In this document: positions 1 through 64,000 of the stretch, in pieces | Layout of the letters: every line of letters starts with the position of its first letter | Position numbering within the stretch: position 1 is the first letter of the stretch | Origin: Lytechinus pictus | Lineage: Eukaryota | NCBI RefSeq assembly: GCF_037042905.1 | Contig: NC_087251.1 | Coordinates: 43,774,001 to 43,838,000 of the forward strand | Direction of reading: 5' to 3' | Length of the DNA: 64,000 bases | Program-made: the position numbers and the translations under genes | The notes under the pieces: generated by a model | Seen by the model: the letters and a program-made list of their open reading frames with translations, nothing else | Databases searched by the model: none | Told to the model about the DNA's origin: nothing

Positions 1-506
1 GTGAACAGTGGAGTGGGTATGATATTGTGGCCCAAGTTTATGCAATGCCCCATGTCTTTGAGTACATCGTTCTGTATGGTTAAAAGCACAAAAACCAACA
101 AGGCAATAATTGGATCTGCAATACATAGAAAGTTGATAAGCAGTGATAATGATGAAGAATATTTAAATTCAGGCATTTCATTCAAACGCTTCAAATTTGA
201 TATTCTTCATCAATTTTCTCGAAGTGTAAGTAAAGTAGATGGGTGTTCAGACATGGGGCACCATTTTTTTTTTTCATTGTTATAATGACAGACCTTTTTA
301 TTTTGGAGAAAGTTTCATATTTGTTGCGCTTATTTTTGTAATATTTTCAGCACACTTAACTCTTCAGACGATAACGATAAATATCAAGTAAGGCTTTGGG
401 GGAATACTGAAGAAATTCATGTTAACCTTACGTCCAATTTTGGTTGTGCTGATAAAGGGGTCCCTTGAGGAAAAAAATTACAACATGGCTTGGATCAATT
501 TGCCCA

Positions 507-537
<31 letters not shown>

Positions 538-1318
538 AAAAAAAAAAAATTGCTCGAAACAGCACTGGAAACTAAAAGGAAGCCCCTGAAAATCCCCATT
601 TATTTCAATGTTAAAGCTTATCCAATGTAGCAGATTTGCATAGTAAGTTGTGAAAAGTAACCCTTGAAAATCTGCCTGGCACCCCCTTAATATATCTCAG
701 TTGGTAAAGTACTGGTGATGTAATCATTTATCCCTGGTCAAAATCCAAGTCAACTCATTTGTGCCCTGTACAAAGCATCAACCCTCATTAACAGGTCCCT
801 CAGAGAGGAGCTTAAACTGACAGTGCCTTAGCTCTTGATATTAAGTGAGAAGTAGCAATTTCTATTTTTGATGATGTTCAAGTATGACTAAAAAAGTTGT
901 TAAAGTAATCTATTGAAGCAGTCTTGCTATTGAAGACCACTAGTCAAATGGAGAGTGTAATATTGATCAACCATTCTGAAGTGATATATCTTTGTCATTA
1001 TACTGTGAAATATGCCTGTCCTATTGCATTTATCAGTATGCAAATAGCGAATGGGCATGAGTGTGATGGTACAATATTTCGCATGAAGTGAAAAACTGAT
1101 ACTCTATTCCTTACAGTGAATTTGAATTGTCGTACCATCGTACGAATAAGAAAATTTGCTATTTGTGTTGTACGTTTCAGAAGTTAGTTTGCACTTGCTT
1201 TTTTAGAGAATGGTATATTTTGGTACAAGTTCTACATTCATTTTCCTATTTGCTTGCGTAGAACACGCTTCGTAGGCGTCGTACCATAGAAAATGATAGA
1301 AAACCTTTTCCCACTTAA

Positions 1319-1712
1319 AGAGAAATGCCAGTAGTTGCAGTAAACACTGATTTCATGAGAAAGTCTGTAAAACCAGGCTTAATTGTCAGTATATCATCGA
1401 GGATCTAGATCTGGTACAGTTACATAAACTAAACTTTGTGAAATCTTGAAATCTACGCTGGAAAATGTTCACGCTGAAGATCACTAACACAGATAAGCGC
1501 ACGTGGGACAGTGTATTATTATTGCTTTGAATGTCGGCCCGACGCTTGACCCAAATCCTGTGCTTATTTGCTGATTTCTCAGCAATCACACAATTTCTTC
1601 CAGAATCCATTGGCACATATGTTTTATTTATACAAACAGACACTTTGGTGGTCATTTCATTGGATTCTGTACGAACTCATTTTGATATCGTTACCACAAC
1701 TGGAATTTACCT
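1319..1712. mobile_element. Kolobok-like non-autonomous DNA transposon
   Basis: TTAA on both sides (1315-1318, 1713-1716); imperfect TIR AGAGAAATGCCAGT / ACTGGAATTTACCT. Confidence 0.65.
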
Positions 1713-1748
1713 TTAACACGATAGATGTGTCTTCCTTTGTATTTTCAG

Positions 1749-1909
1749 GCAAGTCGGGTCTTCGTGATGAAGAAGAAGAAACAACGTTGGTAGACATTGA
1801 GAAGGACGATGAGGAGGATGAGGCGATGGAAGATGAAGAAGGAGAAGAAGCAGCCGGAGCATGGAATACAGTCAGCATGGATGATAGGGAAGAAATCAAT
1901 CAAGAGGAG
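1749..1909 (+). CDS. SART1: SART1 exon (acidic, [10 protein letters not shown]...EINQEE)
   Basis: ttttcag acceptor, gag|gtaaaa donor; phase 0 fits the next exon. Confidence 0.85.
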
Positions 1910-4900
1910 GTAAAATTTCCATTTCTTCTTACCAGGCTTCCCATAACTATTTAAATGATACAATACTAACGGTAGTGTATGTTAGTAATGGTATGTCTAA
2001 ACTTGTAGTGTAATCTCGTGGTTTGAAAGCACTAGTTCATCTGATGAGTTGTTCAGGGGAGCGAATCATGGAAAGACTTGCCAGACGTTTTATCCGACAA
2101 GTCCTGTTTTATCGACAGTTTCCATAGTAACATAGATACTTAGCCAATCAAAATCGAGGAAAGTTGTCATACAGAAATGTTGATGAAACCCTCCCCAGGG
2201 TCATGACAAGCACTCAATTCAAAATGATGGCACATGGTCTTTTTTTTCTCTTTACTCTTAAAATACTGCATGAAATATTCTAAGTCGCTGGAGCACTGAC
2301 AAATACTTTAGAAGATTGGAAGCTCAGGCTCCTGTTACATGAAATCTGTGTCGAAAGCCAATCAGAAAGTCAAATGTATCCTTGATTTTCATCCACTAAA
2401 AAAGCACAGGAAGAATTTGTGATCAATATCACAGGCCCTGACTGGATGCAGCTAGGTTTGATGTTATACCTTTTCAGGGACTGTATCGTCTGTGTAGAGT
2501 AGTCGGTCACAATTATTGGCACGTGTTCTGAATTCTGGCTGTTTCTAAGTTAAGAGCGACTTTAAGAATGACTGGTGATCTTTCTTACATGCTAAATAAT
2601 CACCAATAAACATCTAATAGTGAATATCATTATCTACAAGAAAGGATCACCAGTCGTTCTTAAAGTCACTCTTAACTTATGAACAGCTTTATGAACCCCC
2701 CGGTTTACCTTGATTTATAAGTTAAAGTTGTGGTATATCTATGGGCAGCCAAATTGACACAAATCTCCATAATTAGATGATCAATGTGCTATCACAGTTT
2801 ACACTCATATCATTACAAGCCATCTTGAAATGATAAATGCCATAGATTTCTTCACCATTGAAACATGGTTAAGATCCCAGTAAACTCAAAAGAAGGAAAC
2901 AGTGCAAACAATTGTTTCATACTTCCAGCTTTTCATGATTTTTCAGACTTTGACAGTGTTCTAAGTCAATCTGGGGCCTGTTTCATAAAGAGTTACAACT
3001 GTTGTAACTTTGTCATTATTGCAACTACCATGGCAACAGGGCCCAGCAGTCAATCAAACTCAAGGTTTTCAGAATGTGGATCATTGTGTCTAGTCTAGCT
3101 GGATTCTTGCCTGACTTGGTGATGTTCAAATGTGAATTAATGTAATAACCTCACAGATCTCATCAGTTCCTGCATTTATGAATGTATTCCCCCTTCTGTC
3201 TCTTGTACCTTAGGAGGAGCTTGGCCCTGTACTTGATGACGAACCAACCCTTCAAGTGGGCATTGCTGGGGCATTGAATTTAGCAACCAAGAAGGGCTAC
3301 CTCATCAAAGAGAAAGAGAAGAAGAAGAAGGGAGACTCGCTCACACTTACAGCCAAGAATTTCACAGTAGAGGACAAAAACTTCAAGTGCGTACATTCTT
3401 AATCAATTTTGTATTGTATGTGTTGCTTTTTTTTCTAAGTTGTACTCTTTTATCTATTCAATGTAATTGGATCATTCAATACGTGAAAGTATGTATTGCA
3501 TTGGTAAATTCAAGAGTGCAAATCCCGTACTATGGAGCTTATCATTGGTTTTCCACTGGTATTATTCTCACGTCATAGAAGATTTTTAACTTCTTGTATG
3601 TGTGTTCTGCTACACAAAATCAAAGCAGAGTCGGGAGAAACAGTGAGTTATGATATTTATTTTTTTTAAAAGCTACAGATTAACAAATTAGACTTGAATT
3701 TAGCAAAGTCCGTGAATTATAACTGCCTGCAAGTAAAAAAAATCAAAAACAACAACTGAAATAAAACAAACCTCAAAGTCAGAAATTTGAAAAAGGCTCT
3801 TTTGAGTAACAAATATATAAATTATAGTTGAATTTATAGTCGTTATGAGTATCAGTTTTTTTCATATTTATATTCATATTTTGAAAGAATTTTTTACAGC
3901 TTAAAAAATGTTTTTATTCCTTTTATACACACTGCACAGCTTATATGGTAACTATTACCTTTTAAGTATTGTAATGCGCAGTTGAGTATATATATATAGA
4001 AATTGCGCAATATAAAAGTACAATTATTATTATCATTATTAAATTATCGATGAACATCATTTCGTCTCGTTTTCAGTGACATTGATTCCAAGTACAACAA
4101 GAATGATCGGTTTCGAGGGCCACTCATGGACTTCAAAGAGAAGTCGGGTTATAAACCAGACGTCAAGATTACCTACACCGATGAGTCTGGCCGGTCGCTT
4201 AATCAAAAAGAGGTAAGTCCACATTCACAGGGATGGAGATGATGCCTTTTGACTAAATCGCATTCATTTGATGATAATAACATGCAACATTTATGTAGCA
4301 CATTAAGTGGGAGGGGGGCGCGGCGAACTGACCAACACATTGTGTTATCTCTTATTGACTGTGTGTTATAAATAACTAGTCTTAAACATATACATGATGG
4401 GATAACCATTGATAATACAGAGAATGAATTTTATTCATACAGAGAAAAAAAAATGTTTTTGATAGGAAAGTACTTGTCGTCTCGACTGCATAGCAGAGCA
4501 AGACCACAGACACCGCTTTTCTGAAGGCGGCGGCGTCGTCAACATTGAAATCTTAACCAAGCTTAAGTTTTTGAAATGTTGTCATAACTTAGAAAGTAAA
4601 TGGACCTAGTTCAAGAAACTTGGACATAAGGGTAATCAAGTATTACTGAACATCCTGCCTGAGTTTCAGATCACATGACCAAGGTCAAAGGTCATTTAGG
4701 GTCAATGAACTTAAACCATGTTGGGGGAATCAATATCGAAACCTTAACCGAGGTTAAGTTTTTTAAATGTCATCATAACTTAAAAAGTAAATGGACCTAG
4801 TTAATGAAACTTAGACATAAGGGTAATGGTGTATCACTAAAGATCCTGCTCGAGTTTCAGGTCACCTGACTAAGGTCAAAGGTCATTTAGAGTCAACGAA

Positions 4901-7900
4901 CTTAGGTAATGTTAGGGGTATTGTGGAATTGTCATCATAACTTTAAAAGTGTATGGATCTAGTTCATGAAATTTGGACACATAGAGCAACCATGTATCCT
5001 TGAATATCCTGTGCGTGTTTTAGGTCACATGACCAATATCAAAGGTCATTTATGGTCAATGAAATTTAGCTAAGTTGGGGATATTTGTTGAATTGGGTAA
5101 AGGGTAATCAAGTGTGAGTGATTGTCTTGCACACGTCTTAGGTCACATGATCATGGTCAAAGGTCATTTTGGGTCAATGGACATAGTATTTTATTATCAT
5201 ATAAACATTTTTTTTTTGTAAATAATTATTCAAATAGCTGTTTTCAAAGTCAGCACTGCTGCTATATCGAATCGTGTTATGCAAGCGAGACTGCTAGAGG
5301 CGTTCCACTTGTTTTGCTACTTGGTGCTATAATTAGTGTGGTATGAATTTATTGGAAAATTGGTATGTTATCATTGAAGTGGGCCTATATTACAAGACTA
5401 CACAGCTCAGAACGGTGTATTGTAATGGCCAGATGTGGGTAGTTGAAGACTAGAGGTGTCACTATTAAGGATGCCGGTTGGTTTCTGCTCTAATACAATG
5501 TTACTATGCGCTGCCTACTGTTACCCTGGCTATAGCATGGCTACCCTGATCAGGTGCTTGAGCAGTCAAGCAATTCCTTCTTACCTTTCCTCATTACTAT
5601 ATCTGGGTGTAGAGTGTAGATAAATGCCTTGCAAGTGCTGCAGAATAATTTAAACCATAGGGCCCGTATTCTGAAGTTGGGTTTAACTTAAACTCGGGTT
5701 TAAAGTTGTGGTTTAAGTATGGATAGCCAATTGTTACCATAAATCACCAACAGTAGATATATCATATTTCAGCTCATTTGGCTCTAAAATCATTCATTAT
5801 TGTTCTAGGAAGCATAAATAGACGATTGTCTTCACCACTGAAGAATCAGGAAAGAGCACAGTAAATATAAGAAACATACAACTTAATAAAAAAATTGACA
5901 CTTTTGGCTTCCCATAATTTTAGCACAGAGTTAGACCATGGTTTAAGTTAAACCTGACTTCAGAATATGGGCCTAGGACTTTTTGTTCTATGTACAAAGA
6001 CTTATCCATTGAGCCATAACATGTCTATATACTCTCCTTTTGGGGGCTAATACTTAGGCTAAAGACTGGTTCCTGTCTGGCCAAAGGAAGAAAAAATTAT
6101 TAATAGTTTATAAGTTTATTAATTCCATGTTCATAATGATGAAGGGGGAAGCGCTAGCATCGCGCTACAGTGGAAGTGTTATTATGCAAACTATTTCTCT
6201 TATTCTCAGTTGTAACATTCCAATTTGTTATGACCTGTAGTGTGTTTGTAATTGATATGGACTCCTCTTGATCTCTGTCTTGGCAACATGTGACTGTCTT
6301 AAACTGAAAAAAATATCAGTTATCAGAATCATGTGAATTATTGATGAAAAATCTTTTAATATTCTTGACTTATTCTTTAATACAAGGCATTGGAATTACT
6401 GTATGAGGTTGGGAATAAGAGGGAGGTGAAATTTTTTGTTTTGTCATTGTCAATGTGGTAATGAAATAAAAAAAATATAAGTCAGTTCAGATATGATAGT
6501 AAATGATTTTTTTTTAATTTTAATTCAAAATACATGAAATTTGATATTGAAATCCTCTCTTTCTCTTTCCCTTTTTTTTTCAAAGGCTTTCCGTGTGCTT
6601 TCACATCGTTTCCATGGTAAAGGGTCAGGAAAAATGAAGACAGAAAAAAGAGCAAAGAAACTTCTTGAGGAAGAGGTGAGTACTTTTATGTGTGAACTAC
6701 CAACAGTTTCTTAGCACCTCTTTTGCTACCCTTTAACTTGTAAAAAAAAAATCAGGCGGTTTTGGTATGTCTGAAAAAAACCCTCACCCAAAACTTTGAA
6801 ATTGACAAACACCAATTATTTTTATCTTGGTTGTTACCTAGGCGATGAAGAAGATGTCTTCCACTGACACGCCCCTCAACACGGTTGCAAGGATGCAGGA
6901 AAAACAAAAGAACCTCCAATCAGCTTACATTGTACTCAGTGGAGGCAGCAAGACAATGACTGCGTAAGAATATTCGTTGGTTTATAATGATGATGATGGT
7001 GATGGTGATGGTGGTGGTGATGGTGATGTGTTGATGGTGATGATGTTGGTGGTGGTGGTGATGATGATGATGATGGTCATGATGATGATGTTGATGATGA
7101 TGTTGATGGTCATGATGATGATGATGATGATAATGATGGTGGTGATGCTGATGATGAAGATGGTCATGATGATGATGATGATGGTGGTGGTGATGGTGAT
7201 GGAGATGATGATGGTGGTGATGATGATGATGATGATGCTCATGATGATGATTATGATGATGATTATGATGATGATGGTGATGATGATGATGATGATGATT
7301 ATGATGATGATGATTATGATGGTGGTGATGGTGGTGATGATGATGATGATGATGGTCTTGATGATGATGATGGTGGTGATAATAATGTGACATTCATCTC
7401 GTTATCGATGCTCAAGTGAAGGGGGAGCAAACAAAGTAACAAACAGACATTCACTTGTTCTATAAGCAGTTGGACTACCTCTTTAATAGTCATCACATAG
7501 TCAAACCCATTTTGTCTCCCTTAATTTTGGTCTAATTGCCATTTTGGTCTACACTTCATTGGTCTAATGCCCACTTAGTCTTATTCTCATTTAGTGTAAT
7601 TGCCTTAAGATCTAATTTTCACTTTGTGTACTTTGTGGTGTTGGACCAAGTGGATATTAGACAAAATGGGTATTGCCTAAATGGAAATTATATAAAATGG
7701 TAAGTGGGCTAAATGGAGATCAGACCAAATGGTCAGTAGATGAACTGGTAGACTATTATTACTTTGAAAGATAGGTGCATGCTTTGTATAGGCTATAGAC
7801 GAATGAATGAAAGTATGTAAGTGCATTATTAAAAATATCATGTCACATAGCGGCTCTACATTTTAATCTTATTTTGCTTTCCTTTTCTTTTTGTCTATTC

Positions 7901-7923
7901 ACAGCCACAGTATCACAAAGTGA
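1749..7923 (+). CDS. SART1: U4/U6.U5 tri-snRNP-associated protein 1 (SART1/Snu66), 3' part; join(1749..1909,3214..3386,4077..4212,6586..6675,6842..6963,7905..7923); 5' exons lie outside the window
   Basis: All introns are GT-AG with matching phases. The spliced peptide contains [65 protein letters not shown] and [37 protein letters not shown], recognised as the conserved SART1 C-terminus. Confidence 0.96.
3214..3386 (+). CDS. SART1: SART1 exon ([11 protein letters not shown]...EDKNF)
   Basis: ccttag acceptor, aa|gtgcgt donor; phase 2. Confidence 0.92.
4077..4212 (+). CDS. SART1: SART1 exon (DIDSKY...SLNQKE)
   Basis: ttttcag acceptor, gag|gtaagt donor. Confidence 0.95.
4479..5315 (+). mobile_element. 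HINE-like (Helentron-associated) element with internal tandem repeats, diverged copy
   Basis: Same layout as 10244-11198 with degenerate subterminal repeats. Confidence 0.75.
5661..5973. mobile_element. Harbinger-like MITE
   Basis: TIR GGCCCGTATTCTGAAGT.. / ..ACTTCAGAATATGGGCC with a 3-bp TAG duplication; fragments also near 2710, 43440 and 57450. Confidence 0.7.
6586..6675 (+). CDS. SART1: SART1 exon ([22 protein letters not shown]...)
   Basis: Polypyrimidine tract plus aag acceptor, gag|gtgagt donor; signature motif. Confidence 0.95.
6842..6963 (+). CDS. SART1: SART1 exon ([12 protein letters not shown]...KTMT)
   Basis: cctag acceptor, gc|gtaaga donor; phase 2. Confidence 0.95.
6987..7390. 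repeat. (GAT/GGT)n microsatellite in the last SART1 intron
   Basis: Trinucleotide array starting 24 bp after the donor. Confidence 0.95.
7905..7923 (+). CDS. SART1: SART1 last coding exon (HSITK*)
   Basis: Long pyrimidine tract plus cacag; completes an Ala codon and ends ITK-TGA, like the vertebrate SART1 end. Confidence 0.85.
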
Positions 7924-8552
7924 TTGAATGCCAATAAAAGCACTGGATCCGGTTTGACCATTAAGGCACAGTGAGGACCCACTGTTTATATACTACATTC
8001 GACATGAAGTATATCGAGATCAAAGGGTCTATCAAAATCACCATCGTACAGCAGGAGTGTAATGTCAGGAACAGAGAGCATGCTGTTAATGATGGCTTTG
8101 CAATCAATCGTTATGACCATGGTGATATCACACAACATCTGACTAGAATCATTATTTCAATCGAAGGTGCCATAGATAGGCACATTATATATTATAGAAT
8201 ATGTATCATGCATAAGTAATTACCGACGCATGGCTAGCCATACGTCGGTAATTAATTATGCATGGTTGTAAAAACAAAATTAAAAAATTCCACCATTGTA
8301 TAAAACAAATGATACACAGGTTTATGTGCATTAGTTGGACTAGTGAGCTTGCAGTAACCTAGTTAACCTTATGCTCTCAAAACCTACTGATGCACTCACA
8401 TCTGTGCATCATTTGTATATCGTCAATCTGTCCCAGGTTGGAAAGCAATAGAACGTGAAGAGCTTGAACCAGATGGGAGTTTCTTAAAGCTGTTTTCAAA
8501 GTTATGCATGAATTTACAAACGACCAGATATATATATATATATATATATATA

Positions 8553-9360
8553 CAGTGCGTCCCAGAAAAAACGAAACCGAGATTAAGCGATGATTTATCA
8601 TAACTTAATCACAAATACAATAGACAAATGACCTACCAATGTAAAGCTTAGAATCTCCTCTTTCATCTGATATTACTTAGATTATTCTTCATTCACGAGT
8701 GAGCAACAACAATTTGTAGAAAGGATACCAAAAACTAATTTGGCGGAGGGTATCTGAATTTTAAAAAGAAAATCACATGCCTAAAAAGTTCAATACCTGC
8801 CCTTTTATTTGATACCTTAATCACAAAAAATGGTCAAGAAGTAAAAAAGTTATGTTCCCTCGAAACAATTTCCATAATTTCATTAAATAAACGTGTTTTC
8901 ACCGGTTTCTCACAGAAGCTATGGCATGGTTAACAAAAGACTAAATGCATGGCTGATCGTCAACAAAAAGGAGTGTCGAGTGAGTTTGAACGCTAGCATG
9001 TAAAACCTCTTCATTTTATGAAATTATTGAAATTCAAGCCTTATTTCAAATAACCAGAACTTTGTTATTTCTTGACCATTTTCTGTAATTGAGGTATCAA
9101 ATTAAAGAGCAGATATTGAACTTTTTATAAATGTGGTTTTCTTTTTTAAACCCAGATACAGCCCGCCAAATGACTTTTTGGTATCCCCTCTTCAAATTGT
9201 TTCTGCTCACTCATGCGTGAATGAGAAATAATCTAAGTAATTTCAGATGAAAGAGGAGATTCTAAGCTTTACAATGGTAGGTCATTTGTCTATTGTATTT
9301 GTGATTAAGTTATGATAAATCATCGATAAATCTCGGTTTCGTTTTTTGTGGGACGCACTG
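8553..9360. mobile_element. Tc1/mariner-like foldback MITE in a (TA)n tract
   Basis: Termini CAGTGCGTCCCA / TGGGACGCACTG, inverted arms of roughly 300 bp, TA runs on both sides. Confidence 0.9.
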
Positions 9361-10243
9361 TATATATATATATCTATATATATATATGCCTACATCCTAC
9401 GTAAGGGCGAAGTCTATGAATGGGTTTATTCCATCATAATACACATATAGACGTAAAGACGAAGGTAGAGGGCGTTAAGGCGCATTACGAACATTGAAAG
9501 AAGACAAAAAAAATATCGCCTTAAACACAGATGTATTGAAATATATATATATATATATATATGTTACAAAAAGCTTTATGAAACTGCCCCCAGGAGCATT
9601 ATCCGGTTGTATTAAAAATGATTGTCAAATTGCAATTATCCTTGTACTGACTATTCAATATGTTCTAGAGTGGGGTTTTAATTTATTTCCACATTTCGTA
9701 CCAATAATGTACAATCGGGAAACATTACTTTAGGCATTGCTTGGTGATCAAGATGGCATTCAGAAATCAGGGAAAGTGTCATCTTTAAGTTGATTGGGGC
9801 CTCGAAATGAAAAGGAAAAAACACATTACTTTTTGTAGTGCAATATTACTACTTTAATGAGGGGGGGGGAAGGGGAATATATTCTCTTTCTGTAATTGCC
9901 ACCTTTTAATCTGATATTTAAATGAATTATGCAAACTAAATTATCACAGTGAAATTACAGATGATTTGTTTCTTAAATTGTTTTGACAGACATGACATGA
10001 TTATGCATTGGAGAAAATCTACACACAATTGCATATCAATCCCTGGAGTCGTTTGTCTTATTTGCATCATTTGATTTGTCCATGCTTTGTTCAGAAAAAA
10101 ATATTTCATTTGGACATTGTGATATTTCAGTGAAGAAAACTCCCAACCAAGTTAGAAGAGTTCTTTGTGCAGATAGATTAATCTCTTTCAGCATTTGAAT
10201 GCAATTTATGATTTATTTCATGAATTGATGACGGGTATCTGGG

Positions 10244-11198
10244 TTTTTTGTCTCACCTGCATAGCAGAGTGAGACTATAGGCGCCGCTTTTCTGACGGCG
10301 GCGGCGGCGTCAACACCAAATCTTAACCTGAGGTTAAGTTTTTGAAATGACAGCATAACTTAGAAAGTATATGGACCTAGTTCATGAAACTTGGCCATAA
10401 GGTTAATCAAGTATTACTGAACATCCTGCCTGAGTTTCATGTCACATGACCAAGGTCAAAGGTCATTTAGGGTCAATGAACTTAGACCATGTTGGGGGAA
10501 TCAACATCAAAATCTTAACCTAAGGTTAAGTTTTTGAAATGTCATCATAACTTAGAAAATATATGGACCTAGTTCATGAAACTTATACATAAGGTTAATC
10601 AAGTATCACTGAACATCCTGCATGAGTTTCACGTCACATGACCAAGGTCAAAGGTCATTTAGGGTCAATGAACTTTGGCCGAATTGGGGGTATCTGTTGA
10701 ATTACCATCATAACTTTGAAAGTTTATGGATCTGATTCATGAAACGTGGACATAATAGTAATCAAGTATTACTGAACATCCTGTGCAAGTTTCAGGTCAC
10801 ATGATCAAGGTCAAAGGTCATTTAGGGTCAATGAACTTTGGCCAAATTGGGGTATTTGTTGAATTACAGCCATAAATTTGAAAGTGTGTTGGTCTAGTTC
10901 ATAAAACTTGGACATAATAGTAATCAAGTATCACTGAACATCCTGTGCGAGTTTCAGGTCACATGATCAAGGTCAAAGGTCATGTAAGGTCAAAGAACTT
11001 TGGCCACGTTGGGGGTATTTGTTGAATTGCTATCATATCTCTATAAGTGTATTGGTCTAGTTCATAAAACGTGGAAATAAGAGTAACCAAGTATCACTGA
11101 ACATCTTGTGCGAGTTATAGTAGTTTTCAAAATCAGCACTGCTGCTATATTGAATCGCGTGATGCAGGTGAGACGGCCAGAGGCATTCCACTTGTTTT
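10244..11198 (+). mobile_element. HINE-like element, complete copy
   Basis: T-rich flanks; subterminal IR GTCTCACCTGCAT (10250) / ATGCAGGTGAGAC (11162); 5' hairpin partner GTGAGAC; (GGC)n microsatellite; 160-190-bp tandem units at 10453, 10645, 10808 and 10970. Confidence 0.85.
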
Positions 11199-11328
11199 AT
11201 ATTTTAGTTTCTTGTCTGAAACTGGAGCCTGAAACTGCTATATTTGGAGAGTCCTTGCCAATCGGTATTTTGATAAGTGTGGGAGACAAAACAATGGACT
11301 AAGTTGAAGCATTTTTTTTAAAGACCAG

Positions 11329-11592
11329 GGCCCCGTCTTACAAAGAGTTACAATTGATCCAATCGACCTCAACTGTATGGAAATCCATCCATACCATAAT
11401 TTTCTTCTACAGGAAATTTGCACAATCTCCTTTAGTAAACAAAGAGAATCACACTGAATCTTCAAGAGAACAATATCATACATCATATCTAGAAAATATT
11501 TTGAACAAATTTGCATTTTAGATGTTGATCTTGCTGGCTTTCCATAGTTGTGGTTGATAGGATCAATCGTAACTATTTATAAGACGGAACTC
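11329..11592. mobile_element. Harbinger-like MITE
   Basis: CCGTCTTACAAAGAGTTAC / GTAACTATTTATAAGACGG inverted ends, CAG flanks. Confidence 0.55.
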
Positions 11593-11834
11593 AGAATGTA
11601 CAGAATGAATTAACATCTGAATCAAATTTTGCCAAAGTCAAACAGAATTCTGTGGTCCTAAGTGATTGAATCTACTTTCTTCTTTGACTTTATTTCTGAT
11701 TTTTTGAAAAGAGCGAAAAATTTAACCAAATAAAAAAAATTAAAGCCATTTTCAGAAATGTTTTATTGACTTTAAAAGAATGTGAAATCTTTGTCTCAAT
11801 TCTCTTTATCTTAACTCACTTTAAATTATGTGTA

Positions 11835-11863
11835 AATAAATGTTCATCTTCGTGTATAATAAA
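11835..11863 (+). terminator. Candidate distal poly(A) signals of SART1
   Basis: AATAAA at 11835 and 11858 followed by GT/T-rich sequence; a proximal AATAAA also lies at 7933. Confidence 0.3.
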
Positions 11864-12013
11864 CAAAGATTTTGTACAAACCATCCTTGTTGGTCATCTA
11901 TACTGCATTATTTTGTGTGATTTTTTTTCTAATTTTTATTAAAACAGTAATGGATCTCTGTTTATTGATGTGTCGTGAATGAAGCTATCCTGTATCCTAT
12001 ATGAGAAATGTAT

Positions 12014-12413
12014 GGTAAACTGCCAATTCGTCCACTGCCAACTTGTCTACTCACCACATGGTCTACCTTCATTTAGTCTTATGCCATTCCGTCCAACATT
12101 TCGCCTAACATACATGTGGTCCAATAACCATTTGGTCCAATCATCACTTCGTCTAATCACAATTTTGTCTATTACCATTTCGTCTAATAACCAGTTGGTC
12201 TAATACCCATTTTCTTTTCATTCATTTTGCACAATTAACACTTTAGTTTAATTAGACCAAATGGTATATGGACTAAATGGCTATTGGACCAACTGGTTAT
12301 TAGACGGAATGGCATTAGACTAAATGAAAGTAGACCATGTGGTGAGTAGACGAACTGATGATAGACCAAATGGTAGTAGACGAGTTGGCAATTCGACGAA
12401 TTGGAAATAAACC
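12014..12413. mobile_element. Foldback MITE with short internal subrepeats
   Basis: GGTAAACTGCCAATTCGTC / GACGAATTGGAAATAAACC ends, palindromic body; relatives at 32853-33245 and about 7500-7755. Confidence 0.7.
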
Positions 12414-13886
12414 AAATACATTGGGATGTACTCTTCCCATGAAAATTTATTTATCTATGATTCAATTGCATGTAAATATGTACATGTATGTCTTCTTATT
12501 GTCCTACCCCCTTCACTGTATGTGAGACCTTCCTGAATTTATTGTCTCTGTTTTTTCTATTCATTTGAAAAAAGATCATAACGCTCTCAAATTATGATGG
12601 CTTGATCAGTTCATGCAGTGTAGTAAGAATGGAGAATGATTGTTTCACAAGTAAAAAAAAAAAAAGTTGATTCTAATGGAATTGCCTTAATTCTGTGTGT
12701 CTATAATTTTGTTCTAAGATATCGGTCATTGTGGATGAATGTAAATTATAAATGCATTCCCGTACGAAATGAAAATAAAAACAAGGGATGTTCAGTAGGA
12801 TGGATTGGATGAGATGAACATCTTTAAAGATAGGGAAGCTATAGCAGGAAGTAATGCACAATTAATAGATGAGTTTGGATATGTGATGGTTGGAAAATGG
12901 TTATCAAATCGGTTCCAAGACTTGCTCGGGCGACAGTTGCTCCACTATAAATTCCAAACATTAATTGAATGACTAACTTCATCCCTACCCTAGCATAAAC
13001 CATGGACCTATGAAAGCTGGACATTCATTGGTTAGTTAATGAATTCACTAAAATCTGACTGTCATTGTCATGTGAATAACATTCTCTAAATATTTATCTC
13101 CTGTGATCCCATCATGGTCTCCATCAATTAAGCCATGAGCTACAGAAAACTACGGTGATCAGACATTAACATTAGACAAATGGTATGTGCAGAAGGTAAT
13201 AAATAACCTAAATTCTGGGAAATTAATGTGCAGTTCTGGTTTACAAATGGTTATCTTAGTTCCATGATTTTTATTTGGGAAAATGTATGAATATTTCAAG
13301 ATAGAGGCTGAAATGAAATAGATTGATTGTAATTTATAATCACATTTTAAAGATTTCCTCATAATATTCCAGAGAAACATGGTGGATTTCTTGTAGGGGT
13401 CGTCTCTCTCTCACATTGTTAGTAAGGTCATTATGAGTGTGCAGAAGTGTGCAAATCGATAATAATATATTTGATATCACAAAAATCGTCTGCTTCTCAA
13501 TTTGCTGTTCCAAATCTGAAACATCTTGATTGAAAGGTATAATCTGATGCCGGACATCAGCCAACAAACGCCAAGAATAGGAAAAAGATTCCTTTGTAAA
13601 GATCAGATTCGCCTTGGTAGCCGCTATCGTCAAAACACCTGTATGTTCTCATTAATATGCACATAATCAGGATACGGCGACTATGATTGCATCAAAAGAA
13701 TGCTCGCGTTAATCATCCATTTCTTGTAGGACCATGCCTAAACCTAACCTTAACACAGAGTAAATGTTGTGTCACTGCCAAATCCTACATAATCAGGTAT
13801 GTATGTGACATGCATTCCTGTTCAACCTCATTTTTAATGCCGTAAAGCCATGAATGTACTTGAAATGGTAGAAGTTGTGTGAAATA

Positions 13887-14375
13887 TACAGAGCCTTTAA
13901 AGTGCCATCGACTTGACAACTTGGCGAGATACTTTATCTTGCCATGTCGACATAATAACCTTATTATGTCGACATGGCGAGATACGTTATCTTGCCAAGT
14001 TGACTTATAAAACATATGTCAACATAGCGAGATATTTTATCTGGCTAAGTCGACTTATAAAACATTATATGTCGACATGGCAAGATATGAAGTGTCCAAG
14101 GCCCGGCGAGAGTCCAAATATCTCGCCAAGTTGACATATTACTTTTTATAAGTCAACTTGACAAGATAAAATATCTCACCATGTTGACATATAACTTTTT
14201 ATAAGTCAACTTGGCAAGATAACGTATCTCGCCATGTCGACATATAACCTTTTATAAGTCGACTTGGCAAGATAACGTATCTCGCCTTGTCGACATAATA
14301 AGGTTATTATGTCGACATGGCAAGATAAAGTATCTCGCCAAGTCGTCAAGTCAATGGCTCTTTAAAGGCTCCGTA
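13887..14375. mobile_element. Foldback non-autonomous DNA transposon with 6-bp TSD (IS3EU-like termini)
   Basis: TACAGAGCCTTTAAAG / CTTTAAAGGCTCCGTA TIRs; GAAATA duplicated at 13881-13886 and 14376-14381; internal ~50-bp subrepeats. Confidence 0.85.
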
Positions 14376-14488
14376 GAAATAGTCTCACAATTGTGTGGAC
14401 AATAATTCCTAGTAGAACATGAGGCTTGCTGTCAGCAACTTTATTGCTCGTATCTGTATCTGAGAGTTGTAGTAGCATGATCATCACA

Positions 14489-14855
14489 GAGTGAAGTTGG
14501 CTCAGTCGGTAAAGCATCTGCCTGTCGAACCAAAGGTCATGGGTTCAAGTCAAACCAGGGCGGAAGACTGAAGCCTGCATTGTGTTAAAACATTACGTAG
14601 ATGCAGGCTATGTTACAGTGGTAAACAATCCGTCCCTCGGATGGGATGTTAAATGGAGGTCCCATATAGGGGAGAGTCACCACCTTTGCACTTTAAGAAC
14701 CCACAGCACTATTCATATAAGAGTAGGGGGAAACCCCGGTGTAGCGGTCCACCTGCACTCCCCCATCAGTTATATCAGGAGAGACCTGCGGGTCACAGTG
14801 ATTCAGTTCGCTTTTTGCCTCCCAGGCACAGGTGATCCCAATCAAAATAATAATA
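14489..14855 (+). mobile_element. tRNA-derived SINE
   Basis: A box TGGCTCAGTCGG, B box GGTTCAAGTC, non-tRNA body, (AAT)n tail. Confidence 0.7.
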
Positions 14856-15095
14856 GTGTTAAGAGCCACTTTTTCTTACAATATGGGTTTCTCTGTATTC
14901 TGATATATGCCGGAGCACCACTAAAACTCAGGGTCCCTTATCAAAAAGGTAAGCGATTAATCTTTGCTTGATGTTTGTAATTGATTTTAGATTATAAGTC
15001 AATTCATTCAATCAGTAAAACAATGTTCTGTAATAATTGCTAAGCTTTGTGTTACGGGCCCCTGGCCTGACTCACATCAAATTTCATACACTTAA

Positions 15096-15596
15096 AGGGG
15101 AAGTTTGTCCTGATGTAAAGTTGGTTATATAAAAGCATAAATATAAAAGAAACACATGAGTGAAGGTTCGGCGAAAATCCATCCAAGAATTACCGCTATG
15201 AAGTTTAAAGGTTTTTTAAAATCTGTTTTTTTTTTAATGTCACATGTGAGCAACTCTTCTGCAAGTCATGGGATATGAATTCTGCGAAATTTCCATTTCT
15301 CATGAAATAGATTATGGCTTTGCCTGCGCATTTAATATGTCATCAGACATATCATTTCATACCCGCTTCAGTGGGGAAACATATTAACTAGTAAATATTG
15401 GGAATTGAAATTACATTCCATGACGTATATGTAGGGGCAGTTTCTCACATATAACATCACAAAGAAATTAAACACTTGAGAAGTAATATCTCTTGTTCTT
15501 CGATGGATCTTGGTCAAACCTGTAACAATGCTTTTCTGTAATTTTTTCTACTTTAATTAAAAAACCAACATGCCATCAGCATAACCCCCCTACCCT
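15096..15596. mobile_element. Kolobok-like element, diverged
   Basis: TTAA|AGGGG ... CCCT|TTAA ends; related 5' fragment at about 38720. Confidence 0.55.
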
Positions 15597-15848
15597 TTAA
15601 AAACCGATGCACTCACATCTCATTTTACACCATATATTACTGACAAGTGCAAACAATCCATTTGATTTCAACATTTAATTCAATCATTAACGTTCAGGTG
15701 CAATTATGTTGAACTTGAGTACATTTCATCAAAGTGGCTTTCTGACATTGAGCATATTGATACTTTGAATACACAGAATCAAAGGTGATGATTGGAAAAA
15801 GGCAATAACTCAATTATGACATATTCAGGGAAACAAGGTAGGTTGTCT

Positions 15849-15988
15849 CCATAGGGTATCTTAATAATCATATTTCATAGGATATCTTAATGATCATACT
15901 TCGTAGGATATCTTAATAATACTGCATAGGATATCTTAATAATCATACTTCTTAGGATACCTTAATCATACTTCATAGGACATCTTAG
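15849..15988. repeat. Minisatellite, about 22-26-bp unit CATAGGATATCTTAATAATCATACTT
   Basis: About six degenerate tandem copies. Confidence 0.85.
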
Positions 15989-16936
15989 GCCAAGGAATTA
16001 CATATTACATTTTTTCACCAGCAGGTACTAGGTTTGAAGACAGACATTTTTCCTAATTTGTAATTTACCTTACTTGTACTTCTCTTAGTTTCTCTTTACT
16101 TTTATGTTTTGCTCTCTTCTAAGTGCCTTGAGCATTTAATCAAAATGGAAAAGACGCCATATAAATCATATGTATTGTTATTATTATTTAATCCATTGAC
16201 TACTAAATCCTCTAGTTCCCATGGGTTTTGTACAGGGATCATCCGATTCCAAGAGGCAAGGGGTTTAGATTCAATTTGGTCAAAATCAGATTTACATGGG
16301 TTACAGGGCAAAAGATAACAAAAGTTATCACGTTACAATATCCGACTAGTGTCGGCTTACCAACTCATGCAAGGTCAATGATATTTCAAAAATAAGTAGA
16401 CATTAAGAAATGCATTCAGGGCCCTGCAATTTAAAGCTCGGCGACTGATTGCAGGGCTGGTTTTTACGATTGATCATACACAATAATCAATGCAATCAAT
16501 CGTAGAAATCAACCCTACTATCGATAGCTAAGTTTTATAGTACAGGGGACCATTTCACAGAGGTGTTTGAAAGTTAAGAGCGACTTTTAAGAACGACTGG
16601 TGGACCTGATTTACGCGCTAAATAATCACCAATGAGTAATGGTCAATATCATTTACCACAAGAAAGGTTCACCAGTCGTTCTTAAAGTCTCTCTAAACTT
16701 ACGAACAGCTTCATGTAACACTCGTCTGGGCCCTAATTGGCAAGGAAAATGGAAAGTACTTTAGCATCAATGATGAACGTTATCCAGTAAATGCTACTGG
16801 GCCGTGATTAATCAACATTTAATCTACATAAAAAGGCCTACATGGAACATTAACTTGCATTTCATTATATGATACACTTACATTACTTAGTATAGCAAAG
16901 TTAAGTTCACAAATGTCACTTTCTTTTGTATTCCTG

Positions 16937-17104
16937 GTGTGTGTTTCATAAAGCTGTTCGTAAGATACGAATGACTGTACTCACGACTGGTGATCCTTTC
17001 TTGTGCTATGTGATCCTTATGTAATTGAGTTATGACCTAAGAAAATGTTCCAGTCGTGCGTCAAGTCGTTCGTAACTTTACGAGCAGCTTTATGAAACAC
17101 CCCC
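16937..17104. mobile_element. Harbinger-like MITE
   Basis: GTGTTTCATAAAGCTG / CAGCTTTATGAAACAC inverted ends with CTG flanks; relatives at about 2525-2700 and 16560-16725. Confidence 0.65.
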
Positions 17105-17461
17105 CTGGACTATTGGTAAATTTCATACATAATTCCTACAACACATTAGATTCTATCACACATGTATTACAGTTACAGAATAAAAAAATAAAATAAAATC
17201 TGCTTCTAATAGCCATTAATCCTAAAAAAGTATTCTCTTACATTTTAGTAATTTCTAGTACTATGATTTTTAATACAATTTTTTTGTTTTACAACTCCTC
17301 AACACACAAATCTCGTCAATTGTCATCTATAATGAAAGAATACAATGTAGCAACAAGAATTTTTTGTATTAACAACATTTGAATAGTACCTGTATTCTCC
17401 AGTGAATTGATATTCATTCCATTTTGTGCTTTATTCCATTATTGAGCATTTCATTGAATAA

Positions 17462-17800
17462 GAGGTTCAGATCTCTTGAAATTTACATTTACAAAATTCC
17501 ACTCTTGCATTCTAGAGATAGATGTAATATTCAGATTTCTAATATCAAACTAGAAATATAGTTTCCTAACGAGAACAGTACTGTTAAGTTCTGAGAAAAG
17601 GAAAATATCAGAATAGTAAAATAGATTGATTGCATTCAAAAGTTCAGAACTCTTGAAAATTACATTTACATAATTACACTCTCGCATTCTGGAGATAATT
17701 GTTGAAATTGGATTTCTAATATTGATCTAGAAAGATAGTTTCCTAATGATAAGTATATCGGTACTGTTAATTTCTTCTGAGAAATGGAAAATGTTAGATT
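17462..17800. repeat. Two-copy tandem duplication, period about 180 bp
   Basis: GTTCAGA..CTCTTGAAA.TTACATTTACA...TCTGAGAAA.GGAAAA repeated at about 17465 and 17642. Confidence 0.8.
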
Positions 17801-18708
17801 AGCAACACACATGATTATACTGAAGCTTTGAGGTTTTGACCATTCTCATTTATTCACTCACTAAAATTTGGTCCCGTTTTGAAATAATAGATATCATATT
17901 CCCTACAAATGAAATATATTATTATGATGGTAGATGAAAAAAAAGTAAAAATATACATCCCTATTTAAAATTATCAGCAAAATATACAACGGAAAGCATC
18001 ATGGATGCTAAACATAACCATTATAAAGCAAGTAAAAAAATATGGTGAAAGGAATTCAAGAAGTAGATATTTCAATACAATTTTGATACAAATTGTATCC
18101 CGCAGTTGCAATCCTGCAGACAAAATTAGCACTATCTGCCTGCTCCTAATGACCTTGTAATTAACATACCGTATTCGAAATGCAAATAATTGTTGCCATC
18201 TCTAATATTTGTGTCAATTAATTCTTGGTAGCTAGACAATCAATATACATGTAGGTCCATATATTACACAGATATATTGCAAACATAAGAAGAAATAGAC
18301 CATTCACATCCAATATTAAGTACGAACTTACGCAATGAAATAAATAGTTATATTCAGTATGTACAGACACCTCTTTGAGGCATACAATTTACATTAAAAT
18401 AAGGGCATAAATATTATACCCTTTATCTCGCTTAATGTGCAAATATAGTTGGAATTCAACAACCTTACTTGACCCTAACAATTCTCTTCAATCCATACTG
18501 GCACATGAAATTCATGATTCCTTACTACTGATGTAAAACCAATCTCTTGTTCTTTTTTTTCATTCTTTTGCCATCTTCCTTCCTTAATATTTTGGGCTCA
18601 AAATGAGCTACATCGGTAAAACCAACAAATCGATAATAGAAATACGCAATTTTTTCAACTGGTACAGTTTACTTACTAGAGTCTCCAAAAAAATAATAAA
18701 TGTAAAGA

Positions 18709-19067
18709 TTAAATACAGGTTCTGCGAAATAACCTCTGAACGATTCTTGTATGGTAGTTCCCCAAGAAATCTTGCTTGGTCAGCCAAAGAGAAGTATCTT
18801 CTACATCTCCTGCCGAGAGGACTATGTACTTCTCCCCCTCTTTCAACTTCCTGCACTCTGTGTCCGCTGGTAGAACCAGGGTGTTTAACTCGACATTGCT
18901 GTTGTGAGGTAGGATATGGTGGACGACGTCGAGCTCGATGGTGGTGTGGGTGTCGTTGGTGTCGATATGCCGGGCGATGAAACTGAAGGTGAAATCCCTG
19001 CCGCAATCATCAGATGCTTCCTTCCACAAACTTCCACCTTCAAGACCCATACAGACCAATGGAATGG
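18709..19067 (-). CDS. Gene A exon 12 (NTR/netrin-C-like domain, stop)
   Basis: CTTTCAG acceptor; C..C..FTFSFIA...LVLPADTECRKLKEGEKYIVL...FLGNYHTRIVQRLF pattern resembles the NTR module. Confidence 0.8.
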
Positions 19068-22000
19068 CTGAAAGAAAAAGAAAATCACTTTGAAATCATG
19101 GTTTTCGTACTATGGTACTAGGCCCATTTATTTTGTTACCACAAGTCAAGTCATGATTTTACAGAAAAACAGTGCACCCGTATGAAGCCAAAAAGGGTTC
19201 TGTGTTATCATTTGAATTTCTTATCCAGATATGTGTATATATATATCAATAGCTAGAGTTATTATCTTTAGAATAGTAGCTGCTGGCTTCATCGTTCGTC
19301 CATTTTCTTTCTTCATATGGTACTACTACAATTTATAATGAATATGACATAAACCATTCATCGTTACATAAATGTAACATAGAACTATGAATCTACAATA
19401 AGAGGATGATTTTGATTGATTTGGTATGAAGACAAAAAAAAACTTTTTTTAAATAGCTAAACCAAGAAATACATGCAAACTTGCTTCATTCGTCCTTCCA
19501 TAAGTCAAATATTTGCCTAAGTCAAAGCCATTTTAAGACCAGGTAGATTATTACATACCTCTTCTAATTCAAATAGCTCCCAAATTGAACAGATTTCTGT
19601 GTACCAACAAGGTTTGCCTTCAGAAAAGTTACCTGCATCACTCAAAGATTACTTACCTTCACAGTATCCTGTTGTAAAGTTTGGTTGAAGTCCTCGCTTA
19701 CAGCAGTTACCGTTGTCCAACTTCTGAAGTTTTTGTTTGGTACGGGGTTTTCTGGTAGGTCCCGATGCGCAGCACATCTCTTTGTTGAAGTCAAACGCTA
19801 ATGCACCACAGCACTGGTTTCTACCTCTGCGGATGCGTCGCACATAACCTTGGCAACAGATCTTGGATGTTGGGTCATAGGCAGTATTCTGACAGCATTG
19901 TCCATTGGGGATATCAGTCAGGGAACCATTACAACAAGTCTGTTCATCTGGAGAGTAGAAGTCTTCACCACAAAGAAAGAAGACCTTGTCATCTCTACAC
20001 TGGGCATCGCTCAGAGAATAGACCATGCCAGCACAGCATCCCTGGGTTAGCGGGAAGAACTCAGTATCATTACAAAGCTGATGACCAAAGTCAGAATGGT
20101 ACGGGTTGCACCCTAGCGATTGATGCATGATCTGACCAGATGGACAGCACTGGGATTCCTCACCATATATCTTCTGATGGATGGCACCGTTGCAACAGAT
20201 TTCTTGAGAGGGCGCTTTGATCACCCGGTTGCTGCAGCACTCCCTGAGGCCATTGTGGAGGAGGCCATCGCAGCAGGTCTGGTTGGTCGCGTTGTAGGAC
20301 CCCTCGATGCAGAAAGCATTGGTAGCAGATAGTGTATGATCATCCAGGAGCTGGATGATGATATTCTGACCTCCTGTTGAGAAGCACTGGTGAGTTGAAG
20401 GGTAGAAGGCAGCACGGTTACAACACTCCTTCCCTTCTGCCTGTGTATGGAGGGTTCCGTTACAGCATAAGTGACTCCCATTAGCCTGGTATGGCTTATT
20501 CCCACAGCAAACACTGTTCTCTTCTGCTTCGTATCTATAAAAAAGTATGATAAGGAACAAACATGACAACAATAATGAATCAATCTGGACAACAGAAGGT
20601 GAGAACAGGAGGAAGAACTAGACATTAACCCTACCCTATCTTCAAACCATTGTATGCTTGGGAAGTGGGGATGAGGTATTTTATCAAGGATTGATTCTAC
20701 AAAACTATTGAACTTCGACTGTCCCTGGGACATAAATATCAAATTTGTATACCTATCAAACACTACATATTTCTAATTCAGGAGGGTGTTTCAAAAGACT
20801 TGTTTTATCTAACAGTTACCATAGTACCAGTCATAGTAACAGTCAGATATCCGTGCTATTGGCCAACATCAAGGGAGGTCGCCAGATGACAAACATTTAT
20901 TAAATGCTCTCCAGATATCTGAAGAAACTGTAAAAGAAGAACCTTAATTCTCACCTGAACCCATCACAGCACAGTTCCGTTGTCGGGTCGTAGAGGTCGG
21001 ATCCGCAGCACTGTCCCTGTCCAGCTGGGTGTCTCACACCATTACACACAATCTCATCCAGTCTGTGAACCACTCCATCGGCCATCGAGCATTCCGTCTC
21101 CTCCTCCGCCTTCCTACTAAGCTTCCCACCGCAGCATGTGATGTTCAGTACAGATCGGTCATAGGCCTGATCCAGGCAGCAAGCGGGATCTTCCATTCCA
21201 CTGGTAGGGGTGAGGGAACCCATACAGCAACTGTGAGTTGAGGGATTAAAACCAATTGATCCACAGCACTGGCCTTCTTTCAATGATGTCCCTGGAATGA
21301 AAAGTGATTTTTGTAGCTGTTGGTATGCAATCTTCAAGTAGAGCATATGAAGGACTCTGACAATAAATATAAGAAAACACGACTGAAAGGGGGCACTAAT
21401 TACACTCACATGCACAATTCTAAGTTTCACAAACAGATGAAAAGAAGATCTAAAGAACATCACACTTTAGTGAGGTTATAATTTTGGATGATACTCCACT
21501 AAAATAAAATATTAATGAACCTTCACCATTTTTTTTTTTAAAGGCACTGAATAAAATCTACTCCTCTTTACTCACCTGGTGTTTGATATTGGATGCCATG
21601 GCAACAGGTTTGTCCTCGACCAATAAGATGTTCTCCACAGCATTCCTGATCTCTCTTATCATAGACCTCTCTCATCCTGCCACATAGTCTGATGTGAGGG
21701 CCAGCTTCTTGAGGAACAAGATCTCTGCCGTTAACGCAGTCGTATCGGCTGTTATCGTACACCTCTGATCCACACAATCTGTGCCAGATCATAGAAAATA
21801 TTTTAAAAATAATTCAAATCAATTAAAACCACGTACAGCTGGACTATTTACTCTATCATGACAAAGCCACAGTGACAGAACCAAATCCAGGCAAAAAAAA
21901 GCTATTGATTGATTGATTGCAGTTATTCTTTTTTTTTTCATTCCAAAATTCAACAAAAGTTACAATGTAAGGTAAAACACAAATATAATATACAGAAATG

Positions 22001-25000
22001 AAAAAAAAGGGAACCCACTGGAATGCAAAGCTTGTTAGTATGGGTTCCCTGCAATAAATAGTAAATTTAAGTATATATTTGATCAATGAAATTCAAATCG
22101 TAAATTGAAAGGGTTTGTACCATGAAAAAGAATACTAATGGGGTCTAGCTTTTTATGCCTACTCACCATGTGACAATTAACAAAAAATATAATATCATAC
22201 CCCTGGTGAATAAAACAAACCTGAATTCAGGAGTGTGTGAACAGACAATCACTTAGACAAGACAGGACAAAAACTAAAAACAAAAAAAAGACACACACAC
22301 AAACATGATGGAGAGCCGCTTCGCACCGAAGTTGTGCTAAACTTGTGCTTAACCTCAATCGATCAGCTTGATGAAACACCCACCAGAAATAGGGAAATGC
22401 TGGAACAAACTTGCTACACTTCTTGGTTCCTCTTTTATCCAAGTACAAGTTTTATTTTATCAATGCCTATCAATATGATGTGGGGGCTTCATGGTCTAGT
22501 GGTTACGACTCTCGTCTTTCAATCAAAGGGACGTGGGTTCAAATCCCAGCCATGGCGTGTTTTCCTTCAGCAAGAAATTTACCCATATTGTGCTGCACTC
22601 GACCAAGGTGAGATGAATGGGTATCCGGTAGGATTTATTCCTTGAATGCTTTAGCGCCTAAACGGCGGCTCAGCTACAGTTGGGGTAATAATATGATACT
22701 AAGTATCAAGCGCAGTAGAGTATATGCAATTATAATAGCTGTGCTATATGAATGGAACATATTATTATTATCCTTTATTTTCTAATTGCCGATCTTCTCT
22801 TAAAAATAAACAATGCGTACCTTGCGTTGTTGTGGGGGATGCCATCCTTTATGGTTCCATAGAAACAGGTGGATGTGACGGAATGGTAGGCCTGTAGTCC
22901 ACAGCACTCTAGAGGGAGCCCTTCATCATTTACCCTAGGCTGAATACTGTACTCGCAACACTGCTGAGTGACGAGCCTGTAGATACGTGATCCGCAGCAG
23001 CCATGTGTGTCGGTGTCATAGATCTGCCCCCCACAGAGGTCCTTGCCTTCAGCTCTGGGAATGATCTCGCCATTATCGGAACAAAACTGGAGGTAAATGT
23101 GGAAATGGAGGAAATCATTACTGAAAAGTGCTGAAATACTACAATTTTAGATACAATTCCATACATTCATGAACGGTGAAGTGTATTTTTTCAAAATAGT
23201 TACAACTTTAGCAAGGCAAATGGGATGCATGCTGATACTAAACTCCTGAAAAAAAAATAGAATGTTGATTATTATTGTGAATCTTTCTCTGTGTGAGTAC
23301 CTCTGCATTATTTCTCCCCAATCATGCTCTTTCTATTCCAATCATACTTTTTTTTCATGCTATTGCCTGAGAATACAAATTATGCGAGAAACCGTGCGTT
23401 CTCAACAAAGTTGGCCTACAGATAGCAGTCAAACCTTCTTCAGCAGCCACTGGTATAGAATGGACAACCTGTCTATAATGACTACAAATTTGGTTTCCCT
23501 TGCATATAATTCCCCATTGATATATATTGTATTAAAGGAACCTTTCTATAAAGACCACCTGTTCATAAATATCACTATTTTCCCTCGTATCCCGTGGGTG
23601 CCTTTAGACGGGTTATACAAAGTATAATGGTTTTCACATACCTCCCTGTTGCTGTCATAAGTCTGGCGTATGTTATTATGTTCCCGATCTAACGGAACAC
23701 AGACTTTATCGTGGGTTCTGTTTTCGGGAATGTCAACCACTTCTTGCATTGCGTCGTCGCAAAGTTGCTTTCCTTGGACAATCATCTCTGGTCCGCAGCA
23801 TTCTCCCTCACCGCGTGGGACTGGATGTACCTTCTGATGTTCTCCGGCTGGGATGATATAAAATGAGATTAAAGGTAAATCTTGGTATCATACTCATAAT
23901 CATATGTTGTTATTTAACGTGTCCTGAGCAAGATGTGGAATGCCAACCTATACATCGTTCATTGCTCGTGTTTGTTGAAGACCAGAGCAAATTGTTCTTT
24001 GTAGATTTGTTTAGAATACTGTTTTATAACCAACTTGGTACCAAATTGATGGTCATCATCAACATATTCATCACATCATCATCATCATGATCATCGTTAC
24101 CACCGTCAACACCACCACCATCATCATCATCCTCCTACTCTTCCCCCTACCTCCTCCTCATCTTCACCATATCACTATTATTGCCACAATCATCAACATC
24201 ATCACCATCACCATCATCATCATCATCATCAACATTATCATCACCACCACCACCACCACCATCTCCTCCACCAACACCATCATCACCAGAGGTGTTTAAA
24301 CACTCCCTCCATCCATCACACTAACTGCCTAAAGCTCACCTTTGCAGCATGTTTCCGACGTCGGATCAGTAAATACAACCTCGGTCTGCGAGAGTAAGCA
24401 GCACTCCCCCTCTGTACTGTTGAAGACCCTCCAATACTGGGACTCCCAAGATTCCCTGCAGCAGGTCTGTGTCTCTGGATCGTACTGAAGATCCATCTCC
24501 TGGCCAGAGGTGGTACAGATTTCCGCATTTGAGGCTATTTTATCCACAACGATGCTTCCATCGATACAGAATTGCTCTTTGTATCTGTAGGATTCTACAG
24601 GGGAAACAAAGAGGCATGACATGCAATTTTTGTTATCATAAGCTATTAAAACTAGCCAATCTTTCATGTACATATATATTTATCCCAACTCAAATATCAG
24701 TTTGCCGACAGCATTCAAGGGTTTCCTATCGATTCGTTCCAAAATACCTCATTTGCGTGTGGCAAACAAAGATTCATTCTTTCTTTATTCAATGATCCAT
24801 ACTACTTAATACATATGAATCTTGAATTTCCAGGACTATGTAATTTGTGATGACATTTCCTGATTAAAAATAATAAGAACATGAGAATATGATTGATAGT
24901 GTATTCTGAGCTATTACTAATCACTATATTATTTTCTGTTAAAGCAACTATCATTCAGATAAAAAAGGACTTACTTGAACCACAGCAGCGAGAATCATCA

Positions 25001-28000
25001 AATTTGGATGACAGGTGCCCACCACAGCAGATGAGGAGTGTGCTGGCATACCTAGACCCATCACACAGTCCCCATAGGTCGTTTTGACCTTTGACCTCCG
25101 GGTACTCTGTTCTAATGCCTCCAACGCACGACGACTGGGTAGGGTCGTAGATCTCTCTTCCATACCTATAACCACAGCAAGAGAATGGAGATTTCCGCAG
25201 GAGAGCCGGATCATTACAGCAAGGCTCATCGTTCGGGTTGATGAGATTACCATGGCAACATTCCGTCTTTCCATCTTGGATGTCGTGCAGTCTGCCCCCA
25301 CAATCCACTTGCCTGGTCGGGTCATACGGTTGGTTGCCATAGCAACTTGCAGGGCCGTGACCTCGTGGATGAGCTTCACCCTGTGGTACAGATTCAAACA
25401 AATCAATGTTACAAATGGACAGTTTATTACAAGATGAAGGATGGTACAGGTGAATATGCCTGATTACGTGAAATCTTTCCGTGCATTCTTTTGGTGCATT
25501 TCAGGCCAAAACGGAATAATAATCTTTATTTTGGTACAGTTCTTTTTATATATTTTTATGGAATAAAGACAAAATTCGATGAGCCCGTCGGGGGGATTTT
25601 ACATTGTTAACCCCCTAATGGTGGCTGCACGATAGCGAGCCGTCTGTGTACGTGGGTAAATTTACAAAAAATGTTTAAAAACTCCTCGAAGCAGATGGCT
25701 GCCAGCTGTCTAATGTTCGCATTACCTCATCTGCATGGTCTTAAAAAATGACTTGGGCGATTATTTGGCTGATGGAAGGTTGACTTCAGCTGAGCCTACT
25801 GTATTTGACTGTTGCTACATGAAAAAAGCCCTAAAACAATACTACAAATCAGATCCGATCCTCATGCATGCACCTACCTGGCAGCATATGTGGGTAGTCT
25901 TATTAATCCAGCCAGCCCCGCAACACTCAGTCTCTCGAAGCAGCACACCATACTTTCCAACGACGTGGGATTCCATGCCCCCTGTTGGTAGAGGGCAGCA
26001 GATCTCGGAGGAGGCATCGTAAGTACGTGACCCACAGCACGAGCCGACTCCGTCAGCGACGAGGGGAGAATAGCGATCTTGACTACAGCATGTTTGCCTT
26101 TCCTTGTCATAGTACGACGTGCCGCAACATTCATGTCCTTTGGCGACGAAGAATAAAAAAAGGGAGTGATAAAATCAAATTAGAATCTGACATTTGAATA
26201 CCATCCATCCCATTTTCCCATCAGTTTCACAATTAACGAAAATATCAAATGGTGGTACTTTTGAATTTTATGTTCACAGTTTAAATGTAAGTAGATGTAT
26301 CTTTTGCCAGTCACTGTTTCAGAAGCAATGAAGTAATGATAATGATAACTATTATCATGTGCAACATTGTTTACATAAAAAAGATATTGCAAGAGCACTT
26401 ACATTGAAGAAAAAAAAAGTTAGTAGCTATTAAAGTTGCCTTGGTCAGTTATGTGATACGTACTTTGGATTGTTGCTTTGATTTCTCAAGAATTGATTTT
26501 GAGAAGTTGGTTTGTTATTCCAGTCTGCTAACAAACAAGTACAAAATATTAATTTTCGTAAAGGTGCAGGGTTGACTGCAGTTGCTATAGGAGATTGATG
26601 AAAGAATTGTCTACTGTCCATGTCGGAGAGTCCTGTGTGCAAGTGAAGTGCAAAAAGAATGGAATTGTCAGCGACACTACCTTGTTGCTTTGGATGTTGG
26701 AGTTGAGATGTTTGCTGATCACCGCAGCACTCATGGGTGGTGGAATTGATGATTTCGTTGTTGCAACAGACAGCATCTTCTCTTAACTCCATCTTTTTGT
26801 TGCCGCAACATTGCCAGGTGTTGTCCATAGGGTACAGATCATCTCCACCTAACAGAGATTTAAACAAAAAAATCAACTTAGCATTCTTTGAAATTAAAAA
26901 TTTAATTAAAAAATTTCTAATCTCAAATAATGTTTACTTGATAAGTGTGAACATAGTATAACTAGCTAACTTTGCTGGTTTAACGGAGTATAATGTTTAA
27001 AATGACTTTGGTGCAACTGTTGCTATTATTTCCTACGTAATCTATCAATTTATTGAATACATACATACACTCAGTATCTACATTGTAAACAATCAATATC
27101 TTACTTTATTTTTGACAAATAAAATGACAGAGGGGGGGGGGGGCAAAGATTGGATTGAAGAGACAGTATTCTGATGTACCCCCACATTCCTCATAATTAT
27201 GCCTAATTATGGTAATTAAATCATATTAACAATAAATAATTGTTAAATGGACACTTCTTTTTCAACAAGCTAAGAATATGAAGTCAATGTACTTACAGCA
27301 TCTGAATTCCATACCAAGTGCCACAGGAGTGCTATGCACACGACCCCCACAACATGTCTGAAGTGTGGGTATGTATGTATACTTCCCACATTCGGCAGAG
27401 TAAATGGCAGTAACTGGAAATACAAAAAAAATAATAAAATGGGTTAATTTTTTAATGAAAAACAGGAGAATGTTAAAGAAGAAAGTAAAACCAGGAATAA
27501 AAAAAAGGGGAGGGGGCTTGCCAGTCTACAAGTGAAAAATAAAAAATGTCATATTAATCACAGATGCAGTAATGGTTGAATTCCACTCAAAAGAGAGAGT
27601 GTACGTACAAGGATCAACAATTTAGCAATCACAAATTAGAACGCAAGTCAACGATTTTCTTCATAATAATTAAGAAAGTCTAAGCTGCAATCTAGCAGTA
27701 GCAGCGCCTTTAACTTTGCGCTAGGCCGGCCTATTCTGCACTTAACTCTTAAGGCCCAGAGCCCCGGTCGGCTTCGAAAATTAGAGTGACTGGGAGAATA
27801 TACAAGGCAAAGTCAGAAATTTGAAAAATACAACAATGAACAAGCTTGCCAAATCTAATCATTGTCTAATAATTGCAAGTTTTGCTGAAATTTACCCGAA
27901 ACAGTGCCTGTCCTCTCGTCTCACTCAGCTCCACTCATTCACGTTTAGCATCACATGTGGATATTTCGGGAGCTAACTTCAACAATTCCAGCAACAATTA

Positions 28001-31000
28001 CACCCAATCATATGCACTAAATGTAACGTTAGATCTCAATCTAAGTTGAAAGCACAGATTGACTGGCTGGCCGCCCAACAAGATATTGCATGCATGCTTC
28101 CATGAACTTTACAGGTCATCGCTCAGTGCAGTCGTGGCTAGTCTTAATTGAGTTAGACTTTTTGTCAATCGTAAGGAATCGTGATTTGAAAAAAAGCTTC
28201 AAGTATATCTATCATTTGTGTTTTTGAATTGATTATACATTTTTATATATAAATCTATGTGTGAGAATATATTTTAATTCGCTTTCTCTTGCCTTCTTAT
28301 AAAATACCGTGCCTATCACATTACTATACAGAACTTGTGTCTAAAATCAAAGACTATTAAAACTTGATTACGGGGATTCCCCGATATGATCGACGCGCGC
28401 TACCGTGTACAACATGGTTCTTCGGTTGATTTTTCCTCCTCGCCGAACCCATTTTATTTAGTTATATTATTTCAGCTCGATTTAAAAAAGGGATTACACT
28501 TTAAATATAGCATTATAATGTTCATAGTACATGGAATTCTTTGTGATGGTGAGCAACATCATCAACAATATCACTGAACATTGTCTATGACTATGAGCCT
28601 GAGACAAGTCCAGATCCAGCGAACTTGCAAGAGAACCAGCCATGCCCATTGGATTTTATGTGGAAACATCGATTCGGGAAATCAAAGGAAAACATGGAAT
28701 ACACAATCAGACGTCAAGAAACGGCACCAGTACAAGGTAAGCACACATATTGCGTGTACTTCTGTCGTCTTTATCAAGATGGAATCCTTGGTTAGGGCAT
28801 AGAGCTGTAGCTCCATGGTTAGGGTAGCCATGCAGAATTTCGGATGGTCCGCTGCACAGCTAGCGCAAGCTTGCTTCCGGTCTATACAGACACTGTGTAC
28901 CGAGCGATGACGAGATTGGGGGGAATTCCCGTATTCCACGAGGATAGAAAACTGGTTTGGCGAAGTGTCAAATTGAAATAAAGAAGCTGCTGGCTGTCCG
29001 TGACCACTCAGAGCAGTCAGCTCCCGAATTGATTTAAATTCCTCGAGCTTATGTATTATAAACATTGATATTACATGTAGGCCCATTACCAAACTATGTA
29101 AATTGGATGTCTGTAATATGGAATGATATAGACTTTACAAATTTATGTAACCATATTTAAAAGCACCTATATCAAAAATCGCGGCTCGTCTGACGTGACA
29201 GTTTTGGTTCACATTGTATTTTCTTTTATTCTGTGAAAAAAATCAAGTTGTAGCCGTCAGAAGCACTCTGGCACAGAACATGCCTATATAAGAATTAAAT
29301 CAGCTACAAAAAAATACTGAAGAATTCGACATTATTGTAGTGCAGATTAATTTTTTAAAGAAACCTTTTCATAGCTATAGGTATTCTGATTTATGCTGCT
29401 ATTCTAAGAAATGCACAAGTGAACCAAACACATTCACCATTCATTTTCATTGTAGACTGGTAGTCTAGTTCCTGCATTTTTAAAGAAATGATAATATTAA
29501 AACAGAAAAATTAAGTACAATTCAAGTTCTTCAGTTCTATTTCGTATCTTTAAAAAGAAGGTAGACTCAAGAAATTGGCTGCATTAAGAACACTATGATA
29601 GAGCAAGGAGTAGAGTAATAGAATGTGGGAAAGTGGAGTGAAAAAGTGAGTGTAGAACGGATCAGAGAGAGAAAGAGAGGGGGGGGGGGATTCACTGCTT
29701 ATATGCCTATATACCTGGTTTAACTGATAAATATGCACACACTACCAGCCACCCATATATCAATTTTTGTAGAGTCAATCGCATCGTGAAATCATTCAAT
29801 GAGACTGTTGAGTTGTGAAGTAGAAATCTTGAAGTTCAGTAAAATATTCCTCGTAATATTTTGAAAAGAGTGCAAGTCGTATTAAATTCGAGAGCTCAAT
29901 TTCAAATAGCGTCCGCACGGAGAGCCGACAAGGCGTTTACTGAGCTGCGCTGGAGCTCACTTGTATTTATCAACTTTTGAGGGAATGGGAATTCCCCATT
30001 TCTTCACGGGGATGGCCTATAGTCGCAAAATTGTGACGTCACGTCACGATCATAATGCTCGTACTCTCATCATCGCTGTTGAATATTTATGAGATGAAAG
30101 GATGACGTACATGTATATCAGGGGCCGCGGAACGGTTTTCAAAGTTGGGGGGGCTGACCATGCAAAAAAATCACAATCATATGGTAATTTTTACGTTTTT
30201 GTACGTGGTTTTGGAAAAAAGTGGGGGGCTGAAGCCCCAAACCCCCACCCCCCAGCCCCCCGCTTCCACGGCCCCTGTATATTCAATCAGACTTGCGTAC
30301 TAAAACTCTCAGTTTCAATAATAATCTGATTAAAAGTACACTGAAGTTATATGCAGCCTCGATTTAATGTACTAGACGAATCAAGTGATATTTATTTCCT
30401 TTAATGTATTTGGAGCGAGAGGAGGGGGATGGGGTGTTGCGTGAAAAGGGGGGGGGGGTGATGCGTGGTGTTGCGAGAACGAGAATCCCAGGCCCAATTG
30501 GTTTAAAATTAAATGCAGCCATCATGAAGAGGTCTTATCCCTAAATATATCTTCTCGTTTTGAATACGTTATCGTAGAAGTTGTCTGCCTGTATGGCTTA
30601 AGCTAAGGTTCCATGACATTTGCTCCGGCGACAATTGCTCCGATGGAAAATCTCGTGCTCGTTTAGCCAAACATAAAACCTAACCTCCAACACTGAATAA
30701 TCCTTATCTTTATATTTTTCTGAATCTGAACCAAAATTTTATTACAATCCTAATTCTAACCCTATGCCCTCTGACATATTAAGACCAGAGCAAATGTCGC
30801 AGGAGAGGCGTAAATAATATTTTGAGGGTCGCGCGGTGTGGAGGAAAAGCGTATAGCAGTGATGATAATGAAGGGGAAAAAATCTCGAAGGGCCAGTATC
30901 TTGTCTAAGTGTCTGTAATTGACAAAGAATCCCAAAGAATAGATCAGATAGATAGAATTCACTGCTTGTATACCTGGTTCAACTGATAAATATGCACACA

Positions 31001-34000
31001 CCACCAGCCACCCATATATCAATTTTTGTAGAGTCAATCGCATCGTGAAATCATTCACCGAGACTGCAGAGTTGAGAAGTAGAATCTTGAAGTTCAGTAT
31101 AATAATATTCCTCGTAATATTTTGAAAAGAGTGCAAGTCAAATAAAATTCGAGAGCTCTATTTCGAAGCGTGCACACGGAGAGCCGACAAGGCGTTTACT
31201 GAGCTGCGCTGGTAGCTCACTTGTATTTATAAACTTTTGAGGGAAATCCCCAATGTCAATCGGCTATTAATATGTCTTCATGGGGATGGTCGCAAAATTG
31301 TGACGTCGCGATAATAATGCTGATACTTTCATCGTCGCTGTTGAATATTTATGAGATGAAAGGATGACGTATATTTATCAGATTCGCCTACTAAAACTCT
31401 CAGTTTCAATAATAATCTAATTGAAAGTACACTGAAAGTAAATGCAGCCTCGTACCTGACGAATCAAGTGATATTTATTTCCTTTTCTGCATGTGAAGAG
31501 AGAACGAGAGGGGAGCGGCGTGAAAGAGGGGGGGGGGGGTGCGAGAATCCCCTTTGCTTTTCATGCAGCCACGAGGTCTAATCCCTTAATTAAATTGCCT
31601 TTCTAGTTTTGAATACGTCATCTTTAAAATACGGTATACAAGTTAACTGCCTTTGTGGCCTATAAAATTTAAAACCTCCTTGCTATAACCAGCTGAACCG
31701 GCCCACTCGTTCGGTTGGATGGGGGGAGGCACTCTCCCCGGCACTCTCCACATTCATCGCGCCCAGAATAAGTCCCGAAATGGCTTTGCTCTTTGCCGCA
31801 TCCATATAATACAATTATTTTAAGAATATATTTATTTTGGGTGTGTGCGTTTTAACAAGCCTTCTCCTGGCTTTTTAGTACACTCCTGTTTCCCATTCAT
31901 GATTTGGCAATAATACTTTGATTATCACTTTCGTCTGTATTTATTCATGTTTCAATGATATGTTTTAATTTTTATTGTCTCTTTGTTTGTACATGATCAT
32001 GATATCAACTTGTATTTTTAATGAATTGGAAATAAATGCTGAATTGCTGAATTGATAATTATATTGGTCGCTATTAAAAGTTCGGTTGCTAGTGAATTGA
32101 TGGTAACTGTCGTACTGCGGAGTTCATGCAATGTGGAATTTTGTAATTTTACGAAGTGGAATGATCTGAACAAAACAAAACAAGTTTTGTATTTGTCGAC
32201 GTCTTATGTCCCTCGCAAATTCATACTTTCATCTGTTGTAAAAACGATATCGTTTGCTCTGTGCGTAGAATCCATTAATTACCCGCGACCGGGTAACATG
32301 CTATTGGGACGAAAACATACTCTGTGAAGTTACATCAATTTGTGTGCGGTGAGCGCTCATCGAGCATCGGGCTTGGGCAATGGTATTTCATTGACAGCGG
32401 GTATTGCGCAATGTCAGCTGTGACGTCGTGGTGTAAACAAACCCAACACGTGCGTTTTCTTTCATGAATACTGTCAGTACACACTACACACTCGCGTATA
32501 ACGAAATTAATGATCGTGGAAGAATGGCGACATTTTCCTTTTTTTCAATACCAAAGAAGCAGGGCTGCTTTCCCCCGTTTCTTTTGATCATTTGCATATC
32601 ATTAATGGATTAAAGGAATATCATGAATGAGTGACAATTGTTGTTGCACGATCAATTATCATGGTCCGATCCAACTCGGTGGGATTTATTTAAAAATCGA
32701 AATGAAAAAACCTCAGACTGGTTCATAATTTTCGTGGAAAAAAGCTTTGAATGTTTATATCAATAGGCTTCGTAGGGGAAAATTGGAGTCGGATGGGATA
32801 GTGACACAGCCCCCCCCCCCCCTTCCCCCCCACCCCCGACACAATTGCCATGGGTAAACTGCCGATTCTTTTATTGCCAACTCGTTCACTCACCGCATGG
32901 TACACCTTCATTTAATCTATTGCCATTACGTCCATCAACCTTTCGTCTACAAACCATTTGGTCCAATAATTATAATCACTTCGTCTAATCATCAGTTCGT
33001 CTATGACCATTTCGTCCCGTAACCAGTTGGTCTAATGCCCATTTTCTTTTCATTCATGTCGCCCGATTAACACTTAGGCCTGTATACTCAAATAAGACCA
33101 AATGGTATATGGACTAAATGGCTATTGGACCAACAGGTTATTAGACGAAATGGCAATTGGACCATGTGGATAGTGGACGAACTAATGATACACCAAATGA
33201 TAGTAGACGAGTTGGTAATAAGACGAATTGGCATTAGACCAATGAAAAAAAAACCTTGCCATGTAGATACACAATAAGGGTATAGGCCTACATGTTTGAA
33301 AGTGGTCCCCGATGTGCCCTGATGCTGACTCGCTGAGCAATAATTGTTCACCTGGCGTGTACTATACAGCGATCTATAACGCTCTTGTTTGAAATTAAAA
33401 AAAATCCCCTTGAAAATATTGCAGCATCATTATACGTCGAGATCTCATTTTTATGCAATACAAAGGAATGAAGATCTCCTGTCATCAACGAGTGACGACA
33501 GTGATATCGATTATTCATTAGTTTGTGTCTTGATGAACAGATCCCAACACCATCACTTCTTGTAAAGGATAACAATTCACATACAACTAACAATCTAGGC
33601 TGGTGGTAGGGGCGGATCCAGGATTTTCCAAAAAAAAGGGGAGGGGGGCACATTTTCCAGAGGAAAATTTTGACAAGCCCCCCCCCCCAAAAAAAAAAAA
33701 TATATATATTTTAAACCTAAAATACTGACATTTCGTCCACGAAAAATAATTGACAAGCACAAAAAAATGTCTTCACTTTCAAGGGGGGTACACTTCTATT
33801 TTAATGGCATTTTTAAATTACAAATATCCACTGTGCCTCTCAAAGGGGGGGGGGGCGGGCACGGGCCGGCTTTGCTCCCCCCCCCCCCCCCCATGGATCC
33901 GCCAGTGGGTGGTGGTATACATAATCCATCTCACAATATGTAACATATATGTTTCCAAGCATTGATTACCTTCTGGGTTAAGACTAGGATGTTATTGAAA

Positions 34001-34923
34001 TGAAGAAATTATTATTTTGTTATTTCATTAAATTCATTTCAATGAATTAAACTGTAATCATGTGTATCATCTAAACCACCTGTAACCATCTATGCTGTAA
34101 CCGTGCTTCGTCCACTCATGTATGATAAACTATACGTGTCATATAATGACCAATGAAGCATATCTTTGTCGCACTTCGCATTCATCGACATGAACTTTTC
34201 CAGTAGTTTACCATGACTCATCACGGCTAGGGGATTTTTTTTAAAATCTAGTGTTGATAAAACATTTGGTTCTCAGTTGTAAAATTTCGTTTTCGTTAGG
34301 GTATATCGTAATTTCCGACACAACGGTCAGTTCGATCGGTGTGGCTCATTCAGTAAACCAATCCCGCAATCCAGTTCTTGGACGCAGGTTCTCGACTCGC
34401 CTACAACGATTGTTCAAAGATTTTTTAAATAAAAAATTGAGGCAAGACCGAGAATTGTAATATGATTTCAATGCTTTCAAAACAGCCTATTATAACCATT
34501 CCCACTTCCCTCTCGCTTCGGGTGCACAAGTAGTATACTGGCGGCAAAAAATCGCGGCGGGGGGGGGGGGGGTGGTAACATTGACAACTTACCAACAGGT
34601 CCAATATAAGATAATAATGACTGCAGTCAAGGACCACTACCCCTGAAATACCTTCAAAGGTAAATCTAACCCGGGGGCGGGGGGGGGGGGGGGTCTGTTG
34701 ACTAAATGCCGTGATTGTATACTCGTAACAAGAAATGGATAAAGCATAAATCAACTTAAACATTCTTATATGAACCATAGTTGTTTCCTGCTATTGCCGA
34801 AAAATTATTTTAGCTTCATTAGAATTAATAAGGGATAAAACAACTGTGTATTTACTCACCAGACGATATACCTGTAAAAGCCAATAGTATTAAGGACACG
34901 GCGGTAGATACATGAAACGTCAT
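18709..34923 (-). CDS. Gene A: secreted galaxin-like di-cysteine repeat protein with C-terminal NTR-like domain, 1172 aa; complement(join(18709..19067,19657..20534,20955..21291,21576..21778,22821..23086,23642..23847,24340..24594,24975..25380,25878..26137,26681..26848,27297..27413,34860..34923))
   Basis: Twelve exons, all GT-AG, give a continuous 3519-nt frame. It encodes the N-terminal hydrophobic leader MTFHVSTAVSLILLAFTGISS, about 45 CC pairs in CCG-x(2-3)-Y/F-D/N-P-x(3-4)-CC repeats, many N-x-S/T sequons and an NTR-like terminal exon. Confidence 0.88.
19657..20534 (-). CDS. Gene A exon 11 (large galaxin-repeat exon)
   Basis: TTTATAG acceptor, G|GTAAGT donor; within the 307-aa ORF. Confidence 0.92.
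20955..21291 (-). CDS. Gene A exon 10
   Basis: TTCCAG acceptor, AG|GTGAGA donor. Confidence 0.9.
21576..21778 (-). CDS. Gene A exon 9
   Basis: CACAG acceptor, G|GTGAGT donor. Confidence 0.9.
22482..22771 (+). mobile_element. tRNA-derived SINE in intron 8 of gene A
   Basis: A box TGGTCTAGTGG, B box GGTTCAAATCC, body shared with 53397-53716, (ATT)n tail. Confidence 0.85.
22821..23086 (-). CDS. Gene A exon 8 (FCSDNG...HGCCGSRIY...)
   Basis: CTCCAG acceptor, AG|GTACGC donor. Confidence 0.88.
23642..23847 (-). CDS. Gene A exon 7
   Basis: CCCAG acceptor, GAG|GTATGT donor. Confidence 0.85.
24052..24287. repeat. (CAT/CAC)n microsatellite
   Basis: Degenerate trinucleotide array in intron 6 of gene A. 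Confidence 0.9.
24340..24594 (-). CDS. Gene A exon 6
   Basis: TGTAG acceptor, G|GTGAGC donor; within ORF 24329..24673. Confidence 0.9.
24975..25380 (-). CDS. Gene A exon 5
   Basis: CACAG acceptor, A|GTAAGT donor; within ORF 24955..25401. Confidence 0.9.
25878..26137 (-). CDS. Gene A exon 4
   Basis: AAG acceptor, CAG|GTAGGT donor; HECCGTSYYDKERQTCC... (this frame is absent from the ORF track). Confidence 0.88.
26681..26848 (-). CDS. Gene A exon 3
   Basis: CTGTTAG acceptor, G|GTAGTG donor; WQCC/AVCC/HECC. Confidence 0.85.
27297..27413 (-). CDS. Gene A exon 2 (TAIYSAECGKYTYIPTLQTCCGG...)
   Basis: TTTCCAG acceptor, T|GTAAGT donor. Confidence 0.88.
29693..31662. repeat. Direct duplication of about 0.7 kb (29693-30600 and 30960-31662)
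   Basis: Long co-linear identical blocks such as AACTGATAAATATGCACACA and GGAGAGCCGACAAGGCGTTTACTGAGCTGCGCTGG. Confidence 0.9.
30119..30277. mobile_element. Short hAT-like MITE
   Basis: CAGGGGCCGCGGAA / TTCCACGGCCCCTG TIRs; absent from the duplicate copy at about 31370. Confidence 0.75.
32392..32441. promoter_or_regulatory. Candidate intronic enhancer motif cluster
   Basis: TGACAG, perfect C/EBP palindrome ATTGCGCAAT 32403-32412, CAGCTG, TGACGTC and Fox-type GTAAACAAA within 50 bp. Confidence 0.35.
32853..33245. mobile_element. Foldback MITE, same family as 12014-12413
   Basis: Shared blocks AACCAGTTGGTCTAAT and AGACCAAATGGTATATGGACTAAATGGCTATTGGACCAAC. Confidence 0.75.
33607..33907. mobile_element. 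hAT-like MITE
   Basis: TAGGGGCGGATCCAGG / CATGGATCCGCCAGTG ends; near 8-bp TSD GCTGGTGG/GGTGGTGG; relatives at about 49038-49260 and 49400-49557. Confidence 0.7.
34860..34923 (-). CDS. Gene A exon 1 (signal peptide)
   Basis: ATG at 34923, 21-aa hydrophobic leader, G|GTGAGT donor; phase 1 matches the exon at 27413. Confidence 0.75.
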
Positions 34924-35221
34924 GTTTATTCTCACTGATAGGAATTGAATACAATTTTCTTGTTTTCCTTGTGATGCCACCAAGATTAATAAATTCAACT
35001 TGCGGATGAAACCTCGGTAATTATCTCACTTCCAATCTAAACAGTTCAAAAGTTTGGTCACTTCATATAATCCCACACATTTTCTCGATTTTTGTAGCAC
35101 TCTAAAAACACGTCCTTCCACCTTCACGTCTAAATGTTCTTCTGTCAGTCTGTCGATTCACCCTTCATCAAAACTCCATGTCGACCTGCTGAAATTAGTA
35201 CCCAAGTTCTAAAAATAAAAA

Positions 35222-35505
35222 GGGGTTTCCTTGAGGTTTAGCTATATCATTTACGCATGCTCATTTTCATTGCAATATTTCGAATTGAACTCTTCCGTCC
35301 ACCCAAAAAGTTTGCAGTGGCGGTATGTTGATAATGGGGAAATCCCCGTTCCGAAATTAGCTCACGCGCGTGCACACGACGGATTGTTTGGGAGAGTTGT
35401 GTGTAACGACATCTCAGGCGAGCAATATAATCGCACAACGTATTGCACAATATTCATTATCAAAAGTCTCCGTGTTTTCAACTTGCACTAATCTTTATGA
35501 CGTGA
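35222..35505 (-). promoter_or_regulatory. Candidate proximal regulatory region of gene A (kB, C/EBP and ATF-like motifs)
   Basis: GGGGTTTCC 35222, GGGGAAATCCCC 35336-35347, ATTGCACAAT 35442-35451 and TGACGTG near 35498, all 300-580 bp upstream of the ATG; TSS not determined. Confidence 0.45.
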
Positions 35506-37424
35506 GGTATGCATTTTCACCAATATTGATTTTATATCAAAGGCATTGACAAATATTTTCTCGGGCATAAAATCTTCTTTTTTTTTCACTTTTGAATATG
35601 GATATCTACATTCAATGCCAATGTGTGAAGAAAGATAAATATTATTTGTTAACTAAAGTTATTATTAATGTTTATCTAATAAATATTAATACAAACCACA
35701 ACTGGTATTATACCTGTTATAACTTGTGCTACATAGTTTATTGAAGTGTCACAAGACATTGCTTAAAAAGAAATATATTATTTTGTGTCACCATCATAAT
35801 AATTAAAAAGTGTGCAGATGGTGGGTTAACATTGATAGACGATCACTGCTAATAGCACTGAAAATTTCTTTCTGGAAATGCTCATGAGTAATAGTTTGTT
35901 TTGTGGTTAGGTGCAGGCATTGCATGAAAATTATCTACATGCTCATCTTTGCTTGTTTTACTGTCATAAATTTGATTTCAAATAAATAGATCTTAAAAAG
36001 CCTATCTCAAATTTTGGGTAAATGACACCAAAAGTGATGGTAACTATATAGTCCAGTTTTTTCCTTGAATTTGTTTGTCCTAAAACTGCTTTCATGTCGA
36101 TAATAATAACCCTAAACGTGTTCTTCAGGATGTGATTATCATTTTGCATCAACTGCATCAATTTCGTCGAGATCCTGACCAAAATAAAAATGTATTTTTT
36201 GTTCATTAAGTTTTCAAACCATTATTATCAAGTTCACGTATATAATGGGCTGAGAATCTTGGATATGATCTTTGTCGTCTGTAGCTTACTAATATGCTAT
36301 CACTAAATCAAAGTGTTCAAATAATTTTTAAAATATAATACGTAGGGCCTACATATAACATATTATGTATATATGATAAATTATAAAAAAATGAGGGCTC
36401 CTATAGAATAGATATGGCACTCTTGCAACGTTAAAATTTTAAATGATACTCCTATAATGCACATTTTTGAACCGTCATCAATGTACATGTAGGTCCATGA
36501 TCAAATCTCCTTTTTGGTGATGTTTTTTTTTATATTTCCGGTGTTTATTTCCTGTGAAAATTTATTTCAATTCAGTAAATTGATAATAAACGAGAATTTA
36601 AATTTCTCGTTGTCTCAACAATAAATATGATTCTCATTTCCGCTATATAGGGAAAGTGTGTGGTATAATAAAGGGAGGGGGCATTGGTTTCGGTTAAGAA
36701 TTATTATGAAATACATTTCTGCACGGATATTCATAGATGACCAACCCTTTACTATCGATGAGATTGTTAAAATTGTGGGTGGTCGAAACTCGAAAGTGAT
36801 AATCTGGCTGGATTTCTTGAAACCTTTACACTCCTACAGTTTCATTACCCACTGTAAAAACGCTGTTTAAAAAATGTTTAAGCTCGTTGTTAGAGCCTGT
36901 CACTCTAGCAAGTATTGTTTTAAGTTTCATACAAGTTTTTGTTTTAATCAATTTTTTTCAGATTAAACAATATTAAGTTTAAAGAATTGTTTAAAAGTTT
37001 AACAATTTTAAGTTTAAACAATCGTTTAAAAGTTTAAACAAGTTGTTAGAGTGACGAGCTTAAACCACATGCTTAAAATTTCAATCAGTTCTCTCTCTCA
37101 ATTGAACCCACCCCAACCCCGCCCCTCTCCCTTTCTGCCTGTTCTTTCCCCAGTCCCGATAACTTGTATTATACCCGTCGAAACGCTGTTCTCTATTTTC
37201 CATCACTATATATACCATAATAAAGAGATACCGAATACCAAGACTCACTGGTGTACGGGAGGGCTTGGGGAACTTTGCCCCCAAAACATTCATGACCCCC
37301 CCCCAAAAAAAAAAAAAAAAAAAAAACGCAAGAAGAAAATGTATGAAAGAAATAAGAAAGAAAGGGGGAAAGGTGAAATATTATATCATTTTCTGAATAA
37401 TTATGTAAAAAAATATGAAAATAA

Positions 37425-38382
37425 TTTTTTGTCTCACCTGCACAGCAGAGTGAGACTATAGGCGCCGCTTTTCCGACGGCGGCAGCGGCGTCAACATCAA
37501 ATCTTAACCGAAGGTTAAGTTTTTGAAATGACAGCATAACTTTGAAACCTGAATATAAGGTTAATCAAGTATTACTGAACATTCTGCCTCGGTTTCAGGT
37601 CACATGACCAAGGTCAAAGGTCATTTAGGGTCAATGAACTTAGACCATGTTGGAGGAGTCAATATCGAAATCTTAACCTAAGGTTAAGTTTTTTGAAATG
37701 TCATCATAACTTAGAAAGTATATGAACCTAGTTCATGGACCTTTGCCATAAGGGTATTCATTTACTGAACATCCTGCCTGAGTTCCAAGGTCAAAGGTCA
37801 TTAAGGGCCATTGAACTTGTTGGGGGTATTTGTTGAATTACCATCATAACTTTGAAAGTTTGGTCTGAGTAGCAGCAGGTTGAACCTGCTACAACTCAAA
37901 CCATTGCTACTCAAGCCATATTCAGCTCATCTCATCTGGTTTACAGTCCTTTTCAGGACTTCACTCACTTTCAAGAAAGAATACCTCTAATTTTCTCTTT
38001 TCATCTCGTCTTTCCATTTCAATCTTTCTGCCTGTATTTCCTTCCCTTCTTCATATTACACATGGTAAACCATAAACTTTTTCCACGTTATAAACTCCAC
38101 CATGCAAACCTACAAAGATCAGCTATTAAATTGCTGTCATAACTTTCAAAGTTTATGAATTGTGGACATAGTAGGGGTAATCAAGTATCACTGACAAGTC
38201 TTAGGTCACATGATCAAGGCCATATGTCATTTAGGGTCAATGAACGTATTATTATATCACTATAGGAATTGTATTTTTTGTGAATAATTATTTTATAGTA
38301 GTTTTCAAAGTCAGCACTGCTGCTATATTGAATTTTGAATCGCGTAATGCAGGTAAGACTGCCTGAGGCGCTCCACTTGTTT
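37425..38382 (+). mobile_element. HINE-like element, diverged, with an internal ~270-bp insertion (about 37862-38128)
   Basis: GTCTCACCTGCA start, (GGC)n, GGTCAAAGGTCA units, ATGCAGGTAAGAC...CCACTTGTTT end. Confidence 0.8.
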
Positions 38383-39521
38383 ATATTAAAAAGGTCAATA
38401 TTTCGCTTGCTTGCAACATTTGAGATGTTTTGGTTTCACCCAAAGGTTTTACCCCATACGCCACGTTTACCCCTCAAAATGTTTGTTTCGTTACTCCACT
38501 GCCAAGACAAAATAGATAATTTGTAATGAAGAAAAAGGAGAAAAATCTTCTTCGAGTATATACTAGAGAAAGTGAAACAGAGGATGACCAACATCAATGT
38601 TTTCAATTTGTTGAAAGTTGATGAATTGCGCGACATTCGTTACTGTCCGCTCTTTACATCAGACATAAGTGTAAAGTTGTGTGCTGTGTATAATAGAGAT
38701 CATGTTTCTACCCTATGTTTTAAAGGGGAAGTTCTCCCCGACAAAAAGTTAATTGTAAAAATAGCAGAAAAGATAATAGAAAGAAAGAAATTGAAGGGGA
38801 AATAATTAAATGACAATAAGTCACGTTAAAGCTCCCTACTCCAACTTGTCTGGATATCGTACCAGGTATACCGTCGGGTGGAGGGGGGGGGGGGGGGTCA
38901 CTCAACTCTACAATTACCCCTGTCCAAATTTTAGAGAAGATTTTATTCACCTGCAATTAAACATTACGTTTATTTGTTATCTCTACCGGTATTATCTGGT
39001 TTAATGCGGAAATGTGTGATTGCTAGATTAGTTGCTCAGTGATTACGTTAATGGTGTCAATAATCCACCGGGAAAAATTATCAAAATGTATTTTTCCATA
39101 TTATTATTTATTTTGATTCTTTTAATAAAGTGATGTATTTTCTCCTGTTTAAACTTAAGAAAAAAATCGACACAACGGTACTCTTTTAGAACATCAACTC
39201 CTTTATTTTTAGGCTTCTTCTTTTTTCCTTTTAAGGCAAACTGATCAAATTATATTAAAAGGGATGAGAACATTATTGAATAGAGAAAGGGGGAAGGGAA
39301 CAGTCTCGGACCTTGTTTTTATTAAACCCGCTCTACAAACAAAATATACTGACTGAAACGAAAGAGAAAGAAACTCAGTCAAAAAGGGTTTAACTGTTTT
39401 GGAAGGACATCAGAATGACAGTAATACAGAACCGGTAATGGAATTGTCTTTTCAGTGATGAGTTGTCCTTTTATATTTTCATACACGGTAAATAGAAAAC
39501 TTTGCCATACTTGCTTGCATA

Positions 39522-39763
39522 CACTGCAAAAACTCTGGTGTTGATTTAACACCAGCCCGGAATCTATATATGTCCACACCGGAGAAGCATTGAAACAACA
39601 CCAGTTTGGAATCGAACCGATGCTGTTTTAAAATTATGGTGTTGTATAAACACCTATCTGGTGTTAGACCAAAACGAAACTGGTGTTGTTTAACACTTCT
39701 CTGGTGTGGACATATATAGATTCCAGGCTGGTGTTAAATCAACACCAGAGTTTTTTTGCAGTG
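39522..39763. mobile_element. Palindromic MITE with CACTG termini and TA duplication
   Basis: CACTGCAAAAACTCTGGTGTTGATTTAACACCAGCC is inverted at the other end. Confidence 0.85.
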
Positions 39764-39919
39764 TAGTACAGGGGAAAATTGATACTAAAAATTACACCAG
39801 ATTTTTAGTGACATGATAATGAATATACGAGTGGAGCGTAAGGACCAAAGCTGATCGAGATCGAGTCGGTAAATTTGGGGAAAACGGTGGCTAGTTATTA
39901 TGTTGAAACAGTGTCGGCG

Positions 39920-40285
39920 CACTGCAAAAACTCTGGTGTTAATTTAACACTATCTAATATATATATGTCCACACCAGAGAAGTTTTAAACAACATCAGTT
40001 TCGTTTTGGTCTTACACCAGATAGGTGTTTTATGCTATATGAGGACCACTCGGTAGACCAGCAGCACCATGATTGATGCTGCTGAGTAGGGCCATCCTCC
40101 CGTTTTCTATTTTCACATGTATCATTTTATATGTATTGTTATCTGTCTTTTTAACGGAAATAAATTCAATTCAATTCAATTCAACACCAATTAGTATTAA
40201 ACATCATCCGTTTGATTCCAAACTGTGTTGTTTCAATACATAGATTCCGGGCTGGTGTTAAATCAACACCGGAGTTTTTGCAGTG
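39920..40285. mobile_element. Second CACTG MITE copy, opposite orientation, interrupted at about 40032-40183
   Basis: Same TIRs; internal segment reversed relative to the 39522 copy. Confidence 0.8.
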
Positions 40286-41158
40286 TGTGAGAATGAGAAT
40301 ATGAAGGTTTACTTAACGTGTGTGTGAGTTTTTTTCTTCTTGTTCTTTAAGGGGAGGGGGCCAGTGGACGTTAACACTCAATTTAATTTCATTATCGTGG
40401 ATTTCCCCGTTTTTGTTTTTCTTCTGAATGAATGAATATATAATTTTAGATGTACATGTACATACACGTTTATATTTCAATCAATAAGATAATTTATGCT
40501 TGATTAGTTTTCATCATTTTCCATTATTTTCTCTTTTACAGTTCAGAAAAAAAACCAATAAATGATTATACATAACCTGTGCGCAATTACCCTCCTTTTT
40601 TCATCTAGCGTTAAAATGTGTTTTATACTATTATGATACGTGTTTACTATGTGTTTCACTTTTTGGCGATCCAGTCTCACGGTTTTTTTTTTATTAGTAA
40701 CCTTCACGCAAAGCCAGGGGGGGAAAAGTTTTGTATTAACTTATATTATATAACTTTGTATATTGTTTGGGCTTTTAAAACTTATTTGCAAAATTTACAA
40801 GATTGAATTGGAGAACAGTTTCAACATAATATCCCTTGTATTCAATAATGAATGTTCAATTAATATGTAAACTTTTTTATGCGATCATGTCAAATGTCGC
40901 AATTTATTTTATTATCTAATCACATTATTTGATGTTTCTTTGTATTTTTATCCTATTTGCGAGATAATTATTGAATTGAATTGAATTGAAATAGGCGTGG
41001 GAAGAGATGGGATTTGACCGATCTTTCGAGATCACTGCCGATAAATTATAAGACGTTGCAGACTCGGACCTAAAGGACAGTATAGGAGTACGCTGGATAT
41101 TAGGCGCGTGCCTCGATGCCCGTTCTCATAATGACCAATGACATATAAACGTCTTAAG

Positions 41159-41313
41159 GGGTCCGTTGCATAAAACTTTTTACCTGAGAAAAGTCAGGTT
41201 GTTTTTACCGGAGTTATTGCCCTGTGTTAAAGTCAATGGCAGAAATCAGACTAACCTTAGTTTTCAGTTTTTACCAGAGTTTTCTCAGGTAAAAAGTTTT
41301 ATGCAACAGGCCC
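41159..41313. mobile_element. Harbinger-like MITE
   Basis: GTTGCATAAAACTTTTTACCTGAGAAAA inverted ends; AAG duplication. Confidence 0.85.
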
Positions 41314-44300
41314 AAGGGTGCGTTTTATCATTAATGACAAGTTGTAATTTTCCGACAAGTTGTTCAATCCGACAATCCGACAACTATTGACCGAGAAACA
41401 CACTTCCTGTGGTCGGATAGAACTGATTTTGTCGGATATTAACATCCGACGAGTCCTCTCACATGAAACGGTCTCCGGTCGGATTTGACACGAACTATAA
41501 AAATGGACTATCTTGCTTTTAGAGTGTATCATTTTTGTTTTTCAGCACACATTATTTCTGGAGCATGAAGTTCATGTCATTATAAGAAGAAACATAAAAA
41601 TAGAAGCATGTTAAAGAAATTAATAAAGTCTGAGAATGGAAGTGCGATGTTTTGAGTGGGGAGGAGATCTCGATATTTGTCATGTTTGTGAAGGTTACAC
41701 AGAGATCCTGTTCCTTTTGTTTTCCTATATTATGTTTGGAATAGTGTTTTTAATTTTTTTAAATCATATAACTAGTATTTAAAGGTCATAAGGGAAAAAA
41801 GGAACTCATGTAATTATGATTTCTGTAGCGGGGAGGGGAAACGCCAGAAATGATGATTACTACATGCATGACTGGCTAAGACAAATAATACATTTAGGTA
41901 ATAAATATGTCTTATTACCCTTGCCAGAACTAAATCGGGTGAAAATATTCTGAAAAGTTATAAGGATATCCTGAATATAGAATCGGACAAAAAAAAACTA
42001 ACAGGGATGTATAACTTGTTTGAGTATTATTTTGAGTAAGCACTCGCCTCGGTTGATCTATTATCATCAGATCATATTTTTTCCCCCTCTTTTTCTTTTT
42101 GATTATTACTTTGACACCGAAGTCATGCTGAAGAAATTATGGAGGTAAAATTTTGTTTGGCAACGCATTGTTGGGTAGAATTGTGCCCCAAACTGCGCAA
42201 ATTATGCCCGAGCATCGTAAAACATGGTCAAGATCAATACACCAATTTGTACAAAGAAAATGCTGCTCAACTGTTGGTCATATTCTTACCAACAGAATTG
42301 ATGTTGGGCGAAATTAAAAAAAAATACCTCTCCATATATCTTTACCAGTGATTCTTATTTGTTGGTAAAATGACCAACATAATATTCAGTTATTAATAAT
42401 ACTAATAGTAATATTAAATAATTTTTACTTATCCAGTTACACTAAGCATATAGGTCCACGCATTAAATAACTCTAATGACCAACATAGTTTGGGCAATAT
42501 GGCGATCCAACGTTGGTGAATGATTTGTTAAATCATTGACCAACCATTTTAAAAGTGTGAGATAAACCCCAAAGGTAATGAAAATTTTAGAATGTCAACA
42601 AAATATTTATATCCATTGAATTCATTTTTTTTTTCAGAATGTCCATCTGTGACGAATTTATTATACTAAAAATGCAAGAGAATTAATTTGTTAAATCGTA
42701 ATATTCAAATGGTCCTTAGTAAAACAAATTTGACATATTTTAAATATTCTAAGGATGTCGAGGTTTAAATACTAATTACATGTAGATCACCATTGTAATT
42801 GATCTTTAATTACTTTGAAAATAGGTGGAAGGCAACAGCATCCGCATGCGTTGTAATTAATTTTGTAAGAATTTTGGATCCGCTAAAATGGGGAAACAAA
42901 ACGATCCTCTCCCGTAGGTTGAGCTTTATGAAATATTTGAATGATGAGGGCGCGTCCCCCACCCCTTGTACCGCCGCCCTTGCCATTGCTTAATTACACT
43001 TTTAGTGAGGCAATTAATGCGAGACATATACATTCTGTGACATAGAAAATTACTCACACTTTGCTTGGTGTGAAGTAAATTATTATTTTTCCTATCTGGC
43101 TCAATTAGCTCTATAAGCTTATTTATAATAACAATGTCCTGAAATATAAATAAATAATTATATATTTACAATTGATTCGAATTATACATGTACTGTGTCA
43201 GGTCAGGTTGAACCTAGACCACGGTCTAACTATGTGCTAAAATTATGGGGAGTCAAATATTCAAAAATTCTGTTTATATTGTATATTTCTTATGATTACT
43301 ATTTTGTTTCCCTTTGCTTTCATTATGAAGAAAAATACTTCATTTATCATTCCCAGACATTTATGAACAATTTGAGCGTCAAATGAGTTAAGAAATTGGA
43401 TGTGTGTTGTTTCGGATATGTGCCCCAATCAGCTCTCTATTCTTAAACCACAACTTTAATCCAGGGTTTGATTTAAACCCAAGTTCAGAACACGGGCCAA
43501 TGGGTTCGAATTTTTGACCCTCAATGTCCATAATATTAATCTCATTATTGAATATTTGCCTGTGGACGTAATTCCTTGGAGATATAAATCGTGTAATAAG
43601 GATAGATGATACGATGATGGAGCACAACAAGATGATATGGATTTTCTCCATTTCCGATTTACGTCACACCCGAATATCCCTTAATGTAAATTATTATTAT
43701 TGAACTTGAATCGAAATCCTATGATTATGCTTATTTTACCGCACTTTTGTACTTTCGTAAATAGCAGTTTCAATTGTAAACAGACACTATTATAAAATAG
43801 TCAATTTATAATTTCTATCCAGACAGTATATAGGACTGACTATGAAATCACTTTTTACATAATTACAGTATTACAAAATAGTTTCATGGTGGTAACTTTC
43901 GTTTGAGGGGAATGCTCTTCAATAAGTAACCGTTTGGTAATTCAATTTCAATTAATGAGGTAGCTGGTAAACCACCACTCGTGATGTTCTAATAAAATCA
44001 GCTAATTTAAGATGTAATTTACGCCCAATATTACTATTATTATCCGGTTATCATGATGATGTTTCCGGCATTTCCTCTGATTTGATGTAACGAAAATTTA
44101 TTCATATCTTTAGCTTTAGACATACTGATATGATTATATTTCCAGCCATTAAAGTTGTCAGTTATTATGTATACCCAATTTAAGAAAACTGCATTTGTAA
44201 AAGATATTATTATTAAGAATGTATTTAAATGTCATTTTTATAGGCCTACAGTTTTCTAAACCGTTAATAAGATGTATGGATATAGGGAGGATTAGGAAAA

Positions 44301-46039
44301 GGATATATTTTCCATATGTGATTTTTTATGAATACGCGTTTCCTCTAATTTTAAAGCTTTTGCTTTACTTTAGGTCCATCCACTTTGAATCTGCATTTAT
44401 ATTGTAATTATGCATACTATTTCGGAATGAGTTATATGTTTTTGTATTTTGATTGATTTGTGGAAAATAAATGAAATGAAATGAAATATATATATATATA
44501 TATATTTTAAATTTATTGTGCCCTAGAGGACAAGGCGTAGGCTGGTTTGAGCATGGGGAGGTGCACATCCCGGGGAGGTGGAACTATAAAAGTGGTATTG
44601 GGGTGCTCATCTTGGGGAGGTGGAACTAAAGTTTGGAAAACCAGCTGTTGAAAGCAGACGAAGATTTACAAATTTCGTTTTGCTTGCCAGAATCGGAACT
44701 CCTCTGCCTCAGCGGGAGGGTGCGTGCATCCAGTGCATCCCCAGCCTACACTCTAGGCAACATACTGTTCACACAACCGTTGGTTAAAATCTGCCCAAAT
44801 TGTGTAATAAAAACTGATTATTGGGTAATAAATTTGCTTAATTGGATAATAATTGCACAGAATATATATATATATATATTGTACCAACATACATTACCCA
44901 ACACAGTGGACAGTATGTTGCCCAACGTTTTAAGTGTGTACGCCTTTCCCGCACAAGAGATGGTTATATTTTCTTCAGCATTATACATTAAATCTCAATA
45001 ATCATGATAATAATTGTTTTTGATGTATTAAAGATTTCATCCTAAACCAATAAAGTTAAATTGTGATATGATACGATATAATTAGTGATTCACCCAAATT
45101 AGATAATAATGATTGTGGTTAATGAATTTTAGTCTATTTATAATACATAGTCTCAACATTTTTTTTTACAATCATTACAAATTAGTATCTGATTGCAGTT
45201 TCTGTGAAGGTTTTTGCTTTCCCTGTAAGACTATACGGAGTGACTATTTTCCTTATTTCCACATAATTAAAATGCATAATCAAAACTAACTGATATTGAC
45301 CGCATTATTGAAGGTAATTTTCCCCAAGTGAGAACCAATATACTTGCTTTTGTATTATGTTTATATTGATTTTTCATTTTATGGGAATATCAGCACATAT
45401 TGATTTATTTTAAGATGCAAGAAATAACATTCTTCCTTCTGTTATTAAGAAAGTTAAGTTGTATAATATAGCCATGAATTTATTCGATGTTTCCGCTATA
45501 ATTGTACTTTTTGAAACTGAGTCTTTGAGAATCCGGTACAAATCAAGCTAGTTCAGAAACAACGTGGATAAGAATGGAATATATCAATTTCTTATATAGC
45601 TAAGGCTTTGTAGGATGCATTTATGAATATGTTTTCATGAAAATAGTAAGCCTGTGTATAATGATTTCGTGATATATGGTTTAATTAATAATTATAGTGT
45701 TACTTGATTTCATTGTTCTTAAAAGTTTTATTCCTTTGTTTTTAGCGCTGCCTTCTTTAAATTTCACGCAGAATTATAATCATATTTCCTTTCTACCCCC
45801 TCTATTTCTCTCCCTCTGTTCCATAATATTGTTTCTCTTTTAAGTGTTATTCTTTCAGTCATTTTGCTAATAACTTTATTTGTTTACATAATATACAGGA
45901 ATTACACATACACATTTCATGATATTCATATCGCGTATTTCCATTTCTTTCTCCATGACAACAAAGTTAACGTAAATTTATATCTGTTTTATCAGTCAGT
46001 ATTTGTCTTTTACTTTGGCGGTTTTCTTTGCAACAACTG

Positions 46040-46194
46040 GGGCCCGTTGCATAAAACTTTTTACCTGAGAAAACTCGGGTAAAAACTGAAAGCTAAGGTT
46101 AGTCTGATTTCTGCCATTGACTTTAACACAGGGCAAAAACTCCGGTAAAAACAACCTGAGTTTTCTCAGGTAAAAAGTTTTATGCAACGGGCCC
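46040..46194. mobile_element. Harbinger-like MITE, inverted near-identical copy of 41159-41313
   Basis: GGGCCCGTTGCATAAAAC TIR; CTG duplication. Confidence 0.85.
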
Positions 46195-46659
46195 CTGCAG
46201 TCGTTTTTTTTTAACCCCGAACTAGCATTCTTTATGAATAACAACTATTATGAACAGCGGTCCTTCTGAATCATAGTCATTATGAATAGCGGTCCTTATG
46301 TCCAGTGGTTGGCCCTATTTTAAATTTATTGAGCATCATTCGATAGCATCGGTGAAAATAAAACCATGCGTGTTATGCACGCACAGATTAATTTCCTGTA
46401 GTTGTAGTTTTTAGAGTTCCGACAGTTGAAGCATTTGCAAAAGAAAAACAATAAAACGGAAGTCGTATTCAGAATGTGAAGTAGTCCAATTACCTATGTA
46501 AGTACGTCAACTTAAGTTTCTTGACTTAAAGGGAATATCGAACACATTTTATTTTTACATTCAAAATAACATCCATCTTTACATGAAATCTTTGAGTCTT
46601 TTATAGATGAAATCAACATGGATTCGTGTTAATTGATTTCCCCAATTATTTTTAAAGCT

Positions 46660-46860
46660 CATTATGATAATGATATGGTAATAATGTTGATGATGATAAT
46701 GATGATGATGATGATAATAATAATAGTAATAATGATAAAGTTAATGATTATATCAACAACAATGATAATAATGAAAGTAATGATAATAATCATCATCATG
46801 ATCTTCACCAACATCATCTTCATCCTTATAATCATCATCATAATGATGGTGATAATTGCT
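46660..46860. repeat. (ATG/ATA/ATC)n low-complexity tract
   Basis: Degenerate trinucleotide repeats. Confidence 0.8.
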
Positions 46861-48476
46861 AATCACGAAAATGAAGATACTAAAATTAAATACCATCCAT
46901 CATTCTCGTTTTATAATAAGTCGTAATTATTTTTTTTTCATTAGACTTTCATGATAGTGATATTACACACTGTCATAGTCATCTTCGTATTTTCTAAGGT
47001 TAAGTCCATCCAAGAACAAGTTTGATTTTATTAAAAATAAGAAAATGAAACAACCTGAAACTGAAAATTTGCATGAAAATCGGACAGTTTAGTTATATGT
47101 ACAAATTCTGGACTGTGCAAATAAGGGACTCGATGATGCAACTCACTGTTGTTTTCGTCCATTATAAGATATAAGATAAAGTAGCTATCTCGTTTTAAGG
47201 TGTGAAATGGATTAATGACCCCATAAAAGTATCAAATTGCCATGAATGTTTTCTTTATTCACTTATTAGACCCAATGTTTATTTATCATTAAATTTTCCC
47301 CCAAAAGAAATACTTTCATACAAAATGAGGAGTGAGTATGTGATGTCATCGACTCCCTAATTTGCTTGCAACTCATTTGGTGCATTTATTTTTATTTTTA
47401 AACAAAACTTTAACATGTCATAACTTTCTCTCTCATTTTACATTTAAGTGTTATGCTAGTTTGACCCTTATCAATTTTCTTTTTTTTAGGGTAAACGTAG
47501 CATTTGCTTTTTCTTGAGTAAATTTTCAGGAATCCTTTTAAAGATGACACATGAATTATTGTCATTATCCGCTGCTCGGTTACCATGGTTACTGCCTTCT
47601 CATTATCACGCAGAATAGTAGAGTATACCCTCAAAATAGATTTTCTATTAAAATAAGATTTATAAAAAAAAACGACAATCCAGGATGAGTATTATTAAAA
47701 GATATCTTATTGTAGGCAAATAAACATGTAAGATTGAACTTTGTAACCGGAACTATTGCAGTTCCGTTTGTCATAAAACTGTGACGTATGTATATTGCCT
47801 ACCGTCTAAGGCTGACATAATTATATTCAGTCAACCAAGGACATAAACGTGTTGAATATCGTGAATGAATGAATGAATAGAATCATCTCCGGAATAAAAA
47901 AAGCTTTCGATTTATTTATCTTTGTGCGGAGCCATTATTGCATGATCTTAATTGACGGGTTTGTCAATAGATGTGCGTTAGATAAACAAACAGGTATTGT
48001 TATTCATATAGAGGTCTGATTTCGTGACCCTTACCTGATTTTAGAAATCATATCATTGAGAAAAATGACATCATTGGTTATAATGCAATCGTGAATTATT
48101 GTGCCCGACGTGTTTTTGTTATTTCATGGACCAATACTAGGTCCATGTTTATTTCAAACCGATTACAGGTATTTTGCAAACAGAATACAAGCTTTATTAA
48201 TATTGTTGGAATCTTAAATGACCCTTTTTTCCAACGCAAGAGCTACTTTCAAAGAAGTAGGCTACTTCCTGTCAAGTTGGTACAGTCCCTTCCTTCCTTC
48301 CTTCATTCCTTACTATCTTTCTTTCTTTTTCTTTCTTTCTTTCTTCCTTTTTCCTTACTTCCTTCCTTTCTTTCTTCCTTCCTTCCTTTATTTATTTCTT
48401 CTTTCCTCTCATTCCTTTATAATAATAATTATAATGATAACGATGAGGATACAAATTGTGATAGTACTGATCATAA

Positions 48477-48754
48477 TAGGGCGGCGCTGGAGGGGGCTGG
48501 GGGCCCTATGAGAATTTAGTGAAAGGAGGGGGGGGGATAATAATAAGACGAAGGGTATATAAGAAAGAGAAAAGACTGAAGAGATTTTTTTTTATAAATA
48601 GAGGTATAAAAGTCATATTACTCCATATTATTCCTGTATTTCAATTTAGAAAAAAGAGGTCATCTTACCCCCCCCTTATCAAAGTACTCTCCCCCCCTTA
48701 TCAAAATACATCTGCCCCCCCCCCCTTATCAAAATACTCCTGGTGCCGCCTCTG
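48477..48754. mobile_element. hAT-like MITE
   Basis: GGCGGCGCTGGAG / CTCCTGGTGCCGCCTCTG ends; near TSD GATCATAA/GATAATAA. Confidence 0.55.
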
Positions 48755-49825
48755 GATAATAATGACGATTGATATGTTTAATAATGATGATAATGATGAG
48801 AGATTGAGAATGATAATAATCATTGTGTACATAATTTATAATGATAAATAATCTTGTTGGGTATGTTCGTAGAGTGACATTTTCTGTATTAGTGATTCTG
48901 TCGTTGACATTTCAATATTTGGGGCTACATTTTCATTGTTTTTCTGCTTCATTAAATGATGGGATGTTAAAGAACCTCTATTTTTATTTGTTGGGAAGTT
49001 CCCGAGAAATATAGCAGGCAATACCGACTCGCGGGGACCAGGGGTGGATCCAGGATTTTCCAAGGGGGGTGGGGGGCTTTTTGTACAGAAAATAAAATTA
49101 GTCCTCACTTCCAATTGAAAGTGAATTATGTCAGGATAAATTTGATGAAAAAGGTTGCTCACTGCGTGTGCACTACATATTCCCCTAATAAATATTTGCT
49201 ATGCCTCTCAAGGGGGGGGGGGGGGCATGGGCCGGATGCCCCTACCTCGATCTGCCACTGTTCGATGCTTTGACATCTACAAGAATTAAACAAATAATTC
49301 ACTCTGGCCTTCGATAAATAGAGAGTCTTCGATTCTTTTTGAAACTAAGAGTTCTTGTTATATTTCCCCTGGACTAAAATCACCTTCATCTTGTAGCAAA
49401 ACTTTTTTTTTGCTCGTAAAATTTCTCGTGAACAAAATGAGATTCATTTTTGTATAGTGAAAACCCCCGCCCTCTTCTTTTTTTTTGCTTGTCAAATTTA
49501 AACCAGCACCCCCTGTGGGGCACGGGGCGGATGTGCCCCTGCCTCGATCCGCCACTGGTGGGGACCATTTCATAAAACATGAATAGGCTGATTTTTCACA
49601 GACAGCTGTTACAAGCTACCGAGATCCTTGCATCTGATTGGCTAAGAACAAATTAGTGATAAGATGTTGTTTGTATCATGAAATTCTCCCCTGACATCTC
49701 ATGATACAGAAGTGAAGCTTGGACTCATTACAGGGTGATAAAGGTTTTACTCATTTGTAAATAGCCATCGACGAAAAACAAATATATTTCACGACGGTTT
49801 TGTGGAACAAAGCAAGGAATCACTA

Positions 49826-49976
49826 CACTCTAAAAATAAATCAGTCAAAAATTACTAGTTAATAGTAATTTTTGACTAGAATATACGTCAGAAATGTGAT
49901 TATCAGTGATTGCCATATCAGTTGCTCCCAGCTGACTACTGGTCTAGTCAACTTGACTGATTTGTTTTAAGAGTGT
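49826..49976. mobile_element. Short palindromic MITE with CACTC termini
   Basis: CACTCTAAAAATAAATCAGTCAA / TTGACTGATTTGTTTTAAGAGTG with TA flanks. Confidence 0.6.
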
Positions 49977-51740
49977 ATATTATTCCCACAGTAGTTGTGA
50001 CGTCACGTCACTGTCTGTGATTATCATGATTGTAATCAACTTGGGTTTAAAGTCCAATCAAGGGGACAGAATGAAAGCTTCGGGTGTGCTCTCAATCACA
50101 TGACTTAATTCAAATAAAAGGTGTTTCACCTTCCCTACCATGTCGTAGCTTCTTTATTCAGAAAATGAATCACAGCGACGGTTTCGTCTCTTCGACGTAT
50201 CCTATGCGACAAGGTCATTCTTAATGAGGACAGAATGAAAACGGGGGGGGGGGGGCGAATATTATAGTTGTTTTTCGAGTCAACAGTTCAAGAGTTGCTT
50301 CAGTTTCAAGCAGAAACACAATGGGGGGTAATCGGGGATTCATTTATCTGAGGTCTGACGACCTCTATAACAGTCTAATGTTCATTTCCGATTGGAGATT
50401 TTTTTAAATCTGCGCATGGATGTTTCAAACTTAATTCTAGGCTTAGATTCAAGGTGGAGGGGGGGGGGGGGTTGGGTGCGCCTGTCAAAAAGTTGTACAT
50501 TGTTTATTCCCTCGATATTACCCCTCTTTTGAAATGAGACAAATTACGTCGTTTTCGGCGTGGACACTGGTGGGGGAGGGTTGTCAGAATTTGTCCGATC
50601 TAAGGTCGTTTTAGAAGTAATATTTTTTTCTGGGGGGGGGGGTCAAATGATGTGGTGTTGTCCAATTTTTCTTAAAGACAAATTGATTTATTTCAGGAGT
50701 AAAAACCAATTTACCTGCTTATGAAAATCTTTAAAACGAAAAAAAGAAAGCCAACACTCTCTGCCCCGTCCGTTTTATGAAATGGTCCACCCCTGTTACA
50801 AGGCTCTATCACTAAATCGTGACCGCACGCGGTGGGACCTGGTAAAATGGGCGCATAAAATGCCGTCATCATCAATATCAAATAAGCTACTTCATTTTTT
50901 GTTTTACTATTGCTGGATACCAAAGTAAATACTATATAATAAATAAAACAATATCCGGGACTCACTGCATGCCCACATCGCAACACAGAAGATAATTTCC
51001 TTTATAATGTATTTAATCATAATAGGCAATGTTGTTTTGATCATCAACTTACTTTCTATGTTCAGTAAGGGGGATGTCCCCAACCCATACCTTATGGTTA
51101 GGGGCAGCTCCCTAAAGTAATCTTACTGAATTTTGGTCCTGTTGATATTGAGTTTCATTTCCTTTGTTTAAATATTTTTGTTTTGTGCTTACCACCTCCT
51201 TATGTTGTACATTATTTATTTATTTTTGTATTCTGTTTTTCACCGCCTTGCTAAAATAAAATTGCTGACAATTGATGGCAGGCATTTTATTGCTAATAAG
51301 AGAATGAAATTAATTCAAATTAAATGATTCAGGGGTGCTGTGCTTATATGTATATAAATAACCTGTGATTCAGATTTGCAACCGTGATGTTCGATGTCCC
51401 ATAATATCTTATATAGTTGTATAACATACCTTGTCTGACATATTTAAGTTGCAATTTCTACTGCTAGTATTAAAACCATAGGTCCCCTTGGAACTTGCAA
51501 GCATATACCAGACACTCCCAACTCCCTGCATATACTATACAATTCATTGACTTAAAACAGGTGATGAAATCTTACCATGTATATCATTTATGTTTTCATT
51601 AGCTGAAGTATAAATTATTGTCATTTTATTAATTGAAATGATTAATGATGATTTTAAAAAAATTCCAATTACGTGATCCGCATTCTACCCGATGGTGGAT
51701 AACAAGAGAACATGCACCTTTCTTGGGTACAATATCCTTA

Positions 51741-51751
51741 TAGTGGTGGTG

Positions 51752-51785
<34 letters not shown>

Positions 51786-51865
51786 CAGTAGTAGTAGTAT
51801 TAGTAGTAGTAGTAGTAGAAGTAGTAGAAGTATAGTAGCATTAGTAGTTGTGTAGTAGCAGTAGC

Positions 51866-51898
<33 letters not shown>

Positions 51899-51956
51899 GG
51901 TGGTGGTGGTGGTGGTGGTGGTGGTGGTAGTAGTGGTGGTAGTAGTAGTGGTGGTT

Positions 51957-52009
<53 letters not shown>

Positions 52010-52028
52010 GGTGGTGGTGGTGGTGGTG

Positions 52029-52064
<36 letters not shown>

Positions 52065-52150
52065 CTAGTAGTAGGGTTTGATGTTGTTGAAGTTGTAGTA
52101 GTAGTAGTAGTAGGGTTTGATGTTGTTGAAGTTGTAGCAGAAGTAGTAAT
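51741..52150. repeat. Compound (TAG)n/(TGG)n microsatellite
   Basis: Alternating pure blocks. Confidence 0.95.
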
Positions 52151-53396
52151 AGGGGTGATAATTTTAGGATAAGAATTAATAAAGAATTATGGTTTGAGAA
52201 AGTTAGGAGGGAAATGTTATGTGCAGCCGGAAAAGGGATCAAATATCTCCAGAAAACATAGTAATGACCATTATTATTACTTTCACTCTCGTTTTGTATA
52301 CATCATATCCTTGACCATTTGTCAACAATGAAAGACTGACCGTCTATTGTAGCCATTGCACAAAATTTGGTAATAACTAAAACATTTGCTAGAGTACTTG
52401 AAATATTTCAAAACCGAAAGTGTCAAGTACTTCATAAGCACTTTCCAACAGCATGGCTAGTGATATTATTTTTAGAAATGGATACGAATTATGCAAAGAT
52501 AGTTCTTCGATAAAGTGTACATTTTATGTATCTTTTTAATTATGCGAAATTTGGGGTATGTGGAAATTTAGTTTGTAAGTTAACCTTCTTCAAATTATAA
52601 CATTTCAACACATTAATGGGTTGATTATCTTAATCTGTTAATATATCCAAGTCTTGATTTTGTTTAGATGATAACTAGTTTGATAAGTCCCTCCTAATAC
52701 CGAAAATAAATTTTGCAATGTCGAAATGTCACTTCTAAGTAAAGAACTCTCTAAAAATAAAACGTGTCCTATCTATCAAACAAAATAATTGCTGTCATTG
52801 TTCTTATCAATTAACGAAACTAAGGGGATTTAAAAAGAAAATATTTGAGGAAAAGCTGTTTACAGCGTATTCTAAGCCCCTCTCTAGTTTTTGGTAAATC
52901 CTTCCAAAAGTGTTGGTCACTCTTCATGTTTTATTAACCTATATGAATGTTTATAAGTAAAATCGTGTTGTAGGGGATGTATTCTGCCATTTTACAATTC
53001 TTAAATTATCTTTCGTGTAAAATCATTTCTCAAGCATGGAATGCTGGGAAGAATGAGGGATTAAATCTTTGTATAGGTTTCTGATTTTCGATTATCAAAT
53101 TTGTAAGATAAGATTTTTTTTTAAGGAGAATTAATAACATTACCGAGAGAGGATGCTAAATATTCTTACATGTCATTGGTAATTTAACCCCCCCCCCCAA
53201 AAAAAAAAAATGATGACATTCTAATAACTCACAATGAATCAAAGATTTTAGACAGAGTATAAGAAACATAATAGTCATTAAAATGGCGCTTAAAAGACTT
53301 TTTTTTTTTTTTTGGGGGGGGGGGGGGGCTTTTTGTTTGGAATTTCTGCCGTTATAAATAACTCTTCCTCATGTACCCTTTTAGTTCTTCTGATGA

Positions 53397-53716
53397 TAAT
53401 TATAATGTAATAATAGGCATTTATATAGCGCCATCTATCTAGAAATAATCTATTCCGAGGCGCATTGTTATTATTGCGGAATGTGAAACAATAAATCAAA
53501 TCAAATCAATTACCCCAACTTTAGCTGGAGCAGCCTCTCAGCGCTCATGCATTCAAGGAATTAATCTTGCCGGAGACCCATTCACCTCACCTGGGTCGAG
53601 TGCATCACAGCGTGGATAAATTTCTTGCTGAAGGAAAACACGCCGTGGCTGGGATTCGAACCCACGACCCTCTGTTTGGAAGACGAGAGTCGGAACCACT
53701 AGACCACGACGCGTCC
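53397..53716 (-). mobile_element. tRNA-derived SINE, same family as 22482
   Basis: Minus strand reads GTGGTCTAGTGG...GGTTCGAATCCC...TCCTTCAGCAAGAAATTT...CACTCGACCCAGGTGAG, with an (ATT)n tail. Confidence 0.85.
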
Positions 53717-53924
53717 GTGATATCTGTCCATGAGACCCACTCTATCCTTCCTATTTTCTTCTTGTCACCCTTTATCCATTCTCTCCCCGATCGCCTTCCT
53801 CGTGTTCCTCATCAATCTCTCAATACTTTCCCCTCAATCGTTTTCTCATTCGATCTGTCTATCCCCTCCTCTCCCCAACGGTTTTATTTGTTTTGTTTGT
53901 TTGTTTGTTTTATTTTTATTTCTG

Positions 53925-54763
53925 CGTTTTATGAACTAGACCAATACACTTATAGAGATATGATGGCAATTCAACAAATACCCCCAACGTGGCCAAAGTT
54001 CTTTGACCTTACATGACCTTTGACCTTGATCATGTGACCTGAAACTCGCACAGGATGTTCAGTGATACTTGATTACTCTTATGTCCAAGTTTTATGAACT
54101 AGACCAACACACTTTCAAATTTATGGCTGTAATTCAACAAATACCCCAATTTGGCCAAAGTTCATTGACCCTAAATGACCTTTGACCTTGATCATGTGAC
54201 CTGAAACTTGCACAGGATGTTCAGTAATACTTGATTACTATTATGTCCAAGTTTCATGAATCAGATCCATAAACTTTCAAAGTTATGATGGTAATTCAAC
54301 AGATACCCCCAATTCGGCCAAAGTTCATTGACCCTAAATGACCTTTGACCTTGGTCATGTGACGTGAAACTCATGCAGGATGTTCAGTGATACTTGATTA
54401 ACCTTATGTATAAGTTTCATGAACTAGGTCTATATATTTTCTAAGTTATGATGACATTTCAAAAACTTAACCTTAGGTTCAGATTTTGATGTTGATTCCC
54501 CCAACATGGTCTAAGTTCATTGACCCTAAATGACCTTTGACCTTGGTCATGTGACATGAAACTCAGGCAGGATGTTCAGTAATACTTGATTAACCTTATG
54601 GCCAAGTTTCATGAACTAGGTCCATATACTTTCTAAGTTATGCTGTCATTTCAAAAACTTAACCTCAGGTTAAGATTTGGTGTTGACGCCGCCGCCGCCG
54701 CCGCCGTCGCCGTCGGAAAAGCGGCGCCTACAGTCTCACTCTGCTATGCAGGTGAGACAAAAA
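53925..54763 (-). mobile_element. HINE-like element, 3'-truncated, nearly identical to 10244-11070
   Basis: Reverse complement matches the 10.2-kb copy unit by unit; longer (GGC)n. Confidence 0.88.
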
Positions 54764-55212
54764 GTAGCAATTGCTTTTTCTAGGCTTTTGCTTGATTCCG
54801 TATGCATAAGAATGAGCGAGCAACGCTTTTGCTAGTAAGTTCAAGCAATCGGTAACTGACTGCAAGCATTTCCTTGACGATTAAGCTTTTGCTAAAAAGT
54901 GTAAGCATAAAGCGAACATTTCGCTTGTGCGTTTAGGCACTTGCTTGCTCCGTCGGAGCAGCACGTCTGAGGAAAAGATGTTATAGGAAAGAAGCGGTAA
55001 TTTGCATTGCCACACCTTTGCGCTCGAGTCCTGCGTGTGAGTCGCGCCAGCGTGACGTTGCTATTGCTTTCTGAAGGCAAGAAAAAGGGTTCAAGCACTA
55101 GCAATGGGTTATGCATATTAAGTAAAGCAATTGATGAAGCATGATGTCTTGCTTAGCTAGCTATTGCTCATGCTTGAAGCTTATGCATCTGACCCAATAT
55201 GTGCAGTATATG

Positions 55213-56685
55213 CACTGGCGTAAATCCGTGTTGATGGGTGGGGGGGATGACTGAAATATTTTGGCATTTTTTTGCAATCATGTTTTTAGATATGCAAGGA
55301 ATTGTCATTGATATGTCCACAGTGGCGTACCGTGGGTCACGGCATTGGGGAGGGGGGGCACCAGTAAAATTTTTGAATCACTAAGTGAGTGCGCGAAGCG
55401 CGCTAAGTTGCCAGTTATACTGACCTAATAGAGACATTTTAAGGACAATGTCATTAAACGGATATGTATCTCACTGATCAAATAATGCGAGCGCGAAGCG
55501 CGAGCTGAAATTTTTTATATTCACACCTAAAAAGGGACAATATAATCAAATTTGTGTTATCATGATAGGTACCTGTCTCGCTAATCAATGCGCGCGCGAA
55601 GCGCGAGCTGAAAACTTAGATAATTCAGACCTGAAGTGGGGCATTCTAAGGTTTCTTTGTAGGAATTAACTAGGACCATACGTATTTCATTAACAAAATG
55701 ATGCGAGCGCGAAGCGCGAGCTGAAAATTTTTGATATTCAGATCAGAAGGGACATTTTAAGGACTGATTTTAGGAATTCATGAAGAGCAGACATATCTCA
55801 CCAATCCACTAGTGCGAATGTAATCACATACAGGAAATGTTTCATATAATTATAAGAAGACCTTAACATGGGGCAATCACTTTTGAGTCATAAAGAAGAA
55901 GCATATGTCACTACATAAAACAATGATAACTCAAGTTATATATTTGGTTTATATTGACTTGAAAACGGGATGTTTTAGTACAACAGGATTATATATCTCG
56001 TTAAACAGACAATGCGAGCACCAGGAATAATAAAAAAAGACGTAGGCCCTGGGCAAATTATGTTTCATAAAGTTGTAATGTAACATAACATAATTATAAT
56101 ATAATATAACATTATAATGAATATTTTCTTCTTTCCCACTACGTTTCTCTTCCTTTCTCCCTTTTTTCTCCTTTCCCCCTTTCCCCGTTTTTTTTTGTCA
56201 GCCGATGGGGGGGGGGGGGGGATGTGCCCCCATGCCCCCCGTAGTTACGCCACTGTATGTCCATATGGCAAATACCCCTCCAATATTTTTATCTTTTTTA
56301 CCCCATGATGGTTTAATGGTTTTATTAGAGATTACATTAAAAAATTGTTGACATTCCATCGTAATCCCTTCCCAAAGACCCCAACATTGATGAATTGGAA
56401 GAAACAGGGATTTCTCTTCAATGTTATAATAAGGACATAAGTATTTCGTTTGGAAATGGTGAAATGGCTCTTTATTTGCATTTTATGATTCAATAATATT
56501 GTTTTATTTGTTAAGCGGTATTTTAGGAAGAATTTTCACCAATAAAACAATTATCTCTTGTGATTTTTTTTTTATTTCTTTCGTAAAAAGTGGGGGGGGG
56601 GGGGATGTTTGTACAGGCCATCCCCCCCTCCTCGAAAAGTGGGGGGGATATATCCCCCCCATCCCCCCCGGGATTTACGCCAGTG
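55213..56685. mobile_element. hAT-like non-autonomous element (outer)
   Basis: TIR CACTGGCGTAAATCC / GGATTTACGCCAGTG; perfect 8-bp TSD AGTATATG. Confidence 0.9.
55320..56255. mobile_element. hAT-like non-autonomous element (nested inner)
   Basis: TIR CAGTGGCGTA / TACGCCACTG; perfect 8-bp TSD TATGTCCA; internal GCGAGCGCGAAGCGCGAGCTGAAA repeats. Confidence 0.9.
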
Positions 56686-56802
56686 AGTATATGAAGGTGA
56701 GAAATAGGTATTAAATGTGGATACCTACTTCCTGGGTAGACTATCATGACTATCTGACTTTCTGAATGTCGCCACCTAGCGACTTCACATGTCAATTGTT
56801 AA

Positions 56803-57385
56803 AGGAGAATGAAACTCTTGGAGCAAGTTAGCTTTTGTGAAAGCAGAAAAATCAAAGAATAAGATCAACAAAAGTTTGAGTAAAATAGGACTAGCAATAA
56901 AAGAGTTATGAGCATTTGAATGTCGAGATCACTAATGCTATGGAGATCCTCCCATTGGCAATGCGACCAAGATCTGTGATGTCACACACGTACAACTCTC
57001 CCATTTGGACACTGAAAATATACCCCAAAACATCTCTTTTTGCTCAATCTAATCATATGACAAACGATTCATCAATGATATAATGTTGTGAAACCTCTGT
57101 ACTTGTCATCTCATAAAGAGAACACCTCACATTGTGATAGACTCTATAAAAGTGAGAATATAAGTGAAATAAGTACTAAAGTAATGAGGGAGTTGTACGT
57201 GTGTGATATCACAGATCTTGGTCGCATTGCCGATGGGAGGATCTACATGGCACTAGTGATCTCAATATTCAAGTGCTCATAACTTTCTTATTATTTATTC
57301 AATCTTCCTCAAACTTTCAACAATGTGTTTCTTTGATTTTTCTCTTTGATATGGATTCAGCTGGTTTCAAGGGTTTCATTCTCCT
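56803..57385. mobile_element. Kolobok-like non-autonomous element
   Basis: TTAA TSD; perfect 13-bp TIR AGGAGAATGAAAC; ~90-bp internal inverted repeat (about 56905-56998 / 57189-57283). Confidence 0.85.
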
Positions 57386-59860
57386 TTAATGATTATAGCG
57401 TGGATAAGCATAGATTTCCTTGATTATAAACATTGAATTGGCTATCCAGTTAAACCACAACTTCAGATTCGAGTTCAGAATGTGGGCCAATGTATTTTAT
57501 TGCCCCATTATTTTATCGAATTTCTATGATTATATTATGTAAATAAATAAAAAATTCCTGTTTTTTTTTATGCGACAGCCAAATTTTTTCTGCCAACTTC
57601 GGGGAATGTTCTGTACAGTTGTTTCAATCAAGGACCGTATACTCACTGTGTTGTGAACATGTCTAACGCTCCCCCACCCCTCCTCGACAGCGGCTTTATC
57701 CCGGCGGGCGGGGAAATGGTTTGTGGTAAGGTCTGTTTAGCTCAGGAAAAGCACCGCCTCACCACAGCCGAGCTGGGGGGGGGGGGGGGTTAGTTAACAC
57801 AAAGACCACCGTAAAATAAACAAAATAAACGCAAAAGACAAATAAAATATTTAAATTTCTAACTTGGTCGCTTGTTTATTATATCTAAAATTTATGTTTA
57901 CACTTCATTGGTTTTCTCAACAGTTGGTTTCCTCAAAACCCATGACCATCATGGTTTACTTTCTAGTATTACCCAAAATACACTGTAAATTATGAGCTCA
58001 ACATACATGTACATTCGCACCACCACTCACAATATTAGTAAGGGAAAAGATAAAGGGATAAGGAGAAAAGAAAGAGTATTTATAGTCCGTGGGCCCTAAG
58101 TTTTTAATGTCCTTCGTAGTATTATAGGATTAAATGTTTATAGTTCTAATTATATAGGCCTTTTATATGAAGAAACTTGTCTACTTAGCTGATTTCTGGA
58201 TTCTCTCTTTCGACGTTCCTCGCTCCGACGACGTTTCCTCCATTTCAATCAGTCCACGGTCGGTTCACCAGCTCCTTTTCCACAGGTTTCCACCAGGATC
58301 AACAAAAATGTGTTCATTCCTCGTTATCACTTGGAACACTTTAACTTGTTGCAGTTCGTTACTGAACATATTATAATAGTAAAGAAGATACATCATGTCC
58401 AGTTGTTTGAATTTCAAGAACAAAATTGGAGGCTATTGAACTGAAGATTATTTGCTTGGCCAAATATCACAGTCTTAAATTCGTTGCTCTCTTTAACACT
58501 CGGCAAATCGAAGACACAGACGACAAAATTTTAAAAGTTTCTTTCTGTAGCAGGACAAACTTTGATTTAACTTTAATAGCAGGTTCTTCAGGAGTCCATT
58601 TGGTTACGAAGACGAAGAAATAAAAGAAAGAAGAAGAAGGAGAGGGGGTGGCAAATGCTCTGGGACGTGGATGAAATCTATGCGGGTGCAAGTGCAAAGA
58701 AGAAAGGGAAACGTGGGGTTTTATACTGCATTCACACTCAGCCAAGCTACCTAGCTCACACCTCTATTCCAGAAAATATCTTATTATTTTCTATTATTTT
58801 TTCCATCCCATAAGAATCTTTTGGTCACCTGATCTTACTCCACTGTCACTCTTTTTGATAGACAGGGCAAAACCCTTTTTCATTGGTCAAAATATTTTAA
58901 ATAAACTCTCAAATTTCTCATTTTAAATTCCAAGATCATTCTTACCTCCTAATTGGTCAATTAGAGGGGCAGGACTTACTCCGTTCAGCGAAGGTACACT
59001 GGACTCTCTCTATCCCCTACTATCGAGAACCTACTGACAGCTTAAGCTCTACGGAGTCAATTAACAAGTGACAGACCGACACCTGCCTTTATTCAAAATA
59101 TCAACAAATATACAACTAAAAATTGACAAAAATAAATTCTCTGTCCAGGATAGTTCAATATTCTCTCAATTTGCTCTGCCATTCAGTCTACAAAACCATT
59201 TAAAACTGTGAAAAAGTATTTGTTAGTCGGTCCTATATCGCATAGGAATCCTCTACCCTCGAATTGCCCTTTTTCTGGAATTCAGGTGCCTTTTGGTGTG
59301 TTCACACTCTACATTAATCTTCGCTATGCTGCACATGTATACGATGGTTCTCTTTCCATCAGGAAACGTTTCTTTTCGTTGTCGACATCGCAGTCCCCAT
59401 GAAAAGTACAAGTTTCTTGAAATTGTGCCGTAATTTTCGTACTCCTTGTGTAATTCTCACCCGCTTCGTCAAAATTCCGCCATTTATTCCATTTACCATA
59501 AATTTTGTCTGTTTTTTTAATAATTATGGCTATATCATACTCATTTCCATTTCATCCTAGTATCCATTTGATCTATCATTGTACTACGTCCATAATGATT
59601 AGATGAACTTCTTGTGAAACTTTCATTTTACAAAGTGCAAATTAAATAAGTATACGAAGGGTAAATAAGACTATCTAGACATTAGATTAAATAGAAATTA
59701 GACCAAAATAATGAGTCTTTGACCACCACCATAGACAGTTTGGCCAAACGGCATTCAGACAAAATTGAGATTAGACGTGATGGAGTTAGACGATCTTAGA
59801 ATAAGACCATCCGCTAGTGGATATAAAACCATTATCACATACGTATATGTCGTCAATATT

Positions 59861-60275
59861 CGTCATCGTCGTCATCATCACCATCATCATCACTATCATT
59901 ATCACCATCACTATTATCATCATCACCATTATCAGCATCATCATCATTATCATCACTTTCATCACCACCACTATCATCGTCTTCATCAATACCATCACCA
60001 CCACCATCACAATCGTCATCATCACCATCATCACTATCCTCATCACCATCACCATTATCAGAATCATCATTATCATCACTTTCATCACCATGCGTCACCA
60101 TCGTCATCACCATCATCTTCATCATCATCATCATCATCACTATCATCACCTTCACTATCATCAACACCATTCACCGTCGTCCTCTTTGTCATCATCATTG
60201 ACATCATCATCGTTATCATCTTCACTAGCTATATCATTATCTTGATCATCATCATCATCATCATCACCACCACCA
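59861..60275. repeat. (CAT)n-type microsatellite
   Basis: Degenerate trinucleotide array. Confidence 0.92.
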
Positions 60276-61216
60276 TAAGTTATGTGCACAACAAGCATCA
60301 GGATACTTAATATAGATAACAAGTTATTATACCAATTGTATGATTTATTATCATATTTGGACAAAAAATATATATTTCATTTAATATAAATATATATATG
60401 TACATATAAGTTTAAATTGAAATATGATAAATATGAATTTATAAATTATATTGAAGAATGATGACCTTAACTGTGCAACTATAATATATATAAATATTCA
60501 AAAGGTATGCAAAATACTTGTTCAGTGTTTGAAAATGAATCAATTCACTCATCAAATATTCATCCAAGAAATCACAAATACGTTATTTGATATGAATATT
60601 TTGTTTTAAACTTGGCGTATTAGTATAAATAAAAACAATGTATATAAAAGCATAGTAATATACATATACATCATATAGTATTTATTAGTCAACTAAACCC
60701 AATTATTATGTCTTCAAAAACTAATGTACTAGTTTGACCGACTGAAGAAATATTCTACGTCATTTTCATTTCGGAAATCACATTTATATCTTAACGAACT
60801 TTTTGTTCACATGTTACGTCAAGAAAACTATAGATTTTACATTAACAAATACCCTTAACCACATTATTAGACAACTTACTCATACAAACAAAATGGTGAA
60901 TTTGGGATATTCACATATACGGAATAACGTAAAATCACAAAGAATCCCATACTGGGGCAAATAATATTAAAATATAACGTACCAATGTGGTTTACCGCTG
61001 TTACTTTATTACCACTTGCATTTTAATGCCGGTAATGATTTTTTTAAATAATAATATATGAGAAAACAAGAGATAAGAACAAAGTGGGGTTTTAAAGATT
61101 GTTAGGCAGCCTACATAAACAAAATATATATAGAACTATCTACTTGAATTTATATAGGAGCATGATGATTATATATATATATATCTACTCATTTATCCTT
61201 TAAATGAGTAGATCTA

Positions 61217-61255
<39 letters not shown>

Positions 61256-61907
61256 CATCAATAATGATCCCAATAAAAGTATCCTAATTCTGTTGTACAT
61301 TGGATTAAATGAATCGGTAGAATATATATGTCGTAGTTAAGCAAGCTATACATTATATACTTCTTATTATAAGATACCTGCCTCTTTCATATATTATTTC
61401 CATGATATAAAATTAAAGCGAGAAAGGTGTAAAAAAATATATACATCTACAATTTACAAAAAATATCAGCTACAATTAAAAAAAAATCAGCTACAGTGTG
61501 CCAAATATTTAATTGGATTCTTGAGTTTCATTCCACATAATTTGAGCTGTACATGAAATATTCAAGATGGTGTAGAATTATTAATTTCGATTGAAAGTAC
61601 AAAGACTTTTATCTATCTGACTGACTAAATTTGATTTGATTTATTTCTGCATTCACATCAGTATCAGAATTACAAAATACATGTATACAATATACAAATT
61701 GAATGACGAATATATTTCATATAAATTAGAATTGTTTTAATCGGCACCAAGCCAAATTAGCAAATCACAAACGACAATTCAGAAAACAATCCACGAAGAA
61801 TTGGATGTTCAGCCTCAGATACTGTCAGCAATTTTGCTTTAGATCTCTAGTTTTATTTCATTATTTTCTTATAAAGAAACTAAGTGAAATATTTAGATGT
61901 TGAGAAT

Positions 61908-62296
61908 TCATTCTAAGATACTGCTGAGTTTCCGGACTAACCGCCTGTTGTAAGGCATGATGACGTCTCCTCTTGTGATTTGGAGTGTGGATTCAGTCAG
62001 CCCACCCTCTGCGTCCATGAAAACGACAATCTTTTGACCACGTCTGAAAGATTGAGCACTGCATCCGCGAAGACGTGGTATCGTCATCTGGAGCATACCT
62101 TCGCTATCTTCAAGCGTGGCCGGTAGAACCCCACGAAGAGGATCAACTGATTCTATAGAGTAGGACATGGAATTGTCTTGGCTGTCGATGTCTGAAATGA
62201 TCGCGATGAAAACGCGTTCTTTGGGTCGAAGTATGTCGGTACAAGTTGACGAGATTCGGTCACTCCTGTGTTTCAAGTTGCAATGGCATTGAGGGT
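61908..62296 (-). CDS. Gene B terminal exon (NTR-like domain)
   Basis: Within ORF 61908..62381; phase 1 acceptor; TGA at 61910-61908. Confidence 0.85.
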
Positions 62297-63753
62297 CTGC
62301 AAAATTAAATACAAACAAAATAAATGACCGATTAAAAATAAAAAGTAACTCGAAGGATATCACATCTTCCGAAGTACACACTAATAATGAAGTTGCAGTT
62401 ACTAATATTTTTTTAAGTGTAAGCTAATAGAGTTCTTTGTTCTCGTGAGTATTTTTTTTTTTTTGGGGGGGGGTCTTATATTCGGGGATAAAATAGTAGA
62501 AAGCATAGAAAACTTCATTTCTAAGGTGTAAGTAAACAGGTATAAGAAAATGGCACCGTTTGCTATCAGAATATCCAATCGGATTCTTACTCATGTTAAT
62601 GGGGGAGGGTGGCCGGGCTCGTTTTTTTTGTGTGTGTGGTTATTTGTGTATAATGAAGGTACACAGATATGTTATGAAGAAACAGTTCCCATCCCACCTC
62701 TCCATGTGATTCGAATCTTTACCTTGTGCGGATGACTCGTTTGGACATGTCTCTCCTCGAGGGCTGATAGTGTAATCGTCACAGCAAGTCTCCTTCGATG
62801 GTTGGTAGTAAGAAGCACCACAGCATTCGGCACCGTTAACCTTGTCATGCAACTCTCCTTGACAGCAGTCAAAGCGAGTAGGATTGTACGGAGTGTCCAC
62901 GCAACAAGACGTCTTGCCACTGGACGCATCCGATGGTCGACCATTGCAGCATATGAAGTCATCCCGAAGATCGAATACAAAGTTACCACAGCAGGTCTGT
63001 GTCAACGCGTCGTACTCCTGCTCGTCACACAGTAAACGGATATCTACCCCGTTGTTGACCTCCTCTTCTCCTGCATCAGGTATGATGTATTCTGTAACAA
63101 GTGGTGTGATGGTATCAGAATCAGAGCACATCTCTATTGTAACATTGAAAATCTTGGAACCGCAACAGTCTTGTTCTGAAGAGGAAAACGACACTCCACC
63201 GCAGCATCCAAAATCATCGTTTTGCATGTGTACCTCCCCGCCACAACAAGTCTCGATGTAGGTATTGATGACGTTACCACCGCAGCATTCGTTGGGGTCT
63301 CCTTGGAGGAGGGGGATACCGTTACAGCATGTCTGGTAGTGAGTGTCGATCAGTTCACCACCACAGCATTCGATGTGGTGTCCCTGGAGATTTGGCCAGA
63401 CCATACCTCCGCAGCAGATCTCCTCGTCCGGGTTCCTCACAATGTCAATGCCGCAGCATTCGCCATCAGCGACAAACTTGTGCTCGACGCCACCACAGCA
63501 CGTATGTTGGGAGCTCTGATACGTATCAGCATCACAACAAGATATAGCATGTTCTGCCATTCTGGACTGGGTAAAGGGGAAGAGGTCATTCATACAACAG
63601 CTCTCTGTGCGAGGATCGTACGTCATATCACCACAGCATTGAAGTCCAGCTTGTCCTTGGCTGAGGTATCCATTGCAACATACGCTGGTAAGGTCATCTG
63701 ACTCATAGGTCTGGGTACCGCAACATTCTGTCCTATCACTTGCTCGGGTATGT
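61908..63753 (-). CDS. Gene B: tandem paralog of gene A, last two exons complement(join(61908..62296,62723..63753)); 5' part lies outside the window
   Basis: About 20 CC repeats in a 1031-nt exon (CACAG acceptor, G|GTAAAG donor). It is followed by a TTTGCAG-preceded terminal exon CHC..CT..VFIAII..YSIESV..GC..FRRGQKIVVF..VIMPYNRRLVRKL, which is NTR-like. Confidence 0.88.
62723..63753 (-). CDS. Gene B penultimate exon (acidic galaxin repeats)
   Basis: Within the 376-aa ORF 62640..63770; phase 2 in, phase 1 out. Confidence 0.92.
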
Positions 63754-64000
63754 CTGTGAATCGGATACAAAGGAATAATTTATTTATCATCAGTGACATC
63801 GAGACCCATGTACGATAAAACGCAGTTCTATTAATTGAATAAATAAATGCATCACTTTCCAAAAATATAAACCTTGATTAAGTACTCTCCCAAAAAGCAT
63901 ACATGCTGTCATGGGGAGAAATTTGAAATGTTGAAACTATCACACACAGAACTCAGATGGTAAAAAAAAATATTTTTATACTTGTAAGACGGGTTCCAGA

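Follow-up and report, generated by a model that had tools for sequence, protein, structure and literature searches.

The 5' region of a galaxin-repeat gene of Lytechinus pictus (gene A) holds a group of sequences resembling Rel/NF-kB (kB) binding sites, which raises the question of whether these sites form a true cluster and, if so, which transcripts they control. The window, the whole 64-kb stretch of DNA that was analysed, had been described earlier from its letters; the sites were then placed in intron 1 and upstream of gene A, and the gene was read as an NF-kB-inducible immune or injury effector.

Gene A and its alternative first exons

Gene A is L. pictus LOC129264370, and the model built here was identical to XP_054758213.2 (P0010) over all residues (1172/1172). 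Its product is of the galaxin-repeat type, with 1172 amino acids and 118 cysteines. The di-cysteine repeat domain of PF24748 was present, with nine galaxin-like repeat stretches in isoform X1 reaching 326 bits against a curated cut-off of 28 (Pfam). The computed pI was 5.2 and the net charge about −52; residues 993–1032 form a single basic patch. The C-terminus is predicted to form an NTR/C345C-like domain: by language-model features only, the tail encoded in the last exon scored 0.92, and that of the neighbouring galaxin-like gene B, whose 5' end falls outside the window, scored 0.93–0.95 for NtA/TIMP/NTR. Pfam gave no match to an NTR domain in gene A, solved chains gave no NTR match to the tail, BLASTP gave no alignment between the two tails, and a single-sequence fold model of the gene A tail had a pLDDT of 36. 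The features of the gene used below were as follows.

18709..35164, minus strand: gene A, 12 coding exons including first exon 1a
27297..27413, minus strand: exon 2 with the common acceptor, in phase 1, compatible with all three first exons
34860..35164, minus strand: first exon 1a, coding 34923–34860, signal-peptide-like; 5' end at 35164 or slightly beyond
29715..30118, minus strand: core of cassette copy 1 with first exon 1b (ATG at 29784, donor after 29715)
30974..31400, minus strand: core of cassette copy 2 with first exon 1c (ATG at 31043, donor after 30974)
28386..28736, plus strand: first exon of gene C, with several short upstream ORFs, ending at a GT donor from which the strand was deduced

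The 5' end of gene A has three alternative first exons, each coding for a hydrophobic leader, all in one phase and all joinable to exon 2, and the "intron 1" of the preliminary description also holds promoters and first exons and is not a mere intron. The three leaders are predicted from their sequence to act as signal peptides; by hydropathy only, the hydrophobic core reached 2.5 in exon 1a and 1.9 in exon 1b. Exon 1a was present in L. pictus isoform X2 and in L. variegatus isoform X3, and the terminal part of a 1954-nt contig record from run X2 spanned 34860–35164, at a depth (12.5) equal to that of exon 2; its start is predicted at about 35184. L. pictus isoform X1 begins with 23 residues identical to exon 1b (23/23), and none of the L. 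pictus isoforms listed used exon 1c. Among the 32 contig pieces listed, none spliced exon 1b or 1c to exon 2.

A tandem duplication of one entire cassette, promoter and exon together, gave rise to exons 1b and 1c; homology in copy 2 extends to about 31640. Copy 1 contains a CRE half site (30103), a full CRE (30034–30041), a kB site (29987–29997), a GATA-type TATA variant from 29971 and an initiator-like motif with its A at 29941. Copy 2 contains CRE half sites at 31365 and 31301, a kB site (31241–31251), a TATA box from 31231 and an initiator-like A at 31200. The starts of both exons were predicted from TATA and initiator spacing, which puts the copy 2 TATA at −31. Isoforms X1 and X2 of L. variegatus differ solely at residue 8, inside the cassette first exon, which points to two cassette copies in that species too. 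Two DNA contigs of organism B stacked on the cassette, and contigs of that organism covered the region at 80% or more. A scan of metagenome contigs with the cassette core pattern gave 0 matches.

Gene C is a spliced RNA of the opposite strand (as judged from its splice donor) that overlaps gene A. Its contigs, from two studies, begin at 28386 (run X1), 28416 (X2) and 28395 (X3) and end at 28736, with no mismatches. The start of gene C is predicted at about 28386 or, judged from a TATA at 28298, alternatively at about 28328. At the GT donor the RNA-like contigs stop and the DNA run continues, and the run X2 record has 760 further letters that do not lie on this stretch. The comparison covered four of 11 runs, of which X1–X3 were treated as RNA in view of contigs that break off at splice sites; run contigs show presence, not expression level, and uncovered parts (for instance exon 1a in X1 and X3, or 27802–28353 in X1–X3) are no evidence of silence. 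Protein searches with two of the three open frames yielded no credible homologue: the frame from 28586 had no candidate, and the single match of the frame from 28587, a low-complexity repeat protein, was judged to be due to chance. There was no Rfam match in 26000–38000 and no clear coding exon for gene C among the downstream plus-strand open frames.

Clustering and placement of the kB sites

Every string listed in the preliminary description was found at its position, and the five main loci match the Rel/NF-kB consensus GGGRNWYYCC, as had been claimed, in non-repetitive DNA of the galaxin-repeat gene. These sites and the accompanying motifs, none of them assigned a strand, are given below.

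28372..28382: kB site 1, a palindrome of 11 bp, with a TATA-like box (28355) on one side and the 5' end of the opposite-strand contigs on the other
28920..28930: kB site 2, away from known starts, 184 nt inside the opposite-strand transcript's intron and, relative to the exon 1b start, 1 kb downstream
29987..29997: kB site 3, −46 to −56 from the predicted exon 1b start
31241..31251: kB site 4, −41 to −51 from the predicted exon 1c start
35336..35347: kB site 5, some 175 nt upstream of where the exon 1a contig ends
35222..35230: kB-like site close to the consensus, some 60 nt upstream of that contig end and immediately preceding an AT-rich run that resembles a TATA box
35442..35451: C/EBP-type motif on the upstream side of exon 1a
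35498: CRE half site upstream of exon 1a
32403..32445: enhancer-like cluster between promoters, with a perfect C/EBP palindrome (32403) and a CRE half site (32421)

Two strings had been called weaker; the one at 35222 is indeed a near match to the consensus, but that at 34230 fails it. The two loci noted elsewhere (14728 and 51071) do exist, although both are strict matches and not looser ones, with 2 and 1 overlapping matches, respectively, vs. 3–4 at the five clustered sites. In all, 7 GGGRNWYYCC loci occur in the 64 kb, and 5/7 fall within 28372–35347. The expectation had been put at about 0.2 matches per 7 kb, and this was too low: Markov models trained on the window (orders 1, 3 and 5) gave 0.36–0.49, about twice that value.

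Order-3 simulations placed five loci within any 7 kb of the 64-kb window in 7 of 900 cases and four loci in 40 of 900. The sites at 29987 and 31241 go back to a single site that was duplicated, a relation already recognised in the preliminary description, so four is the fair count; clustering of four loci is by itself modest for a genome-wide scan. For the symmetric class (at least three overlapping matches, as at all five sites), which was defined after the sites were seen, the expectation was 0.03 per 7 kb, and at least three such sites within 7 kb occurred in 0/900 simulations. Among column-permuted motifs, 1/2000 had at least four loci in the region, this one being itself a near-synonym of the kB motif, and 9/2000 had five loci within any 7 kb. 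By simulation and by permuted motifs the cluster exceeds background; the five sites are real and clustered beyond chance.

For four of the five kB sites, a seen or predicted start follows within 200 nt downstream (binomial P 6e-4; 3e-3 when the duplicate is counted once), in a test whose 200-nt limit was set after the fact and in which 2/4 starts are predicted only. The earlier placement in intron 1 and upstream was correct in its coordinates, but most of the sites belong to the proximal promoters of alternative first exons and are not intronic enhancers. Site 1, likewise assigned to intron 1 of gene A, instead adjoins the start of the separate opposite-strand transcript, whose contigs start 4–34 nt after 28372 in 3/3 RNA-like runs. 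Site 2 is a possible enhancer. This adjacency to start sites strengthens a regulatory reading.

The region held 11 CRE half sites and 2 strong C/EBP sites, where the remainder of the window would predict 2.2 and 0.3, respectively; these excesses are owed partly to duplication and higher CpG. IRF, GATA and Runx motifs were not enriched in the region. The cluster at 32403–32445 also has an E-box and a forkhead-like motif (both read by eye). The kB, TATA and initiator spacing seen here, accompanied by CRE and C/EBP sites, matches the layout of inducible promoters.

Proposed regulation and alternative readings

We favour, with moderate confidence, a reading in which the kB stack, through these putative sites, lets Rel/NF-kB together with C/EBP and ATF/CREB drive inducible expression of gene A after infection or injury. 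Rel/NF-kB would bind the kB sites of the promoter stack at the 5' end, C/EBP and ATF/CREB factors would act jointly with it, and infection or injury would activate the gene for a secreted matrix or barrier protein rich in cysteine. The product would be a disulfide-rich scaffold and not a cationic antimicrobial peptide. Duplication of the cassette may provide more inducible output or a choice of tissue with the mature protein unaltered; duplicating a promoter with its leader exon is a way of adding regulatory input to one gene body. Gene C may be co-regulated with gene A. The larval response of sea urchins to Vibrio includes nf-kB, cebp and atf2 (PMC5457136).

We consider it unlikely that the sites are functional yet serve no infection-driven activation, being occupied by a Schnurri/HIVEP-type zinc-finger protein or by an NF-kB homodimer of p50 type, which would repress a structural matrix protein or place it under developmental or tissue-specific control. 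Each of the five sites is symmetric with several overlapping matches, and symmetric 11-bp kB sites are favoured by p50 homodimers and bound by HIVEP proteins too, but the kB–TATA–initiator spacing with CRE and C/EBP sites resembles the inducible layout. Such control would suit a large, acidic protein of a family best known for skeletal matrix proteins (PMC12773714), and exon 1a was present in one run of unspecified condition.

Rather improbable is a sense/antisense switch, in which NF-kB would activate the three stacked galaxin promoters from positions −45 to −175 and, at the site between the TATA-like box and the gene C start, would block or tune gene C and so free gene A from interference. 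If true, it would link NF-kB directly to the galaxin family in a deuterostome and would shift the broad role of the family toward injury or microbe defence over skeleton building.

Chance plus duplication, with a G-run-rich and CpG-rich promoter region yielding a few kB-like palindromes of which one was copied, is highly doubtful. In its favour, four loci within 7 kb did arise in 40/900 simulations, and the kB site was 10/11 identical between cassette copies vs. 366/401 overall, and is thus kept no better than its neighbouring bases. Against it are the absence of three symmetric sites within 7 kb from all 900 simulations (a class chosen afterwards), the single permuted motif of 2000 that clusters in the region and the position of the sites at starts.

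There is a very small chance that gene C is the main NF-kB target and gene A a bystander or controlled via transcriptional interference. The best palindrome stands at the gene C start, the second site lies within its intron, and its exon occurred in 3/3 runs of organism A vs. 2/3 for gene A exon 2 (presence, not level), but the remaining three sites are directed at promoters of gene A whose TATA and initiator geometry is right for the minus strand.

High-copy repeats do occur in the region (bins at 30010, 30562, 31666, 32770, 33046 and 33598), but delivery of the sites by dispersed transposons is largely refuted: the five kB-bearing bins had single-copy depths of 46–81 in DNA run X8 vs. 1,800–354,000 in bins of repeats and did not pile up in RNA-like runs X1–X3, the 211-nt flanks of the sites had no other match in the window apart from that between the cassette copies, and the repeat interrupting cassette copy 1 carries no kB site. 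The kB sites sit in low-copy DNA outside these repeats.

Comparison with known systems

Most knowledge of galaxins comes from coral skeleton proteins; in squid, a role connected with bacteria has been shown. Galaxins respond to bacteria in squid and mussel, and a coral galaxin-like gene was down-regulated under immune challenge (PMC3723955). Our literature search found no echinoderm galaxin study, no mention of LOC129264370, nothing specific on sea-urchin kB promoters and no L. pictus challenge transcriptome. No galaxin entry was found in the five supplementary files of PMC12616046, and no galaxin, IGFL or Carb_bind entry in three supplementary files of PMC11310086 (gene table in part). Regulation of this kind is itself already well known; what the locus offers is a compact, testable kB promoter set in L. 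pictus, where stable transgenesis is established (PMC11361634), and it could serve as an NF-kB reporter.

The preliminary description had drawn on squid EsGal1, a bacterially responsive antimicrobial galaxin, and this analogy proved weak. EsGal1 and EsGal2 share di-cysteine repeats and the repeat family name with gene A, and squid EsGal expression is tied to bacteria-facing epithelia (PMC12773714). The EsGal proteins are cationic (+5 to +21.5, the latter for EsGal1) and have at most 7 repeats (PMC12773714); gene A encodes 1172 amino acids with a charge of about −52, a pI of 5.2 and a predicted NTR-like tail, and lacks the net positive charge of an EsGal1-type cationic antimicrobial galaxin. 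The term "NF-kappaB" is absent from the main text of that paper.

Closer likenesses concern the arrangement of the promoters. In Drosophila Baramicin A, several NF-kB sites lie close upstream of a gene for a secreted, repeat-built protein, and the locus duplication includes the promoter, both as here (PMC8423362). In BaraA, however, the whole gene is duplicated and Toll dependence was shown (PMC8423362), whereas in gene A only the promoter and leader exon are doubled on one gene body, and NF-kB dependence is predicted. In sea-urchin SpIL17-4a, as in gene A, alternative first exons with separate starts share one second exon; this gene encodes a cytokine whose induction by bacteria was measured, and the available part of its description mentions no kB sites (PMC5457136). 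For gene C, a likeness may be proposed to AS-IL1alpha, an antisense RNA overlapping an immune gene, which is induced and required for sense transcription (PMC7916124), whereas gene C is known from its existence and splice donor only. In brittle stars, which have galaxin-repeat relatives of gene A in Amphiura, NF-kB motifs are enriched at the starts of wound-response genes (PMC11310086). Those of cluster A2 lie near the starts of early injury genes (PMC11310086), as a genome-wide enrichment, unlike the single locus described here.

Promoters and leader exons of gene A

The region between exon 2 and the upstream flank of gene A (LOC129264370, minus strand) was compared with annotated isoforms and with contigs from four of 11 sequencing runs. 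Three of these runs (X1–X3, organism A) were taken as RNA because their contigs stop at splice sites, and the fourth (X8) was DNA from a second species, organism B. On sequence grounds, this locus has several kB-marked promoters, an antisense partner and a putative regulatory function. All NF-kB consensus (kB) strings claimed in the preliminary description were present at their positions, and the gene does carry galaxin repeats. The sites also lie inside the gene A region, but their assignment to "intron 1" gives way to promoters, as indicated by isoform N-termini and a cassette present in two copies. The relevant features were:

27297..27413 (−), exon 2, common acceptor of first exons 1a, 1b and 1c
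28386..28736 (+), first exon of the opposite-strand transcript, gene C
29715..30118 (−), cassette copy 1 (exon 1b), predicted start with a GATA-type TATA variant at −30 and kB at −46 to −56
30974..31400 (−), cassette copy 2 (exon 1c), predicted start with a TATA box 31 nt before initiator A (31200) and kB at −41 to −51
28372, 28920, 29987, 31241 and 35336, kB sites, of which 29987 and 31241 are a duplicated pair

Each cassette copy contained, in minus-strand order, CRE sites, kB, a TATA-type box, an initiator-like motif and an exon with a phase-1 donor fitting exon 2. The first 23 residues of L. pictus isoform X1 are encoded at 29784–29716 within copy 1, and 31043–30975 in copy 2 encodes this leader with one change. 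The cassette leader is also found in L. variegatus X1 and X2, which differ solely at residue 8; this points to two cassette copies there too. The copies were identical at 366/401 positions overall and at 10/11 in the kB site, where the difference falls at a tolerated position with indels on either side; the site is retained, though no better than neighbouring bases. Upstream of the CRE sites in copy 1, a high-copy repeat of ~170 nt (30119–30285) has been inserted; copy 2 lacks it.

In run X2, exon 1a extended to 35164, where a 1954-nt record ends, and its depth equalled that of exon 2; the 35336 kB site lies ~175 nt and the weaker 35222 site ~60 nt upstream. No exon 1b or 1c joined to exon 2 was found among the contig pieces listed, a very small part of the total. 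L. pictus X3 and L. variegatus X4 begin at an internal methionine, implying additional 5' ends. Run X2 departed from the window at 27393 and 35125; the 27393 change matches an older database version of the protein and is likely an allele.

Exon 2 changes in organism B were those of the L. variegatus protein. Two organism B contigs stacked on the cassette and, among the differences listed, shared five from copy 2, three matching copy 1 and two matching neither L. pictus copy. This suggests gene conversion or parallel duplication of the cassette, and the latter two positions (in 31294–31339) hint at concerted evolution.

CRE half sites were concentrated in the kB region (11 vs. 2.2 expected), as were strong C/EBP sites (2 vs. 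0.3), while IRF, GATA and Runx motifs showed no concentration there. A perfect C/EBP palindrome, an E-box, a CRE half site and a forkhead-like motif are packed into 32380–32445, a candidate enhancer; the DNA here is single-copy, and an organism B contig spans it. CpG observed/expected was 0.40–0.60 across the gene A body vs. 0.81–0.92 across 28–36 kb, the pattern predicted if the gene body is methylated and the promoter zone is not; intergenic 40–47 kb was high too.

We consider it probable that the locus is inducible: Rel/NF-kB, together with C/EBP and ATF/CREB, would act on several promoters feeding one secreted protein. Here we infer binding, induction and secretion. That the same sites give repression or developmental control instead is a reading we think unlikely.

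Clustering of the kB sites

GGGRNWYYCC matched at seven places in the window; 28372–35347 held five of these, against 0.36–0.49 expected per 7 kb under Markov models trained on the window, which bears out the clustering above background proposed earlier. When a 7-kb stretch was placed freely in simulated windows, five loci occurred in 7/900 and four, the fair count since two sites are one duplicated site, in 40/900; by the standard of a genome-wide scan, this plain statistic is modest. All five sites are symmetric, each with three or four overlapping consensus matches. This class, picked after the sites had been seen, is expected 0.03 times per 7 kb, and three within 7 kb occurred in 0/900 simulations. 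Among 2000 column-permuted motifs, the sole one clustering in the same region was a near-synonym of the kB motif. Four of the five sites lay upstream of an observed or predicted start at a distance of no more than 200 nt, a threshold set afterwards (binomial P = 6e-4, or 3e-3 if the duplicate is counted once). Chance plus duplication is a decidedly unlikely source of the cluster.

Opposite-strand transcript and repeats

A mismatch-free contig ending at 28736 was found in all three organism A runs (two studies), starting at 28386, 28416 and 28395. A GT donor directly follows 28736 on the plus strand, the organism B DNA run continues through that point, and the run X2 record holds 760 further letters not placed on this stretch. 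Gene C is thus a spliced transcript, on the opposite strand judging from its donor. Its first exon begins 4–34 nt past the 28372 kB site. As contigs give no strand or true start, this site could fall either immediately upstream of the gene C transcript or just within it; a TATA-like box lies 31 nt ahead of 28386. No credible homologue was found for two of its three open frames, nor any Rfam match. Gene C may run head to head across every gene A promoter, and we regard it as very unlikely to be the main target of the kB sites.

A dispersed-transposon origin, which the preliminary description had named as counting against its reading, is hardly credible: all five kB-bearing bins had single-copy depth in X8 (46–81, vs. 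1,800–354,000 in repeat bins), the same contrast recurred in X1–X3, and high-copy elements fail as a source by bin depth. Elsewhere, a dispersed element with 163–192-nt internal repeats occurs in several copies (4539–4904, 10310–11116, 37499–37860 and 53926–54686).

Gene A protein and known systems

The 12-exon, minus-strand model is identical to XP_054758213.2 (isoform X2). The protein has nine galaxin-repeat stretches, 10% cysteine, a pI of 5.2, a charge of about −52 and one basic patch (residues 993–1032). Language-model features gave its last exon an NTR/C345C-domain likeness of 0.92, unconfirmed by Pfam, solved-chain search or folding. Relatives found were the L. variegatus orthologue LOC121418311, two Amphiura proteins, a Ciona galaxin and a clam protein. 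The Amphiura accession numbers are adjacent and their longest contigs are of equal length, which suggests a tandem array there too. Gene B, a second galaxin-repeat gene (61908–63779, minus strand; 144 bits), has its 5' end beyond the window and a TIMP/NTR/NtA-like last exon (0.93–0.95, language-model features). Near the window's left edge, acidic open frames at 1550–3578 (+) resemble exons of another gene.

The literature search found no paper for the gene A identifiers. On sea-urchin or echinoderm galaxins, it listed only coral, mollusc and review papers, with most subscription papers outside its scope; expression data for relatives may lie in supplements.

In sea-urchin larvae, nf-kB, cebp and atf2 take part in the response to Vibrio, and SpIL17-4a has two alternative first exons (PMC5457136). 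Early wound gene starts in a brittle star are marked by NF-kB motifs (PMC11310086). In Drosophila, several kB sites accompany BaraA, whose duplication takes in the promoter (PMC8423362), and AS-IL1alpha is a known antisense parallel to gene C (review, PMC7916124). Squid galaxin peptides are described as cationic and antibacterial, unlike the acidic gene A protein in charge (PMC12773714). In coral, a galaxin-like gene goes down under immune challenge (PMC3723955), and in mussel gills, expression of a galaxin changes after Vibrio and is correlated with that of an adjoining lncRNA (PMC7772429).
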